This document shows positions 1-64,000 of a stretch of DNA of 64,000 nucleotides, in pieces. The translations under genes were made by a program, and so were the position numbers. The DNA comes from an uncultured virus (IMG/VR IMGVR_UViG_3300043568_001465) (lineage: Duplodnaviria; Heunggongvirae; Uroviricota; Caudoviricetes): IMG/VR virus record IMGVR_UViG_3300043568_001465. One strand, 5' to 3'. Below the pieces are notes generated by a model, which worked only from the letters and a program-made list of their open reading frames with translations, ran no database searches and had not been told where the DNA came from. The first letter of the stretch is position 1; every line of letters begins with the position of its first letter.

Positions 1-2
1 AT

Positions 3-596
3 TTTGCTAGTAATTTAAAAAGAATAATGATAACCGGTAGTGGTGATCCGTTCTATTCTAAAATCTATCGCGATTACTTAATAAATTTTGACAGTAGTAA
101 GTATCCCAAGTTAGAAGCGTTACAGATTATAACCAATGGTAACCTATTAAATGAAAAAATGTGGAACTCAATGAAAGCAACTCCACACATTAAAATCATT
201 GAGATTAGTATTGACGCCGGAACTAAAGACACATATGAGAACAAAACAAGGTTAAATGGTAAATGGGATGTGTTAATGGAAAATCTACGTTTTTTAAGTA
301 CCCAGAATCACATTATTGAGGAATTTGTGTTATCAATGGTGGTTAGTAAACACAATTATAAAGAAATGTATACGTTCTATGAATTGATAACTGACATATT
401 TAAAAATTCAAATTTTAAATGGGGACTATCAATCAACTACAGACAATTGGTTGACTGGGGCACATTTTCAAAAGAAACGTTAGAAGAATTACAGGTCTTT
501 AACACAGAACACCCTGAATATCAAGATTTTATGTCTGAATTAAAAAAGATACACAACCAACCGTTTGTTAATCATAATTTCAACCATCTTCTATAG
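3..596 (+). CDS. Radical SAM protein, C-terminal part (5'-truncated by window edge)
   Basis: Frame is open from base 3 (FASNLKRIMITGSGDPF). ITGSGDPF, TNG, EISIDAGTKDTYENKTRL.GKWD and WGTFS are near-identical to the full radical SAM protein at 8534-9583. Confidence 0.8.
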   Translation, partial: FASNLKRIMITGSGDPFYSKIYRDYLINFDSSKYPKLEALQIITNGNLLNEKMWNSMKATPHIKIIEISIDAGTKDTYENKTRLNGKWDVLMENLRFLSTQNHIIEEFVLSMVVSKHNYKEMYTFYELITDIFKNSNFKWGLSINYRQLVDWGTFSKETLEELQVFNTEHPEYQDFMSELKKIHNQPFVNHNFNHLL

Positions 597-628
597 GTTT
601 TTTGACTTTTTTTAGTTATATTAGTAAT

Positions 629-1063
629 ATGATATACTGGTTAACAGGCCAACCCGGCGCAGGAAAAACAACCTTAGCAAAATACTTAGTGGAATACTTT
701 CCGAAAGATGAGGTTACTCACATCGATGGGGATGACTTAAGGGACATCTTTAAAAACAAGGACTATTCCATAACAGGTAGAAGATTAAACATCCAAAGAG
801 CACAATACATTGCACAATTTATGCATAGTAAGGGACATAATGTTATTGTGTCCTTAGTTTCACCATATAGAGACCAAAGAGAAGAATTTAAATTTAGTAC
901 ATCGGTTGTCGAGATTTATGTACATACCACAGAAGATAGAGGTAGAAACCAATTCCATGTTGAGGAATATGAACCACCATTAGAAAATTTTATAGACATA
1001 GATACAACAATAAAAAACGAAACAGATTCGTATTTTGAACTATTAAAAAAATTATCATTATGA
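629..1063 (+). CDS. cysC: Adenylyl-sulfate (APS) kinase
   Basis: WLTGQPGAGKTT P-loop, IDGDDLR, DYSITGRRLN, VSLVSPY, YEPP. Start moved to ATG 629, just after a TATATTAG element. Confidence 0.85.
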   Translation: MIYWLTGQPGAGKTTLAKYLVEYFPKDEVTHIDGDDLRDIFKNKDYSITGRRLNIQRAQYIAQFMHSKGHNVIVSLVSPYRDQREEFKFSTSVVEIYVHTTEDRGRNQFHVEEYEPPLENFIDIDTTIKNETDSYFELLKKLSL

Positions 1064-1575
1064 TGACAAATGGTATTATCATTGACAATTTTTTAGACAA
1101 TGTTGATGAAATAAGAGAGGAAGCGTTGTTATTAGATTATACTAAATCATTACCTGAAAGTGAAGGTTGGAAAGGGTTTAGGTGTTTAAATGGAAACATG
1201 TTGACACTTGATTTACATGAAAAGATTAAAGAAAAGTTAGTTGAAACTAATATAAAATTTGATAATTGTGATATGAGGTGTTTTTTTCATTATACATTGG
1301 AAGAACATAATGTAGGTAAAAAAAACACACATCGTGATTATGGTTTTGATTATGCTGGGGTTTTATACCTAGCACCAAACCCACAAAAAAATTCAGGTAC
1401 GTCTTTTTATAATGATTTAGGTGAAGAAACCGGTTACTTGGAAAACGTTTATAATAGATTAGTAATTTATCCAGCGAATGAGTTACACTCTTTAAAAGAA
1501 TCTTTTGGTAACGATATTAATAATGGTAGATTAACTTTCACGTTTTTTTGTAAATTAAAAAATAACAATATATGA
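1060..1575 (+). CDS. 2OG-Fe(II) oxygenase-like protein (DUF6445-like)
   Basis: IIDNFL start, HRD, AGVLYL, SGTSFY, NVYNRLVIY...H, GRL. Confidence 0.65.
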   Translation: MMTNGIIIDNFLDNVDEIREEALLLDYTKSLPESEGWKGFRCLNGNMLTLDLHEKIKEKLVETNIKFDNCDMRCFFHYTLEEHNVGKKNTHRDYGFDYAGVLYLAPNPQKNSGTSFYNDLGEETGYLENVYNRLVIYPANELHSLKESFGNDINNGRLTFTFFCKLKNNNI

Positions 1576-1952
1576 GTAAGAAATATGCAATGTACATCGG
1601 TAGGTGGCAAAATTGGCATAAAGGTCACGAATGGTTGATCCGTCAACAAATGGACCAAGGTAAGAACATATGGGTAGCTATTAGGGATGTTGAAGTTGAC
1701 GAGAACAACCCTAAAACAGCTCAAGAGGTTTTTCAAATGTTAATCCAGGAGCCCTTTTTTAACGAGAATTTTGATAAGATTTTACTATCAATTATCCCAG
1801 ATATCGAATCGGTTAATTACGGTAGAGGTGTTGGTTACGATGTAATTTATCATGAGCCACCGGCGGATGTTGCGGTAATAAGTGGAACTGCGATTAGAAC
1901 TGGACATATGACCGCTGATGGTTCAATAAAATATGACCAAACAAAAGGATAA
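1572..1952 (+). CDS. HxGH-family nucleotidyltransferase (cytidylyltransferase-like)
   Basis: GRWQNWHKGH motif and ISGTAIR C-terminal motif. Confidence 0.75.
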   Translation: MSKKYAMYIGRWQNWHKGHEWLIRQQMDQGKNIWVAIRDVEVDENNPKTAQEVFQMLIQEPFFNENFDKILLSIIPDIESVNYGRGVGYDVIYHEPPADVAVISGTAIRTGHMTADGSIKYDQTKG

Positions 1953-2167
1953 TGATTGTAGAACGTAAACGACATATTGCGAAAACAATATCCTATCGCA
2001 TTATAAGCACTATAATAGGTTTCCTTATAATGTGGTGGGTTAGTGGATCAATTAAGATTGGCGCGACCTTTGGTGTGGCTGAATTGGTGTACAAACCTAT
2101 TCAATATTACCTACACGAAAGGATTTGGTATAGATGGATAAAGTTCGGGGTAAAAGATAAAAAATAA
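1952..2167 (+). CDS. DUF2061-family small membrane protein
   Basis: RHIAKTISYR...YYLHERIW pattern with two hydrophobic segments. Confidence 0.75.
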   Translation: MIVERKRHIAKTISYRIISTIIGFLIMWWVSGSIKIGATFGVAELVYKPIQYYLHERIWYRWIKFGVKDKK

Positions 2168-2168
2168 G

Positions 2169-2175
2169 TATTTAT
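2169..2175 (+). promoter_or_regulatory. Putative phage late-promoter motif TATTTAT
   Basis: Same heptamer lies a few to about 22 nt upstream of the starts at 2192, 17551, 43320, 47916, 56368 (+) and 34905, 38208, 51402 (-). Confidence 0.45.
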
Positions 2176-2191
2176 ATATAAATTAGAAAAT

Positions 2192-3679
2192 ATGAGAACA
2201 GTATTGATAGGATCAGATTTTATGTACGATAAGGATGGTAATTTAAGACCCATCGAAATAAACACTGCGGTTGGTTGGGATGGTCCCGAAAAAGTGGAAG
2301 ACGATGCAGATTGTTTGGATTTAACAAGTTTATATCAATTTGTTGAGGATAATAATTTCCAAACGATACATTATGTTGGTGATATTGGTCCATTACACGT
2401 GACATTAATGACACATTATAGCGGAAGTTCTGTTACATATGAATTTCATGGGGTTGGAGCTACTTCCATTACAGTTCCATACATAGAAGATACTGAAACG
2501 ACTTTAATTATTAGGAGTGCATATGACACAACAGCACTAGTGGATGACACATATTGTAAGGATAAAATAGAGTTCATGAATCTAATTAAAGATTCTTCTT
2601 TTGGCTCCCAATTTGCGTACATTGACGAAAATAACACATTGGTGTCAAATATCACATCTATAAATGATAACGGCGAACACCCTAATTTTATTTTAAAATC
2701 TAGATTTCCAGGTTATGACAAGTTAATTTATCCAAAATTTTTTAAAGTTACAACTCAATCTGAATTAGACACTATAATAGCAAATAATGTTACAAGTGAG
2801 TATTTTTTAATGGAGTACCTATGTAACGTCAATAAACTATGGGAAGGGCATTTAACGGTTATAAGAAGTTTAAACATTTTAGTCCCACCAAATTTAGAAT
2901 CAATTCAAATTGGCCAATATACAAAATTGAATCAAAATATGTTACTAGATAATGTGACATATGATTCAATCACATTTGAAGTATATTCAGATTTCAAAGA
3001 GAGTTATAGTACAAACCCACCTACCGGTTTTCAACCTAAATTATTGAATACTGATATGGTAGAAATGGCAGATGGGACATTAAAAACTGCATTGGATTTA
3101 CAAATTGGGGACGTTATTAAAACAATTGAAATACCAAATGAAAAGGGAACTAGTATAGATAGTTACGTATCCTCCGAATTTGGGCTTACGTACGATACGT
3201 TGGTAAGTGATGCAATATATACAACTAATGTCGTAACCAAAAAACAAAAAGTAAACACCTTAACTTTTATAAATGAATTAACATTTGAAGATGCTAGTAC
3301 CTGGGAAGATACTATGGGCTCAAAGTATTTGATAGACAGAGAAGGTGTGGTTATGTTTAAATCATTATGGGGGATATTTCCAGGAGATGTGGTTATATTA
3401 TTAGATACTACTGATGATAATATAAATTTTGTAAGAAAAACAGTTACATCAAATATTCAAGTTAAGAGAGTGTTCTCTGGTTGGTTTATTTCAGTTGATA
3501 CCGCTATGTTATTTTTAACTAAAACAGCCGGGTCAACCAATAACGAATCATATGTTTCAATTGAACATAACCTTATATCTTGTCCCAATTGGACATGTAC
3601 AAACGTTTGCTGGTCCGTCTGTCCATCATGTCCGAAGTATATGTCTTGTCAATCTAATTACTGTTTTCCAGTATGTTAA
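2192..3679 (+). CDS. Fusion of circularly permuted ATP-grasp-like domain, Hint (intein-like) domain and 35-aa Cys-rich C-terminal peptide
   Basis: N-terminal GSDFMYDKDGNLRPIEINT, then FILKSR and FLMEY (ATP-grasp-type). VEMADGTLKTALDLQIGDVIKT resembles Hint block A; domain ends SIEHN. An 8-Cys tail follows. Confidence 0.65.
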   Translation: MRTVLIGSDFMYDKDGNLRPIEINTAVGWDGPEKVEDDADCLDLTSLYQFVEDNNFQTIHYVGDIGPLHVTLMTHYSGSSVTYEFHGVGATSITVPYIEDTETTLIIRSAYDTTALVDDTYCKDKIEFMNLIKDSSFGSQFAYIDENNTLVSNITSINDNGEHPNFILKSRFPGYDKLIYPKFFKVTTQSELDTIIANNVTSEYFLMEYLCNVNKLWEGHLTVIRSLNILVPPNLESIQIGQYTKLNQNMLLDNVTYDSITFEVYSDFKESYSTNPPTGFQPKLLNTDMVEMADGTLKTALDLQIGDVIKTIEIPNEKGTSIDSYVSSEFGLTYDTLVSDAIYTTNVVTKKQKVNTLTFINELTFEDASTWEDTMGSKYLIDREGVVMFKSLWGIFPGDVVILLDTTDDNINFVRKTVTSNIQVKRVFSGWFISVDTAMLFLTKTAGSTNNESYVSIEHNLISCPNWTCTNVCWSVCPSCPKYMSCQSNYCFPVC

Positions 3680-3708
3680 TAACCTTCTTAAATAAATTTA
3701 AATAAAAA

Positions 3709-3798
3709 ATGGCAACAATTATATCAAATACAGACATCAATACTTTAAACACCACAATTACAACAATAGGTAGTTTAATTGTAACAGCAAACAGTTAG
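3709..3798 (+). CDS. 29-aa Thr/Ser/Asn/Ile-rich peptide (not in ORF track)
   Basis: MATIISNTDINTLNTTITTIGSLIVTANS*; A-rich leader, fills the gap between co-oriented genes. Confidence 0.55.
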   Translation: MATIISNTDINTLNTTITTIGSLIVTANS

Positions 3799-3821
3799 TA
3801 TAAAATCTAATAAGTTATTTT

Positions 3822-4355
3822 ATGATACATTTCATACCAAATATTCTTACTAAGGATGAGTGTGAATACTTAACGAATCAATTTGATTTCGAAAGAAAAT
3901 ATCAAATCTCGGTGGATAATGAATATACTGGCACCAATATATCATATGGGTTTGCCCCTTCATTTGCGTTTAATACCTATTTAAATAAATTAAAATCAAA
4001 AGTGTTAGAATATAACAATAATTTTGATGATTTATTCAATGTAAACACATTTGTTAGGGAATATATGAACACCTCAATGTTAAAAAAACATTTAGATAGA
4101 AAAGACATTAGTGTTACTATGTCTATATGTTTAGAATCCACAATAAATAAAGAATGGCCGTTATGTGCGGAAATCGGAAATAAGGAATATTGTTTCAACA
4201 CAAATATTGGTGACGGTATTTTATTATTTGATGCGGATAAAATCACACATTGGAGGGAACCCTTAATATGTCTGGAGAAAGAAAGAGTTGTCCAATTTTT
4301 TTTACATTGGAAACCTTCTGATTACGTCGCAAAAAAAACAAAATCATTATTATAA
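3822..4355 (+). CDS. 2OG-Fe(II) oxygenase-like protein
   Basis: LKKHLDR (HxD), ISVT, GDGILL, HWRE, QFFLHW. Confidence 0.7.
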   Translation: MIHFIPNILTKDECEYLTNQFDFERKYQISVDNEYTGTNISYGFAPSFAFNTYLNKLKSKVLEYNNNFDDLFNVNTFVREYMNTSMLKKHLDRKDISVTMSICLESTINKEWPLCAEIGNKEYCFNTNIGDGILLFDADKITHWREPLICLEKERVVQFFLHWKPSDYVAKKTKSLL

Positions 4356-4366
4356 AAAAATAAATT

Positions 4367-4951
4367 ATGCCATTTACATATACAATAGAGTCAACCTTTT
4401 TAACAAAAGAAGAATGTGATTTAATATTAGATTTTTCATTAAAAGAATTAAAATTAGTACCATCGGAAATTCTTACCAATTACACCGATGGTGGCGACGT
4501 TAATACCGATATTAGAAAATCAAATCAAGTATTTTACCCCTATTATAAAAAATTTCCATTTTTATTAGAAAAAATGAGTAAATTATTAAATCAACATATT
4601 TTTGTTAAAGGGTTCGATTTAGATTTTAAAGAAAGTCAATTTCAGTTTACTGAGTATCATCCAGGCGGACATTTTGGCTGGCATAGAGATGCTCATGGAA
4701 AAAAAATAACGGATTATGACAGGTATTGTTCATTAGTGATACAACTAAATGATGAGTATGGAGAGGGTGATTTACAAATAAAAGATGATCAGAATGGGAC
4801 CCTAACAGTTGAAAAGGGTACAGGAAATTTGATATTATTTTTATCAAATATTGAACATAGAGTAGTGCCAGTAAAAAGTGGGATTAGATATACACTAGTT
4901 AATTGGGTGAAATTAAAACAAAAAAAAGATTATAAAAAAACACTTTTATAG
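4367..4951 (+). CDS. 2OG-Fe(II) oxygenase (prolyl-4-hydroxylase/PKHD-like)
   Basis: QFTEY..GGHFGWHRD, SLVIQL, HRVVPVKSGIRYTLVNW. Confidence 0.85.
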   Translation: MPFTYTIESTFLTKEECDLILDFSLKELKLVPSEILTNYTDGGDVNTDIRKSNQVFYPYYKKFPFLLEKMSKLLNQHIFVKGFDLDFKESQFQFTEYHPGGHFGWHRDAHGKKITDYDRYCSLVIQLNDEYGEGDLQIKDDQNGTLTVEKGTGNLILFLSNIEHRVVPVKSGIRYTLVNWVKLKQKKDYKKTLL

Positions 4952-4952
4952 T

Positions 4953-5270
4953 ATGAAAATAAATTTTAAAGAAATATTAAATGCGTGGTATAATGTTATA
5001 AATCACACACCAGAACAAAAGGAATTAGCAGATAAAAGATTCGCAATATGTTTAGAATGCCCCTCTAAAATAGAAATTTTAAAATACAAGAAATGGCTTT
5101 TTAAATGTAAAGAATGTGGTTGCCCTTTAGGCGCAAAAGTTTACACTGAAACAACATATCTTACTAAAGACAAATCTTGTCCACTTGATAAATGGAAAGA
5201 AGTTGAAATGGAATTTATGAGTAAACATAGTGACACGATTAAATATAAAACTAAAAAAACATTTCTTTAG
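4953..5270 (+). CDS. Small Cys-rich metal-binding protein
   Basis: CLEC, CKECGC and CPLDKW motifs. Confidence 0.6.
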   Translation: MKINFKEILNAWYNVINHTPEQKELADKRFAICLECPSKIEILKYKKWLFKCKECGCPLGAKVYTETTYLTKDKSCPLDKWKEVEMEFMSKHSDTIKYKTKKTFL

Positions 5271-5272
5271 TT

Positions 5273-5962
5273 ATGGGTTATTTAATAAACGATGACCTTT
5301 TATGGGTGATCACCCCTAAATGTGCTAGCGACTCAATAGAAACTGCATTATTAAACTCAAGTTTAAATTTAAAAAAATATAGCGAACACTTCGAACAACA
5401 TACCCATATGCATATACCACTAAACGAGTGCTTAACTAAGTTTGGTAAAAAAGAAACAATATGTATCACTAGAGATTGGTTTGAAAAATGGTTAAGTTCA
5501 TTAAATTTTATTTGGGATTATATAGAATTATATAGTGAATATGAACCAGTATGTAAATGGGAGGACATCAATAATAATGTTATTTATGAGATATTTGATA
5601 GCGAATTTGTAAATAAACTTTACTCATTAAATCATACCTCTAATGAAGAATGTTTTTTGAAATTATTAAAAAGGAACACCGAAGATATTATAAACGTACC
5701 CAAAGAAATTTATGGAATAATAATAACTCTAATATCTGAACGCTATTGGAAAAGTAATGTAAAATGCACATATGAATTTGATATTAAAAAATTAGACGAT
5801 TTTGTCAATTTCATTGAAAATAGGTTTGGTGAAAAATTAATAATAGAAAAGAAAAACGTATCTACAAAAAGACCAAATAAATTAATAGTAAATAATGAAT
5901 TGAAATCTTTTGTTTGGGAAAAATTTGAAAAAATATTTGAAAAAAGAAATCAATTAATTTAA
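5273..5962 (+). CDS. Sulfotransferase family 2-like protein
   Basis: PKCASDSI resembles the 5'-PSB loop; H.H; ITRDWFEKWLS resembles the 3'-PB motif. Confidence 0.6.
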   Translation: MGYLINDDLLWVITPKCASDSIETALLNSSLNLKKYSEHFEQHTHMHIPLNECLTKFGKKETICITRDWFEKWLSSLNFIWDYIELYSEYEPVCKWEDINNNVIYEIFDSEFVNKLYSLNHTSNEECFLKLLKRNTEDIINVPKEIYGIIITLISERYWKSNVKCTYEFDIKKLDDFVNFIENRFGEKLIIEKKNVSTKRPNKLIVNNELKSFVWEKFEKIFEKRNQLI

Positions 5963-5963
5963 T

Positions 5964-6632
5964 ATGGCAACTATTTGGACATTTGGGGATTCATTTACTT
6001 CTGGAGACGGGTGTGTAGAAAACCTAAGAATTAGAGACGGTGATTTTAGATATTATAACGAATATAAAAAACTAGGCAGTGATATATGGCCTAATTTATT
6101 AGGTAAAACTTTAGGATATGACGTAAAAAATCTAGGAAAAAGCGGTGCAAGTAATGACTATATTTTAGATTCTATTATTGATAATTTTAACATGATAGAA
6201 CCAAATGATGTGGTGATAATTGAAAAAACATTTTACCAAAGATTTGATATACCTAAATCAACGGGTGATGGGTTTCAAACAATTTATGCTGAAGGACTTT
6301 ATCAACTTTCTATTGATTTAAAAATGGAAAGATATTTTTGTGAAGATAAATTAGAAATTGAAACGGTATTAAATTATGGTGTTTTATTTTCCGACAATAA
6401 ATTATTTAAAGAAAGACAAGATAAACGATTTGAATTTATACAAGCACAATTAAATAATAAAACAGATAAAATATTAATATGGGATGTTTTAGATTTTTTA
6501 GACGGTAAAATTGAAACAATAGGTCAACACACTGAGGGTAATATAAAAGATTATCATTTTAGTTTTAATGGTCATAAAAGATTTAGCGAATTTCTATATA
6601 AAAAATTATATATTAAACCCTCATTAGTTTAA
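5964..6632 (+). CDS. SGNH/GDSL-like hydrolase or acyltransferase
   Basis: FGDSFT, NLGKSGASND, DYHFSFNGH. Confidence 0.7.
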   Translation: MATIWTFGDSFTSGDGCVENLRIRDGDFRYYNEYKKLGSDIWPNLLGKTLGYDVKNLGKSGASNDYILDSIIDNFNMIEPNDVVIIEKTFYQRFDIPKSTGDGFQTIYAEGLYQLSIDLKMERYFCEDKLEIETVLNYGVLFSDNKLFKERQDKRFEFIQAQLNNKTDKILIWDVLDFLDGKIETIGQHTEGNIKDYHFSFNGHKRFSEFLYKKLYIKPSLV

Positions 6633-7364
6633 ATGTTAGTCGATAAAAAATTTATTTTTATAAGTTTACCAAGATGCGCATCAACATCATTTATGATTAG
6701 GTGTGTTAAAAACAAAATACCAATAGAGCATTTCAACTCAAACCATGATAATCAGTTGATTAAAATCAATGAATGGGAAAAAATGGGTAATGAAGAATTG
6801 GCGGATAGATTAGTACATGCGCACGAACCATTACATATGTTACAAGAAAAATTTGGGACGAACAACCAAATTATTTCAATAAAACGAAATAAGTACGATA
6901 GATTTTTATCTTTATGGAAACACATCATAGACGAATTACACAGAATTAACAAACTTGATATTGCTGACATCTTTTCAAAATTAACAACTAATGATCTGTT
7001 TGTTAATATTAAACCAAATGACATTTATAATTCGGAAAATAGAATTAAAGTTATTGATAATTTTTTATCTAGGTTAGAAATTTCAAAAGAAGAATCTTAC
7101 ACTAAAAATATGTTAGATATATTGTTTATGCCAGTAGTTGAACTTACAAATAACGACCCAAATATTATCTGGTTTGATATTAACAGTTTGAGAGATTTAG
7201 AAAATTGGGTGTCAAAAAAACTAAATAGAGATTTTAAAATGGAAAAAATAAATTCAAGTAAACATTTTAATTCAGTAATGGAGAACGATGATAATTTTAA
7301 ACAGAAATATGATAATCTTTATAAAGAATTTGACCAAAGAAAAACAACTAAAACATTATTGTAA
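6633..7364 (+). CDS. Sulfotransferase family 2-like protein
   Basis: FIFISLPRCASTS, HAHE, KRNKYDRFLS, INSS; paralogous to 5273-5962. Confidence 0.65.
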   Translation: MLVDKKFIFISLPRCASTSFMIRCVKNKIPIEHFNSNHDNQLIKINEWEKMGNEELADRLVHAHEPLHMLQEKFGTNNQIISIKRNKYDRFLSLWKHIIDELHRINKLDIADIFSKLTTNDLFVNIKPNDIYNSENRIKVIDNFLSRLEISKEESYTKNMLDILFMPVVELTNNDPNIIWFDINSLRDLENWVSKKLNRDFKMEKINSSKHFNSVMENDDNFKQKYDNLYKEFDQRKTTKTLL

Positions 7365-8533
7365 TGGAAATTCAATTTTGGTATAGCGATATTTTACCAA
7401 ATACAAATATTAGAAATTCAATCGAAAAAATAGATAGTGACATCTTATTTAAAAATATCCACACCGATAAGGTAGATGTTACAAAATTAAATTTTTTATT
7501 TTTTTTGTTAGAAACTGAATGGACTAATTCCGATATCCCAAACATAGCGTATACTCATTCTAGTGAATTTATTGAATTACTAATTAAGTTACAATCTGAA
7601 AATTTCTATTTTATGTGTAATAATTCTGGGGAAGCCGAACTTTGGGTGGATAATTTATCCTTGAATTTTTTTAATTTGTTAAAAAAAAATAAAATTGATT
7701 TTAACAGATTAATAATTGTAAATAACGATTCATCTAAAATTGGTATAGGTAAAACAAAATATGGGGATTTTATATTAAACACCTGTTTTTTTCCTAATTT
7801 CTTTTTATCTACCTATGAGCATTTAAAGTCATATGTAACTGAATTAAACCCTAACACCATACCTGATAAAAAATTCTTATGTTTAAATAGAAGAATGGGT
7901 TATGAAAAATATAAATTAATCGAGAGGTTATATCATATGGGGTTGTTAAATGACACCAGATTTTCTTGGGTAAAAAATAGCACGAATAAAAATCTGTTAA
8001 ATAAAGAATTACTTAATGAATTAAACATAGATGTTGATAACTTTAACCCTATTCAGTTAGAAGATGATGTAATGTATGGTGCTGATTTAGTTATGGAAAA
8101 GTATCTTTACACCATAAACCCCAAATGGTATTATAAAAGTAAAGTTAATATTATATTGGAAACAATGCTATACCCAAATTCAATTCATCTGACAGAAAAA
8201 ACCTGGAAAGCAATTTATTTAGGTGTCCCGTTTGTTATATATTCACCATCTAAACACTATCTTAAAACCTTAAGGGATATGGGATTCAAGACATTTAATT
8301 CTGTGATTAATGAGGATTATGATGAGATGCTAGGTAAAGATAAAATAACACAAGTTATAAAAAGCGCTGAAGAACTGGCTAGTATCTATGACACCCCCAA
8401 AGTATTAGATATATGTAGATTTAACCAAGAATTATATTTTAATTTTCAACACAGAAAAAAAATATATAATGAGTTTTTTTTAAATAAAATTTGTGATGTT
8501 AAAAACTTAACAATTCCTAAAACATTAATTTAA
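7364..8533 (+). CDS. Conserved phage protein, possibly glycosyltransferase-like
   Basis: KFLCLNRR, VNIILET, LTEKTWKAI..GVPF, LRDMGFKTF...INEDYD; 389-aa ORF coupled to both neighbours. Confidence 0.5.
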   Translation: MEIQFWYSDILPNTNIRNSIEKIDSDILFKNIHTDKVDVTKLNFLFFLLETEWTNSDIPNIAYTHSSEFIELLIKLQSENFYFMCNNSGEAELWVDNLSLNFFNLLKKNKIDFNRLIIVNNDSSKIGIGKTKYGDFILNTCFFPNFFLSTYEHLKSYVTELNPNTIPDKKFLCLNRRMGYEKYKLIERLYHMGLLNDTRFSWVKNSTNKNLLNKELLNELNIDVDNFNPIQLEDDVMYGADLVMEKYLYTINPKWYYKSKVNIILETMLYPNSIHLTEKTWKAIYLGVPFVIYSPSKHYLKTLRDMGFKTFNSVINEDYDEMLGKDKITQVIKSAEELASIYDTPKVLDICRFNQELYFNFQHRKKIYNEFFLNKICDVKNLTIPKTLI

Positions 8534-9583
8534 ATGGGTAATAAAATTGATTTAAAAAATTATACGTGTAGTGTGCCATTTACATCATTAGAAATACATA
8601 ACAATGTTTGTTTTGTGTGCTGTCCATCCTGGTTACCAAACAAAGTAGAACTTAGTGAAATTCCATTAAAAGATGTTTATAATAGCGAACCAATTATTGA
8701 TATAAGAAACTCGATATTAGATGGTTCATTTAGATATTGTAGTCAAGAGCTTTGTCCTTATTTAAGTAAATTAGTGAAGTATGGTGCGGAATCTGGGCCA
8801 GTCACTTTAAAATCAAATTCAAATGTTAATAGCCCTATTGTAAAAAATAACGCACCAGATTATTTGATGATGAATTTTGATAGAACATGTAACTACAAAT
8901 GTCCATCATGTAGAGTTGATTTAATAGTTGAAAATAGTGAGGGTATAAAACGTGTAGAAAAAACAATAGAGGAGATTGATAATCACTACTCGAAATATGT
9001 TAAAACCCTATATATTACTGGATCAGGGGATCCGTTTGTTTCTGTCGGATTCAGAAATTATCTAAGAAATTTTAACCCTAAAAAATACCCAAACTTAAAT
9101 TCCATACACCTACACACAAATGCGTCTATGTGGAATAAAGAAATGTGGGATAGTATGCCAAACATACACGGATATGTCCACTCTTGTGAAATTAGCATCG
9201 ACGCTGGTACAAAAGACACCTATGAAAATAAAACCAGGTTGGGTGGTAAATGGGATAATTTAATTGATAATTTAAAATTCATAAGCACTCTACCAATTTC
9301 AGTTAAAACATCATTTGTGGTTCAAGATTCCAATTACATGGAAATGGGTATTTTTTACAACTTAATGTACTCAATATTTGGTAAAAGAGTAAATGTGTTT
9401 TTTGGTAAGATAACTAATTGGGGGACATTTTCAGAAGGTGAATTTAAATTAAAACAAGTATGGGATACGGAACATCCAGAACATGAGTTATTTAAAAAAG
9501 AGTTTAATAAAGTATGGAAAAATGAAAACCTTTTTCATAATTTATATGAGTTTATTGACAACACAAATAAAACTTTAATATAG
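8534..9583 (+). CDS. Radical SAM protein with N-terminal SPASM/twitch-like Cys cluster
   Basis: CNYKCPSC (CxxxCxxC); N-terminal CSVPF, VCCPSW and C...CPY; GSGDPF, HTNA, SIDAG. Confidence 0.85.
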   Translation: MGNKIDLKNYTCSVPFTSLEIHNNVCFVCCPSWLPNKVELSEIPLKDVYNSEPIIDIRNSILDGSFRYCSQELCPYLSKLVKYGAESGPVTLKSNSNVNSPIVKNNAPDYLMMNFDRTCNYKCPSCRVDLIVENSEGIKRVEKTIEEIDNHYSKYVKTLYITGSGDPFVSVGFRNYLRNFNPKKYPNLNSIHLHTNASMWNKEMWDSMPNIHGYVHSCEISIDAGTKDTYENKTRLGGKWDNLIDNLKFISTLPISVKTSFVVQDSNYMEMGIFYNLMYSIFGKRVNVFFGKITNWGTFSEGEFKLKQVWDTEHPEHELFKKEFNKVWKNENLFHNLYEFIDNTNKTLI

Positions 9584-10144
9584 ATGAGAATTTTAATACT
9601 ATCACATACAAGATGTGGTTCTACCACATTATGTAAATGGATATCAAAAGAATTGAATTTTGAAGTAGATTATGATCATTACGATGCTAACACATTTAAT
9701 TCAATTTTCATTAAAAATAATATAATAAAAAAAATTGTTATCGAAGAATACAATCCACCAAATGAAGTTATTGAAAAATTTGATAAAGTTATTTGTTTAA
9801 GTAGGGAAAATAATATTGACAGTGCCATAAGTTTTATTAATGCTGATAACAAAAGCAGGTGGCACGACATATATGAAATAACAAATGAGTGGATTGAAGA
9901 TAATAAAAATAAAATAATAGAAACTGTTTACAAATATGAACAATTAAAAACCTTATTAAAAAATAAAGATTTATTTCAAATAACGTATGAAAATATGTAT
10001 ATTAATAAAATAGACGTTAATAGAGTTATTAGTTATTTAAACATTGAAAACCCAAAACATTTGGATATGCTTGATTATGATAAAAAATATAGAAAAGACA
10101 CATATACTTTAACACATGATTTTAAGAGAAAAAATATCATTTAG
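9584..10144 (+). CDS. Sulfotransferase-like protein (Stf0-type P-loop)
   Basis: ILSHTRCGSTTL, LSRENNIDSAIS, ITYE. Confidence 0.65.
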   Translation: MRILILSHTRCGSTTLCKWISKELNFEVDYDHYDANTFNSIFIKNNIIKKIVIEEYNPPNEVIEKFDKVICLSRENNIDSAISFINADNKSRWHDIYEITNEWIEDNKNKIIETVYKYEQLKTLLKNKDLFQITYENMYINKIDVNRVISYLNIENPKHLDMLDYDKKYRKDTYTLTHDFKRKNII

Positions 10145-10646
10145 TAAAGATGAGTGTGATTACATAATAAATTTATCCAAAGAGTTGGATGAACTTAAAC
10201 CATTTGGTTATGATGACAATGTTAATAAAGAAAAAATAACAATTAGATATTTTGTTTGGGTTATCAATAGAAACAATAAAACCCAATGGATATTTGATAA
10301 AATTCAAACGTATTTTATAAATAAAACTAATATAAAGATAAAAAAAGAATTAGATAAAATATATATACACAAATATGACACCGGCCAACAATTTGAAAAA
10401 CATGCTGACACATATTATAAAACACAAATACACAATGTAGGGGTATGTTTAAACAATGATTATGATGGAGGTGAATTTGTTTTATATAATCCAGAAGAAC
10501 AATTACCAAAAGAAACGGGTAACATATATACTTTCCCTAGTCAAAGAATACATGAAGTAAAAAAAATAATAAAGGGTGAAAGGTGGAGCATTATTGGATT
10601 TTTACATATTGATAATTTAGATTTCCCTAAAAAATCACTAATATGA
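10116..10646 (+). CDS. 2OG-Fe(II) oxygenase
   Basis: FEKHAD, LNNDYDGGEF, HEVKKIIKGERWS. Confidence 0.85.
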   Translation: MILREKISFSKDECDYIINLSKELDELKPFGYDDNVNKEKITIRYFVWVINRNNKTQWIFDKIQTYFINKTNIKIKKELDKIYIHKYDTGQQFEKHADTYYKTQIHNVGVCLNNDYDGGEFVLYNPEEQLPKETGNIYTFPSQRIHEVKKIIKGERWSIIGFLHIDNLDFPKKSLI

Positions 10647-11200
10647 AAATTGGAATAACAGGACATTCTAACGGAATTGGAAATGACATTTATTCAAATT
10701 TAATAAAAGAATATGATGTTATAGGATTTAGTAGAAGTAATGGTTTTGATATTAAAAATACGGATAAAATTATAGAACAATTGGATGATTGTGATATTTT
10801 TATAAACAACGCTTACGAAGGAAACTATCAAACAATATTATTTGAATTAATTTTTGATAAATGGAAATTTTTACCAAAAACAATTATTAATATGAATAGC
10901 AGTTGTGTGTATCATTCATCCGATTGGTCGCCAGAATATGCAAATAATAAAAAAGAGTTAAAAGAAGTATCTTTAAATGCGATTAGAAATAATAAAAATA
11001 AAAAAGTTAGGGTCATAAATTTATATCCATCCACCTTATCAACTCATATGGGGTTTGAAAGTTTAAATAAATTAGATACTGAAAATCTTGCAAAAATTAT
11101 AAATTGGTTAATAAAACAACCACAAGAAATAGAAATTAGAGAGATGAGTATATATTGTACAACATTGGAGAAAGAATTTAAAACAAATAAATTAATATGA
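10643..11200 (+). CDS. Short-chain dehydrogenase/reductase-like protein
   Basis: ITGHSNGIG, FINNA, YANNK (YxxxK). Confidence 0.75.
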   Translation: MKIGITGHSNGIGNDIYSNLIKEYDVIGFSRSNGFDIKNTDKIIEQLDDCDIFINNAYEGNYQTILFELIFDKWKFLPKTIINMNSSCVYHSSDWSPEYANNKKELKEVSLNAIRNNKNKKVRVINLYPSTLSTHMGFESLNKLDTENLAKIINWLIKQPQEIEIREMSIYCTTLEKEFKTNKLI

Positions 11201-11967
11201 AATCAATAAAATTTTGGAATAAAAGCGGATTCGATGTTGCAACTTATAAATGGAATTTATCAGAAAGACGTAATAAAACATTTAATGGCTCTGGTTCGGA
11301 TGATAGTGAAACCAATACCTACACATATAATGAACTAGGATTCAGAGGTGATTCAATATACAAGGATGGTTTTAGAATTCTGTCTGTCGGTTGTTCACAT
11401 ACGGAAGGTGTGGGGGTAAATGACTGGGAAACTTGGCCGCATATATTTTCTAGGTTAATACCTAATGGTATTGATTTAAATGCTGGGTTTGGTGGTAGAA
11501 GTAATGATTACATTGCTAGGTGTATTGTGTCCTTAATTGACACCTTTAGACCCAATCTGGTTAATCTAATGTACACATACCCCTCAAGAAAAGAATACTA
11601 CAAGTTTAATGGGGATTTAGAGCCCTTTCATATGACCCCCTGGGGATATTTCAAAGAAGATTCGGAAGGTGTTGATGAATACAAGGCAATCGCAAAGATA
11701 ACCCATGATGAAAATGATTTGATTAATTGGTATAAAAATCATTTATTAATAACCAATTTCCTATCACTAAGAAAAATCCCATATACTTGGAATGGTTCTT
11801 TTCTAATGGATGAAGTTATATCAGATAAACATCGTTTTGATGGTGACTATGGTAACTTCAGAGAGTTTTCCGTTGACGGTAAACATGCAACAGGAAAACA
11901 CAATGAAGAATATGCCAAAAATTTATATGACTTCATTAAGAAAAACTTCCCAACATATATCCCTTAG
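11197..11967 (+). CDS. SGNH-like phage protein
   Basis: YNELGFRG, GCSHTEGVG, GGRSND, DGKH. Confidence 0.6.
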   Translation: MKSIKFWNKSGFDVATYKWNLSERRNKTFNGSGSDDSETNTYTYNELGFRGDSIYKDGFRILSVGCSHTEGVGVNDWETWPHIFSRLIPNGIDLNAGFGGRSNDYIARCIVSLIDTFRPNLVNLMYTYPSRKEYYKFNGDLEPFHMTPWGYFKEDSEGVDEYKAIAKITHDENDLINWYKNHLLITNFLSLRKIPYTWNGSFLMDEVISDKHRFDGDYGNFREFSVDGKHATGKHNEEYAKNLYDFIKKNFPTYIP

Positions 11968-11970
11968 GGG

Positions 11971-12002
11971 CTTGGTTTTCTTACAAATTTTCCTTATTTT
12001 AG
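11971..12002 (+). promoter_or_regulatory. Bacteroidota-type sigma70 promoter (-33/-7)
   Basis: CTTG-N20-TATTTTAG, 6 nt before ATG 12009. Confidence 0.5.
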
Positions 12003-12008
12003 GTACTA

Positions 12009-14729
12009 ATGAATATATTAGCACATACGTCGTTTATTGGTACCACTGGGTATGCCAATCATGCAAGGTCGTTTTTCTGCGCCTTAAACAAGTATCACAA
12101 AGTAAGGGTTAGAAACCTTACCATTGGTAATAGTTGGAATGATTATAATGAAAAGCCACACGAAGGCGAATCATATATCACTGATGAGATGAAGGATATG
12201 TTAATCCTTCAAAGTTTGTTTAACGCTGATGGTTCAACTAGTGATTATCCAATTTATAACTTTAAAAAAGATTTTGTTCCAGATGTCCACATTGTTTTGG
12301 TGGAAACCGACAACATTTATTTTTATCATGATTATGATGGCTATAAAATAGCGTACAATGTTTGGGAATCAACATTATATCCAGATAATTTCTTCAAGCG
12401 ACTATTTTACTTTGATGAGGTTTGGGTGCCGACCAAGTGGCAGTTTGATTGTTTAGTTGCGCAAGGGTATCCTGCTGAAAAAATATCTATAGTTCCAGAA
12501 GGTGTTGATGTTGACACATTTAAACCAATAGAAAAATACCCACAAAGAGATAAGATTAGATTTGTGTATTTTGGTCGTTGGGATTATAGAAAAGGAACGA
12601 CTGAAGTACTCAGAGCTTTTGGTGAGGTCTTTAAAGATGTTGATGATGTAGAATTAATTGCATCTGTTGAGAACCCGTACCCGAACGATGGTTTAAAGTC
12701 AACAGAGGAACGAATTAAAAAACACGAAATTGATACAGAGAAAATAACGTTTCTTAATTTTCCATCGAGAGAAGAATATGTAAAATACTTACAAGAAGCA
12801 CATGTATTTGTTTCTTGTGCTAGAAGCGAAGGTTGGAATCTACCGCTTATTGAAGCGATGGCTTGCGGTACGCCGGCCATTTATTCTAATTGGGGTGGTC
12901 AACTAGAATTTGCTGAAGGTAAAGGTGTTCCGGTTAGTATCAAGGAATTAAGACCTGCTAACATAGAAAGAAAAGAATTTCCAGGTGAATATTGTGAACC
13001 AGATTGGGATGACCTTAAATGGAAAATGAGACAAGCGTACGATTATCAAACAGCTATGTGGATTAAATCCAGATCTGATGCTAAAGATATTCACAAGAAC
13101 TTTAATTGGGAAACAATAGCTGAAAACGCATCAAAAATAATCAACTCTAGATTCAAGTCATTTGCATTTGTTACAACTGGTAACTTACAATATATGCCGG
13201 TTATTGAAAAGTTGGTACAATCATTAATGATGTTTTCAAGACACAAGATAATTGTTTATGGTGTTGATTGTGAAGTGCCGTTTGATTATCCTAATGTGAT
13301 TAGAAAAACAATCAATCCACCCAAAATATCAGAACACGATAAATGGTATTGGAAACAATGGGCTTGTTTGGAATCATTAAACGAAGATTTTGATTATTAT
13401 ATTTGGGTTGACGGTGATGTTGTTGTTAATTACAATATCGATACCGTTACAAAATATTTCAAACATGTTGGTAGATATCCATTGTCGGATATACATGTTC
13501 AAGAAGAATTCTTTGGAACATATGATGACGGTAAAACGCAATTGTTTAATGAAGAGTTAGCTAAAAGATGGGGTGTTGAAAAACAACAACCATACATGCA
13601 TATTTGTTTCTACATTTACAATCAAGGTTCAAGAGCATTTTTTGATGGTATATTGGGATATTATGACACAATGATGAAAGGTAGCCCTGAAGATTATAAA
13701 CGATATTTTTTATGGAATGATGAAGGTATTGATAATGCAATAAGATGGAACCACGGTTTTACTAATCATTTACCTATATCAAATTTTGACACATCATCAT
13801 ATGATGGGGATGAAGGGTTTATTGATAAAACGTTACATCAGTTTTATAAGTTCTGGAATGAAGATGGTCCACAAAACTTCAATAGAATATTTGGGTATCA
13901 ATTTATACCAGAAGATAAATCAAATATATTATATTTCCACGGGAATAAGAATGCTGAGATATCGGACAAGATGATTGAGTTTATTAAAATGAAAAGAGAT
14001 GATTCATTTTATAAGTCATATTGTTTTTATACTGACGTATATAAATTGGAAAACTTTAATCAATATTTCAATATTGAAGGGGGTACAATTGAGATAGCAA
14101 ACAAACATGGTTGGTTTGTTGCCATATTTCACGAGATATTTAATCTTTTGGATTATTATAAAAATAGAGAGAGAAGAATCTTTGATGGCGACGTTGTAGT
14201 TGAGTTGGGTGGGAATATCGGCATCTTTAATAGATGGGCGTACAGTCAAGGTGCTAGCAAAGTTATTTCGTTTGAGCCAGATAAAAGATACTTTAAACTT
14301 CTCTCATTAAATGCTGATCCGCGTTCTGTATTATTCAATGCTGCGGGAAGTGATTCTATTGGTGAATTAAGTTTATTTGAGAGCACACACATAGGTGGAT
14401 CTAATTTATTTGGAACACAGGAAGGTGCTAAAGAATATAAGGTAAGAACATATACGCTAGATTATCTTTTTGAAACGGGGTTAGTTGATAAAATAGATTT
14501 TCTAAAGGTAGACATTGAGGGAGCAGAACATCACGCGTTCAAAGGTATCAGCGATGAAAACCTAATGAAAGTTAAAAACATTTCAATGGAATATCACCAT
14601 AGCCACTTTGATTATGACGAAGAATTGAGACAAGATTTAATTAATCGTATGGTTAGATTAGGTTTTAACCCCTACACATTGTTTATGGGTGACAATAACG
14701 CACTACAAATGATATATTTTACAAGATGA
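12009..14729 (+). CDS. Tri-domain protein: GT4 glycosyltransferase, GT-A-like domain, FkbM methyltransferase
   Basis: RSEGWNLPLIEAMACG (GT4); WVDGD (DxD); VVELGGNIG, SFEP and LKVDIEGAE (FkbM). Confidence 0.85.
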   Translation: MNILAHTSFIGTTGYANHARSFFCALNKYHKVRVRNLTIGNSWNDYNEKPHEGESYITDEMKDMLILQSLFNADGSTSDYPIYNFKKDFVPDVHIVLVETDNIYFYHDYDGYKIAYNVWESTLYPDNFFKRLFYFDEVWVPTKWQFDCLVAQGYPAEKISIVPEGVDVDTFKPIEKYPQRDKIRFVYFGRWDYRKGTTEVLRAFGEVFKDVDDVELIASVENPYPNDGLKSTEERIKKHEIDTEKITFLNFPSREEYVKYLQEAHVFVSCARSEGWNLPLIEAMACGTPAIYSNWGGQLEFAEGKGVPVSIKELRPANIERKEFPGEYCEPDWDDLKWKMRQAYDYQTAMWIKSRSDAKDIHKNFNWETIAENASKIINSRFKSFAFVTTGNLQYMPVIEKLVQSLMMFSRHKIIVYGVDCEVPFDYPNVIRKTINPPKISEHDKWYWKQWACLESLNEDFDYYIWVDGDVVVNYNIDTVTKYFKHVGRYPLSDIHVQEEFFGTYDDGKTQLFNEELAKRWGVEKQQPYMHICFYIYNQGSRAFFDGILGYYDTMMKGSPEDYKRYFLWNDEGIDNAIRWNHGFTNHLPISNFDTSSYDGDEGFIDKTLHQFYKFWNEDGPQNFNRIFGYQFIPEDKSNILYFHGNKNAEISDKMIEFIKMKRDDSFYKSYCFYTDVYKLENFNQYFNIEGGTIEIANKHGWFVAIFHEIFNLLDYYKNRERRIFDGDVVVELGGNIGIFNRWAYSQGASKVISFEPDKRYFKLLSLNADPRSVLFNAAGSDSIGELSLFESTHIGGSNLFGTQEGAKEYKVRTYTLDYLFETGLVDKIDFLKVDIEGAEHHAFKGISDENLMKVKNISMEYHHSHFDYDEELRQDLINRMVRLGFNPYTLFMGDNNALQMIYFTR

Positions 14730-15382
14730 GTACACTAGATAAATTAGCAAAAATGCACGGAACTGATAAGAGTTCTGATATACACAATTACTGTGTTAAG
14801 TATGAAAAGTATCTACCATTTAATCGTTATGATAAGTTAATGATGATGGAGATTGGTGTGTTAGATGGTAAATCCTTATTAACTTGGAAGGATTATTTTT
14901 ATCGTTCACACATTCTAGGTATTGATATAAATCCTGAATGTAAAAAATACGAAGAAGAAAGAATTACAATTGAGATTGGTTCTCAAGCTGATGGTGGTTT
15001 CTTATCTAGAACCAGCGAACATTATGGGCCATTTGACATCATTTTAGATGATGGTTCACATATGAATGACCATGTAACTTATTCTTTCCAGCATTTATTT
15101 GATTCAGTAAAACCAGGTGGCGTTTATATTGTTGAAGATTGTGCCACGGCTTACTGGGATGAATATGGTGGCGGTTATTTAAAACCAAGTACAAGTATAG
15201 AATATTTTAAATCCTTATCAGATGATTTAAACTTCCGTGGACTAATGAATCACAACAAACCAAATGTACACGCAAGAAGGGAAGATTGGTTAATTGAAAA
15301 TTCAAAAAGCATCCCAACATGTAGAACGGATATTGAATCCATAAATTTCCTAAATGGAATTATTATTGTAACTAAGAGATAA
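14726..15382 (+). CDS. Class I SAM-dependent (sugar) O-methyltransferase
   Basis: GTDK..HNY, EIGV, GIDI, GSQAD, DIILDDGSH, GGVYIVED. Confidence 0.8.
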   Translation: MSTLDKLAKMHGTDKSSDIHNYCVKYEKYLPFNRYDKLMMMEIGVLDGKSLLTWKDYFYRSHILGIDINPECKKYEEERITIEIGSQADGGFLSRTSEHYGPFDIILDDGSHMNDHVTYSFQHLFDSVKPGGVYIVEDCATAYWDEYGGGYLKPSTSIEYFKSLSDDLNFRGLMNHNKPNVHARREDWLIENSKSIPTCRTDIESINFLNGIIIVTKR

Positions 15383-17505
15383 TGTACACACAATTCACTG
15401 AAGATATATTTGTAATTGATTGTTGGCTTGACACTAAAGAGAAAGAGCTAGCACTAACTAATTTAATTGAAAGGGTTAAAGTTTATAATATACCAATAAT
15501 ACTATGTGGTCACTACCCAATTAAACCTGAGTTCCAAGAAATGGTTGATTATTGTATCTATGACAAGAACAATGACATTTTAGAAGAAAAGGATTTTGAA
15601 GAGTATGGTGTTGTTAGTGATAGATGGACAGAGACAGACGATTTTAAAATAAGTAACAAGGTTACATTTCACCATGATTATGCTATATGGTTAACAATGA
15701 AGAATGCTTTTAACCTAGCAAATCAATTGGGTAAGAAATACATACACTTTCTTGAGTACGATAACCTACCAGATGAGATTCAATATCGTCAAGCGTTTAT
15801 TGAATACATCAGACATCACGATGCGGTTGTTTATGAATATAGTGAAGGATCAACTAATGAACCATCACCCTTTTCGGCTACGTACATATTTTCAATTAAA
15901 ACTGACATCGCATTAAGTTTGGTTAATAAGATTAATAGTAAGAAGGAGTTCTTTTTACGAAAACAACATGAATGGCAATTAGAAAAAACATTCTACCAAA
16001 CATTACAAACTGTAACTAAAAGAATATTTGTTACAAAATACATAGCAAATGATGACGAGTTAAATCTTTTTGCTGCTTGGAATAGGGATGGTATTAATAG
16101 AAACGGCGCTAGATTTCAAACATATCTATGTGTTGATGATAATGAAGATTTGTCAATCCATTTTATATCTGGTTTTAATGATAAACCGGCCACACAAGAT
16201 TATGTGGTTGAAATCAACTATGGTGATGTTAAAGAGTTTTACAAAATTATCATAGGTAATTTTCATTTAAAAAAACTTGGTAAATACATTAAAGGATTAC
16301 CTGTTATAGTTTATTATCAAGGCGTACAAGTATTTTCTGATTTACTTATTGATGATGTTAAAGAATTTAAACGAAAGAATAATATAACAAGAAAAAACAA
16401 AGAGATATCAAAAAACATTAATGTTAATTTTGTTGATGGACCATTCATTGAGATACTAGAAAAAACCGCCAAAGAATATCGTATTGAATTTATTGATAAT
16501 AAAAGTGGAAGAGTTTTACATGAAACAAATATTAAAAGTAATCACTGGGCGAAAGCATCAATAAAATATTATGTTGATTGGTTAATTAAGGTGAGTGGTG
16601 TTGATAACGATTTTTATTTTGAGCATAAATTTAACCCTAATGAAAATAGATTCTTCATTAGTTTTGAGAGCAAATCATTAGGTGACAGTTTAGCATTTAT
16701 ACCATATGTGGATGAGTTTAGAAAGAAACATAATTGTTCAGTTGTTTGTTCAACATTCTTTAACGATTTATTTAAAAATGAATACCCAGAAATTGAGTTT
16801 GTTTCACCTGGTTCAACTGTTAATAACATCTACGGTCTTTATCGAATCGGTATGTTCTATAATGATTCTAAAATGATTGATTATGATAAACATTTGACCG
16901 ACCCCAAAAAGGAGCCATTATTAAAAATTGCATCAGATATTTTAGGTTTAGATTATAAAGAGGTTAGACCTAAGTTACCAAAAATTGGTAACACTAAACA
17001 GAAATTAGTAACTATAGCAATTCATTCTACAGCACAAGCGAAATATTGGAATAACCCAACTGGTTGGCAAGATGTTGTTGATTACTTAATTGGTAAAGGA
17101 TACGAGGTTAGGTTGTTATCAAAAGAAGAAGACGGTTACATGGGTAACATTCATCCAAAAGGTATAACACAACAACCTGCTGGTGATTTAAACAGCGTAA
17201 TTAAGACAATACAAGAATCAGAATTCTTTATTGGGATTAGTAGCGGGTTGAGTTGGTTGGCGTGGGGATGTGGAACACCAACAATATTAATATCCGGATT
17301 TACAGATGTATTTGCAGAACCATTTCAAAACATTTACCGAGTAATAAATAAAGAAGTTTGTAATAGTTGTTGGTCCGATTATGATTTTGACGCCGGTAAC
17401 TGGAAGTGGTGCCCAGTACATTCAAATACTGATAAACAATTTGAATGTTCTAAACAAATAACATCAAAACAAGTTATAGGGGAAATTGATAAATTAATTA
17501 ACTAA
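15382..17505 (+). CDS. Protein O-heptosyltransferase (AAH/TibC family) with extra N-terminal GT-like domain
   Basis: C-terminal half has SLGD..A..PY, STAQAKYWNNPTGW, FIGISSGLSWLAW, ISGF, VCNSCW, WCP and FECSKQIT (iron-binding Cys set of this family). Confidence 0.8.
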   Translation: MYTQFTEDIFVIDCWLDTKEKELALTNLIERVKVYNIPIILCGHYPIKPEFQEMVDYCIYDKNNDILEEKDFEEYGVVSDRWTETDDFKISNKVTFHHDYAIWLTMKNAFNLANQLGKKYIHFLEYDNLPDEIQYRQAFIEYIRHHDAVVYEYSEGSTNEPSPFSATYIFSIKTDIALSLVNKINSKKEFFLRKQHEWQLEKTFYQTLQTVTKRIFVTKYIANDDELNLFAAWNRDGINRNGARFQTYLCVDDNEDLSIHFISGFNDKPATQDYVVEINYGDVKEFYKIIIGNFHLKKLGKYIKGLPVIVYYQGVQVFSDLLIDDVKEFKRKNNITRKNKEISKNINVNFVDGPFIEILEKTAKEYRIEFIDNKSGRVLHETNIKSNHWAKASIKYYVDWLIKVSGVDNDFYFEHKFNPNENRFFISFESKSLGDSLAFIPYVDEFRKKHNCSVVCSTFFNDLFKNEYPEIEFVSPGSTVNNIYGLYRIGMFYNDSKMIDYDKHLTDPKKEPLLKIASDILGLDYKEVRPKLPKIGNTKQKLVTIAIHSTAQAKYWNNPTGWQDVVDYLIGKGYEVRLLSKEEDGYMGNIHPKGITQQPAGDLNSVIKTIQESEFFIGISSGLSWLAWGCGTPTILISGFTDVFAEPFQNIYRVINKEVCNSCWSDYDFDAGNWKWCPVHSNTDKQFECSKQITSKQVIGEIDKLIN

Positions 17506-17521
17506 CATTCAAACGAACAAG

Positions 17522-17528
17522 TATTTAT
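17522..17528 (+). promoter_or_regulatory. Putative late-promoter motif TATTTAT
   Basis: Upstream of the fibre gene at 17551. Confidence 0.45.
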
Positions 17529-17550
17529 CTAAGTATAATACCATATTTAG

Positions 17551-20500
17551 ATGAATATATTTGACGCACACATATCGGGATCATTATCCGTATCAAGTTC
17601 AGCCGAAATTTCGGGTGATTTAAAAGTTTTAGGAACAATTAGTGGTTCCTTTAGTGGTGATGGCTCTAATATCACAAACATCCCAGCGGGTGGTGTTGTT
17701 GGACTTAATTTAACACGAATAGCTGACGGTGCATCAACAGCATCAATTTCAAATACAGATGGTTTAAGAATTAATACAAATTCAGAAATTACTGGTTCAT
17801 TAATTATAACCGGTGATTTAATTATAAGTGGAACATCTTTTAATGCCGCGACCTCAGGTACATCTGGTACATCAGGAACCTCAGGTACATCTGGAACCTC
17901 AGGGTCTTCAGGTTCAAGTGGAACATCAGGTACTAGTGGAACTAGCGGAACCTCAGGAAGTTCAGGATCAAGTGGAACATCGGGATCAAGTGGAAGTTCT
18001 GGTTCTAGCGGAACGTCAGGTACGAGTGGTTCTTCAGGTACATCTGGCACATCAGGAACCTCAGGTTCATCGGGAAGTTCGGGTACGTCTGGAACCAGCG
18101 GAAGTTCTGGGTCATCAGGTACAAGTGGAACATCTGGTTCATCCGGAAGTTCTGGTTCTAGTGGAACATCGGGATCAAGCGGTACCTCAGGCACTAGTGG
18201 AACCTCAGGATCAAATGGTAGTTCGGGCACGAGTGGTTCTTCGGGTTCATCTGGAAGTTCGGGTACGTCAGGTACTAGTGGAAGTAGCGGTTCTTCAGGA
18301 ACATCTGGTTCTTCAGGAACATCAGGTTCAAGTGGTAGTTCTGGTACTAGTGGAAGTAGTGGTTCTTCAGGAACCGCTGGAACTTCAGGAACCTCAGGTT
18401 CTAGTGGTAGTTCTGGAACATCAGGTTCTAGTGGATCTAGCGGAACCGCTGGTACAAGTGGTACATCGGGATCTTCTGGTTCTAACGGGTCGTCAGGTAC
18501 TTCAGGAACAAGCGGAACATCTGGTTCATCAGGAACTTCAGGTTCATCAGGTTCTAGTGGAACGAGCGGTAGTTCTGGTTCATCAGGAACATCAGGTTCT
18601 AACGGGTCGTCAGGTACTTCAGGAACAAGCGGAACATCTGGTTCATCAGGAACTTCAGGTTCATCAGGTTCTAGTGGAACATCTGGGTCTTCAGGGTCAA
18701 GCGGTACATCAGGTTCAAGCGGAAGTTCAGGAACATCCGGAAGTTCAGGGTCTAGTGGTACAGCGGGGACATCAGGAACCTCAGGTTCTAGTGGATCTAG
18801 TGGATCTAGCGGAACCGTAACAATGAGCGGAACACAAGACAATGGTGTTCTAACACTTAATGGTTCCTCACCAAACGTAACTGCGGAAAATAATTTAAGA
18901 TTTGATGGTTCACTTTTAACCGTTGTTGGTAACGAAACAATATCTGGTTCCTTAATTGTGACAAACAATTTTACAGTATTAGGTTCATCCTCAATAACAT
19001 ACGTAACATCATCTCAATTAAGAGTTGAAGACAATATTATCACAGTAAACACTGCTAGCCCTGGATCTAGATTTGGTGGACTAGAAGTTCATGATTCAGG
19101 ATCGGTTGGTATTGCTACTGGTTCAATTCTTTGGGATTCTGTTAACAATAGATGGATTTATCAAAACTCAAGTGAGGCGGGTTATGGTGGCGGTGTATTA
19201 TTGTCAGGTCCTAGAAGTTCTGGTTCACTAGGTAGTGAATTAACATTAACTAGTGGTAGAGTTGCAAAGTCAGCGGGCGGAGACCACTTAAATGATTCAA
19301 ATATAACAGACAACGGTACAACCGTTTCGATAAATTCAAATACAGAAATCACTGGTTCATTAATTGTTACTGGTGGTAATAAATTAGTTGTAAATGCTAC
19401 TGGTGGTGATGAAGGTGGTGAAATTTTATTAGGGAAAGCGTTAACTAATACAACACTTGTTGGTGAGGGAGTTACAGTAGATATTTGGCAAAATAGATTA
19501 AGATTTTTTGAACAAGGTGGAACTGCGAGAGGTGCATATATTGATATCTCAAGTTTAGCGGCAGGTGTTGGTACCAACCTGGTTGGTGCTGGTTCATCAG
19601 GTACTTCTGGAACTAGTGGTACCTCTGGCACATCGGGTTCTAGTGGAACATCAGGATCTAATGGTTCGTCTGGTACGTCAGGTTCATCAGGAACAAGTGG
19701 TACAAGTGGTAGTTCAGGATCTAATGGTTCATCTGGCACGTCAGGGTCTTCAGGGTCTAGCGGAACATCGGGATCTAATGGTTCATCTGGCACGTCAGGA
19801 ACATCGGGTTCTAATGGTTCTAGTGGAACATCAGGTTCTTCAGGTTCTAGTGGAACATCTGGTTCATCCGGAAGTTCTGGTTCAAGTGGGACCTCAGGTT
19901 CTTCAGGTAGTTCAGGTTCATCCGGAACAAGTGGAAGTTCGGGAACATCAGGTTCTAATGGTTCTAGTGGAACATCAGGTTCTTCAGGTAGTTCAGGGTC
20001 AAGCGGAACGTCTGGGTCTTCAGGTTCTAGTGGTACTTCGGGTACTTCAGGAAGCTCAGGAACAAGTGGGTCTTCAGGTTCTTCTGGATCTAGTGGAACA
20101 TCGGGTTCTAACGGATCTAGTGGTACGTCGGGTTCATCAGGTTCTAGCGGTTCTAGTGGAACTTCAGGTTCTTCTGGTTCTAGCGGAAGTTCAGGAACAA
20201 GTGGATCTTCAGGGTCTAGTGGTTCAAGTGGAACCAGTGGTAGTTCGGGGAGTTCTGGTTCAAGTGGAACATCTGGGTCTTCAGGAAGTTCTGGTTCTAG
20301 CGGGTCTTCTGGTACGTCAGGTACTTCTTTTGCTAATAGTTTTAATATAAATCAAAATTTAGGAACAAGTAACTCACCAACATTTGGTGGTTTAACAATT
20401 ACAGGTGGTGGTTCAGTTAGCACAGTATTAACAGGTGCTAACGTTGGTGACTTATTGTATGCATCAATTGCTGATAACGATTATTTCAGATTAAGAGTTG

Positions 20501-21417
20501 GTGGTACAGCAACAAATGCCGGTTATGTTGAAATAGCAACTTCCGATGATGGTACCGAACCAATATATGTTAGACAATACACGGGTGTGTTTAGTAGTAT
20601 AACTAGGACTGCAACATTACTAGATGGTAGTGGTAACACATCATTTCCAGGTACAATTACAGCCCCAACATTCTCAGGAGCACTATCCGGAAACGCAACC
20701 ACTGCAACCACTGCGGGCGCTTTAACATCAATGAACATTTCACAGTTCACAAATAATAGTGCTTACATCACAGGTATATCTTTTGCAAACGTTTCATCAA
20801 AACCAACAACAATAAGTGGATATGGAATTACAGATGCAATTACAACAGCTAACATTGGCTCTCAGTCCGTATCATTTGCAACAAGTGCTACAAGCGCAAC
20901 TACTGCGGGTAGTGCACCAAACGCTAGTAATTTAAACGCATCTTATGGTGTATCAACGGGTAATGGAAACGGATTAAAATTTTGGGGAGGTTCCGACACG
21001 TATAAAATTCATATGGGTAGTTCATCTGAATATTATTATGGCCCTGTTACAGATTACTCCATAAAGTGTAATATAGATAGTAATAGTTCGACAAGAGGTT
21101 TCACTTGGGGACAAAGTGGAGTAACACCAATTGCCGCGTTAAACGTAGGAAATGGAAATATGCAAATCGCAGGTACATTCACATCAGGTGGAAGTATATT
21201 ACCATTAAGTAATGGTACGTTAAACTTAGGTTCATCTGGAGCAAGATGGAACACATTATTTACATCGGATTTATCGTTATCAAACGGTATTGGTGATTAC
21301 ACAATTGTTGAGGGTGAGGATGATTTGTTCTTATATAATAATAAAAGAAATAAAGTATATAAATTTATGTTGCAAGAAGTAAAACCAGAAGATGCAACAC
21401 CAAAGCGACCAGAATAA
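17551..21417 (+). CDS. Tail/virion fibre protein with long Gly-X-Ser triplet repeats
   Basis: Two (G-[ST]-S)n blocks, I[ST]GSL repeats, KPTTISGYGITDA fibre motif, C-terminal DLSLSN..DYTIVEGEDDLFL..KVYKF domain typical of phage fibres. Confidence 0.75.
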   Translation: MNIFDAHISGSLSVSSSAEISGDLKVLGTISGSFSGDGSNITNIPAGGVVGLNLTRIADGASTASISNTDGLRINTNSEITGSLIITGDLIISGTSFNAATSGTSGTSGTSGTSGTSGSSGSSGTSGTSGTSGTSGSSGSSGTSGSSGSSGSSGTSGTSGSSGTSGTSGTSGSSGSSGTSGTSGSSGSSGTSGTSGSSGSSGSSGTSGSSGTSGTSGTSGSNGSSGTSGSSGSSGSSGTSGTSGSSGSSGTSGSSGTSGSSGSSGTSGSSGSSGTAGTSGTSGSSGSSGTSGSSGSSGTAGTSGTSGSSGSNGSSGTSGTSGTSGSSGTSGSSGSSGTSGSSGSSGTSGSNGSSGTSGTSGTSGSSGTSGSSGSSGTSGSSGSSGTSGSSGSSGTSGSSGSSGTAGTSGTSGSSGSSGSSGTVTMSGTQDNGVLTLNGSSPNVTAENNLRFDGSLLTVVGNETISGSLIVTNNFTVLGSSSITYVTSSQLRVEDNIITVNTASPGSRFGGLEVHDSGSVGIATGSILWDSVNNRWIYQNSSEAGYGGGVLLSGPRSSGSLGSELTLTSGRVAKSAGGDHLNDSNITDNGTTVSINSNTEITGSLIVTGGNKLVVNATGGDEGGEILLGKALTNTTLVGEGVTVDIWQNRLRFFEQGGTARGAYIDISSLAAGVGTNLVGAGSSGTSGTSGTSGTSGSSGTSGSNGSSGTSGSSGTSGTSGSSGSNGSSGTSGSSGSSGTSGSNGSSGTSGTSGSNGSSGTSGSSGSSGTSGSSGSSGSSGTSGSSGSSGSSGTSGSSGTSGSNGSSGTSGSSGSSGSSGTSGSSGSSGTSGTSGSSGTSGSSGSSGSSGTSGSNGSSGTSGSSGSSGSSGTSGSSGSSGSSGTSGSSGSSGSSGTSGSSGSSGSSGTSGSSGSSGSSGSSGTSGTSFANSFNINQNLGTSNSPTFGGLTITGGGSVSTVLTGANVGDLLYASIADNDYFRLRVGGTATNAGYVEIATSDDGTEPIYVRQYTGVFSSITRTATLLDGSGNTSFPGTITAPTFSGALSGNATTATTAGALTSMNISQFTNNSAYITGISFANVSSKPTTISGYGITDAITTANIGSQSVSFATSATSATTAGSAPNASNLNASYGVSTGNGNGLKFWGGSDTYKIHMGSSSEYYYGPVTDYSIKCNIDSNSSTRGFTWGQSGVTPIAALNVGNGNMQIAGTFTSGGSILPLSNGTLNLGSSGARWNTLFTSDLSLSNGIGDYTIVEGEDDLFLYNNKRNKVYKFMLQEVKPEDATPKRPE
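17851..18816 (+). repeat. Coding 9-nt-period repeat, (Gly-Thr/Ser-Ser)n block 1, about 322 aa
   Basis: Gly at every third residue with synonymously diverse codons; contains an exact 86-nt duplication (18478-18563 = 18595-18680). Confidence 0.95.
19591..20328 (+). repeat. Coding repeat, (Gly-Thr/Ser-Ser/Asn)n block 2, about 246 aa
   Basis: Same triplet periodicity as block 1. Confidence 0.95.
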
Positions 21418-21466
21418 TATTGATTAAATAAAAAATAATCATTATATTTTAACAAACCATAAACCA

Positions 21467-22240
21467 ATGCCTTTAGATATTAATAGTAATATAATCAGTT
21501 CATCAGATATAACAAGTACTGGTATTTTTAAAACTAAAGTGCAGAGAGATGGGATGGTTTTACATTTAGATGCCGGTGATCTTGATTCATATCCAGGTAG
21601 TGGAACTGCGTGGAATGATTTAAGTGGTAATGGTTATAATTTTATTATAAACGCATCGGCTTACAATTCCTCTGGACCAAAATATATGGACTTTAATGGT
21701 TCATATGGTTGCGCAAAGAAAACAAGTTCAGATGTCCCTTTGTCTGGTAATGCAACATGTATTTGCTGGACTAGAGTTAAAAATAGTACTGCGGAATGGA
21801 GAACTTTATTACGAGGTTTAAGTTCAGGAGCAGACCACCAAGTGATTATTCAATCAGGTGCGTGGGCAATCGGTATGTACGATAACACAAATGGTACAGG
21901 TTTTAATAGTAACGGATTTAGCCAACAAAGTTTACCAGCATATGGCACATCTTCTTGGGATATGTTAGTTTGGAGATGGTACGATGCTGAAGTTCCTTAT
22001 CATCTCTTTAGTTATAATGAAACTGCGGGGGTTATACGAGGATCAATTTCAAGCTCAAATGCAAGATTTAAACATGGTTTTTGTTCTGTTGGCGCATACA
22101 ACAACGGAGACCAAAATAACCCAAATGCATCAAGTCAACCTTGGGGTGACATTGGAATGATATCACTATATGATAGAGTTTTACATCCTTACGAAATAAA
22201 CGAATATTATCAAGCAACAAGAGCTAGATTTGGTAGATAA
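21467..22240 (+). CDS. LamG/concanavalin-A-like virion protein
   Basis: MVLHLDAG...SYPGSGTAWNDLSGNG and YDRVL...EI..YY.ATRARFG. Confidence 0.75.
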   Translation: MPLDINSNIISSSDITSTGIFKTKVQRDGMVLHLDAGDLDSYPGSGTAWNDLSGNGYNFIINASAYNSSGPKYMDFNGSYGCAKKTSSDVPLSGNATCICWTRVKNSTAEWRTLLRGLSSGADHQVIIQSGAWAIGMYDNTNGTGFNSNGFSQQSLPAYGTSSWDMLVWRWYDAEVPYHLFSYNETAGVIRGSISSSNARFKHGFCSVGAYNNGDQNNPNASSQPWGDIGMISLYDRVLHPYEINEYYQATRARFGR

Positions 22241-22249
22241 AATAATTTT

Positions 22250-23077
22250 ATGGGTATAGATATTGGCGGAAACGTATTTGATGCAACTGATTTTAACCCA
22301 AGCGGTGAGGCGGCAAGCCCTGCGGTTGTGACCAGAGGATTGGTGTTATGGTTAGATAGTGGAAACAATGCATCATATATTAACACATCCAACTATTATG
22401 ATTGTGGATATGGATGTCAATACTACTCATCAAATCCCGGCTGTACGAATTGTAACACTCAATGGAAAGATATGAGTGGTAATGGGTACGATGGAACATT
22501 CAACGGTGCTACGGCCATCTCATATAATGTTGGAGGTGGGTCAATTTATTTTAGTGGGTCTCCTGATTTTGTGAGTGCTGGTAATATAGGTTCATTCTCA
22601 ACATTTACTGTTGAAATTTGGTTTAAATCAGATTCAGTTTCTAACTATAAAAATCCAATCGATTGTAATTTTTTAGTGTTTAATGGAGGGGCTAGTGGAT
22701 ATAGTAATATTGGACCAAGATTGGAACAAGATTCAAATGGAACACTAGGTTGGGTTGTTGGAGATGCTGCGGGAAACTATACTGGAGTTAATGTTGTACC
22801 ATCAGGATTGAGTTCCTCTGGAATACATTGTGCCGTTATTACTAAAACAGGTGCAAGTAGTTTTTTAAGTTATTACAATGGGACTAATGCATCAAGTTTA
22901 ACTTTTTCAAATTGGACGGGAACTATGGGTAACGTAAATATTGGCAGAGGATTTAGCACAAGTGCGGAAAGATGGTTTAATGGTGGTGTGTCAATCGTAA
23001 GAATATATAATAGAGCATTATCCGCATCCGAAATTTTACAAAATTATAATAATGGAAGAGCAAGGTTTGGAGTTTAA
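22250..23077 (+). CDS. LamG/concanavalin-A-like virion protein
   Basis: GLVLWLDSG, WKDMSGNG, FTVEIWF, RIYNRALSASEILQNYN..RARFG. Confidence 0.8.
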   Translation: MGIDIGGNVFDATDFNPSGEAASPAVVTRGLVLWLDSGNNASYINTSNYYDCGYGCQYYSSNPGCTNCNTQWKDMSGNGYDGTFNGATAISYNVGGGSIYFSGSPDFVSAGNIGSFSTFTVEIWFKSDSVSNYKNPIDCNFLVFNGGASGYSNIGPRLEQDSNGTLGWVVGDAAGNYTGVNVVPSGLSSSGIHCAVITKTGASSFLSYYNGTNASSLTFSNWTGTMGNVNIGRGFSTSAERWFNGGVSIVRIYNRALSASEILQNYNNGRARFGV

Positions 23078-23091
23078 AATATTTAATTTAT

Positions 23092-24735
23092 ATGCCAGTA
23101 CAGTTTAGAAGAACAAACATTTTAGATCCATACTCTTGGGCGGTAGGTTCAGGGGGTACTGGTGCTTTTGGTCAAAATGGTAGTACTGATGAAAACGAAA
23201 GAGTAATCGGCACAGACCCTTTTGGTAATAGTTCAGTTGTCTGGGAATCTAGACCAAACGGTTCCGCAGCTGATGATGGTGGTTGGGGCACAGGATTCTA
23301 TGATGTGGATGAATATTCATTATATAGATGGTCAGTTTGGGTTAAAAGAACAACATCAAGTGCTGGAGGAACATCATATCTGGGACTTTACGGTAGTCCT
23401 AATGCTGTTATTAGAATAGATAACGGAGCACAAGAAGGTAACCCATATTTTGAATGTAGTGGTACTGGTGCGTATACTCAAAACGTTTGGTATCTACTTG
23501 TTGGACATTGTTTTCCATCTAATTACACTGGTGGTGCAACAACACACCCTGATTCTGGTAGATACATAACAAGTGGTAGAAATGGTAGTGTTAATTTTTG
23601 TAACATTGGCGGTGACGTAAAATGGTATCCGGGAACAACAGGTGGATATCATAGAGTATATCATTATTATTGTGGTGATAACACAACCAGATTACAATGG
23701 TTTGACCCAAGATTAGATAAATGTGATGGTTCAGAACCAACAATATCCGATTTATTAAACAACAGACAAGCAAAGTTAGAATCTACAACCGTGACAGTTG
23801 AAGGTGCCGCACTTAAACAACAAAAAGTAGTTGCAACAGGTGGTGTTATAACAACTGTTGGTGAGTATCGAGTTCATAGATTTAATAGTAGTGGAACATT
23901 TACCCTATCATCACTTAGATCGGGTTCAATAGAGGTTGAATATCTTATTGCTGCTGGTGGAGGTGGAGGTGGAACAAATATGGGTGGTGGCGGAGGTGGA
24001 GGAGGCGTTCTATTAGGAACAACAATTCTAACCCCAACTTCATATGTAATAACTGTTGGTGGAGGTGGCGCAGGTGCGCCCGCGGGAACCACAGGTGGAC
24101 ACCCAACCGTAACAGGTGCTAATGGTGGTAATTCTTCATTTAATGGTTTAACTGCTATAGGTGGTGGCTGGGGTGGCGTTTCATATAACACACAAGGATT
24201 AGGTATACATTTTGGTAATTCAGGTGGTTCAGGTGGTGGAGCTTCGGGTTATAATAATGATGGTGCAGCACCTGGAGCATATGGTTCAGGAGCGGGTACT
24301 TCAGGACAAGGATTTAGAGGTGGTTATCAAGGTAACTCATACTACTCAGGTGGTGGTGGAGGTGCAGGCGCCGCAGGTGCAGATGGAAACAATAGACCCG
24401 ATGGTGGTGCCGGTAAATTAACGGGAATTTTAGGTAAACCATTTTATTTCGGAGGCGGTGGTGGTGGCGGAAGTTACTCACTATCTACAGGTGGTTATGG
24501 TGGTGTTGGCGGAGGTGGTGGTGGTGCGTTAGGTACCGCACTTGGTGGAAGAAATGGTTTAGCGTGGGGTTCTGATGGTGGTGGAGGCGCATGTTGTTCA
24601 TGGGCTAACACACCTGGCGGAAATGGCGCAACAAACACTGGTGGTGGCGGCGGAGGTGGTGCTCACTATAATGCAACAAATAAGGGTGGAGATGGTGGAA
24701 GTGGAATAGTTATAATAAGATACAAATATAGATAA
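23092..24735 (+). CDS. Glycine-rich virion/tail protein
   Basis: ATGG...YRVHRF, VEYLIAAGGGGG, Gly tracts, GGSGIVIIRY terminus. Confidence 0.75.
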   Translation: MPVQFRRTNILDPYSWAVGSGGTGAFGQNGSTDENERVIGTDPFGNSSVVWESRPNGSAADDGGWGTGFYDVDEYSLYRWSVWVKRTTSSAGGTSYLGLYGSPNAVIRIDNGAQEGNPYFECSGTGAYTQNVWYLLVGHCFPSNYTGGATTHPDSGRYITSGRNGSVNFCNIGGDVKWYPGTTGGYHRVYHYYCGDNTTRLQWFDPRLDKCDGSEPTISDLLNNRQAKLESTTVTVEGAALKQQKVVATGGVITTVGEYRVHRFNSSGTFTLSSLRSGSIEVEYLIAAGGGGGGTNMGGGGGGGGVLLGTTILTPTSYVITVGGGGAGAPAGTTGGHPTVTGANGGNSSFNGLTAIGGGWGGVSYNTQGLGIHFGNSGGSGGGASGYNNDGAAPGAYGSGAGTSGQGFRGGYQGNSYYSGGGGGAGAAGADGNNRPDGGAGKLTGILGKPFYFGGGGGGGSYSLSTGGYGGVGGGGGGALGTALGGRNGLAWGSDGGGGACCSWANTPGGNGATNTGGGGGGGAHYNATNKGGDGGSGIVIIRYKYR

Positions 24736-24736
24736 T

Positions 24737-25126
24737 ATGGCACATTTTGCACAAATAGATTCTAACAACGTAGTTGTTGATATTTTAGTTGTTCCCGATG
24801 AACAACAACATAGAGGAAATGATTATTTATCCAGTGATTTACAATTAGGTGGAACATGGATTCAAACATCATATAATGGTAATATAAGAAAAATGTATGC
24901 CGGAATTGGGTATTGGTATTTACCTGAATTAGACATTTTTTTACCACCCAAACCATTTGAATCGTGGTCTTTAGATACAGTTAATCAAATTTGGAAAGCA
25001 CCAATTGAATGCCCTGAACAAGAAGAAGGTAAAGTTCATATTTGGGACGAAGAACCCCAACAATGGAGAACCGAAATTTTACCAATTGCAGATGTTAATA
25101 ATTTACCAGAACAAGCATTACCTTAA
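24737..25126 (+). CDS. Conserved phage tail-associated small protein
   Basis: MAHFAQID, WIQTSYN..IRK.YAGIG, PKPFESW; this type usually follows Gly-rich tail genes. Confidence 0.6.
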   Translation: MAHFAQIDSNNVVVDILVVPDEQQHRGNDYLSSDLQLGGTWIQTSYNGNIRKMYAGIGYWYLPELDIFLPPKPFESWSLDTVNQIWKAPIECPEQEEGKVHIWDEEPQQWRTEILPIADVNNLPEQALP

Positions 25127-25139
25127 TTAGAAATTTAAA

Positions 25140-25301
25140 ATGGGAGAAGTAACAAACATAGAAATTTATTTAGAAAACCAATGTTGGTACGTAAAATACT
25201 TACAAGATGGTGAAACAATTATAAGTAATCCATTTATGGAAGAACAACACGCAATTAATTATTGTGCTAGGTACTTACATCAAACAAATATAGATACATA
25301 A
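25140..25301 (+). CDS. Hypothetical 53-aa protein (not in ORF track)
   Basis: MGEVTNIEIYLENQCWYVKY...NIDT*; fills the gap in the operon. Confidence 0.5.
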   Translation: MGEVTNIEIYLENQCWYVKYLQDGETIISNPFMEEQHAINYCARYLHQTNIDT

Positions 25302-25378
25302 AATCTCGTACCACTTGTTAATTTAAAACTTTACATTTAATAGAAAAATATTTACATTTATTATCAAGTTTATATAAA

Positions 25379-25645
25379 ATGAAACAAGAAACTAAAGGTA
25401 AATTTATTAAATCAGAAAAAACTTTGGTAGTTCTAGAAACTATCGGTGTAATAATGAGAATTATGGCATTCGGTATGTTATCCATATTAAACAAGGATAC
25501 ACCGTTTTTATTGATGTGGATATGGAATACTATCGATGCGTTAATATTAACTTATTGTGCCTGGGAAAGAAGCAACACACCATATATCATACTTAACATA
25601 TTCTGGTTAATAGTTGGTGCTGTTGGGATTTATAACAGTATTTAA
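25379..25645 (+). CDS. Small membrane protein
   Basis: Three hydrophobic segments. Confidence 0.55.
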   Translation: MKQETKGKFIKSEKTLVVLETIGVIMRIMAFGMLSILNKDTPFLLMWIWNTIDALILTYCAWERSNTPYIILNIFWLIVGAVGIYNSI

Positions 25646-26745
25646 ACTTTTCTCTTAATCTCAATTTTCATATTACCAGTACGATATTCACCCGGATCAT
25701 ATTGTGGTATACTTAATCTTAAACGATAAAGTGTCATAATATCTTCTGGTGTAAATTCACCTTCTTCATATACCATAACATCAACAGTTTCAGCGAACAA
25801 GAATTTACTTCTTAAATCATAATTAGTTGTCTTCTGTTGAACTTCAATATAATCTTCTGGTATCTCACCCAAATCAATTTTGTCGAAGAATGGCTCTATC
25901 TCAAATAAGCGATTTCTATTTCTAGTTGTTAACCCCATTGAGAATGTTTTAAATACAAAAACAGAATCTTCCCAATATCTAATTTCATTAAACATCGAAA
26001 TAGGTAATCCCCATTTCCTCACAAAATTTCTATTAGAATTCATTTCGATTTGAATTCTATTGTGTTTAAATTCTTCGCTGAATCTAGATGTTTGACTAAC
26101 AAAATGATAAACAACCGCTCTATTAGTCGTCTTTAAATCATAACCCTTTAGTTTGGTTCTGATAATAAAATCATCATCTTCACAAAACGCTGGGAAAAAA
26201 CTAAATCCATCGAAGTGTCCAACATCCTCGAATAATTTTTTATATCCACTCATAAAGAATGTACCACCGCTAACAATCTTGCTCTCACGGTTTCTTTGTT
26301 CCAGATATTGATTAAATAAATCGTACCTAAAATCAAGAAATGATGAGCCGAGGTCCATGATTTCTTTCCCCGGCCTAATATGACCTTTAAATATCGGGGG
26401 CTCAACAGTCGTGTAACATAATAATGTCTTTTCATCTAAATCTTCTTCTAATGCTTCTAAAAAACCATTACCAATAACCATATCATTATGGATTAGAACC
26501 AATTTCTCGGTGTCTACCAGCTTGATTCCGGCGTTATATGTATCGGAGAATGGTAACTTATCATCGTCGTGAATAAATGACAAATTTTCATCCATTAACG
26601 ACTCTAACCATTCTTTGGTACCATCATTAGAACCACCACTACTAATCACTAATGGTGTTGTTGGATACAACTCCCTTAAGTATTTATAACATTCTTTAGT
26701 TATAGATAGGTTATTGTAAACAGCTAATACGAAACTTATATTCAT
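25642..26745 (-). CDS. Glycosyltransferase family 2
   Basis: ISFVLAVYN, SNDGT, LIHNDM, FCEDDD, VYHF. Confidence 0.85.
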   Translation of the reverse strand: MNISFVLAVYNNLSITKECYKYLRELYPTTPLVISSGGSNDGTKEWLESLMDENLSFIHDDDKLPFSDTYNAGIKLVDTEKLVLIHNDMVIGNGFLEALEEDLDEKTLLCYTTVEPPIFKGHIRPGKEIMDLGSSFLDFRYDLFNQYLEQRNRESKIVSGGTFFMSGYKKLFEDVGHFDGFSFFPAFCEDDDFIIRTKLKGYDLKTTNRAVVYHFVSQTSRFSEEFKHNRIQIEMNSNRNFVRKWGLPISMFNEIRYWEDSVFVFKTFSMGLTTRNRNRLFEIEPFFDKIDLGEIPEDYIEVQQKTTNYDLRSKFLFAETVDVMVYEEGEFTPEDIMTLYRLRLSIPQYDPGEYRTGNMKIEIKRKV

Positions 26746-27574
26746 TTATGTAATCTTCAATATTTTTTTGTGGTTTCCACCCCAATAATTTTTTAGCTAA
26801 CGAACTATCGCACAGTGTGTTTTGTGCTTCACCAGGTTTATCGTCCATGTATACTCTCTCACCGCCAAACATATCTGCAATTTGGTTAATGGAGTAATTT
26901 TTACCTCGACCAAGTTCAAAGGTATTCCCCCAAGATTCATTTTCTTTAATTTTAATTAAACCATCAACAATATCGTCAACGTGTGTAAAATCTCTTTTCT
27001 TTTTACCATTACCATAAATTGTTAATGGTTCATTCTTTTCTGTTAAGTTTTCCCATCTACCGATTAATGTTGTGTAACCACCAGTTTTAAGGTGATGTGG
27101 TCCGTATACATTATAAAACCTAGCTATGGATGATTTAAGATTATAATGTTCCTGATTCAATGCAATAATTTCTTCACCAATACTTTTACTAAAGGTATAA
27201 GGGTTTTTAAATTTACCACTATGGTGTGAACTACTACCTGCATAAATTAATGGTATATTATACTCACCACAAAAATGCGCTAATAGAAATGTAGCGGTAG
27301 CGTTATTGTTAAAATAAGTTACAGGTCTTTCAAATGATGGTTGAATTCTAGCGATAGCGGCTAAATGGTAAACAACATCTATTGTGTCACCAAAATACGC
27401 CTTACCGATGCTTTCTTTAATGTCATGTTCAATGTACTCAGCACCTTCAACATGATTTGATTTAACACCTGTTGTATAATTGTCGAATGATGTCACTGTG
27501 TGACCTTCAGCAATTAATCTTTTAATTAGATTAGTGCCAACAAAGCCGGCACCACCAGTTACAACTACATTCAT
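26711..27574 (-). CDS. NAD-dependent epimerase/dehydratase
   Basis: VTGGAGFVG, HLAA, YTFSK, RFYNVYGP, RDFTHVDD. Confidence 0.9.
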   Translation of the reverse strand: MNVVVTGGAGFVGTNLIKRLIAEGHTVTSFDNYTTGVKSNHVEGAEYIEHDIKESIGKAYFGDTIDVVYHLAAIARIQPSFERPVTYFNNNATATFLLAHFCGEYNIPLIYAGSSSHHSGKFKNPYTFSKSIGEEIIALNQEHYNLKSSIARFYNVYGPHHLKTGGYTTLIGRWENLTEKNEPLTIYGNGKKKRDFTHVDDIVDGLIKIKENESWGNTFELGRGKNYSINQIADMFGGERVYMDDKPGEAQNTLCDSSLAKKLLGWKPQKNIEDYINEYKFRISCLQ

Positions 27575-27580
27575 TATTTT

Positions 27581-28348
27581 TTAGATTAAGTTAAAATTTT
27601 TTAAACCACTATTTTCGCTATCAATGTTTGAGTTTTGAGTGCCAGATATATAACCTCTTTCACCTTCAACACAAAATTCTGAAACTCTATAATATGGTGA
27701 ACCCTGTAAAACTTTAATACGGTTTTTATTTATAAAATTCATTAATGGGTAAACAGTATTATTCCAGTCACTAACTTGATGTACATCCCTATTACCAAAT
27801 TTCTCACCAACCCTTGTTAATTTTACCATAGATAAATCAAATTTACCACCAATTTTCTCTATCATAGATTTTTTAAAAAATTCACAAGAACCTCTTAACA
27901 TACCAATTGGCGCACCCACACTGTTTGTCCATATTTCCCATTTGTCAAATAGTTCGTGTTCAATAACTTTTTTAAACCAATCATCTTTAAGGATCAAATT
28001 ATCGTCATGTGTAAATAACATGAACTCATAATTTTGATAATCATATTCTTCTAACCATTGATTGGAACATCCCCAATCACCAACAGTGTTTGGATATTCT
28101 TTATAAGTCCAACCTAGATTTTCAATTTCTTCAATTGTTGCAATTTTAGAATATAGTTTTTCATCTAAATGTTTTCTATCACCTTTTAAAACCACATCTT
28201 TCTTTTCTATTTCAGAATATTGTGGATCTCTATGTGAAACACAAAACATATCCATTGACCAATCATCTGGAAGTATTTGTTTAGATATACTTTCATAAAA
28301 ATGTAATGGGTAGTGCCACCCAGAACACACTACTGCAATTTTTTTCAT
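27581..28348 (-). CDS. Hypothetical protein, possible GT-A-fold glycosyltransferase
   Basis: LFTHDD motif; lies within a sugar-modification operon. Confidence 0.45.
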   Translation of the reverse strand: MKKIAVVCSGWHYPLHFYESISKQILPDDWSMDMFCVSHRDPQYSEIEKKDVVLKGDRKHLDEKLYSKIATIEEIENLGWTYKEYPNTVGDWGCSNQWLEEYDYQNYEFMLFTHDDNLILKDDWFKKVIEHELFDKWEIWTNSVGAPIGMLRGSCEFFKKSMIEKIGGKFDLSMVKLTRVGEKFGNRDVHQVSDWNNTVYPLMNFINKNRIKVLQGSPYYRVSEFCVEGERGYISGTQNSNIDSENSGLKNFNLI

Positions 28349-28902
28349 AATAATATTTTTGAAACTGATGGAAAATTTTGATTCAAAACCTCGTAGTTTA
28401 TTTTATTCTTGATTGAATTTATTGGTATTTTATTATACTTTTTCATCCATTCAATATTATCTCTTTCTATAGAACCACCTTCAAATATCATTGTTGCACC
28501 ATTCTCAAGATTATTTTTAACCTTATTAAAAACATCTGTTATTGTGTTACCATCATTTGATATGTCTAAATGAAGTAAATCAAAATCTTCAACATCCCAG
28601 TCACTTATATTCATTTGTTTTAATTCAATAAAATCAAGTAATGAATACTTTTTAAGCGATTCCTTTGTTTTATCAATTGTTGAATGTTTATATGGATAGG
28701 CATCCCACAAATCATAACAGATTATTTTACCACCGTTATTAATTTCTTGTAACGCCATTCCCATACTAATTGCAGAATAACCATTTAACGTACCGAATTC
28801 AATTATTTTCTTTGGTTTTAATTCTAAAACTAAATTATATAATGTTTGTCCGATATCATGTTCACTATACGAACTTTCAACCTCAGGATTTTTATAAATC
28901 AT
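28345..28902 (-). CDS. Class I SAM-dependent methyltransferase (Methyltransf_24-like)
   Basis: IIEFGTLNGYS, CYDLW, DLLHLDI. Confidence 0.75.
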   Translation of the reverse strand: MIYKNPEVESSYSEHDIGQTLYNLVLELKPKKIIEFGTLNGYSAISMGMALQEINNGGKIICYDLWDAYPYKHSTIDKTKESLKKYSLLDFIELKQMNISDWDVEDFDLLHLDISNDGNTITDVFNKVKNNLENGATMIFEGGSIERDNIEWMKKYNKIPINSIKNKINYEVLNQNFPSVSKILL

Positions 28903-28903
28903 A

Positions 28904-30088
28904 CTACCAACCTTTTTTTATACAATCAACAATATATTCTCTTTCTTCTTTAGAAACCCACCAACCAACTGGTATTGATGACACTTTTTTAATTGTGTTA
29001 TCTAAATTAGGTAATATATTTTTATATTCTCTAACACAAGAATGAACATCATTTCTTTCATGAACCTGAGATGTTGCGATACCCTTTTCAGACATATATC
29101 TTTGAAAATCATCTCTGTTGTCAACAAGAACACTATAAATCCAAAAAGAAGATTCTCTGTCTTTATGTCTTTCTAATAACTCAACACCACTAACATTTTT
29201 AAGTTCCTTATCGTAAAATTTAGCATTCTCCTTATGTTTAGATGTAATTTCGTCAACGTGTTTAAAATTCTCATTACCTATGGATGCATTTATGTCATTC
29301 ATATGGAATTTAAAACCCCATTCAGATATGTCAGATTCACATCTAAAATCTTTTCTGTTCCCATCTCTATCAATACCATACCATCTTAATAACTTTGCTC
29401 TTTTGTAAAGATCATCATGTGGTAAAAATAATAAACCACCATCACCAGAAGTAATGTGCTTTATTGCTTGTAAACTAAAGGTACATATATTTCCGTGAGT
29501 ACCTATAAATTTATTTTTATATTTACTACCCATAGCATGTGCACAGTCCTCAATAATTGCTGGCTTAAATCCATATAACCTATATGATTGTTCTTGTATG
29601 TCTTTTAATTTATCTAAATCAATAGGATAACCACCCCAATGCACAACAAAAATCGCTTTAGTTTTTGGTGTGATTTTTCTTGCTAAGTCATCTAAATCCA
29701 TATTTAATGTCTTTGGATCGATGTCTACCCATTTAATATTGAAGCCATTTGCAATTATAGGCCAATTAGTTGCGGTGCACGTTAATGGTGTTGTCAATAT
29801 TTCATCACCAGGTTCAATCCCAGGCCAACTTGATTCGTATTGTGCGTATCCATCAATGCCTTTTAAAAATTTATTGGGTTTTTTTAATAAGTGTAACGCT
29901 AAATGTTCAGCAGATGTTGCTGAATTTAGAGTTAATATTTTATCATGTCTAAAATATTGTTTTACATTTTCTTCAAAAGCATCAACAACTGGACCCTGAC
30001 CGATAAAACCACTTTTTAGCACCTCGGCTACTTTATCAGTTACGGTATCTGACATAAAAACCTTAAATAACGGTATACTTTTTTTCAT
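28904..30088 (-). CDS. DegT/DnrJ/EryC1/StrS PLP-dependent sugar aminotransferase
   Basis: NSATSA, VHWGG, IEDCAHA, FSLQAIKHITSGDGG. Confidence 0.9.
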   Translation of the reverse strand: MKKSIPLFKVFMSDTVTDKVAEVLKSGFIGQGPVVDAFEENVKQYFRHDKILTLNSATSAEHLALHLLKKPNKFLKGIDGYAQYESSWPGIEPGDEILTTPLTCTATNWPIIANGFNIKWVDIDPKTLNMDLDDLARKITPKTKAIFVVHWGGYPIDLDKLKDIQEQSYRLYGFKPAIIEDCAHAMGSKYKNKFIGTHGNICTFSLQAIKHITSGDGGLLFLPHDDLYKRAKLLRWYGIDRDGNRKDFRCESDISEWGFKFHMNDINASIGNENFKHVDEITSKHKENAKFYDKELKNVSGVELLERHKDRESSFWIYSVLVDNRDDFQRYMSEKGIATSQVHERNDVHSCVREYKNILPNLDNTIKKVSSIPVGWWVSKEEREYIVDCIKKGW

Positions 30089-30157
30089 TTACTATTTTAT
30101 TTATTACAATTTAATTATTTTTTTTTATATTATAAAGGGGTTTAAATGCACCCCCAT

Positions 30158-30856
30158 TTAATACTTTAAATGTCTTCCTTGGTCGTCAAAGTAATCATTA
30201 CCACTTTTCTGTCCTTCCATTGTGAAAAGATTGGCATATCCCTTTAATCGTTTTCTTTTTAGTTTATTACCCATCTTCCATAAGCAAAATGGTAAACTGA
30301 TTTGATCCCTAGACGAGAATTTAGAAATCTGTTCCCACCACATTAGTTGAAATTCTTTTGTTGCGTTAGTTGTTTTAACTATAAATGTCGACATCTCGTA
30401 CAACCCCAACTTCTCAGGTACCCCTAACGACTTATAATATCTAAATTGCAACTCAACTAACTCACGATAATCTAATTGCCACTGAGCAACAGCTTGCATT
30501 TCTTCATAGGTACACTTCCTATCTGGATGTTTAAATAAAAGAATATCATTGTCATCTCCGTACTCGTCAATTATAAGTTGTGGGTTCATCTTTAATTGAT
30601 GATTACCATCTTCCCATATTATGTATTCATACTGTGGGAACATTATTGCTGATAATATTTTATACGTTTTAGCATTTCTTCTATTAATGTATTTGTCTAA
30701 GGATGAGAATTTTAAAACCGGTCTTTGTTCCCAAACTTTAACATCGTATTCTTTATCAACAAATGCTATGTAATCACAGTTATCAAAAACTTGAGGTGGA
30801 TCTATTAGTTTATCCTTACCGTCTGTGATAGATGTTAAAACTAAAAATTTTTTCAT
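30158..30856 (-). CDS. DUF616 (TOD1/MUCI70)-like glycosyltransferase
   Basis: IWEDGN, HPDRKCTYEE, RDQISLP. Confidence 0.7.
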   Translation of the reverse strand: MKKFLVLTSITDGKDKLIDPPQVFDNCDYIAFVDKEYDVKVWEQRPVLKFSSLDKYINRRNAKTYKILSAIMFPQYEYIIWEDGNHQLKMNPQLIIDEYGDDNDILLFKHPDRKCTYEEMQAVAQWQLDYRELVELQFRYYKSLGVPEKLGLYEMSTFIVKTTNATKEFQLMWWEQISKFSSRDQISLPFCLWKMGNKLKRKRLKGYANLFTMEGQKSGNDYFDDQGRHLKY

Positions 30857-31473
30857 ATTGAATTATAGTACTTATTTTGTTTTTCTTGCTTTGAAATTGT
30901 TTTGTGATGTTGGATGCAATATACAGAATTTGTTGGTAATGTTGAAAAATTCTGTCCACCAATAATCTTCTCATGAACTCTGCCATACCAAGACATATGT
31001 TTTCTATAAACTCTGCCTTGCCAATCAGGAAAGTTAACATAGTTGTTTTCATCTAAGCGCCACCCCCATTGTTTAATATGTTCTTCAGTTAAACCTTGAA
31101 CTGTATTAATTCTTGGTACAAATATAAGGTCAACCTTGGGATTCATTTCTAATATGGTACTAATATTTTTAACCATATATTCATCAATCATCTCATCTGC
31201 ATCTAATTGAAACACATAGTCCCCAGTACAGTAATCATTTAATTTATTTTTCCAATCGGCAAAGTCATTATTCCAATCAATACTTCTCCAGGTTTGAACA
31301 TTTGGTTTAATGTTAAATGGTAATAAGAAATCTAAAACTTCTTTGGAACCATTCTTCTCATCAAATAAAATCACAATCTCATCTTCAATTCTTTTATTCT
31401 CTAAAAGAAAAGGTACTAATCTTTTAATTTCATCTAACTCATTACAAACTGTTATGGCAAAACTTATTTTCAA
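30853..31473 (-). CDS. Glycosyltransferase family 2
   Basis: ITVCNE, FQLDADE, PDWQGR, GRVHE. Confidence 0.85.
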   Translation of the reverse strand: MKISFAITVCNELDEIKRLVPFLLENKRIEDEIVILFDEKNGSKEVLDFLLPFNIKPNVQTWRSIDWNNDFADWKNKLNDYCTGDYVFQLDADEMIDEYMVKNISTILEMNPKVDLIFVPRINTVQGLTEEHIKQWGWRLDENNYVNFPDWQGRVYRKHMSWYGRVHEKIIGGQNFSTLPTNSVYCIQHHKTISKQEKQNKYYNSI

Positions 31474-32735
31474 TTGATTTTTTCTAATTTAGGTAGAACT
31501 AATTTAGTCATTTTTGGTTGACTTACCAAATTTTCAACCATATTTTTTAACTTATTCTTCATCGCCTCAAAACTAAAATTGGTATGGTTTTGTTCTCTTA
31601 ATTTTTCAGAACGTTCTGTGAAAGTGTCATAATCTTTGTGTACTATTTTAATCACTTGAGAAAACTCGTCATAATTTGCTGTGAACCACTTTGAATCCGC
31701 AAGGACGTAACTATCAACTGCACTTTGATGTACGGGTGTTAGTGAACCCCCGATTAAGATCGCTTTATCAATCGGTAGGAAATCTCTATGACCAGACCAA
31801 TTAGATGCTATGATTGGCTTTCCCGTCATTGAGAACTCTAACAACGGTCTACCAAACCCTTCCCCTTTCGTTAACGATACCATTGATTTAACTTTTGGAT
31901 GGTTATAAAGATTATTCATTTCATCGTCCGTAAGTTCGCCAAAAATTAAATAAACCGATGGTGGATTCTCAATACCAGCAACAACTCCCTCGATTTTCTT
32001 ACGCATCTCTTCTCTAGCTTTAACTGAGAAATTTGTTGATGATGTTTTAAGAATTAGTGCTGGTTTATTTTCGTGTTCACCTTTAAATGTTTCACAAAAA
32101 ACTTTTATCAACATCCCCACATCCTTTCTATCTTGACCTGTAGAACCTTTTAACCAATGCCCAACAAACAAGTAACAGAAATCTTCTTTTACATTGATTT
32201 TCAATGGTTTATTTAATTTTGTTAATGTGTTTTTATAAATCGAAGTATCAACACCCTCAAATAGCACCTCAATGTTTTTTGTGATTCTATGTTGTTTAAC
32301 TAACTTACCAGTATTATTTTCGTTCTCGTTATAAACGGTTGAAACTAAAACCTCTTTAGAAAAATTAGAGGTTACAATAATTGAATCCATCCTATTGCAA
32401 CCATCAATCCAATCTTTTGGTGCTATGGTTGTTTCAATACCCGCCGTAATTCCTATGTTGTATTTGCCGACTGGGTTGAATTCATTCGGAACTGTTACCT
32501 GAACATAAACATCTGGTGTTGCATTGGTTGAATTAATTATGTTATTCTCAATCCAAATATGGAATGGTTTGTTTTTGTTTAATGCGGTCATTGGCGTTAC
32601 ACCCCAAGCACAACTATCGATTTTAATATCAAATAAATCTAATTCGTACAATGCTTGTAAAATATCTCTTGAATGAGCACCATAACCACTCATGGTTTTT
32701 ACCGGCCCTCTAAATAATAAAAATGGTTTACTCAT
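31470..32735 (-). CDS. Glycosyltransferase family 4-like
   Basis: SGYGAHSR, DRKDV, KGEGFGRPLLEF, SNWSGH. Confidence 0.85.
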   Translation of the reverse strand: MSKPFLLFRGPVKTMSGYGAHSRDILQALYELDLFDIKIDSCAWGVTPMTALNKNKPFHIWIENNIINSTNATPDVYVQVTVPNEFNPVGKYNIGITAGIETTIAPKDWIDGCNRMDSIIVTSNFSKEVLVSTVYNENENNTGKLVKQHRITKNIEVLFEGVDTSIYKNTLTKLNKPLKINVKEDFCYLFVGHWLKGSTGQDRKDVGMLIKVFCETFKGEHENKPALILKTSSTNFSVKAREEMRKKIEGVVAGIENPPSVYLIFGELTDDEMNNLYNHPKVKSMVSLTKGEGFGRPLLEFSMTGKPIIASNWSGHRDFLPIDKAILIGGSLTPVHQSAVDSYVLADSKWFTANYDEFSQVIKIVHKDYDTFTERSEKLREQNHTNFSFEAMKNKLKNMVENLVSQPKMTKLVLPKLEKIN

Positions 32736-34081
32736 ATTACTTTATATAATTCAAATCTTTTTCTTGGTTTATATTTTTTTAATGTTGTTTCAATACCATC
32801 TATAATACCATCACACATTATTTTTGATGATAGGTTTTGTATCGCGAACTCACGACCCTCTAACCCAACTTCTTTTCTTTTTTCTTTACCCTGTTTGTAT
32901 ACCGTATAAATTGCTTCAGCAACATCATCATCATTCACTCTGTCGTCAAAAATATATGGCGTGAGCGGTGATCCGTTAAGGTTAATAGCCGCCGGCCAAA
33001 CAGGAACAACCCAGCTACCTGGAACAGCATCCTTTGTTTTATGTAAGGTTTTTATATTGATGTAATCATCAGCGGTATAGTCAAAACCACATTGGTCTTG
33101 TAAACCACCGGTAACACTAACAATAATAGGTGTTCCAGCCATAATACTTTCTGCTGTTGCCAAACCAAAACCTTCATTATTTGCTATATTAATTGTACAA
33201 TCAGATAAATTATATATTTGATTTAATGTGTCCTGTTCTATTTTTGTGTTAGTGAACCTAACATCATAGTTTGGACACAACGCATCAACCACTGCTAATA
33301 AATCGGTTCCATTGTTATCTACTGGTGTTGTATGCATTAATAGTAAACATTTATTAGCTTCCTCTTTCGTTAATTTATCACAAAAAGTATTAAATGAATA
33401 TATGACATCAGATGGTTGCTTTCTTCTAATATTTCTATTATTAAAGAATAATATAAAATCATATTCCTTACCACCTAAAATTGTTTTAGTTAGTTGTTCA
33501 TCAATTACATCCAACGGCTTAAATACGTTTGGGTTAATACCGTGTGGAACATATGATACTTGCCAATCTTCGAATTGTGATTGTGTTGCTTTAGTGTTGA
33601 TAGCCCCAACTCGCTTAACAATACCGTATGTTTGTTTAGAAATGCAACCAATCCAGTCACAGCTTTCATACGAATCTTTATTATATTTAGGATCTGGTAA
33701 ATCATCCCAAACATGGTAATATAAAATAGGGACCTGTTGTCTAATTTCATGCTCATTATCATATAACCATTGCCAGTAATGTGGATCGGTAAAATGTAGT
33801 ATTGCATCTGGTTTTTCAAGTTCAATAATTCTTCTCAACATCGCAATATCACCGTAACCATTATATGTGTAAATTTTTGCACACGCATCTTCAATACCAG
33901 TTCTTTTCCTAATGTCATCATTTAAATCTATAATCTTACCATTTTCTGGATGTGATATAGCGGCTCCTAATTGTACCCAATCAAATTTATGAATGGTTCC
34001 TAATACAATCTCTTTTGACATTGTTGAAATCCCAGAGGTCATTCTAATGTCATCAGATAATAATAATATCTTCTTCTTCAT
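32732..34081 (-). CDS. Glycosyltransferase family 4-like
   Basis: YVPHG, RNIRRK, NEGFGLATAESIMAGTP, TGGLQDQ. Confidence 0.85.
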   Translation of the reverse strand: MKKKILLLSDDIRMTSGISTMSKEIVLGTIHKFDWVQLGAAISHPENGKIIDLNDDIRKRTGIEDACAKIYTYNGYGDIAMLRRIIELEKPDAILHFTDPHYWQWLYDNEHEIRQQVPILYYHVWDDLPDPKYNKDSYESCDWIGCISKQTYGIVKRVGAINTKATQSQFEDWQVSYVPHGINPNVFKPLDVIDEQLTKTILGGKEYDFILFFNNRNIRRKQPSDVIYSFNTFCDKLTKEEANKCLLLMHTTPVDNNGTDLLAVVDALCPNYDVRFTNTKIEQDTLNQIYNLSDCTINIANNEGFGLATAESIMAGTPIIVSVTGGLQDQCGFDYTADDYINIKTLHKTKDAVPGSWVVPVWPAAINLNGSPLTPYIFDDRVNDDDVAEAIYTVYKQGKEKRKEVGLEGREFAIQNLSSKIMCDGIIDGIETTLKKYKPRKRFELYKVI

Positions 34082-34084
34082 TAA

Positions 34085-34282
34085 TTAAAACTTTTTCTCT
34101 GACCCATGATTTATTTTATGTGAGTTTACTTTAACCCTAAAACTCTCATCACAATTGTATAAATCCATTGCTCTATTTACTAATTTCTGTAAGTTTATTG
34201 AACCGTCAATTACTTCAATCTTAAATTTTTTGTATAAGTCGTCAATGACGTGTACCGTAGTTAGTTTTGTTTTTGTTTTCAT
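34085..34282 (-). CDS. Small hypothetical protein (possible ribbon-helix-helix fold)
   Basis: KLTTVHV..DLYKKFK....NLQKLVNRAM; first gene of the minus-strand operon. Confidence 0.5.
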   Translation of the reverse strand: MKTKTKLTTVHVIDDLYKKFKIEVIDGSINLQKLVNRAMDLYNCDESFRVKVNSHKINHGSEKKF

Positions 34283-34314
34283 AATATATGTATATCAATA
34301 TATATCCTTATGGC

Positions 34315-34340
34315 AAAAAAAAGGGGAGTTAACCCCTCTT
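34315..34340 (-). terminator. Rho-independent terminator
   Basis: Minus strand reads AGGGG-TTAACT-CCCCT followed by a T run, directly after the stop of 34339-34491. Confidence 0.7.
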
Positions 34341-34491
34341 AATTTCCTGATTTAGTTGCCATTTCTTTTAGCACAGCGCTAATTTTAATTACTTGATCTG
34401 AAGTTGTGTTTTCAGGTAGTGGCACCGAAGTTACTTGTGGTGTTTGTTGTGTTGTAACCGGGTTGTTCTTTTTTTTGCATCCGCAGGCCAT
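34339..34491 (-). CDS. 50-aa protein starting MACGCKKK (not in ORF track)
   Basis: Clean ORF followed immediately by a terminator. Confidence 0.6.
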   Translation of the reverse strand: MACGCKKKNNPVTTQQTPQVTSVPLPENTTSDQVIKISAVLKEMATKSGN

Positions 34492-34557
34492 ATTTTTTGT
34501 GTTTTAAATAATTTTATTTATGTTCTATAATAACGATTTTTATTTTTATTTTAAATA

Positions 34558-34905
34558 TTAAACTGGATTTTTTTTCGTACCTAGATATAGGTTTGCGTAG
34601 TCCCCAGGTTTCCACCCATCACAGGTACCGGCCGGAAATTCAAAAACCATATTACCTGACGCTGTGTAGTGCTGACAATCTTCATCAGAACATGGTTGAC
34701 AATCATTAAACACCTTTGTTACCCTATCATTAGTAACAAAAACGATATCTAATGGTATCAAACAATCCTTCATCCAAAATGAATGAAAACCTTTTTTGAG
34801 TTTAAAACCCATACACCCATCCAAGGACTCCCTACCCATCATACCCTGTTGGATATCTTGAGAAAATTCAACCTGAAAGGTTTTACCGTTAACAGTTAAT
34901 TCCAT
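34558..34905 (-). CDS. DUF192-family protein
   Basis: QGMMGR, FWMKDCLIPLDIVF, VFEFPAG; start reassigned to ATG 34905. Confidence 0.8.
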   Translation of the reverse strand: MELTVNGKTFQVEFSQDIQQGMMGRESLDGCMGFKLKKGFHSFWMKDCLIPLDIVFVTNDRVTKVFNDCQPCSDEDCQHYTASGNMVFEFPAGTCDGWKPGDYANLYLGTKKNPV

Positions 34906-34928
34906 AACAATAAATATTAGGTATTTTT

Positions 34929-34959
34929 TTTGTTTTTTAAATAATTTCCCATATATTAG
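34929..34959 (+). promoter_or_regulatory. Bacteroidota-type promoter
   Basis: TTTG-N19-TATATTAG, 4 nt before ATG 34964. Confidence 0.55.
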
Positions 34960-34963
34960 CCCC

Positions 34964-35200
34964 ATGGTATCAATATTTGGAGGTTTATTAGAGTTAAAAG
35001 ACGAAAACCAATTAACTGGTTTAGCTGATAATTTAGACACAAAAATGGCTGTTAAGCTGTTAGAATTTGCGTTGGAAAATTGTACAGATAAATTCACATT
35101 ATTTGAGAACCATTTGATTTACAAGTGTTTAGAAACAATTAAATATGAAAATAAGACAAGTAACTTACGTAATGATGATCCTAACGGGGATTCTAATTGA
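34964..35200 (+). CDS. Hypothetical protein
   Basis: ORF directly after a promoter motif. Confidence 0.55.
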   Translation: MVSIFGGLLELKDENQLTGLADNLDTKMAVKLLEFALENCTDKFTLFENHLIYKCLETIKYENKTSNLRNDDPNGDSN

Positions 35201-35318
35201 GCGGTACGGAATTAAGGGCGCTGACCCAGATATAGTTAAATACTTTGGATATGGTGCCATATCTTTGGGTTCGTTTAACATTATATTAGATTATATTCGA
35301 AAACCTAAAAATAAATAA
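35145..35318 (+). CDS. 57-aa membrane protein (not in ORF track)
   Basis: MKIRQVTYVMMILTGILIE...; two hydrophobic segments; stop abuts ATG 35320. Confidence 0.5.
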   Translation: MKIRQVTYVMMILTGILIERYGIKGADPDIVKYFGYGAISLGSFNIILDYIRKPKNK

Positions 35319-35319
35319 C

Positions 35320-35610
35320 ATGGACTTAACAGCGGAAATGGAGAATTACAACAAGGTTAAAGACATAGTACTGAACAAATTAGTAAGCGAAGGTTTACTA
35401 GACCAATCAGATTCGGAAGAATTTTCTGAAAGATGTCAGGTTTTAGCTTACAAAGGTAAATGGTTTAGTAAATGGTTTGATAAGAACGTAAAGTCAGAAA
35501 ACTCGGATGCAAATCCTAATGGCTATTATATTCGTATAATCGAAATGAAAGAAAAAGAAGATGAAGTTGATAGGTTATTAAGAAGAACAACTGGCAATTA
35601 TGACGAATAA
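35320..35610 (+). CDS. Hypothetical protein
   Basis: Coupled ORF. Confidence 0.55.
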   Translation: MDLTAEMENYNKVKDIVLNKLVSEGLLDQSDSEEFSERCQVLAYKGKWFSKWFDKNVKSENSDANPNGYYIRIIEMKEKEDEVDRLLRRTTGNYDE

Positions 35611-35806
35611 AAAAGTATATCAAAAGGATTTTTTTATTTATAAAAAAAAGCATCACTGGTTTATTATACCAACAATTGTTTTTTTTTACAATAAAACAGA
35701 ATTTCTTGAAACCGGAGTTACATCACCATCTTGGGGTTTAACTATAAGGTGGTTAACTTATATGATGGGGATTCAAATACAAGAAACATATGGACATGGA
35801 AAATAG
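35600..35806 (+). CDS. Hypothetical protein
   Basis: Coupled ORF. Confidence 0.5.
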   Translation: MTNKKVYQKDFFIYKKKHHWFIIPTIVFFYNKTEFLETGVTSPSWGLTIRWLTYMMGIQIQETYGHGK

Positions 35807-36164
35807 AGATACAAGTGTATTAACATTTGGGGCAATTGTTTCCCTATTTGGTGTGTTAGTTTCGTTAATGTATTTTAACGATAAACCCACATCCGTTGTA
35901 ACAACAAACATATGTAAGGAAGATTCGTTAATAAATTTAGTCAACGAATTACGAATGGATTTGAAAATGCAATCAGATGGGTTTGATTATAAAGAAAAAA
36001 GATATTCTGAAATTTTATTTGAATATGAATATGGGGTTGACCATTTAAAAAATTATCAACCACAGGCATATAGAGAGTTTCATAGAATTTTATCCCATAA
36101 AGAAAATTTCAGCAGACAAGACGAACAAGATAATATAAAAAGGTTAGAAACACCAAAATGGTAA
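35790..36164 (+). CDS. Membrane-anchored hypothetical protein
   Basis: N-terminal TM helix followed by a soluble helical region. Confidence 0.55.
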   Translation: MDMENRDTSVLTFGAIVSLFGVLVSLMYFNDKPTSVVTTNICKEDSLINLVNELRMDLKMQSDGFDYKEKRYSEILFEYEYGVDHLKNYQPQAYREFHRILSHKENFSRQDEQDNIKRLETPKW

Positions 36165-37351
36165 ACATGAATACATTGGATTCCAAATATCAAGACCTAT
36201 TGCAGGACATTTTAGATAACGGAGTTGTTAAAACAGATAGAACTGGAACTGGTACGATATCGGTATTCGGTAGACAAATTAAACATAAAATGTCACAAGG
36301 GTTTCCATTACTTACAACCAAGAAAATAGCGTGGAAGACAATGGTAACGGAGTTGTTATGGTTCCTTAAAGGAGAAACCAACATTAAGTATCTTGTTGAT
36401 AATGGGTGTTATATTTGGAATGGTGATGCTTATAAGAACTACACTAAAGAAGTAAATGTTCTTATTGATGGTTATATGTGCGGTGATATAATGGGGATGC
36501 AATCACATATTGAAGATATGTTTAGCAACCCTGATGATTTAACACCATTAACTCAAGAAGAATTTATTGAGTTAATAAAAACAAATGATGAGTTCGCAAA
36601 AACATGGGGTGATTTAGGACCAATCTACGGTAAACAATGGAGAAGGTGGAGAGAAGGTGAGTACACTACTCCCTTAGGGTTAGATGGCCCTTCAATATGG
36701 AAAGAAGGTATAGACCAAATTCAAAACTTAATCAATGAACTAAAAACAAATCCTGATAATAGAAGATTAATAGTATCTGCTTGGAATGTAGGTGAATTAG
36801 ACCAAATGGTTTTACCACCTTGTCATTATGGATTTCAAGTATACACTAGAAAATTAACAGGTGAAGAGATGTGGGATTTATTAAAAAAGAAAGTTGGGGA
36901 AGATAAATTTAAATCTATGGTTGATGATGTTGTACCATTTGGTGGTGGGTTAAGTGAGGAATTAGAATCCCATAAGATACCTAAACGAGCAATATCATTA
37001 ATGTGGAACCAACGTTCAGTCGATACATTCTTAGGTTTACCATTCAATATTGCATCATATGGTTTGTTATTAGAGATTCTTGCAAATGAAGTTAATATGA
37101 CACCAGAAGACCTAATAGGTAACTTAGGAGATGTTCATTTGTATTCTAATCACATTGAACAAGCTAAAGAACAAATTGGTAGAGAACCATATAAGAATTT
37201 ACCAACATTAAAGTTTAGTCCAATACAATTGGCACATTTTGAGCATCATATGGACACATTTGATACCTATATAAAAGAATCTCAGCCATATCAATTCATA
37301 ATTGAGGGTTACGAATCACACCCGTCAATAAAAGCGCCATTAAGTAATTAA
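36158..37351 (+). CDS. thyA: Thymidylate synthase with two insertions
   Basis: DRTGTGT, FPLLTTKK, ELLWFL, GPIYGKQWR, RRLIVSAWN, LPPCH, QRSVD..LGLPFNIASY, GDVHLYSNH. Confidence 0.95.
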   Translation: MVNMNTLDSKYQDLLQDILDNGVVKTDRTGTGTISVFGRQIKHKMSQGFPLLTTKKIAWKTMVTELLWFLKGETNIKYLVDNGCYIWNGDAYKNYTKEVNVLIDGYMCGDIMGMQSHIEDMFSNPDDLTPLTQEEFIELIKTNDEFAKTWGDLGPIYGKQWRRWREGEYTTPLGLDGPSIWKEGIDQIQNLINELKTNPDNRRLIVSAWNVGELDQMVLPPCHYGFQVYTRKLTGEEMWDLLKKKVGEDKFKSMVDDVVPFGGGLSEELESHKIPKRAISLMWNQRSVDTFLGLPFNIASYGLLLEILANEVNMTPEDLIGNLGDVHLYSNHIEQAKEQIGREPYKNLPTLKFSPIQLAHFEHHMDTFDTYIKESQPYQFIIEGYESHPSIKAPLSN

Positions 37352-37352
37352 C

Positions 37353-37592
37353 ATGTTTATCCACATTACACCAGATGAACTAGAACCTGAATTTAGAGAA
37401 TCCTGGAAATTAGGATTTATAAGTCAGCCATCAATTGATTATGCTGATAACGCAATATACGCAAACTTTGAGGGTAAACTAGTTACAATATTCAGGTTTA
37501 AACAATATGGTTGGATAAACGATAATAGGTCTAATACATATAAAGTGAGTGCAGGATCTGCCGGAATCACTATTAACATAGTAAAATCATGA
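37353..37592 (+). CDS. Hypothetical protein
   Basis: Coupled ORF. Confidence 0.55.
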   Translation: MFIHITPDELEPEFRESWKLGFISQPSIDYADNAIYANFEGKLVTIFRFKQYGWINDNRSNTYKVSAGSAGITINIVKS

Positions 37593-38080
37593 AAGAAAAA
37601 ATAAAAGAAATTATTATATTAATAATAGTACTGTTATTGTTAACAGTGTCAGCATTTAGTCAAAATCAGTTTGACGATTACGTTAACAATTTAAAAGAGA
37701 AACCAATTAAATTGACACCACTATCTTCATTTGTTATGAGTTGGTATGGTGTTAAATATAAGTTAGGTGGCAGCACTAAAAGTGGTATTGATTGTTCACA
37801 ATTTACCAAGAAATTGTATTGGGAAGTATACGGTAGAAAACTAGGTAACAACTGTGCGGAACAATGGAAACAAACAAAGAGAATTGAAAAAGACAGTTTA
37901 CTTGTCGGTGATATTATATTCTTTAGAAGTACCCAAAGTCCAAGTGGTTGGCATTGTGGATTGTATTTAGGTAACAGTACATTTGCTCACGCGGCAAATA
38001 GAAATGAAGGGGTCAAAATAAGTAGTTTATTCGAACCCCGTTACTTTAAATCATATAAAGGCGCTGGACGCCTTAATTAA
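37589..38080 (+). CDS. NlpC/P60 cell-wall peptidase with signal peptide
   Basis: YKLGG...GIDCS, GDIIFF, HCGLY, FAHA. Confidence 0.9.
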   Translation: MKEKIKEIIILIIVLLLLTVSAFSQNQFDDYVNNLKEKPIKLTPLSSFVMSWYGVKYKLGGSTKSGIDCSQFTKKLYWEVYGRKLGNNCAEQWKQTKRIEKDSLLVGDIIFFRSTQSPSGWHCGLYLGNSTFAHAANRNEGVKISSLFEPRYFKSYKGAGRLN

Positions 38081-38208
38081 CGACCTTGTCCTTGATATCT
38101 TTTTGGTTTTTGAGCTTTTGGACCGTAACCTTTTTTAGCTTTACCTCTACGCTTTTTACCAAAACTAATCTTTATTGAATTGCTAGAAGAACCTTTTGCC
38201 TTTGCCAT
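38077..38208 (-). CDS. 43-aa highly basic peptide ending RYQGQGR (not in ORF track)
   Basis: MAKAKGSSSNSIKISFGKKRRGKAKKGYGPKAQKPKRYQGQGR*; TATTTAT upstream on the minus strand (38224-38230). Confidence 0.65.
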   Translation of the reverse strand: MAKAKGSSSNSIKISFGKKRRGKAKKGYGPKAQKPKRYQGQGR

Positions 38209-38283
38209 AATACATTTTTAAAAATAAATAGTTTTTTTTTCTTTTTTTTCATTAATTTTGTTTTAACATCATAAAACACAAAT

Positions 38284-40194
38284 ATGGAGGACGTATTAAC
38301 ACAAAGAATAAATTATGCGGAAATCATACCATATCGCAATTACTGTCGATTAGATGATAAAAAATTAGATAATTTGGGTGTTTTTAACAATTCGTTAGAT
38401 TCCCTAGACGATGATGTTTTTGAATCAGCAATTAGTAAAGCAACTAAAATTATTAATGGGGGTGGTGATGATAGATGGAGTCATATTTTACCCAGTAAAA
38501 CGGTTGGTCGAATTGTTGATTTACCTGAAAAAAGAGGTAAAAGAAAAGTCAATTTTTTCACTAGTAGTTTAGTTGGTTTAGAAGAAAGAATAGAAATAAA
38601 CTACGCCGGGAAACTAGGGAATACATCTTTTTTTACAACAAAAAATAGGCACATTGTTGACCATTTTGCAAATTCTTTTTCAGAAATTGTAATCCATACG
38701 TTTGAACGTTCTATTAGATTACACGGCGAAAAAATTACTATAAAAATATATCATCAAATTAAAAGTCGGAGGTTTAACAACATCTACTTTAAGAAAAGTT
38801 TTTATGTTTACTCTATAACTTTTAATATTAGAACCGGAAATTTTACAACTTTGATAATGCAAAAAAGTGCAAAGATTAGTAGTAAACAATTTAGAACTAA
38901 TTGTTTTTTTTCTTTACATTCAATTTTATCAAAAGATAATGGACTCATATCTAATCATAATAGCTATGACAAAATGATTGAACATAAAACAAAAACCGAA
39001 ATTCTTCAAAAACTTGACAACAAAATATTTTGCCAAAAGATTAATGAGGTTCTTGACTTAGGTTCACCGAACCCCGAATCCTGGATAAAAAATAATGATG
39101 ATTTAATTAAAAGGGTCATTGAAAAATTTGTGTTAGTTAAAAAAATAAAAGTACCAAACGATTATCAAAAACTTTTAATTTCTTCGTACCCGACCGAAAA
39201 GTATTTAAAAAAGAATGATAGAAAATTAGTGGCATCAGTCCTTGATTTATTTAAAATAAAATCAAAAATAACAATTAAAATTCTACATTTAAATCCCAAT
39301 ATTCGCGTTGATTTGTTAGCTAATTTATGTTTTCTATTTGGTAAAGATTTTTCAAAATACGTTGCAAACATAGTTGATGAATTTTTTATGGATTCAAATC
39401 TTCACAGGGTTAGAAATTTACACACACCCATTTCAAAAGTAAAACCTAGTACTCAATTTGATTATGGAGTGTTTAATCTTTTTGACATTGAAAAGGAAAA
39501 CTTAGTTAAACTTTTAAACACTAAACCAGAAGATGATATATCTGATACTATCGATTTAATTAATGACCATTTTAATATGATTAAAAAGGTTAGAGATTAT
39601 GTACCAGAGACATCTCTTAAAGCAAAAAATTGGAATGACTTTAGGGCTGAACACAGTGAGTTGACTAAAATAATTAGCACCATTAAAAAGGGTTGGGTTA
39701 TAGAATATCTGTTCAACCCTAAAATGGTTAAAAAAGTTGAAGAAACAATAGTTTCAAGAATGTCTGAGGATAATTTTTATTTAATCGAACATTACCCACA
39801 CATATTAAAACGTGAGGAAGAATATATCGAAGAGGGTAGTCATATGCATCATTGTGTTGCAACTTATGCTGATAAAAACAGATCAATAATAATTTCGTTA
39901 AGAAATAAAAATGGTACGGATAGGGTAACGTCTGAGTACGATACACAAACTGGCACTTGTTTACAATCAAGATATTATTGCAACGCAAAACCGCCTGAAG
40001 AATATCTAAATGCGTTAGAAATTCTATCAGAACGTGTTGAGACATTTGCTAGATTAGGGATGCTTCATTCAACCGATATAAAGAAAGTTCCAGTAATGAT
40101 AAATGGTGTTGAGGTTACTAGTTTACCAATTCATACTGCTGGTGGTGGTGTTTTCCATATTAACGCGGATATGAGAATTCCTTTACCATTCTAA
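38284..40194 (+). CDS. PcfJ-like domain protein
   Basis: C-terminal EEGSHMHHCVATYA, IISLR, RVTSEY, QSRYYCNAKP. Confidence 0.7.
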   Translation: MEDVLTQRINYAEIIPYRNYCRLDDKKLDNLGVFNNSLDSLDDDVFESAISKATKIINGGGDDRWSHILPSKTVGRIVDLPEKRGKRKVNFFTSSLVGLEERIEINYAGKLGNTSFFTTKNRHIVDHFANSFSEIVIHTFERSIRLHGEKITIKIYHQIKSRRFNNIYFKKSFYVYSITFNIRTGNFTTLIMQKSAKISSKQFRTNCFFSLHSILSKDNGLISNHNSYDKMIEHKTKTEILQKLDNKIFCQKINEVLDLGSPNPESWIKNNDDLIKRVIEKFVLVKKIKVPNDYQKLLISSYPTEKYLKKNDRKLVASVLDLFKIKSKITIKILHLNPNIRVDLLANLCFLFGKDFSKYVANIVDEFFMDSNLHRVRNLHTPISKVKPSTQFDYGVFNLFDIEKENLVKLLNTKPEDDISDTIDLINDHFNMIKKVRDYVPETSLKAKNWNDFRAEHSELTKIISTIKKGWVIEYLFNPKMVKKVEETIVSRMSEDNFYLIEHYPHILKREEEYIEEGSHMHHCVATYADKNRSIIISLRNKNGTDRVTSEYDTQTGTCLQSRYYCNAKPPEEYLNALEILSERVETFARLGMLHSTDIKKVPVMINGVEVTSLPIHTAGGGVFHINADMRIPLPF

Positions 40195-40249
40195 ACCATT
40201 TATTTAATTAAATAAATTCCATATACTACACAAAAGACAAGTGTTGTAT

Positions 40250-41656
40250 ATGGAATTATTGCATCATTATTATCAAGAAAAAAGAGAAAAGGATCGAGGT
40301 CTGTTATCTAGTTGTGAATTAAAAGTAGCAGAAGATTTTGAATATCTGGTTTACGCATCAGAATATCATTGTGAATATGTAAGGGTAGGGAAAACCAATG
40401 CAATAAAATTTATTCACCATTTAACATTGAATAAACTGACGGGTGAGTTTACTGTTACATATCGTATTGATAATGAACACCGTAACACTAGCGTTTTAAA
40501 ACGTGCTGGTAATTGGGTTAAGAAAAACAATTTTGAATATCTTAATGAATTAACTGAAAGAGGGTTTTATTTTGGTGAGAAGCGAATAAACTATTGGGGT
40601 GTCAAATATAAGAAAGCTACTTCAGAGATTTTAGATTTATTTTTAAAATCATTAAAAGCTAATATGTCAACATCATATAACCAGGATAAGGATTACGTTT
40701 CGAAACCCTATGTCAACGCACTATATGATTTGATAGTTGATTTCCATTTAAATAAGAAGGGAATAAAACAACATGATGACATTTATAATGACATTATTTA
40801 CGACTATCCAAAACCTAAATGGTTGAAAAATAATGAATTTAAGTTTATCCCGGCTGTCTTGGATTCATATGGTATTAAATGTAAGTACCTTGTTGGTGAA
40901 TTATCGTTTAGGGTAACTGAACAACCAATCATTATACGTTCATTAAACTTTCTTTGTAAACTGTTTGGCGAAAACTATCTAGAGTATATTAAACGTTTGA
41001 ACTGGATGAAAATATGCTCAGAGAAGATAACAGTAAAGAAGGTTTACCCATGTAAAAACGATGCTGAGAAAGAAAGTTTATTAAACACATTAAATAACTG
41101 GGATGAATCGGAGATAATGTTAGATGGTAGATTAAAATCTATAAATGATTTGTTTACTATGAGGTCATTTATAGAAGAAAGGGGTTATGTTTTAAAGTAC
41201 AAATCAAAATCAAGCAGAGACACCTCTAATCTTTTAGAAAAATGGGGATTACTAAAGAAACACTTAAAACTTGGATATAAGATTAGATATAATGTTCCGG
41301 ATGATGTTATAATGGATCTTGAACAACCAATAAATTACAATGGTAATGTTTATAAACCAATGTTAATTTTGAGTGAGGATCAATTTAAAATTGAAGCGAT
41401 GACGATGAAAAATTGTATGGCTGGTCAGTTTAATTTAGGGTTTCATTATCTATACATAGCAATGTCATGTGGAAGTAAAAGAGTTAATGTTCAATACCGA
41501 AAAGGTAAATTAGTCCAGGCAAGAGGTAAAACCAACATTGATTTACCATCCGAATTTGAAAGGCCGGTGGAGATTTTAAGTAATAGAGTGGTAAAATACG
41601 CTGATTTAAGTTGGAAAAGGGAAAAATACGATATCATCAATGGTATAAAAATTTAA
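40250..41656 (+). CDS. PcfJ-like domain protein (paralog of upstream gene)
   Basis: EAMTMKNCMA, VQARGKTN; central YP...L.KN......VLD...IK.K segment shared with 38284-40194. Confidence 0.65.
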   Translation: MELLHHYYQEKREKDRGLLSSCELKVAEDFEYLVYASEYHCEYVRVGKTNAIKFIHHLTLNKLTGEFTVTYRIDNEHRNTSVLKRAGNWVKKNNFEYLNELTERGFYFGEKRINYWGVKYKKATSEILDLFLKSLKANMSTSYNQDKDYVSKPYVNALYDLIVDFHLNKKGIKQHDDIYNDIIYDYPKPKWLKNNEFKFIPAVLDSYGIKCKYLVGELSFRVTEQPIIIRSLNFLCKLFGENYLEYIKRLNWMKICSEKITVKKVYPCKNDAEKESLLNTLNNWDESEIMLDGRLKSINDLFTMRSFIEERGYVLKYKSKSSRDTSNLLEKWGLLKKHLKLGYKIRYNVPDDVIMDLEQPINYNGNVYKPMLILSEDQFKIEAMTMKNCMAGQFNLGFHYLYIAMSCGSKRVNVQYRKGKLVQARGKTNIDLPSEFERPVEILSNRVVKYADLSWKREKYDIINGIKI

Positions 41657-41682
41657 TATGTTAATAATTTTTTCTTAATATT

Positions 41683-41712
41683 TTTGTTTTTAATCATTGT
41701 TTCGTATATTAG
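41683..41712 (+). promoter_or_regulatory. Bacteroidota-type promoter
   Basis: TTTG-N18-TATATTAG upstream of ATG 41735. Confidence 0.5.
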
Positions 41713-41734
41713 TACCCAGAAACCAATCAAACAT

Positions 41735-41863
41735 ATGGACGCACGAACAAAATTAGAAGAAAAGTACAAAAATTATGAAAGAGTTAACACTTTTCGAGGG
41801 TGGATTAAACACTTTTACTTAGTTTTGCTATCATTATTCATTACAAAAAAATATTATAAATAA
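41735..41863 (+). CDS. 42-aa hypothetical protein (not in ORF track)
   Basis: MDARTKLEEKY...; TAATG coupling to the next ORF. Confidence 0.45.
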   Translation: MDARTKLEEKYKNYERVNTFRGWIKHFYLVLLSLFITKKYYK

Positions 41864-42027
41864 TGCAACAGAAAGAATCAAAAACAAACACACATTTTTG
41901 GATAAGTTTATTCAAAAGTGGATTAAGATTTGGAGCATGTTATTTCTTATTTAACGAACAGTTTGGTAATGCCGCAATATTTTTCGGATTAGCCGAAGTG
42001 TTGGGCATTGCTGAAGAAATCTTTTAA
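41863..42027 (+). CDS. 54-aa membrane protein (not in ORF track)
   Basis: HFWISLFKSGLR...AEVLGIAEE, a small phage membrane-protein pattern. Confidence 0.6.
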   Translation: MQQKESKTNTHFWISLFKSGLRFGACYFLFNEQFGNAAIFFGLAEVLGIAEEIF

Positions 42028-42072
42028 TTATGAATTACTTTTTAACACGAGCATTCGTACAAAAACTTAAAT

Positions 42073-42372
42073 ATGAACACAACTACAAGACCAACAAACA
42101 ACCTAAACGCGACAACGTTTCAAGAGTTGAACTTCCAAGCACACCCAGCGGGAATCGGAAAACAATGTATAGTACAATTCTCAAATGGTTATGGGGCTAG
42201 TATTGTACAAGGGCCACACACATATGGTGGATCATCTGGGCTTTACGAGTTAGCTGTATTTGGTAAAAATGGTGAGATTAGTTATGAAACACCAATTACC
42301 AATGATGTGCTCGGTTACCTTTCAGAACAAGAAGTTGAAAAAACATTATCTGATATAAAAAATCTAGATTAA
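42073..42372 (+). CDS. Conserved phage hypothetical protein
   Basis: FSNGYGASIV...YG...GLYELAV...DVLGYL. Confidence 0.65.
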   Translation: MNTTTRPTNNLNATTFQELNFQAHPAGIGKQCIVQFSNGYGASIVQGPHTYGGSSGLYELAVFGKNGEISYETPITNDVLGYLSEQEVEKTLSDIKNLD

Positions 42373-42373
42373 A

Positions 42374-42625
42374 ATGACAACTGAAACTAAATTAAGAGGT
42401 GGCATCGCTTTATCCTTATTATGTTTAATCATGATGACATTTGAATATTTTGAGAAAGATAGGGTTTATCAAGAACTTAAAGTATCGTCGTCAACACAAA
42501 TTGATAGTTTACGAGATGAATTAAATGTTCAACACATGATTAATGGAGAACTTTCATATAATTGGGAAATATTACGCGAAATAAATCCGATTCTTGCGGA
42601 TAGTATTGATAATCAAACAGAATAA
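42374..42625 (+). CDS. Membrane-anchored hypothetical protein
   Basis: N-terminal TM segment. Confidence 0.5.
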   Translation: MTTETKLRGGIALSLLCLIMMTFEYFEKDRVYQELKVSSSTQIDSLRDELNVQHMINGELSYNWEILREINPILADSIDNQTE

Positions 42626-42626
42626 T

Positions 42627-42923
42627 ATGGATACAGATTTTCACATTGGTAATGGAAATTACATAAACCTACAAACAAGTAGTTTAGTTAAATTACAGGA
42701 GCAGTTTATAATATACACTGAAGATGGTCCAGTAAAATTAAATGTTGATGTTGTTGCAGATTTTGCAAGCATAGACAAAAAATACCATGAAATATTTTTT
42801 AATGTCCTATCTTCTAAATATCTAAATAAGGTTGCCTTTGGGGATAATCCATTCTCTGAATGTAAACCAATTGTTAAAAGAAAATGGTGGGAGTTTTGGA
42901 AATCAAAATACATTCAATTATGA
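42627..42923 (+). CDS. Hypothetical protein ending KRKWWEFWK
   Basis: Start reassigned to ATG 42627. Confidence 0.55.
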   Translation: MDTDFHIGNGNYINLQTSSLVKLQEQFIIYTEDGPVKLNVDVVADFASIDKKYHEIFFNVLSSKYLNKVAFGDNPFSECKPIVKRKWWEFWKSKYIQL

Positions 42924-43069
42924 CAACCGAACAAATTATTGGAACACTTCTTATTATTTTTGGATTTTGGTTTGCCTATGAAATTTATCGGGCACCAATG
43001 GTTGACGAAAATAACAGAATAACTAAACCAGGTAAAAAACTCAGTGACTTATGGCGAAAGCGACGTTAG
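42920..43069 (+). CDS. Small membrane protein
   Basis: MTTEQIIGTLLIIFGFWFAYEIYRAP; ATGA overlap with upstream gene. Confidence 0.5.
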   Translation: MTTEQIIGTLLIIFGFWFAYEIYRAPMVDENNRITKPGKKLSDLWRKRR

Positions 43070-43296
43070 AATATGATTTAAATGAACCAGATGATGTGTT
43101 AGCACATCTAAGAGCGGTCAAATCTTTAGATTTGGCATTGGCTTTATGGGATATTGTACATAACACAAAAAAAGGGTTAGAATGGTCAATGGAAGGTAAA
43201 GAAATTGACAAATATGACGCCCTAGAATTGGTTTATGAGAAGATACACGAAATATTAGATAACCATAACATCAATACGGACGAACTAATTAACTGA
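43051..43296 (+). CDS. Hypothetical phage protein
   Basis: MAKATLEYDL...LALALWDI. Confidence 0.55.
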   Translation: MAKATLEYDLNEPDDVLAHLRAVKSLDLALALWDIVHNTKKGLEWSMEGKEIDKYDALELVYEKIHEILDNHNINTDELIN

Positions 43297-43319
43297 TATT
43301 TATCATATAAACAAATACT

Positions 43320-43790
43320 ATGGCATACGGAGATAAGGTAATAGACCATTTCAATAACCCACGAAATGTAGGAACTTTGGATAAAAGTAAATCCAATGTA
43401 GGTACGGGATTGGTTGGTGCACCTGAATGTGGTGATGTCATGAGATTACAAATAGAAGTGATTGACAACATCATTGTTGATGCAAAATTTAAAACCTTCG
43501 GATGTGGTTCAGCAATCGCCTCTTCTTCAGTAGCCACTGAATGGTTGAAAGGAAAGAGTATCGATGATGCGTTGACGATTGATAACATGGATTTAGTGGA
43601 GGAACTATCGTTACCTCCAGTTAAGATACATTGTTCGGTATTAGCTGAAGATGCTATTAAATCCGCAATAAATGACTATAGAAAGAAGCAAGGATTACAA
43701 GAAATTAAATTCGAGGATATCTTTAATGACGAAAAAAGAGAAAGTGTTAAACAGTTTATTTTAGAAAACAAACAAAAAAATAAGTTATGA
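43320..43790 (+). CDS. iscU: Fe-S cluster scaffold IscU
   Basis: DHFNNPRNVG, GAPECGDVMRLQI, FKTFGCGSAIASSS, LPPVKIHCSVLAEDAIK. Confidence 0.95.
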   Translation: MAYGDKVIDHFNNPRNVGTLDKSKSNVGTGLVGAPECGDVMRLQIEVIDNIIVDAKFKTFGCGSAIASSSVATEWLKGKSIDDALTIDNMDLVEELSLPPVKIHCSVLAEDAIKSAINDYRKKQGLQEIKFEDIFNDEKRESVKQFILENKQKNKL

Positions 43791-44095
43791 GTTTTATCAT
43801 TGGTAGGGCTTGTGTTGATTGTATGGATACTGCATGTGCAAATGTGTGTCCTGTTGATTGTATTCACGGACCAATTGATATAGAGGGTTCAGGTTCGGAA
43901 GTTGGGAAACAAGGTAAAGATGCGTTCCCTGGTGGACAACTTTACATAAATCCAGATATATGTATCAATTGTGGTGCATGTGTACCTGAATGTCCCGTTA
44001 GTGCTATTTATGAGGACGAAGATTTAGCAATAAAAGCAGGTGATGAAGAGTATGTTCATAAGAACTACGAATTCTTTGGTTTAAAATATAATTAA
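43787..44095 (+). CDS. Dicluster ferredoxin
   Basis: CVDCMDTACANVCPVDCI and CINCGACVPECP. Confidence 0.9.
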   Translation: MSFIIGRACVDCMDTACANVCPVDCIHGPIDIEGSGSEVGKQGKDAFPGGQLYINPDICINCGACVPECPVSAIYEDEDLAIKAGDEEYVHKNYEFFGLKYN

Positions 44096-44096
44096 G

Positions 44097-44426
44097 ATGG
44101 TTACAGTATCGGATAAAGCACTTGAACACGTTGTTGAATTAATGATGCAACAGGGAATGACACCAGACACCCATTTTCTTCGTGTTGGCGTTAAAGGAGG
44201 TGGTTGTAGTGGATTATCATATGCGATGGATTTTGATGACACAATCACAGACATGGATGAAGTCGTTGATTTAAACGCGTTGAAGGTGATTATAGATAAA
44301 AAATCGGTTTTATATCTCTACGGTACTGAATTAGATTATTCCGATGGATTAAACGGAAAAGGTTTTAATTGGATTAACCCACAGGCAAGTCGAACTTGTG
44401 GATGTGGAGAAAGTTTCGCTCTTTAA
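44097..44426 (+). CDS. iscA: A-type Fe-S carrier (IscA/HesB)
   Basis: RVGVKGGGCSGLSY, NPQASRTCGCGESF. Confidence 0.92.
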   Translation: MVTVSDKALEHVVELMMQQGMTPDTHFLRVGVKGGGCSGLSYAMDFDDTITDMDEVVDLNALKVIIDKKSVLYLYGTELDYSDGLNGKGFNWINPQASRTCGCGESFAL

Positions 44427-44453
44427 TTTTTTTTAACAATAAAACATATCACT

Positions 44454-44642
44454 ATGCTGGATCTTACACCAGATGACATCGAAATCAACCCTAAAGAAAG
44501 TAATGACACTAAAAAACCCAAACCTCAAGACGTAACATTTTGGGAAAGTTTAGATTATCTAAAAAAGTGTAGAGATATGTTATCTATACACGAGGAGAAT
44601 TACATTAACAACATGGCTTACAAATATAAACACTTAAGATAA
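44454..44642 (+). CDS. Hypothetical protein
   Basis: Coupled to the downstream methyltransferase (TAATG). Confidence 0.45.
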   Translation: MLDLTPDDIEINPKESNDTKKPKPQDVTFWESLDYLKKCRDMLSIHEENYINNMAYKYKHLR

Positions 44643-45274
44643 TGAAGGTATTAGAATTATTTGCTGGTAGTAGATCAATAGGTAAAGCTGCCGAAGAAAT
44701 TGGTATGGAAGTATTTTCATGTGATCTAATTGATTTTGGTGGTATAAACTATGTCGCAGATATCAGAGAGTTTGATTACTCTAAAATACCATTTGTGCCA
44801 GATGTTATCTGGGCGTCACCACCTTGTACTGGATTTAGTGTTGCAGCTATTGGTCGTAATTGGAATCACGATAAGACACCCAAGACGGACACCGCTAGAT
44901 TAGGTATTGAATTGGTAAAAAAAACCATTGAGATTATAAATCATTATAACCCCAAACATTTCTTTATTGAAAACCCAAGAGGTATGTTAAGAAAGATGCC
45001 GATTATGGAGCAATTCAAAAGACATACTGTCACTTATTGTCAGTATGGTGATGACAGAATGAAACCAACAGACATCTGGACTAATAGCGATATATGGGCA
45101 CCAAAACCAGCGTGTAAAAATGGTGACCCTTGTCACGTTGCAGCACCTAGGGGATCTGTCACAGGAACCCAGGGTTTAAAGGGTGCATATGAAAGAAGTA
45201 AAATTCCTCACGAACTTTGTTCAGAAGTTTTAAAAAGTTGTCTCGTATATGAAAATCAAACATCCGTTAGTTAA
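44642..45274 (+). CDS. C5 cytosine DNA methyltransferase (compact)
   Basis: VLELFAGS, IWASPPC, IENP, YCQYG...KPT, ERSKIP. Confidence 0.8.
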   Translation: MKVLELFAGSRSIGKAAEEIGMEVFSCDLIDFGGINYVADIREFDYSKIPFVPDVIWASPPCTGFSVAAIGRNWNHDKTPKTDTARLGIELVKKTIEIINHYNPKHFFIENPRGMLRKMPIMEQFKRHTVTYCQYGDDRMKPTDIWTNSDIWAPKPACKNGDPCHVAAPRGSVTGTQGLKGAYERSKIPHELCSEVLKSCLVYENQTSVS

Positions 45275-45932
45275 AGGTAGGGTTGTTGAAATAAAACCAA
45301 GAATATATTGTGTTGAAGTAGATGACAATTATGATAGAGCAATGTTGTTCTGTCGTTATCAAGAGTTCTACGAATCACCATATAAAGAATTCAGAGGTAA
45401 ACCATTCACGTGGATGGAGTATATGCGTTTTTATAAAAATGCGTGGAAGAAAAATGTGTTTACATATCCACATGATTGGGTAGGTTACAACATACCCAGT
45501 AATATTGTTGAAAAAGCTAACAACGTTTTTTACAAAGAAACTGAATACGATGGAATAATGAACGACATTTATTTTCATTGTACTATAGATTCACAGAATA
45601 AAAACGATGGAACTATGTGTGATTGGTATTTGATTGGTGCAAGTAGTAAGGATGTAAGAACCCTAGACCACGAAATTGCTCATGGTTTATACTTCACAAA
45701 TAAAGAATATAAGAAGTCGGTTGATAAACTTATTAAAACAATTAAATCCAAAAATTACGATTCATTAAGAAAGAAATTAATGAAAATGGGTTATGCTGAT
45801 GATAAGAAAATCATCGATGATGAAATTCAAGCATTCATGTCCACTGGATTGTATAATACACTAGATAAAAAATGCTTTCAACAGTACGAAAAGGTGTTTA
45901 TGAAGAATTTTAAATTATTTAATAAATCTTAA
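45249..45932 (+). CDS. Hypothetical protein with HExxH motif
   Basis: FCRYQEFYESP, DHEIAHG, DEIQAF. Confidence 0.55.
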   Translation: MKIKHPLVKGRVVEIKPRIYCVEVDDNYDRAMLFCRYQEFYESPYKEFRGKPFTWMEYMRFYKNAWKKNVFTYPHDWVGYNIPSNIVEKANNVFYKETEYDGIMNDIYFHCTIDSQNKNDGTMCDWYLIGASSKDVRTLDHEIAHGLYFTNKEYKKSVDKLIKTIKSKNYDSLRKKLMKMGYADDKKIIDDEIQAFMSTGLYNTLDKKCFQQYEKVFMKNFKLFNKS

Positions 45933-45978
45933 AAAAATACTATTTTCTTGATATATATGTATTAGAAAAAACATATCA

Positions 45979-46392
45979 ATGCAAGAAGAGTTCGTTCCTT
46001 ATCATCAGCACCTGTTACTTAAATGCTGGATAACAAACCCACCAAAAGAGGTTGAGGTTCTTAATAAATGGTTTATCGATTTAGTACACAAAGTCGGTAT
46101 GGTTGTTGTCGGTGGACCAACTAGTGTTTATGTGGATTATCCTGGAAATGAAGGTTTGACTGGAACAGTTACATTAGCAACATCACATTCATCTATTCAC
46201 ATATGGGACCACTATGAATTACCAATGGCTCAGTTCGACATTTACAGTTGCAAGTGTTTCACGTTAGAAGATGTTTTAAACCAATTTAAACCATGGGGTA
46301 TTGTTAAAGCTGAATGGGTTATGATTGATAGAAACACAAAGCCAACAATAACCCACGAAGGTGTTTGGGTGTGCGGGCCATCCGATTTATAG
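45979..46392 (+). CDS. speD: Pyruvoyl-dependent S-adenosylmethionine decarboxylase homologue
   Basis: HQHLL, GLTG...LATSHSSIHIW, FDIYSCK. Confidence 0.75.
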   Translation: MQEEFVPYHQHLLLKCWITNPPKEVEVLNKWFIDLVHKVGMVVVGGPTSVYVDYPGNEGLTGTVTLATSHSSIHIWDHYELPMAQFDIYSCKCFTLEDVLNQFKPWGIVKAEWVMIDRNTKPTITHEGVWVCGPSDL

Positions 46393-46444
46393 ATTTATAT
46401 TGTCTGGTATTTTACGTATCTTTGACATATTAACAAATAAAAAT

Positions 46445-47029
46445 ATGAAAGTTATATTTCTGGATCACGATGGTGTGATTTGTTTATCGACCGAATGGGG
46501 TGGTAGACACAAGAAACAAAAAAAGGTTGGTAGGAAACTAACCCAATCGGTGGAGTCGTTACCTGTCGATGCACGCTTTGATAACTTTAATAAAAAAGCT
46601 ATTGATGTATTAAATGAAATATTGGAAGAAACTAGCGCTGAAATTGTTATCTCATCTGATTGGAAAAGATGGGCCACTGTTGAGGAGATGGGTGAATATT
46701 ATGAGTCACAGGGAATCAAAAAGAAACCTATAGCGTTCACTAAGAATTTAGCTGAATGCGATGTTCCTCAAAACTTCATATGGTCCCGTCAATGGGACCT
46801 AGAACAGTCAAGATCCTTAGAGATTAACCAGTACCTACAAGACCATAAAGAAATCACACATTGGGTTGCTGTGGATGACCTGAATATGGGTATCCCACAA
46901 ACACACGATACTTGGGGAGATATGGTTATGGACTGGGGATTAACTAACTTCGTGTTAACACCAAAAAGTATTGAAGGAATTAAACAAACAGGAATTAAAG
47001 ATAAAATTTTAAACTTTTTAAACAATTAA
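46445..47029 (+). CDS. HAD-superfamily phosphatase (Swiss-Army-knife RNA-repair type)
   Basis: VIFLDHDGV, IVISSDW, WVAVDD; start reassigned to ATG 46445 after TATCTTTG (46417-46424). Confidence 0.75.
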   Translation: MKVIFLDHDGVICLSTEWGGRHKKQKKVGRKLTQSVESLPVDARFDNFNKKAIDVLNEILEETSAEIVISSDWKRWATVEEMGEYYESQGIKKKPIAFTKNLAECDVPQNFIWSRQWDLEQSRSLEINQYLQDHKEITHWVAVDDLNMGIPQTHDTWGDMVMDWGLTNFVLTPKSIEGIKQTGIKDKILNFLNN

Positions 47030-47034
47030 ATTAT

Positions 47035-47199
47035 ATGGAATATATTCTACCATTTGCTATTATGTTTATCATCGTCGGGTTCATCTCTTGGAGATGGGTT
47101 GTCGGTATTGACTATATGAAAGAAAACCATCCCGATTATAAGGGAGAAGATTTTTTAAATTGGGGTGATGACGATAATGACAAGAATCAAATCATGTAA
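47035..47199 (+). CDS. 54-aa membrane protein (not in ORF track)
   Basis: TM helix then GIDYMKENHPDYKGEDF. Confidence 0.55.
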   Translation: MEYILPFAIMFIIVGFISWRWVVGIDYMKENHPDYKGEDFLNWGDDDNDKNQIM

Positions 47200-47881
47200 T
47201 TAAATCAATTTCTTTTTCTAGATATTCTTTTAGAACACTATTACCATATGGCGATAAGTGTTGATCGTTTATATCGGAGCCATCACAAATCCTTAATTTC
47301 TTTTCTTCAGCAATTCTACCAAATAAAAATTGTCTAGGTTCAAATTCGATAAAATTAAGTTCTTTTAATTTATCATATAGAATATTATCTTTTCTTTTTA
47401 TCAGTGTTTCCTCAACACATAATGAATCCCAAAGATAGTTTATATATTTATATCCTTTCTTCTCAATATAAGCGTTAAAAATTTCAACATCCTTCATAAA
47501 TTTTTTAAGATACACTTCTTCATCATATATGTTCATTATGTAATATTGATAAAACCCTCCCAATGTTTTATCTGTAAATTCCAATCCAAATTCACAGTAT
47601 TCATTAGGTGGTGAATGGAAGTTACCATCAAATCTCAATTTATTTTCACCAATTGGTAAATATAAACGTGAAATATAAGAATATTGGATAACCAATACTG
47701 TATCTTTTACTTCTGTATGGAATGGTTTATCCGAATCACATATAAAATCATAAACATCTTCCATAATTTTATATGGTCCAGCACCACTATGTCCGGCTAA
47801 ATGGTTTTTTGTTTTTGTAAATGAACTAAAGAAACCACTCCTAGCTGTGTGGGAATCTCCAAAAAAAACTAGATTTTTCAT
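47192..47881 (-). CDS. SGNH-like protein
   Basis: VFFGDSHT, DQHLSPYGN; start reassigned to ATG 47881. Confidence 0.6.
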   Translation of the reverse strand: MKNLVFFGDSHTARSGFFSSFTKTKNHLAGHSGAGPYKIMEDVYDFICDSDKPFHTEVKDTVLVIQYSYISRLYLPIGENKLRFDGNFHSPPNEYCEFGLEFTDKTLGGFYQYYIMNIYDEEVYLKKFMKDVEIFNAYIEKKGYKYINYLWDSLCVEETLIKRKDNILYDKLKELNFIEFEPRQFLFGRIAEEKKLRICDGSDINDQHLSPYGNSVLKEYLEKEIDLIT

Positions 47882-47915
47882 ATAACATATATATCTTTGG
47901 TCATATTTATATACT

Positions 47916-49406
47916 ATGAGAGTAATAATATCAGAAAACCAATTAAAAAAGGTCCTTAAATCATCTTTAAACGAGAATGATGGTAAGGAAATTTTGGATA
48001 AAATACTATCTTGGACCAAAGATAAGATAAATCAAGTAGAAAAACTATTTGATGACCCTAAAAAAGCGGATAAATTAGATGTTGATGTTGATAGTTATTA
48101 CAACAAATTGGAAGCAATTAGTGGACCAATCGACCAGCAACAACGCGGTGGTTTTAAGTTTCAAGAAAGTGTTGAAGCGGTTCAAATAGGTTTAATTTTA
48201 TTAGATTATAAATTACCTAGATTTGGTGTGGATGGTTTATTTGGACCAGAAACAGCAGAAGCGGTAAATAAATTCAAAGAAGATAATAATATAGCGGACA
48301 TTTCATTGAACGAAGGGTTCATTAACGCTGGGTCAACAAACTATTCAAACTTAAAATTCTCATCAAAATCTAGTGGCGACAATCTTAGTCAAGCATTATT
48401 AGATGATATTCAAACTGCAGCATCAAGTGTTAATGTGGTTGCAAAGGTAACAACAGCAAATACTGGTCACAGTTATTTAACAACAACCGGAAATGTGAGT
48501 AGACACACCAAAAACATTGCGGTAGATATTGGTTATTTAAATGGTAAAGTTTGTAGTGCTAAGGGACCAGAATATGATTGTGGTTCATTTAAAACCGACG
48601 GTGACAAATTAAAAGACGCTTTGGTTTCTATGGGCTACGTTTGGAACAAAGAAAAAGGTAATCAAAAAGCCGTATTGTGGCAGACATATATTGGTGGTAA
48701 TCACTATAACCATTTACACGTTTCTAACAACGGCGAAGCTAGCGATGGACCTGTAGATGTTGCATCTGCTGCTGTTGGAGGTGCCGCTGTTGCAATAATT
48801 ACTGTTGATATGGTTAAGACCATGATTAGTAAATTACAAGCCGGGAATTTGGTTACAAGAGAAACATTAAAAACACATGTTGACCCTGCAAAAGTAACTG
48901 GTGGCAATGAAGTTTTCACCGACTTAGATTTAACAACACCAGAAGGTTATAGTGCTTATAGAAAAATATGCGATAACTATATTGCAACAAGAAACCCATC
49001 AGGACCAATCACTGGAACAATGATGGCTGACGGTGCAAAAATGGCTATGGAGAAATATAGAAAGTATGTTCCACCAGAATTAGCGTTAGCTCAAATTACT
49101 GTTGAAGGTGGGTTAGCTACCGATTATACTAACAAACCACATAGAACCAAGAATCCGTTTAACGTTGGTCAAAACAAAACAATCAGTAATCCACAACCAA
49201 CTTACCAAGCAGGTATTGATATCTACTATTCATTAATTGCTAGAAGATACATGACGAATGGTAAAACTGCTAGTAATTTGATTATGGACTTTAAAAACGA
49301 TGAAGGATCTGCATATGCGGACGCCGGCTACGAAAGAGCACTTACAAGTTTAATCGCTAGCATAAGAAAGAAAAATGAATCAATTTACAAAGAATTAGCC
49401 GTATAA
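47916..49406 (+). CDS. Multidomain peptidoglycan hydrolase (PG-binding, M15-like Zn peptidase, lysozyme/glucosaminidase-like)
   Basis: VDGLFGPETAEAVNKF; SRH...AVDI...HYNHLHVS; LALAQITVEG...NPFNVG...YA. Confidence 0.7.
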   Translation: MRVIISENQLKKVLKSSLNENDGKEILDKILSWTKDKINQVEKLFDDPKKADKLDVDVDSYYNKLEAISGPIDQQQRGGFKFQESVEAVQIGLILLDYKLPRFGVDGLFGPETAEAVNKFKEDNNIADISLNEGFINAGSTNYSNLKFSSKSSGDNLSQALLDDIQTAASSVNVVAKVTTANTGHSYLTTTGNVSRHTKNIAVDIGYLNGKVCSAKGPEYDCGSFKTDGDKLKDALVSMGYVWNKEKGNQKAVLWQTYIGGNHYNHLHVSNNGEASDGPVDVASAAVGGAAVAIITVDMVKTMISKLQAGNLVTRETLKTHVDPAKVTGGNEVFTDLDLTTPEGYSAYRKICDNYIATRNPSGPITGTMMADGAKMAMEKYRKYVPPELALAQITVEGGLATDYTNKPHRTKNPFNVGQNKTISNPQPTYQAGIDIYYSLIARRYMTNGKTASNLIMDFKNDEGSAYADAGYERALTSLIASIRKKNESIYKELAV

Positions 49407-50962
49407 TGAGATTAATACTATCAGAACAACAATATCAAAGGTTAATCCTTGAAGCCGACAAAAGAAGTGTCATAATGAGTTCACTTGGTTTTAACCAGGC
49501 ATGGGCAGATGCATTTCACCGTATAAGTGACAAGGTATCTGTTTGGATTGCTGACGCATATCTAAAAGAAATGTTACAACAAGTTCCAAAACTATCTGAG
49601 ATGGATGATGCTGAACATAGAACAATGGTTATTGGAAGGATAAACGAACATTCACCACAAAACGAGAGATTTTGGTCAGAGATGATGCCAAATTTCAGAT
49701 ATATAATGGACTGGTTAAGAGGTACTAATGGCACTGTTAATTTAAGAAACTACAACTACCGTAATGCTTTAGAAGGTGCAACTGATTGGCACAATAGTTT
49801 AAGCGTGGAAGTTCAAATTAATTTCAACGAAACCAATGAAATATTTATTGACTATAGAGATAGTAGAGGTATTGGTTTTTATTGGGCTAACTTAGGAACT
49901 AGAGAATGTTCAGATGAAAAAGCTAGAATGGCTCATTGTGGTAGAGCTTCTCACGGTGTTTTATTATCATTGAGAGAGATTACGTCAAATGGTAATGGTG
50001 AATCACATGTGACCATAGATTATGATCAAGGTATTTTATATGATTTTCATGGGAGAGCTAATAGTAAACCATCATCAAGATACCATAGATACATTGTTGA
50101 TTTCTTAAAGAACACAATATATCCAGTTAACAAATTAAGTTCTAGTGGTGTTCATAGATACCAAGATAACTTCCATTTAGCAGATTTAACTGACGAACAA
50201 AGAAGAGATGTTTATGCTAGTAACCCATCATTGAAATATGATATTGAAAATGAAAACACTTGGCCGGAGATTATTGCAGCCATTCGTTCTGGTGAATTAA
50301 ATATAAACAACTACACATTCCTTATCGCGTTAGCTTTAATGCGTTTATCTGAATATGACCCAGAATTTATTGCAAAATATGATGTAGAAATGCAAACATT
50401 ATTTAATGCATTTGATACTAGTGAAAACGTGTTACCAACTGAGGAGGCAAAGAAAATATTTATGAAGATATATGGTGAGCGTCTTATTAATTATATGAAC
50501 ACCGATGAAGGTTTTGAAGAATTAATACCTACCACTAGTAAGTTTAAAGGTATTCTTAGAAGAATTAGTATGGAGTTCATTAACGTTTACCAACAGTTCT
50601 GCCCATTAATTGATAAAGGTTTTAGAAAGTGGGAAAGCGAGTTAGCTGATTTATTATCCACACCTAGATTAAGAAAGAAAATATTAAGATGTACCAATGT
50701 TGTTGATTTTTTAAATCAATACTCTGACTTCTCAACATTTGATAGTGAAGGTAATGCTTTAGTTAGAATTGACGATGAAAGTGGTGAATGGGGAATGGTT
50801 AACAGCCAAAACGAATTCATTGTTGAACCAGATTACATTGCATTAAACTATAGTCCAATGGATAGAGATAAATTAATATTAATTGGTAAAAAACGTGACG
50901 GGTCTTTCTGGAAGATTAACTTAAGAACAAATGAAATAAAGCAATTAGCTGCTCGTTCTTAA
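49406..50962 (+). CDS. Putative virion protein with PcfJ-like segment and C-terminal WG-like repeat
   Basis: EKARMAHCG...LSLR...HVTI...GRANSKP; EWGMVNSQNEFIVEPDY. Confidence 0.5.
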   Translation: MRLILSEQQYQRLILEADKRSVIMSSLGFNQAWADAFHRISDKVSVWIADAYLKEMLQQVPKLSEMDDAEHRTMVIGRINEHSPQNERFWSEMMPNFRYIMDWLRGTNGTVNLRNYNYRNALEGATDWHNSLSVEVQINFNETNEIFIDYRDSRGIGFYWANLGTRECSDEKARMAHCGRASHGVLLSLREITSNGNGESHVTIDYDQGILYDFHGRANSKPSSRYHRYIVDFLKNTIYPVNKLSSSGVHRYQDNFHLADLTDEQRRDVYASNPSLKYDIENENTWPEIIAAIRSGELNINNYTFLIALALMRLSEYDPEFIAKYDVEMQTLFNAFDTSENVLPTEEAKKIFMKIYGERLINYMNTDEGFEELIPTTSKFKGILRRISMEFINVYQQFCPLIDKGFRKWESELADLLSTPRLRKKILRCTNVVDFLNQYSDFSTFDSEGNALVRIDDESGEWGMVNSQNEFIVEPDYIALNYSPMDRDKLILIGKKRDGSFWKINLRTNEIKQLAARS

Positions 50963-51402
50963 TAACTTAATCGTCCCTTAACTGGGGCTGAAACGTGCCC
51001 ATCAGAAAGTACTAACATACCATCTTGATATGGTAATGTTTCGTTAGTGCCGGCAATAAACCAATCACCTTTTTTCTGGAAGATGTAAACATTACGACAA
51101 CCTAAAAATTGATTTAATCTGTCTTTAGTTGTCCTTGTTTCCCAACCACCAGTGCTAACAGTTAAAACACCAGTTGGGTCCATCTTAACAATATATGTTC
51201 TGTGGTATTTTATACCGATTGTAAACTCATCAATTTGTTCAACAAAAGTATTGTGTCCAATTTTCTTGGACGATTTTCCGCCTAGATATTCAACTAAATC
51301 GTTGAAATCGGTATAATGACATGCTAATTTAGCTTCATTTAAATGAATTTTACCCACCAAATTCATTACTTGCTCTTCTGTTAAAATGATTTTTTTGCCC
51401 AT
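50959..51402 (-). CDS. Hypothetical phage protein
   Basis: TGGWETRTTKDRLN; N-terminal IILTEEQ motif; TATTTAT upstream. Confidence 0.6.
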   Translation of the reverse strand: MGKKIILTEEQVMNLVGKIHLNEAKLACHYTDFNDLVEYLGGKSSKKIGHNTFVEQIDEFTIGIKYHRTYIVKMDPTGVLTVSTGGWETRTTKDRLNQFLGCRNVYIFQKKGDWFIAGTNETLPYQDGMLVLSDGHVSAPVKGRLSY

Positions 51403-51425
51403 AATAATATAAATATCACAACATT

Positions 51426-51457
51426 TTTGTTTTTTAAAGTATTTTCCTATATATTAG
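51426..51457 (+). promoter_or_regulatory. Bacteroidota-type promoter
   Basis: TTTG-N20-TATATTAG, 4 nt before ATG 51462. Confidence 0.55.
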
Positions 51458-51461
51458 TCAA

Positions 51462-51953
51462 ATGATAGAAAAAATAGACAAAATATATGTTTATTTGGAT
51501 GATATTCGAACACCTACATCCAATAATTGGATTGTTGTAAGAAATTACAAGGAATTTGTTGATATCATTAATGAACATGGATTGGATAACATTGAAGTTA
51601 TCTCATTGGATCATGATCTTGGTGAGACGGCTATGATTGAATATTACAACAATGTAAAAAAGAATTATGTTTTAGAGTATAGTAATATTGAGGAGAAAAC
51701 CGGATATGATGCTTGCAAATACCTTGTGAGTAAAAGTATGGAAACGGGAATACCACTTCCTCAAATATATGTTCACTCCGCAAATCCAATCGGTAGCGCT
51801 AATATGATGGGGTATATTAACAATTACTTTAAGAATTGCAGAACCCCTCAAACATGTATACAAGCAAGTACGCCACACACAGTTGATGAATCCTTATACT
51901 TATCCCCTGAAGCTAGAAAAGCAAAATGGGATAGAACCAAAACAGAAGAATAA
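51462..51953 (+). CDS. Cyclic-phosphate-processing receiver-like domain protein
   Basis: YLDDIR, ISLDHDLG, TGYD, VHSANPIG. Confidence 0.75.
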   Translation: MIEKIDKIYVYLDDIRTPTSNNWIVVRNYKEFVDIINEHGLDNIEVISLDHDLGETAMIEYYNNVKKNYVLEYSNIEEKTGYDACKYLVSKSMETGIPLPQIYVHSANPIGSANMMGYINNYFKNCRTPQTCIQASTPHTVDESLYLSPEARKAKWDRTKTEE

Positions 51954-52981
51954 TGACACATGGATCGTTTTTTAGTGGTATAGGTGGCTTTGATTTAGCC
52001 GCTGAATGGGTTGGGTGGGAAAATAAATTTCATTGCGAAATTGAGCCCTTCTGTCAAAAAGTTTTAAATCATTATTGGCCGGATGCGGAATTATTTGAAA
52101 ACATAAAAACAGCAAATTTTGAAAAATATAGAAATAAAGTCCGAGTTATTAGTGGAGGATTCCCATGTCAACCATATTCAATCGCGGGTAAGCGACTTGG
52201 TAAGGAAGACGATCGTCACCTCTGGCCTTTCATGCTTGAAGGTATTAGACAAATCAACCCAGATTACGTCGTGGGCGAAAATGTTTTTGGCCTCACTAGT
52301 TGGAATGAAGGATTGGTCCTCGAAGAGGTGTGTCTTGACCTGGAAAACGAAGGTTACCAAGTACAACCGATTATTGTTCCAGCTGCAGGTGTCGGTGCTC
52401 CGCACAAAAGAGATAGAATCTGGATCGTGGCTTCTAAAAACACCAACAAAAATGGATGGGGAAGTTTCAAGCGGAAAATCCAATCCAGTTTCGGGGAACA
52501 GTGGGACCTTAGCACAGGAGATTATGAGTGGTTATCAACCGACGATGAAGAAGTTGGGGCTACTACCGACGCCAACAACACAGGAGATAGAACATCCGAA
52601 CGCAATATTATCACCAACGGGTCGCAGAGTAGCGCGCAATGGGGAAACTCACAGCTTGAATCTGGCGGACATGGCGATAAGAGGAATGTTACCGACAGTA
52701 ATGGCGAGAGATTTCAGGGGAGCGAGATCATTGGAAGCGTTGGAGAAATCGGGCAGAGGGAAAAACAATTCCCTCCCAGATTATTACGCACAAACTGGGA
52801 AGAGTTCCCAACTCAATCCCCGATTTGTACTGGAGATGATGGGCTTCCCAGCGAATTGGACGGAATTGCCGTTTCAAAATGGAAAAAACAAACAATAATG
52901 GCATCTGGTAATGCTATTGTTCCTAACATCGCATACAATATATTTCAAGTAATTCAACAAATGGATAAATTAACAGTATGA
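51953..52981 (+). CDS. dcm: C5 cytosine DNA methyltransferase, large (alpha) polypeptide
   Basis: FSGIGG (I), GGFPCQ (IV), ENV (VI), HKRDRIW (VIII), GNAIVP (X); no recognisable motif IX. Confidence 0.85.
   Translation: MTHGSFFSGIGGFDLAAEWVGWENKFHCEIEPFCQKVLNHYWPDAELFENIKTANFEKYRNKVRVISGGFPCQPYSIAGKRLGKEDDRHLWPFMLEGIRQINPDYVVGENVFGLTSWNEGLVLEEVCLDLENEGYQVQPIIVPAAGVGAPHKRDRIWIVASKNTNKNGWGSFKRKIQSSFGEQWDLSTGDYEWLSTDDEEVGATTDANNTGDRTSERNIITNGSQSSAQWGNSQLESGGHGDKRNVTDSNGERFQGSEIIGSVGEIGQREKQFPPRLLRTNWEEFPTQSPICTGDDGLPSELDGIAVSKWKKQTIMASGNAIVPNIAYNIFQVIQQMDKLTV
52281..52898 (+). CDS. Nested alternative-frame methyltransferase small (beta) polypeptide carrying motif IX
   Basis: Frame open 52119-52898 inside dcm; LLKTPT/LLPTPT/MLPTV repeats and LNPRFVLEMMGFPANWT. 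Start uncertain (first ATG at 52281). Confidence 0.7.
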   Translation: MFLASLVGMKDWSSKRCVLTWKTKVTKYNRLLFQLQVSVLRTKEIESGSWLLKTPTKMDGEVSSGKSNPVSGNSGTLAQEIMSGYQPTMKKLGLLPTPTTQEIEHPNAILSPTGRRVARNGETHSLNLADMAIRGMLPTVMARDFRGARSLEALEKSGRGKNNSLPDYYAQTGKSSQLNPRFVLEMMGFPANWTELPFQNGKNKQ

Positions 52982-53172
52982 AAAAAATCATTGGCTTGTT
53001 TCTCATAACACTATTCTTTTCTTCTTGTAATCCCCGTTTGTATATTATTGGTAGTGGTATGAGATATCACAATCTTTCACAAAACAAATATCAACCCAGT
53101 AAACATAGAAAGAAAGTAAATGTTGGCTCAAGTCGATATTCACCAGTATGGTTTATACTAAGAAAATTTTAA
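52978..53172 (+). CDS. Small lipoprotein-like protein
   Basis: MKKIIGLFLITLFFSSC lipobox-like signal. Confidence 0.55.
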   Translation: MKKIIGLFLITLFFSSCNPRLYIIGSGMRYHNLSQNKYQPSKHRKKVNVGSSRYSPVWFILRKF

Positions 53173-53183
53173 AATAAAAAAAT

Positions 53184-53855
53184 ATGATTTACGTATCAAT
53201 AGACATCGAGACATCAGGTCTTGACCACGAGAAACACAAAGTACTATCTATCGGTGCAATCATCGAAGATACTGAAAAGAAATTACCATTCGATGAGTGT
53301 CCCAAGTTCAACGCCATTGTTCTTCAAAATGATATTGTTGGTTCACCTAGAGCGTTGGATATGAACGCTGAAATCATTCACTATATGAGTGAGTATATGG
53401 AAGCAAACAAACACACTGAACTGCAAGCTGAATACAGAAGATTATCTGGGTATGAATTTTATAAGGAAGATGAAGTGGTTGCGGAATTTTATCGTTTCCT
53501 TTTTGGAAATGGATTTGGGTATGAATTAGGACCTGGTGATTTTGTTAACACCATTTATGGTGTTGATTATCCTGCGATAGGTGGTAAAACAAAACCAATT
53601 ACATTAAATGTTGCGGGTAAGAACTTTGGAACCTTTGATAAATTATTCTTACAAGAACTTCCTTGGTGGCAGAAGTTAATTCGTACTCGTCAAAGAGTAT
53701 TAGACCCAGCAATTTTAATGGTTGATTGGAAGAATGATACGTCATTACCAAACTTAATGACTTGTAAAGAACGTGCTGATATTCAAGGCATTGTGACACA
53801 TAATGCATTGGAAGATGCTTGGGATGTTATTGAGGTTCTAAGAAAATTTTATTAA
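53184..53855 (+). CDS. DEDDh 3'-5' exonuclease
   Basis: SIDIETSG, NFGTFD, LD, HNALEDA. Confidence 0.85.
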   Translation: MIYVSIDIETSGLDHEKHKVLSIGAIIEDTEKKLPFDECPKFNAIVLQNDIVGSPRALDMNAEIIHYMSEYMEANKHTELQAEYRRLSGYEFYKEDEVVAEFYRFLFGNGFGYELGPGDFVNTIYGVDYPAIGGKTKPITLNVAGKNFGTFDKLFLQELPWWQKLIRTRQRVLDPAILMVDWKNDTSLPNLMTCKERADIQGIVTHNALEDAWDVIEVLRKFY

Positions 53856-53918
53856 TAATAATATTTTTTTTGTTTTTAATAAAAAAATAATAATTTTACA
53901 CCATAAACAAATTTAATT

Positions 53919-54590
53919 ATGCAACAAGTAACATTAAACAAAAACAGTTGGCACTACAAGTATTATTCTACAGTCGTAGGTGATTACGCACCAAAATCTT
54001 TATGTCCATATTTCTGGACTATGGTTATTTTAATCATATTATCTCCACTTTTTCTTATTGTAATAGGGTCAATAAAATTTATGGATAAACTCATTAATTT
54101 TTTTGATAAAATAACAATCATTAAAAGTAAAAAAGAAGTAAGAGAGGTTAAAATAAAAACCGAACAAGAGTGGGATGTGTGGTTTGATGAACAAGAAAAA
54201 ATAGCATTAGCAAAGAGAAAAAGATGGGATAATATATCACATAAATTTTCGTTAGTATTTGGATGGGTTATAGTTCCATTAATATTTGCCTGTGCGATTT
54301 GGCAGGGTTACAATTTAATTGTAAAGCACGGTATAGTACCAATTATAGTTGTTCTTTTAATTATATTAGTATTTGTTGGCGTTATATGGGGGTTCATCTG
54401 GGTTGCAAATACATATGCGAACAAAACTGGTAAACATTTAATGACATTTTTTAAGTTTATAAATCCACTCAGATTTAAATTCGTACAAATCATTGGTGAA
54501 ATGATTAAAGCGTGGTATACTAAAGCGTGCCCATTAATTACTTGGGAAGGTAAAAGTCAGGACGAATTAAATTTTATTGGCAATGACTAA
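53919..54590 (+). CDS. Membrane protein
   Basis: SLCPYFW, three TM segments, KACPLITW. Confidence 0.6.
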   Translation: MQQVTLNKNSWHYKYYSTVVGDYAPKSLCPYFWTMVILIILSPLFLIVIGSIKFMDKLINFFDKITIIKSKKEVREVKIKTEQEWDVWFDEQEKIALAKRKRWDNISHKFSLVFGWVIVPLIFACAIWQGYNLIVKHGIVPIIVVLLIILVFVGVIWGFIWVANTYANKTGKHLMTFFKFINPLRFKFVQIIGEMIKAWYTKACPLITWEGKSQDELNFIGND

Positions 54591-54789
54591 ATTTTTTGAA
54601 TACAAAGAAGTTAAGCACGTTGATTATATCAAGATTGACGAGATGAATTTATTGGGTCGAGAAGGATGGGAACTTATTTTATGTGATGCTGGTTCGTATA
54701 TCTTTAAAAGAGAAATCACAGACACACTAAAAAATGATCCATGGGGTGATATTGGTATAGAAAAAAATAAACCATTTCAATATGAATAA
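54577..54789 (+). CDS. DUF4177-like small protein
   Basis: FEYK...MNLLGREGWELI....FKR. Confidence 0.55.
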   Translation: MAMTKFFEYKEVKHVDYIKIDEMNLLGREGWELILCDAGSYIFKREITDTLKNDPWGDIGIEKNKPFQYE

Positions 54790-55018
54790 GCGAAACTACG
54801 ATGGTGTTGATTGTGCCTGTGGATTTTTTACAATGTCCGCAATTATTTTAACAATCATAAAAATGAATTTCTATGATGAGTTATCTTGGTGGACTGTTAC
54901 ACTACCAATCTGGGGACCAACTGTTTTAGTTAGTTCAGTTGTTCTTTATTTTTATTGTTTAACAAAACTAAGTGATTTAGCTAAAAGGGAATATAAGATA
55001 AAAAACAATGGGAATTAA
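54782..55018 (+). CDS. Small membrane protein
   Basis: SWWTVTLPIW pattern with two TM segments. Confidence 0.6.
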   Translation: MNKRNYDGVDCACGFFTMSAIILTIIKMNFYDELSWWTVTLPIWGPTVLVSSVVLYFYCLTKLSDLAKREYKIKNNGN

Positions 55019-55511
55019 TTACTATCGCATACCAACACACGAGGAGATGGAAGCTCGTAAACAAACCTTAATTGGTTTTATAACTAATCTTGAACTATCT
55101 CCCGAGAATATTGAAGGTGGGTTTAAATTAATCAGTCCAAGAAAAGAATGGGAATGGTTTTCACCCTGGGATATGTTTTTAGAAGATACCAATATACATC
55201 TAGGTAAGAGAAGTGCTGGTTGGAAATTCTGTTGGAATTTTCATAAAGATAAACACTATCATGATAAAGAAAGTTTATTGGAGTTCATTCGTTCTGGTAG
55301 AGTTGTTGATGAATATGGTGAAGAACAAAATGTTGAGGAGTTCATTACGATGGCACTTGAATGGGGTCAACCAGATGGTTGGGTTGTAAATGAAATTTAT
55401 CGTTTAAAAGAAAGGGCTAAAGGTCATGGTTCTTATTGGACCGATAATGAGAAATATGATGATTTAATGATTGATGGGTTAAGAGTTTCATCAGCAACAG
55501 ATTTTTGTTAA
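55008..55511 (+). CDS. Conserved phage hypothetical protein
   Basis: MGINYY, IHLGKRSAGWKF, VDEYG, DFC terminus. Confidence 0.6.
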   Translation: MGINYYRIPTHEEMEARKQTLIGFITNLELSPENIEGGFKLISPRKEWEWFSPWDMFLEDTNIHLGKRSAGWKFCWNFHKDKHYHDKESLLEFIRSGRVVDEYGEEQNVEEFITMALEWGQPDGWVVNEIYRLKERAKGHGSYWTDNEKYDDLMIDGLRVSSATDFC

Positions 55512-55529
55512 AAATATTTTTTTTGATTA

Positions 55530-56186
55530 ATGATAAAGATAGATAAAGATATAAAAGTTTGGATAACATCCGACACGCATTATTCACACAAGAATATTTG
55601 TAGAGGAACAACTAACTGGAGATTACCTGATGGTTCAAAACCAGAAGAACAAACACGCCCATTTGAGACCATTGATAAAATGAATGCAGCAATCGTCAAC
55701 AACATTAATAGTGTTGTTGGTCAAGACGATGTGCTAATACATTTAGGTGATTGGTCCTTTGGTGGGTTTGAAAACATCGAGGAATTCTATCATAGATTAA
55801 TCTGTAAGAATATTCATTTAATATTGGGTAACCACGACCATCACATCGATAGAAATAGGTCCGATATAAAGAAATTATTTACTAGTGTTAGTTGGTTCGA
55901 GCAATTCGAATACCAAGGTGAAACACTTGAGTGTATGCATTATCCAATTAGTTCTTGGAACGCGCTTAGAAAGGGTAGAATACACCTTCACGGTCATTGT
56001 CATCTACCTAACCATCTAAAGATAAGTAATGGTAGGAGAATGGACGTTGGTTTAGATGGTCATCTAGAGTTCCGACCATATGATTTGCATCGTGAGGTAA
56101 TCAATCCATTAAAGAGATTACAGATAGGATCTGAGTTAGGTGCATTAGACCACCATATCGATTTATTAGGACACGAGAAACAATGA
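55530..56186 (+). CDS. Calcineurin-like metallophosphoesterase
   Basis: SDTH, HLGD, GNHD, HYP, HGHCH. Confidence 0.9.
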   Translation: MIKIDKDIKVWITSDTHYSHKNICRGTTNWRLPDGSKPEEQTRPFETIDKMNAAIVNNINSVVGQDDVLIHLGDWSFGGFENIEEFYHRLICKNIHLILGNHDHHIDRNRSDIKKLFTSVSWFEQFEYQGETLECMHYPISSWNALRKGRIHLHGHCHLPNHLKISNGRRMDVGLDGHLEFRPYDLHREVINPLKRLQIGSELGALDHHIDLLGHEKQ

Positions 56187-56356
56187 GAGAGTTCCCCAAA
56201 CCATTAGCCAATATTATGGCTATTTTGGCTGCGTTTACATTAGGTGGATATGTTACCCAAGAGTATATGTTCAACCAACCAGTTGAGGTGTCCCGCTACG
56301 TATTAACATTTGTATTCGGGTTTATATTTTATTTGTACGCAAACAAAGAGTCCTGA
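56183..56356 (+). CDS. 57-aa membrane protein (not in ORF track)
   Basis: MREFPKPLANIMAILAAFTLGG...; two TM segments; ATGA overlap. Confidence 0.5.
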   Translation: MREFPKPLANIMAILAAFTLGGYVTQEYMFNQPVEVSRYVLTFVFGFIFYLYANKES

Positions 56357-56367
56357 TATTTATTGGT

Positions 56368-56628
56368 ATGAAATTAATTATCACAGAATCCCAACTATCA
56401 TTAATCCAAGAATCATCCTACAATGGTTTGTTCGAGGGTGATAGTATCCGTGTAGCATCATTTCATAGAAGAAAGATGCCAAAAGCGGTTGAAAAGAACG
56501 TATTAGCATCTATTTCAAAGCAGGTCCCAGGTAACGCAACCTCATTTAAATTAAGGGCCGGTGAATACAATGATCTCGAAATTAATTTATTCGGACAATT
56601 ATTAGTATTTTTAAGGGGAGATTATTAA
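56368..56628 (+). CDS. Hypothetical protein with MKLIITESQ leader
   Basis: TATTTAT at 56357-56363; N-terminal motif shared with three other proteins. Confidence 0.6.
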   Translation: MKLIITESQLSLIQESSYNGLFEGDSIRVASFHRRKMPKAVEKNVLASISKQVPGNATSFKLRAGEYNDLEINLFGQLLVFLRGDY

Positions 56629-56632
56629 TCCA

Positions 56633-56664
56633 TTTGTTTTTCTGGGCTTTTTTATGTATATTTG
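56633..56664 (+). promoter_or_regulatory. Bacteroidota sigma70 promoter, full consensus
   Basis: TTTG-N20-TATATTTG (TAnnTTTG). Confidence 0.7.
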
Positions 56665-56682
56665 AGTATCTAAACTTAAAAT

Positions 56683-57081
56683 ATGCAAAACACACAAGTG
56701 CTTATCAGTCCCTACGTATTTCCAGGTTTAAAACTTAACGGATTATCCAAAAAACAGTTTGCATTTCTTAAAAAAGCCGTCGTAACAATTACGAGGGAAG
56801 AAATTGTTAACATCGTATTAGAAGGATGTGAAGTTACATTAGAACAATTGGTTTCCAGATGTCGTGAACGCGATATTGTTGACGCAAGAAAAATAACCTG
56901 CAAAGTTTTAAAAACAAAGTTTAACTATTCATTAAAATCTATCGGTGATTTTATTGGTGGTAGAGATCACACAACTGTGATTCATTCTATCACTGAGTTT
57001 GATTCATTGTATAGTAACAATGATGCGTTTAAAGCAAAGGCGGATAGAATTCTTGACAAGGTTGGTATTGAGATTAGATAA
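56683..57081 (+). CDS. Stand-alone DnaA C-terminal (domain IV) DNA-binding protein
   Basis: R.R.IVDAR, SLKSIGDFIGGRDHTTVIHS. Confidence 0.85.
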   Translation: MQNTQVLISPYVFPGLKLNGLSKKQFAFLKKAVVTITREEIVNIVLEGCEVTLEQLVSRCRERDIVDARKITCKVLKTKFNYSLKSIGDFIGGRDHTTVIHSITEFDSLYSNNDAFKAKADRILDKVGIEIR

Positions 57082-57112
57082 AAATAAAAGTTAGTATAAT
57101 GTAAAATTACGC

Positions 57113-57631
57113 ATGCAAACAAAAATGATTAAAGTACATCTTAAAGATGGTAAAATTTGTACAGATTTATTTGAAACCCCATCACAAGCAATAAAAAAAT
57201 ACGGCATAACAAACATCGCGAAACTAGAAGAAGTTAATGATAAAAAACTTATCATCACTAAACCTAGAGATTCGCAAATCATTTTAGAAGTTAGCAAGCG
57301 AACCGAAGAAGATTTAAAGTTATCTAAAGAATGTGGTTACACATTAGCATATACCAAACCATCAATGGATAAAATCTATAGCGGTATGGTGTTTGTTGAA
57401 TCATCTGATAAAAATGTGTTGGTATCAGAATTCCAACGCTTAGAGAAGTTCGATAAACTAGTACATTATCACTGGAAGAACATTGGTTACAAGCCGGCTA
57501 AAACTTGGAAGGTTGCTTTGTATCATAAGAATGCGAAGTTAATCACTAAAGAAGAAGCGGAGAAACAATATGGTAAATTAACTAACACCATCGGTGGTAT
57601 TGGTTACATCAATAGAACAAAGGCAAAGTAA
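57113..57631 (+). CDS. Hypothetical protein
   Basis: 172-aa ORF. Confidence 0.55.
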   Translation: MQTKMIKVHLKDGKICTDLFETPSQAIKKYGITNIAKLEEVNDKKLIITKPRDSQIILEVSKRTEEDLKLSKECGYTLAYTKPSMDKIYSGMVFVESSDKNVLVSEFQRLEKFDKLVHYHWKNIGYKPAKTWKVALYHKNAKLITKEEAEKQYGKLTNTIGGIGYINRTKAK

Positions 57632-57632
57632 T

Positions 57633-58250
57633 ATGAAAATATTAAACCTATATGCTGGCATCGGCGGAAACAGAAAACTCTGGGGTGATGAACATCAAGT
57701 AACTGCGGTTGAATTAAACCCTTTGATGGCAAACATTTACAAGGATTTGTTTCCGAATGATGAATTGGTTATTGGAGATGCTCACGAATATTTGCGTTTA
57801 CATTATAAAGAATTTGATTTTATCTGGACATCTCCGCCATGTCAAAGTCACTCATCATTTCGCCATAACATATGTGTTCGCTTTAGAGGAACCGAAGCTC
57901 ATTACCCTGACATGAAATTGTACGAGGAGATTATATTCCTTAAACATCATGCACAGGGATTATGGGTTGTTGAGAATGTTAAACCATACTATGAACCGCT
58001 TATCAAAGGTAATCTTATTCAGCGACATTTGTTCTGGAGTAATTTTGATATCCCAAATATTGAAATGAAGAAGGATGTAATTAGAAAAGCACAGATACCC
58101 GACCTAGAGAAGCATCATGGTTATGATTTATCAATGTACAAGTTACCGAATAAACGTCAAGTGTTAAGGAACTGTGTATACCCAGAACTAGGTAAGCACG
58201 TATTTGATTCAGCACTTGTTAAAACCGTGGAAAATGTTACCCAAGCGTAA
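57633..58250 (+). CDS. C5 cytosine DNA methyltransferase (compact)
   Basis: ILNLYAGIGG, WTSPPCQ, VENV, RHLFW, LRNCV; start reassigned to ATG 57633. Confidence 0.85.
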   Translation: MKILNLYAGIGGNRKLWGDEHQVTAVELNPLMANIYKDLFPNDELVIGDAHEYLRLHYKEFDFIWTSPPCQSHSSFRHNICVRFRGTEAHYPDMKLYEEIIFLKHHAQGLWVVENVKPYYEPLIKGNLIQRHLFWSNFDIPNIEMKKDVIRKAQIPDLEKHHGYDLSMYKLPNKRQVLRNCVYPELGKHVFDSALVKTVENVTQA

Positions 58251-58455
58251 AAGATTTTTCTTTCACTATTTTAAACAACGTAATTGTATGAGTATTCACT
58301 TTGATAAAAAATGCACACAGGTAGATGACGTTATATGTTTTGTTCCGACCGAAACAAAATGGAATAAAACACAACCTCATTTAGTTTTGCGTGGGTTTGC
58401 ACATTCAGTTGAGATTATTCAAGAAGATAACCATACAGTTGCTCACATCCGTTAA
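58234..58455 (+). CDS. Hypothetical phage protein
   Basis: RFFFHY...MSIHF...VPTETK...QPHLVLRG. Confidence 0.55.
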   Translation: MLPKRKRFFFHYFKQRNCMSIHFDKKCTQVDDVICFVPTETKWNKTQPHLVLRGFAHSVEIIQEDNHTVAHIR

Positions 58456-58589
58456 TACTTTTATATGAAAAGCAAAACAAAAAAACAAAAACCGAAGGTA
58501 GAACCAATTAATCCAATTAATTATTCTCATAGAATAAAACTTATGGATCAGTTGCTGATGGATATCGCAATGATGAAAAAACAAAAAAG

Positions 58590-58874
58590 ATGAAAAAGTT
58601 AATTATATTTTTAATGTTATTGGGAGTGGTAACATTAGAGGCAAAACCAAAGTATCGAATAGAAACTTGGTATTTGAATGGACAAAAACAATACTTAGCA
58701 CAAAGAAAAGTTTGGGCTAGTACAAATTATTTCCCATTACCCTATAAAATATGGGTATCTGGGGCTTACCCTTTTAATTATCAATCACAAGCTGAAGATG
58801 TTATTAGAAATTGGGAAGAAAACGAACAAAATAGAAAAAAAAATAAAAAATCTGAATTTATTTATATGAATTAA
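58590..58874 (+). CDS. Secreted or membrane hypothetical protein
   Basis: Signal-peptide-like N-terminus, KYRI. Confidence 0.55.
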   Translation: MKKLIIFLMLLGVVTLEAKPKYRIETWYLNGQKQYLAQRKVWASTNYFPLPYKIWVSGAYPFNYQSQAEDVIRNWEENEQNRKKNKKSEFIYMN

Positions 58875-58898
58875 AAATTCAGTACTTATACTGAATTT
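58875..58898. terminator. Perfect 10-bp hairpin (terminator or operator)
   Basis: AAATTCAGTA-CTTA-TACTGAATTT right after stop 58874 and abutting the next promoter (TATTTTTG 58917-58924). Confidence 0.5.
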
Positions 58899-58944
58899 AT
58901 TTCAAAATATTTTGTATATTTTTGTGATATAAAAAGTAAATATT

Positions 58945-59595
58945 ATGACTAACACACAATCACACGCGGAAAAAGAATTAGAAATTCTAGCTGATAACAC
59001 ACCAGACGCTGTTATATTGGAATTTAAGGATGAACTATTGGCGTTGTGTGAAAAGTTTGGTAACAGTGGGCAAAGCGGTGGATCTGCGCCGTATGTTGCT
59101 GGAGCATTATCTTCTGCGGTAAAGAAGTTATGCTTACAACAAACCATCGCGCCATTAACTGGTGAAGATAGTGAATGGTGTGATGTTACTGAGCAAAGTA
59201 ATGGTGAAATGTTATATCAGAACAAAAGAAACTCCGCAGTATTCAAAGATGAACAAGGTGTATGGTATCTAGATGCAATTGTATGGTGTGCTGATACACC
59301 TGGTGATAGCGGAAACAATTGGGACAACTTCAGTGGTACTGTTGAAGGCATTAAAAGTAGAGGTTACATTAAAGAGTTTCCATTTGAACCTAAAACGTTT
59401 CGTATCAACGTAACAAGAGAGATGCTTCCATCTGATTGGGACCAAGAACCATTTTATCAAGATAGTGATTATTATATCACATCTGAGTTTGAGGAAACTG
59501 GTATAAGGAGATGGATTCCAGGTGACAAATATCGTTATATCATTAAAGATATGAAGCAATTGGATGAAGTATTTGAATACTATCAAAAGAAATAA
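58945..59595 (+). CDS. Conserved phage hypothetical protein
   Basis: HAEKEL, GQSGGSA, PLTGEDSEW, YQNKR.SAVFK. Confidence 0.65.
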   Translation: MTNTQSHAEKELEILADNTPDAVILEFKDELLALCEKFGNSGQSGGSAPYVAGALSSAVKKLCLQQTIAPLTGEDSEWCDVTEQSNGEMLYQNKRNSAVFKDEQGVWYLDAIVWCADTPGDSGNNWDNFSGTVEGIKSRGYIKEFPFEPKTFRINVTREMLPSDWDQEPFYQDSDYYITSEFEETGIRRWIPGDKYRYIIKDMKQLDEVFEYYQKK

Positions 59596-59597
59596 CT

Positions 59598-60020
59598 ATG
59601 GAAATTAATAATAAGATATTTTACTTTAGTATTAAGAAAGCCAAGGACTGTTTGTTTTCTAGAAGAAACGGCTATCAAGGTATATTATTGTTTGGGTATT
59701 CAATCTTTCTTAGTATCAAATATATCGAACAAAGAAAAACTGATAAGCGTTTTAATGCTGCGGTGATAGAACCATTATCAAAAAAGATACAAGAAGAAAT
59801 AGACAGACAGGTAGTTGAAGAAGTAACTAACTTAGCTATTCAATATAAAAGATATGTGGAGCATTGGGGTGATCCTATTGACCCTATTAATTATAAGTTA
59901 TATAGTATGGAAACGGACATGCCATGCTTTCATACTGAGAATAGATTATTCACTATAAAGGAGTTTGAATGCCAGCGCTTCAGTAATAAAGCATTTAGAG
60001 AGATGTGGGAATTAAAATGA
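59598..60020 (+). CDS. Hypothetical protein
   Basis: Coupled ORF. Confidence 0.5.
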   Translation: MEINNKIFYFSIKKAKDCLFSRRNGYQGILLFGYSIFLSIKYIEQRKTDKRFNAAVIEPLSKKIQEEIDRQVVEEVTNLAIQYKRYVEHWGDPIDPINYKLYSMETDMPCFHTENRLFTIKEFECQRFSNKAFREMWELK

Positions 60021-60026
60021 TAACCA

Positions 60027-60224
60027 ATGAAAACAGCAGTACAGTGGTTAAAAGAACAATATATTGACCGTGGTGAAACAATACCATCAGGTGTATTCCA
60101 AGAAGCACTTGAAAAAGAAAAAGAGCAGATAATAGATGCGGCAAAGTCCTGTAATTATATTGGTGGTGCAACAAATATAGAAGCCGAAGAATACTACAAC
60201 CAAACCTATAACCAAAACAAATAA
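60027..60224 (+). CDS. Small phage protein (KTAVxWL...EKEQIIDA...YYNQTY type)
   Basis: Motif recurrent in Bacteroidota phage small ORFs. Confidence 0.6.
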   Translation: MKTAVQWLKEQYIDRGETIPSGVFQEALEKEKEQIIDAAKSCNYIGGATNIEAEEYYNQTYNQNK

Positions 60225-60227
60225 CCT

Positions 60228-60473
60228 ATGACACCTAAAGAAGAAGCGAGAAAGGTAACTCTTAAAAACTTAAAAGGGATCAGAGATAGTACTTCGCTAG
60301 AAACCAGTATAAGAATCGGCATATCAATGGCTGATTATGATAACTGGGACAATGGTGATTACAATGGTGATAGAGATTTAATTAATAGACAGGTTGATAT
60401 TGTTTTATCTAATATTGAAGAATGGGTAAAAAACAATTATATTAATCCAATAAGAAAAAAAGATGAACTATGA
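60228..60473 (+). CDS. Hypothetical protein
   Basis: MTPKEEA start; coupled ORF. Confidence 0.5.
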   Translation: MTPKEEARKVTLKNLKGIRDSTSLETSIRIGISMADYDNWDNGDYNGDRDLINRQVDIVLSNIEEWVKNNYINPIRKKDEL

Positions 60474-60552
60474 TAAAACAATTTTTCAAGGATTTTCTGC
60501 TTGGCTTAAAAATTGCAGAGGAAAACCGTCACAAATGTCAAATAGGTAAAAT

Positions 60553-60762
60553 ATGATCTTCATTAAGAATAGGTTCAAGGATAGATGTCGATTAGGGATT
60601 GGCTCGAGCTTTATTTTTTCTGGGGATTATTGCACGGTGGTTAAAATGGGATATAATGGATTTAAGTACACCAATCAATCCAAACCCAATGCCGATTGCT
60701 ATATGGAGTATCAATTTTATTTAAAAACCCCGTCTGCTGCCGGCAGACAATTAAATCGATAA
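60553..60762 (+). CDS. Hypothetical protein
   Basis: ORF within a + strand run. Confidence 0.45.
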   Translation: MIFIKNRFKDRCRLGIGSSFIFSGDYCTVVKMGYNGFKYTNQSKPNADCYMEYQFYLKTPSAAGRQLNR

Positions 60763-60875
60763 TAACATGAAAATTATTTCAACAATTGCATTAGTAGCGG
60801 TCGCAGGTTGTGTATTAACAGCAATCTATTGGGTTGTTAAAGAGTTACCAATACACAGAGACCTCGAAGAATAAT

Positions 60876-61691
60876 ATGAGAATTTTAATAACAGGGACAA
60901 ATGGTTTTATTGGTAAAAATCTATTAAACGAACTTATAAATAACCATATAATTTTAGAAATAAATGAAGATTATTTTAATTTACCTAAATGGCATGATGA
61001 AATATTTCATTTATTAAAAGATTTTATTCCCGATGTTATATTTCACGTAGGTGCTTGTTCCAATACGTTGGAAACAGATGTTAATTACATGATGACCAGA
61101 AACTATGAATTTACTCGTTGTTTATCTGAATGGGCAAATGATATGGATAGTAAACTTATTTATTCATCATCCGCAGCTAATTACGGAACCAATGGTGTAC
61201 ATCCTTCTAACCTATATGGTTGGAGTAAGTATGTTGCGGAACAATTAGTAATTAAAAATGGTGGAATTGCTTTACGCTATTTTAATGTGTATGGTCCACT
61301 AGAACATAATAAAGGAAAGATGGCGTCAGTTGCATATCAAATGTTACAAAAACAAAAAGAAGGTTTGGATATTAAATTATTTCCACTTAAACCTAAACGA
61401 GATTTTGTTTACATAAAAGATATTATAAATGCCAACATATTTGCTATGGAAAATTATGAAGAAAATTCTGGTGATTGGTATGAAGTTGGTAGCGGTATTT
61501 CAAGAACTTTTGAAGATGTGCTAGATAATTTAAACATACAATACACATATCATGATGAAAAAGATATTCCTAATGGATATCAGTTCCATACTGAAAGTAA
61601 ATCACATAAATGGATGTTTGGTTGGGAATCTAAATGGAATTTAGAAGACGGTCTTAAAGATTATATTTTTAACCTAAAAAATAAAAGATAA
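60876..61691 (+). CDS. hldD: ADP-L-glycero-D-manno-heptose 6-epimerase-like protein
   Basis: ITGTNGFIG, FHVGACSNT.E, YMMTRNY, YSSSAANYG, YGWSK, LRYFNVYGP.E.NKG.MASV, RDFVYI, YQFHT. Confidence 0.8.
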   Translation: MRILITGTNGFIGKNLLNELINNHIILEINEDYFNLPKWHDEIFHLLKDFIPDVIFHVGACSNTLETDVNYMMTRNYEFTRCLSEWANDMDSKLIYSSSAANYGTNGVHPSNLYGWSKYVAEQLVIKNGGIALRYFNVYGPLEHNKGKMASVAYQMLQKQKEGLDIKLFPLKPKRDFVYIKDIINANIFAMENYEENSGDWYEVGSGISRTFEDVLDNLNIQYTYHDEKDIPNGYQFHTESKSHKWMFGWESKWNLEDGLKDYIFNLKNKR

Positions 61692-61692
61692 T

Positions 61693-61896
61693 ATGAAAAC
61701 GCTATTTTTAATCTATTGGTTGCTAACAACCATCGCCGGTGTTTATTTGATTATTAAAACCCCACCAGATAGAAAATATCAGGATGATGAGTTTTCATTG
61801 CTGGATGTTATGGCGTGTATTTTTCCATGTGCATGTATCGCCTGGGCTGTGGTTCCAATGGTATTATTACACAAAGTTAAATTTAAAAGACCATAA
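61693..61896 (+). CDS. Small membrane protein
   Basis: Two TM segments. Confidence 0.55.
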   Translation: MKTLFLIYWLLTTIAGVYLIIKTPPDRKYQDDEFSLLDVMACIFPCACIAWAVVPMVLLHKVKFKRP

Positions 61897-61937
61897 TAGT
61901 TTCATAATCAATTAATTGTGCTTTATTTAAAAATATT

Positions 61938-61968
61938 TTTGTGAAATCAAGAATATTTTTTAGTTTTG
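61938..61968 (+). promoter_or_regulatory. Bacteroidota sigma70 promoter
   Basis: TTTG-N19-TAGTTTTG upstream of ATG 61987. Confidence 0.65.
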
Positions 61969-61986
61969 TGTTTTAAATTAAACAAA

Positions 61987-64000
61987 ATGGATTATTTAGT
62001 TGATGGTTTAGGATTTGATACAGCAAAGGAACAATATTTTACTAACACCTATGCTTGGCAATATATTATCCCCGACGCAAAGAAATCAAAAACCTTTATT
62101 GGTAAATCGGGTATAACTAAATACGATGTTAATACTGCAATGGGTGAAGCTTCACCAACAAGAGGAAGACAATTTCATCAATTAGCGTTATGGGGTTATG
62201 AAGCTGATAGAAAATACATAAAGAAAGGAACAACACAAGAACAGGCGATTGAAATAGTGAAAAAAATGGACTATTTCTTCAAGGATGATATGGTTGAAAT
62301 TGGTTGGAATTTAAGACACAATAAAGTAAGTAGAGAGATTGGAACAGAGTTTTATGAAGGTCCATCGGAAACGTGGTTAGAAACAATAAAACAAAAATGG
62401 AATGAAGCGTTCATTAAAGCAAATCAATTAGTTATAGGTGAAGTTGATGGACAGGATTTAGGTGATATGAGTGTGATGGGTAGTCAAGGTGTGGTTACCG
62501 AACAAATCAACGAGGTATTAAATAAACATAAGAAAGTAAGAGCAATCATTCCTTGTGGATATGGTAAAGGATTTTTAGAATTTAGAGGTGTATATAAATT
62601 TGATAAAGCAAAGAAAAATAAAATCATAGTTTATTATTGCCACAACATACCCGCAACAAAACAATTATCAGTTAAACACGCAGAATATTCTGACGGAACA
62701 ATCTATCAAGGAACAATGAATAGATATGTTGTTTGTTCTGAAAAGAAATATGTTAAAGGACAAGCGAGTTTTGGTATTGAAAACTATTCTGCTACCGATG
62801 GAAAGTTAAAAGATATTATTAAAGAAGCGTTATTGTCTAAACAAAGAACGGCGTTTTATGTAAATAATAAAAGTGCTGGTGAGTTTAATGATACATTTAG
62901 AACTATTGCCAATCAAGTAAGATACACAAAAAAACCATTTGCGTTTATTGATGAGGAACAAGAGTTTTGTGGACACATCAGTTCAAGTAAAACTGATGCT
63001 ATTTTAAATCCTATTGCTGAATATCAAGTATCATTTACCGCAACTGAAAGACAAAGAGGAACGGATAAAAATGAAGATAGAATTTATAATGATGATGTAG
63101 AACATTTTGGTGTGGTTGCGATTGAAATTACACCATCAGAAACGATTACCGAAGGAAGAAGTTGTCCGATACATTTTAAAACTATTGAGGTTTCTGAAAA
63201 TCATCAACTAATGAGACAGATTGGTGTGAATGGTATTATTGAAAGTGTATTTGGTGATGAGACAAGTGCTGCTGTTAGAGGTAGAATGTTAAGAGCGATA
63301 GTTTGTTTAGTAAAATCAATTAAAGAAGAAGATAAAACACATCCTTTATTAGTCACCAGTTTAATTGTTGATACAGAGAACGCAATTATTTTAATCAATA
63401 AACTTATTGAACATGGTATTATACCTAATGACTATGTTGTTGTTAGAGGTTTGAGACAAGATGGGTTAGATGAAACAAAAAGATTTAATTTATTAGAGAA
63501 AGGTATTATGGTTGGTAGTCCTTGGTTGGTGACTGGTATTGACGCTCCTAACATTGATGCTCTTGTACCGACATATGATATGGGTAGTGAAATCACTGCA
63601 ACACAATTTATCGGTAGAGGACAAAGACCCGTTGATGATAAAGAATTATCTGTTTATATTCCTATTGATCCAAGTGAAACATTTATACCATCAATGTTGC
63701 GTGTCGCTAATAATTTTATATTGGGTGAGAACTCACATAACATCGGTAGAAATACAATATTAGAAGAAGGTGAAGTTATACTTGGTTCAATTCAAAGAAG
63801 AAGAATAACATCTGATATTGATAGAGAGGTTAATATGAATGCGGCTTATAGAAATTATTGGGATAATATCTATAATGATTTAACCACTAATGAGATTGGA
63901 AGTGCAAGTGACTATTCACATTTTTTACCTTTTGAAGAGGCAAGAGAATATGTAAGGGGATTGGGAATAAAAACCTTAATTGAATATGAAGAATATTGTG
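61987..64000 (+). CDS. SF2 helicase-like protein, 3'-truncated by window edge (missing from ORF track)
   Basis: Frame open for more than 670 codons: PCGYGKG, FIDEEQ, FTATER, TGIDAP, QFIGRGQR; ends FLPFEEAREYVRGLGIK (integrase-repeat-like). Confidence 0.8.
   Translation, partial: MDYLVDGLGFDTAKEQYFTNTYAWQYIIPDAKKSKTFIGKSGITKYDVNTAMGEASPTRGRQFHQLALWGYEADRKYIKKGTTQEQAIEIVKKMDYFFKDDMVEIGWNLRHNKVSREIGTEFYEGPSETWLETIKQKWNEAFIKANQLVIGEVDGQDLGDMSVMGSQGVVTEQINEVLNKHKKVRAIIPCGYGKGFLEFRGVYKFDKAKKNKIIVYYCHNIPATKQLSVKHAEYSDGTIYQGTMNRYVVCSEKKYVKGQASFGIENYSATDGKLKDIIKEALLSKQRTAFYVNNKSAGEFNDTFRTIANQVRYTKKPFAFIDEEQEFCGHISSSKTDAILNPIAEYQVSFTATERQRGTDKNEDRIYNDDVEHFGVVAIEITPSETITEGRSCPIHFKTIEVSENHQLMRQIGVNGIIESVFGDETSAAVRGRMLRAIVCLVKSIKEEDKTHPLLVTSLIVDTENAIILINKLIEHGIIPNDYVVVRGLRQDGLDETKRFNLLEKGIMVGSPWLVTGIDAPNIDALVPTYDMGSEITATQFIGRGQRPVDDKELSVYIPIDPSETFIPSMLRVANNFILGENSHNIGRNTILEEGEVILGSIQRRRITSDIDREVNMNAAYRNYWDNIYNDLTTNEIGSASDYSHFLPFEEAREYVRGLGIKTLIEYEEYC

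Follow-up and report, generated by a model that had tools for sequence, protein, structure and literature searches.

The window, which is the whole stretch of 64,000 nucleotides analysed here, comes from an uncultured virus of the Caudoviricetes. On its plus strand, a core module of four genes is adjoined by an island of genes for tailoring enzymes. An APS-kinase-like P-loop protein that is conserved in relatives is encoded upstream of the island (602..1063, ending KKLSL; PF01583, E = 2.5e-17). Directly upstream of the ligase gene lies a gene for a small, highly conserved DUF2061 protein (1952..2167, ending KDKK; PF09834, E = 1.5e-15), a predicted membrane protein of two helices that retains 77-86% identity in relatives where the identity of the ligase is 27-49%. 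DUF2061 also occurs fused to APS kinase (P0338, P0339). The ligase gene itself (2192..3679) encodes a protein of 495 aa, for which a Pfam search gave no match, and no match was found among 50,697 phage records. Its structural model (mean pLDDT 82.7) combines a predicted ATP-grasp fold in the N-terminal half with a predicted Hint/intein fold and a terminal His-Asn in the C-terminal half. In Foldseek searches the Hint half matched BIL and intein folds (best 6y75_B, E = 5.8e-7, target TM about 0.7), and the ATP-grasp half matched glutathione synthetase and YgiC (1m0t_B, 7uk8) with E about 1e-5 and a low TM of 0.27-0.34. H459-N460 are invariant in 37 sequences (alignment A1) and are followed by a hypervariable Cys-rich C-terminal peptide. 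The fourth gene encodes a protein of 29 aa (3709..3798, plus strand, ending IGSLIVTANS). A small ORF is found at the same position in relatives and is present in 37/37 distinct versions of the locus listed, with a length of 24-30 aa in one ligase clade and 44-50 aa in another. A sequence-only reading of this DNA had pointed to the ATP-grasp/Hint gene and the small-peptide gene as neighbours of the run described below; both genes are real and conserved, and the run does adjoin them. None of the four core proteins carries the tail that is the subject of this study.

Eleven consecutive genes on the plus strand between 3822 and 11200, spaced by -29 to +11 nt, encode proteins with the common C-terminal tail pattern [K/N]-[T/S/K/N]-[L/I/F]-[L/I/V] (11/11). 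The translations of 3822-4355 to 10643-11200 bear out residue by residue the eleven C-termini listed before. The run begins with a 2OG-oxygenase-like protein (3822..4355; KSLL, codons 4341-4352), in whose family (cluster 14) 22/22 members end in two aliphatic residues. It is followed by a prolyl-4-hydroxylase-like 2OG oxygenase (4367..4951; PF13640; KTLL, 4937-4948) with a fold resembling 4iw3_A; among its homologues, 119/120 end in T-x-x with two hydrophobic residues. In the model of this oxygenase the tail is a low-confidence coil (pLDDT < 50) beyond the last strand of the fold, and the tail is thus predicted to be a disordered extension. The third protein is Cys-rich and has 105 aa (4953..5270; KTFL, 5256-5267; tail in 50/54 members of cluster 5). 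Two putative sulfotransferase-like proteins, at 5273..5962 (NQLI, 5948-5959; 40/40 members of cluster 6) and 6633..7364 (KTLL, 7350-7361; 26/26 of cluster 12), flank a GDSL/SGNH-like protein with weak GDSL matches (5964..6632; PSLV, 6618-6629; 18/19 of cluster 16). A protein of 389 aa with no family assigned follows (7364..8533; KTLI, 8519-8530; 18/18 of cluster 17), and then a radical SAM protein (8534..9583; PF04055; KTLI, 9569-9580), in whose family 83/83 members end in two aliphatic residues. The third putative sulfotransferase-like protein (9584..10144; KNII, 10130-10141; 60/60 of cluster 3) runs into the beginning of the gene that follows, and its tail lies, as had been noted, downstream of the start codon at 10116. 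That next gene encodes a 2OG oxygenase (10116..10646; PF13640; KSLI, 10632-10643) whose orthologues retain K-[KT]-[SL]-L-I. The last gene of the run encodes an SDR-like protein (10643..11200; NKLI, 11186-11197; tail in 9/9 members of cluster 27). Of the folds assigned in the sequence-only reading, 2OG oxygenase and radical SAM are matched above the Pfam cut-offs, and the GDSL/SGNH and SDR (adh_short) matches fall below them. The sulfotransferase label draws on one weak Stf0 match (E = 0.05, in 9584..10144) and on what we take to be a P-loop-like motif. The tail ends with the run, since the next three genes terminate in PTYIP, YFTR and VTKR.

The frequency of such ends was determined with a crude ORF call of the entire 80.6-kb contig (110 ORFs). 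A terminal pair of LIVFM residues was found in 11/11 genes of the run and in 10/99 other ORFs (Fisher p = 8.3e-10), and a stretch of 11 tailed genes, the longest on the contig, was reached by 0/100,000 shuffles. The tails are not equally frequent in the rest of the contig. The minus-strand ends VSKILL and KNFNLI do occur; both are consistent with a background rate of about 10%, and no homologue of either gene was found in the large relative G001. Within the eleven proteins, LIVFM dipeptides occupy 207/2444 positions (0.085), and the 4-mer tail pattern, which was defined post hoc, occupies 19/2444.

Across 400 unique tagged genes the last residue is mostly Ile (298; Leu 84), the residue at -2 mostly Leu (310; Ile 72), the residue at -3 Thr (166), Ser (69), Lys (61) or Asn (47), and the residue at -4 Lys (222) or Asn (89). 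Within families, conservation rises from 0.36-0.50 at positions -5 to -13 to a peak of 0.73 and 0.77 at the two terminal residues, a pattern absent from untagged families. In 80 related viral contigs, both orthologues and paralogues retain the tail through synonymous changes. Such ends might be imposed at the nucleotide level, either by the AT-rich sequence where translation of the next gene starts, as in translational coupling, or as a recombination scar at cassette boundaries. The tight packing of the run and the variable gene content of the island between relatives would fit this, as does the excess of ATA among the Ile codons at -1 (0.64 vs 0.46 in gene bodies), which is compatible with ATATGA overlaps. 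However, Leu, Thr, Ser, Lys and Asn in the tail are encoded with the codon usage of gene bodies, Ser by both TCN and AGT (23%), and the position of the tail is set by the stop codon and not by the next ATG. The tail is retained when the gene overlaps the next one (145/146) and also without a close downstream gene (26/26, 37/39 with the next gene more than 60 nt away, and 10/11 without a same-strand neighbour), whereas 0/102 tightly coupled genes from untagged families carry it. A by-product of translational coupling or initiation is thus largely refuted by gene-body codon usage and by retention at all distances. This agrees with the earlier view that the tail is not simply the initiation region of the next gene; AT bias does not account for it either, and we regard an origin at the nucleotide level as highly improbable. 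Judged from these comparisons, the tail is under selection as protein and not as DNA.

Among the relatives, 21 sequence families have at least 80% tagged members and 45 have at most 10%, although these counts are partly circular because the tail itself defines the split. By sequence, about 21 unrelated families bear the tail, all in one variable island adjoining the conserved module. In two large relatives, tails are enriched only around the ligase gene: 9/13 genes in one bin around it versus 43/386 elsewhere in G001, and 16/33 versus 10/181 in G002. Four distant loci share the same core module with tagged genes on either side, and the consensus of the tail is identical between ligase clades that share just 25-28% identity. 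The co-occurrence of tail and ligase is partly built in, because the 80 loci were gathered through one island gene. With increasing divergence the tail fades. Successively more distant homologues of the radical SAM protein carry it in 17/30, 4/30, 2/30, 2/30 and 6/30 cases, and none of three homologues checked in cultured phages has it. The earlier expectation that phage orthologues keep the tail agrees with these data, and distant and cultured-phage homologues are without it. The tail is island-specific and was gained independently by many families.

A lysine-rich Leu-Ile tail that is kept by selection at the protein level has the look of a label for addressing or docking. We propose, with about even confidence, that it serves as a short linear motif, for docking or as an address, which one common reader recognises, and that the ligase-Hint module is the best candidate for this reader or hub. 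The motif would consist of a flexible linker rich in Lys, Asn and Thr, followed by K-[T/S]-L-I-COOH at the extreme C-terminus. Unrelated, interchangeable tailoring enzymes may have acquired it when a clade of large uncultured phages took them up into its variable island. Each enzyme would then plug into one reader via the two terminal aliphatic side chains and the free carboxylate, and docking would bring oxygenases, the radical SAM protein and the sulfotransferase-, SGNH- and SDR-like proteins to a shared substrate or site. Binding of the tail to a reader, and the choice of reader, are what we infer from these patterns; the untagged ATP-grasp/Hint/Cys-rich-peptide protein, together with its small partner protein, would be the best candidate hub, and it might also be the precursor.

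The sequence-only reading had suggested a common docking, targeting or degradation peptide comparable to PDZ or TPR ligands or encapsulin cargo peptides. The selected C-terminal motif on unrelated enzymes stands, whereas no reader of these three kinds was detected in this record (G000), G001 or G002, the phage records covered by the domain searches. A six-frame search of the three records gave 0 matches to PDZ domains (PDZ_2, PF13180; PDZ_6, PF17820), with controls matched in 14/14 genomes; TPR_12 was absent from all three, as were encapsulin (PF04454) and PqqD (PF05402) with 0 matches each, the latter also without a Pfam match on the enzymes of the window. When the ligase-Hint protein was modelled in complex with the oxygenase 4367-4951, the median ipSAE was 0.33 (runs 0.33, 0.02 and 0.38) against 0.00 for the best control, with at least 35% of contacts shared between runs and a partner pLDDT of at least 75. 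The mark applied is reached by 116/157 solved complexes and 2/215 mismatches, but at values up to 0.60 by just 18/157 solved complexes and by both passing mismatches. The prediction thus offers weak support for a complex of the two proteins. The suggested pairing of a tagged protein with the 495-aa protein accordingly obtained a weak score, and no interface was returned, so that the tail is placed in no supported contact.

Tails of this kind could also direct the proteins to destruction or to a membrane. A ClpX-type unfoldase, perhaps host ClpX with a phage ClpP, might read the basic-then-hydrophobic end and remove the tailoring enzymes on schedule. ClpP-family proteins are indeed encoded in G001 (E = 4e-58) and G002 (E = 2e-56), where the gene has DNA-metabolism genes, not head genes, as neighbours, although the PHROGs label of the ClpP-like protein is head maturation protease. 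The disordered tail of the model also speaks for a degron. According to PMC12723719, the ClpX C-motif-2 degron of MuA is CILEQNRRKKAI, which likewise has basic residues before a hydrophobic C-terminal residue. The MuA tag as given there, however, is without the fixed order of Leu and Ile, the two aliphatic residues and the Thr/Ser at -3 of the phage tail. Moreover, other short-lived phage proteins should also carry a general host degron, whereas in G001 and G002 enrichment of the tail is confined to the island, and we consider degradation unlikely. Alternatively, the polybasic linker and the two terminal aliphatic residues might hold the enzymes at the anionic inner membrane, where DUF2061, or lipid-linked or exported substrates, would be located; we give this reading a small chance. 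The Lys-rich composition of the tails, the conserved two-helix DUF2061 of the core module and the abundance of sugar and sulfate chemistry in the island are in line with a membrane address. Two aliphatic residues are a weak anchor, though, and general membrane affinity requires neither Leu at -2 and Ile at -1 nor Thr/Ser at -3; glycosyltransferases, the usual membrane-proximal enzymes, are without the tail, and the fusion partner of DUF2061 is APS kinase, not a tagged enzyme.

Glutathione-synthetase-like ATP-grasp enzymes activate the C-terminal carboxylate of a peptide. It is conceivable, if very unlikely, that the tail is a substrate handle, and that the ATP-grasp ligase activates the L-I-COOH end of each tagged enzyme and couples it to an amine. 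This amine might be the N-terminus of the hypervariable Cys-rich peptide, which Asn cyclisation in the fused Hint domain would set free. This would amount to phage-encoded protein tagging, in which the enzyme set receives a variable Cys-rich address module.

The proposed docking motif can be compared with several known systems. Class I PDZ-binding motifs have the form x-[S/T]-x-hydrophobic-COOH, and the phage tail resembles them in its extreme C-terminal position, free carboxylate and predicted disorder. Ser/Thr at P-2 with a hydrophobic P0 is found in 8/11 tails of the window and in 235/400 unique tails, the remainder having K, N or other residues. In contrast to PDZ ligands, Leu at -2 is also strongly fixed, Lys or Asn stands at -3 in 27% of tails, and the three phage records yielded no PDZ domain. 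Most bacterial PDZ proteins are periplasmic, whereas the tagged enzymes, judged from sequence, have no signal peptides. In RiPP biosynthesis, PqqD-like recognition elements on tailoring enzymes read a leader peptide. Here, too, many unrelated tailoring enzymes surround one self-cleaving protein with a hypervariable Cys-rich peptide, and they would need a common means of finding it. The logic, however, is inverted, as the shared peptide is on the enzymes and not on the substrate, and PqqD is absent from the three records. Hub-binding C-terminal tips include the SSB tail, the clamp-binding tails of T4 gp43, gp55 and gp33, and the cargo-loading peptides of encapsulins. As in these, a short C-terminal stretch borne by a flexible linker may connect unrelated proteins to one partner, yet the phage tail has no Gln/aromatic clamp motif, acidic-Pro-Phe or Gly-Ser-Leu cargo motif. 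A further difference from these systems is that the tagged proteins are tailoring enzymes for small molecules or peptides, and no encapsulin gene was found in G000-G002.

Short C-terminal tags give unrelated proteins one partner in clamps, SSB, PDZ scaffolds, encapsulins and proteases. We know of no such tag on a viral set of natural-product-like tailoring enzymes, and we found no paper on the tail in the literature. Should the tag bring interchangeable enzymes to a single precursor or site, this would explain how single-gene cassettes can be swapped freely while cooperation is kept, and the tag would be a portable 5-residue handle for enzyme assemblies. It is also a simple marker for such islands in metagenomes, and the identity of the reader would tell the product of the widespread ATP-grasp/Hint/Cys-rich-peptide module. 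Among the closest arrays described (Iyer et al. 2010, PMC2938197) are tandem dioxygenases in cyanophages (Syn9), as well as operons in which tail-collar or collagen-like proteins accompany 2OG oxygenases and sulfotransferases. Here, too, peptide-modifying arrays of 2OG oxygenases and putative sulfotransferases adjoin a collagen-like tail fibre. In contrast to the island, no shared tail is mentioned in the excerpt of that paper, the three cultured-phage homologues are tail-less, and the ligase-Hint protein is unmatched in the 50,697 phage records.

Past the run, the first untagged gene (11197..11967, plus strand) belongs to a mixed family, in which 51/72 members elsewhere terminate in NLI, KSLI or KLI. 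It is followed by three large untagged enzymes identified by Pfam (12009..17505, plus strand), namely a GT4 and FkbM methyltransferase protein, a methyltransferase and a protein that contains GT9; the tail occurs in 0/16 orthologues of the first and in 0/14 of the second. The large enzymes of the island, which are glycosyltransferases, methyltransferases and a carbamoyltransferase, are without the tail, and therefore any recruitment is not required by every island enzyme. The island encodes much sugar and sulfate chemistry, with APS kinase, glycosyltransferases, carbamoyltransferase and UDP-glucose dehydrogenase.

Translation of the window gives eleven back-to-back plus-strand genes at 3822-11200 whose products end, in gene order, in KSLL, KTLL, KTFL, NQLI, PSLV, KTLL, KTLI, KTLI, KNII, KSLI and NKLI, while the genes after this run end in PTYIP, YFTR and VTKR, exactly as the sequence-only reading had listed them. 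By sequence, none of the eleven proteins has an obvious N-terminal signal peptide. The 80.6-kb contig is low in G+C (25-28% in this region, about 32% elsewhere), and PHROG matches to a tail fibre, thymidylate synthase and DNA methyltransferases place it among the tailed phages; its relatives reach up to 335 kb. At the DNA level the region matched none of 50,697 phage records. When ORFs were called crudely along the contig (110 with ATG starts, longest non-overlapping ORFs; the choice of start does not affect C-termini), a terminal pair of LIVFM residues occurs in 11/11 genes of the run and in 10/99 of the others (Fisher p = 8.3e-10). Such ends form a run of at most 11, a length reached in 0 of 100,000 shuffles, and inside the eleven proteins such dipeptides occupy 207 of 2444 positions. 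The comparison with all other ORFs had been proposed as a check on the tail, and it came out in its favour: the observed tail is real and strongly non-random.

The tail is spread over many families and loci. With the radical SAM protein of the run (8534-9583) as query, 92 stretches in IMG/VR were matched, and 80 loci with 65-100% identity were retained. The 1529 ORFs from these loci and the contig clustered into families with a clearly bimodal distribution of the tail, which at least 80% of the members carry in 21 families and at most 10% in 45; the eleven proteins of the run occupy ten of these clusters. Among the enzymes of relatives, the tail is absent from a carbamoyltransferase and present on a protein of the UDP-glucose dehydrogenase family. 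In the complete 335,630-bp relative G001 the tail is enriched in a single 10-kb bin just after the gene for the ATP-grasp/Hint/Cys-rich-peptide protein (ligase-Hint protein; 9/13 vs 43/386 elsewhere), and in the 211,784-bp relative G002 it is found in 16/33 ORFs around this gene vs 10/181 elsewhere. Four more distant loci, with a radical SAM protein about 35% identical, have the same core genes and K-x-[LF]-[ILVF] tails on either side. The ligase-Hint gene is present in 55 of 81 sources and a 912-aa relative in 7, and the remaining 19 contigs extend for under 4.8 kb on the upstream side of the radical SAM gene; because the loci were retrieved via an island gene, this co-occurrence with the tail is weak evidence.

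A shared gene end could also be a nucleotide artefact. Homologues of all genes of the run, down to about 22% identity, retain the tail with altered codons (Thr ACA/ACT/ACG/ACC; Leu TTA/TTG/CTT/CTA/CTC; Ile ATA/ATT/ATC), and the sequence 3' of the stop codon likewise varies among them. In 400 unique tagged genes, Leu, Thr, Lys, Asn and Ser are encoded at the tail with the same codon usage as in the gene bodies, AGT making up 23% of the tail Ser codons alongside TCN; terminal Ile alone departs (ATA 0.64 at the tail vs 0.46 in bodies), which is consistent with ATATGA overlaps. The residues in these genes are I 298 and L 84 at position -1, L 310 and I 72 at -2, T 166, S 69, K 61 and N 47 at -3, and K 222 and N 89 at -4. 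Identity within families is highest at the two terminal residues (0.73 and 0.77, compared with 0.36-0.50 at positions -5 to -13), and untagged families have no such peak at the C-terminus. The tail is present in 145/146 genes that overlap the next gene, in 93/94 at a distance of 0-5 nt, 37/50 at 6-20 nt, 26/26 at 21-60 nt and 37/39 beyond 60 nt, and in 10/11 with no same-strand neighbour. It is seen in 0/102 genes from untagged families that overlap the next gene or lie within 0-5 nt of it. In all these family comparisons the tail itself served to sort the families. Retention across codon changes and independence of the next gene largely exclude translational coupling, AT bias and a DNA scar, so that an artefact of the nucleotide sequence is very improbable; the view that the tail is not simply the A/T-rich initiation region of the next gene holds. 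The tail is a protein-level motif.

For the 2OG oxygenase of the run (4367-4951), the 120 best homologues (60-99% identity) have, with one exception, a C-terminus of T followed by two hydrophobic residues (119/120). Homologues from cultured phages are less than 35% identical and their alignments end at residue 180-181, short of the tail; three that were translated, two from Synechococcus phage S-MbCM6 and one from Stenotrophomonas phage DLP_6, lack it. For the radical SAM protein the tail declines with distance (17/30, 4/30, 2/30, 2/30 and 6/30 among the best 150 of 2626 related cluster representatives). Of the expectation that phage relatives keep the tail and cellular homologues lack it, the first part was thus borne out; for the second, the tail is missing from the translated cultured-phage homologues and from most of the distant ones, the latter in a cluster-representative library whose nameless entries do not distinguish cellular members. 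Since close homologues are tagged and outsiders mostly untagged, the tail belongs to the island and not to the enzyme families, and many families have acquired it independently. In the model of the oxygenase (mean pLDDT 86.8), whose closest fold is that of protein prolyl-4-hydroxylases (4iw3_A, E = 2e-11), the last strand runs to residue 185, and pLDDT drops below 50 at residues 192-194; the tail is therefore predicted to be a flexible extension. A radical SAM paralogue at 27-596, in an ORF that begins before the window, ends in HNFNHLL. We rejected this end as a tag, because distant homologues extend past the corresponding HNFHHLL with further residues and the motif appears to belong to the fold.

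A conserved, untagged core is situated upstream of the island. It comprises an APS-kinase-like protein (602-1063, PF01583), a DUF2061 membrane protein (1952-2167) that is fused to APS kinase elsewhere in the protein database, the 495-aa ligase-Hint protein (2192-3679), assigned by structure model and alignment with no Pfam match, and a small ORF of 29 codons (3709-3798) that separates the ligase gene from the first tagged one. The kinase-like gene and 1572-1952, which matches the C-terminal part of the same PHROG kinase family, are split by a 2OG-oxygenase-like/DUF6445 gene (1060-1575); in G001 both halves adjoin, yet remain separate ORFs. Structural matches to the model of the 495-aa protein (pLDDT 82.7) are intein and bacterial intein-like folds on the one hand, and glutathione synthetase and E. 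coli YgiC on the other. Neither tblastn against the 50,697 phage records nor phmmer against PDB sequences gave a match of note, the former none at all. Across 37 relatives H459-N460 is invariant and is followed by a hypervariable Cys-rich peptide, whose length and sequence change in almost every relative. The N-junction of the Hint domain has no invariant Cys in these relatives, which suggests that it cleaves C-terminally only, and the Cys-rich end looks like a self-released peptide. The small ORF recurs in relatives and is conserved as a protein in all 37 distinct versions listed, with one clade of 24-30 aa ending in LI[VI]xANS and another of 44-50 aa with a different sequence.

We hypothesize that the interchangeable tailoring enzymes of the island would carry the tail as a tag for docking or as an address, a reading to which we give about an even chance. 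A partner recognising it was sought among known folds, and six-frame searches of the contig, G001 and G002 found no PDZ_2, PDZ_6, TPR_12, Linocin_M18 (encapsulin) or PqqD domain. When the 495-aa protein and the oxygenase were modelled as a complex, the median ipSAE was 0.33 (runs 0.33, 0.02 and 0.38; best of three controls 0.00), and the runs shared at least 35% of contacts at a partner pLDDT of at least 75. The score mark is reached by 116/157 solved complexes and 2/215 mismatches, and at 0.60 or under by just 18/157 solved complexes and both passing mismatches; the prediction returned no interface and lends the pairing weak support. The tail consensus does not shift with the ligase clade, and hence no covariation signal indicates a reader. 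DUF2061 was considered because it is far better conserved in relatives (77-86% identity) than its neighbouring genes (just 27-49%); its fusions with APS kinase tie it to sulfate activation instead, the literature on it offered passing mentions only, and the results speak neither for nor against it as the reader. The leading candidate, as yet unproven, is the ATP-grasp/Hint module.

Rather than an address, the tail could be a degron, which we regard as unlikely. This reading is kept alive by a strong ClpP-family protein in both large relatives (G001:C1:212668-213195 and G002:C1:125722-126249), encoded among DNA-metabolism genes (primase, methyltransferase, SbcC-like and sigma-factor genes, with head genes not adjacent), and by a similarity in style to the MuA C-motif-2 tag of ClpX (PMC12723719). 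That the tail targets the enzymes to a membrane appears less probable still, and a handle by which the ligase takes them as substrates slightly less so again.

Our literature search found no paper on a C-terminal tag common to tailoring enzymes of phages, nor one on a phage protein that combines ATP-grasp and Hint domains. Iyer et al. 2010 (PMC2938197) described arrays of dioxygenases in cyanophages and operons of oxygenases and sulfotransferases next to collagen-like proteins; no shared tail is mentioned for them in the sections consulted. Pfam searches at E up to 5 gave weak matches only for the unassigned island proteins, and the "sulfotransferase" labels therefore remain putative. The island is followed downstream by glycosyltransferases and methyltransferases without the tag and by a collagen-like tail fibre, whose gene (17551-21417) contains long Gly-[Ser/Thr]-Ser repeats. 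The 473-codon minus-strand ORF opposite to it (17547-18968) is probably a by-product of these repeats.
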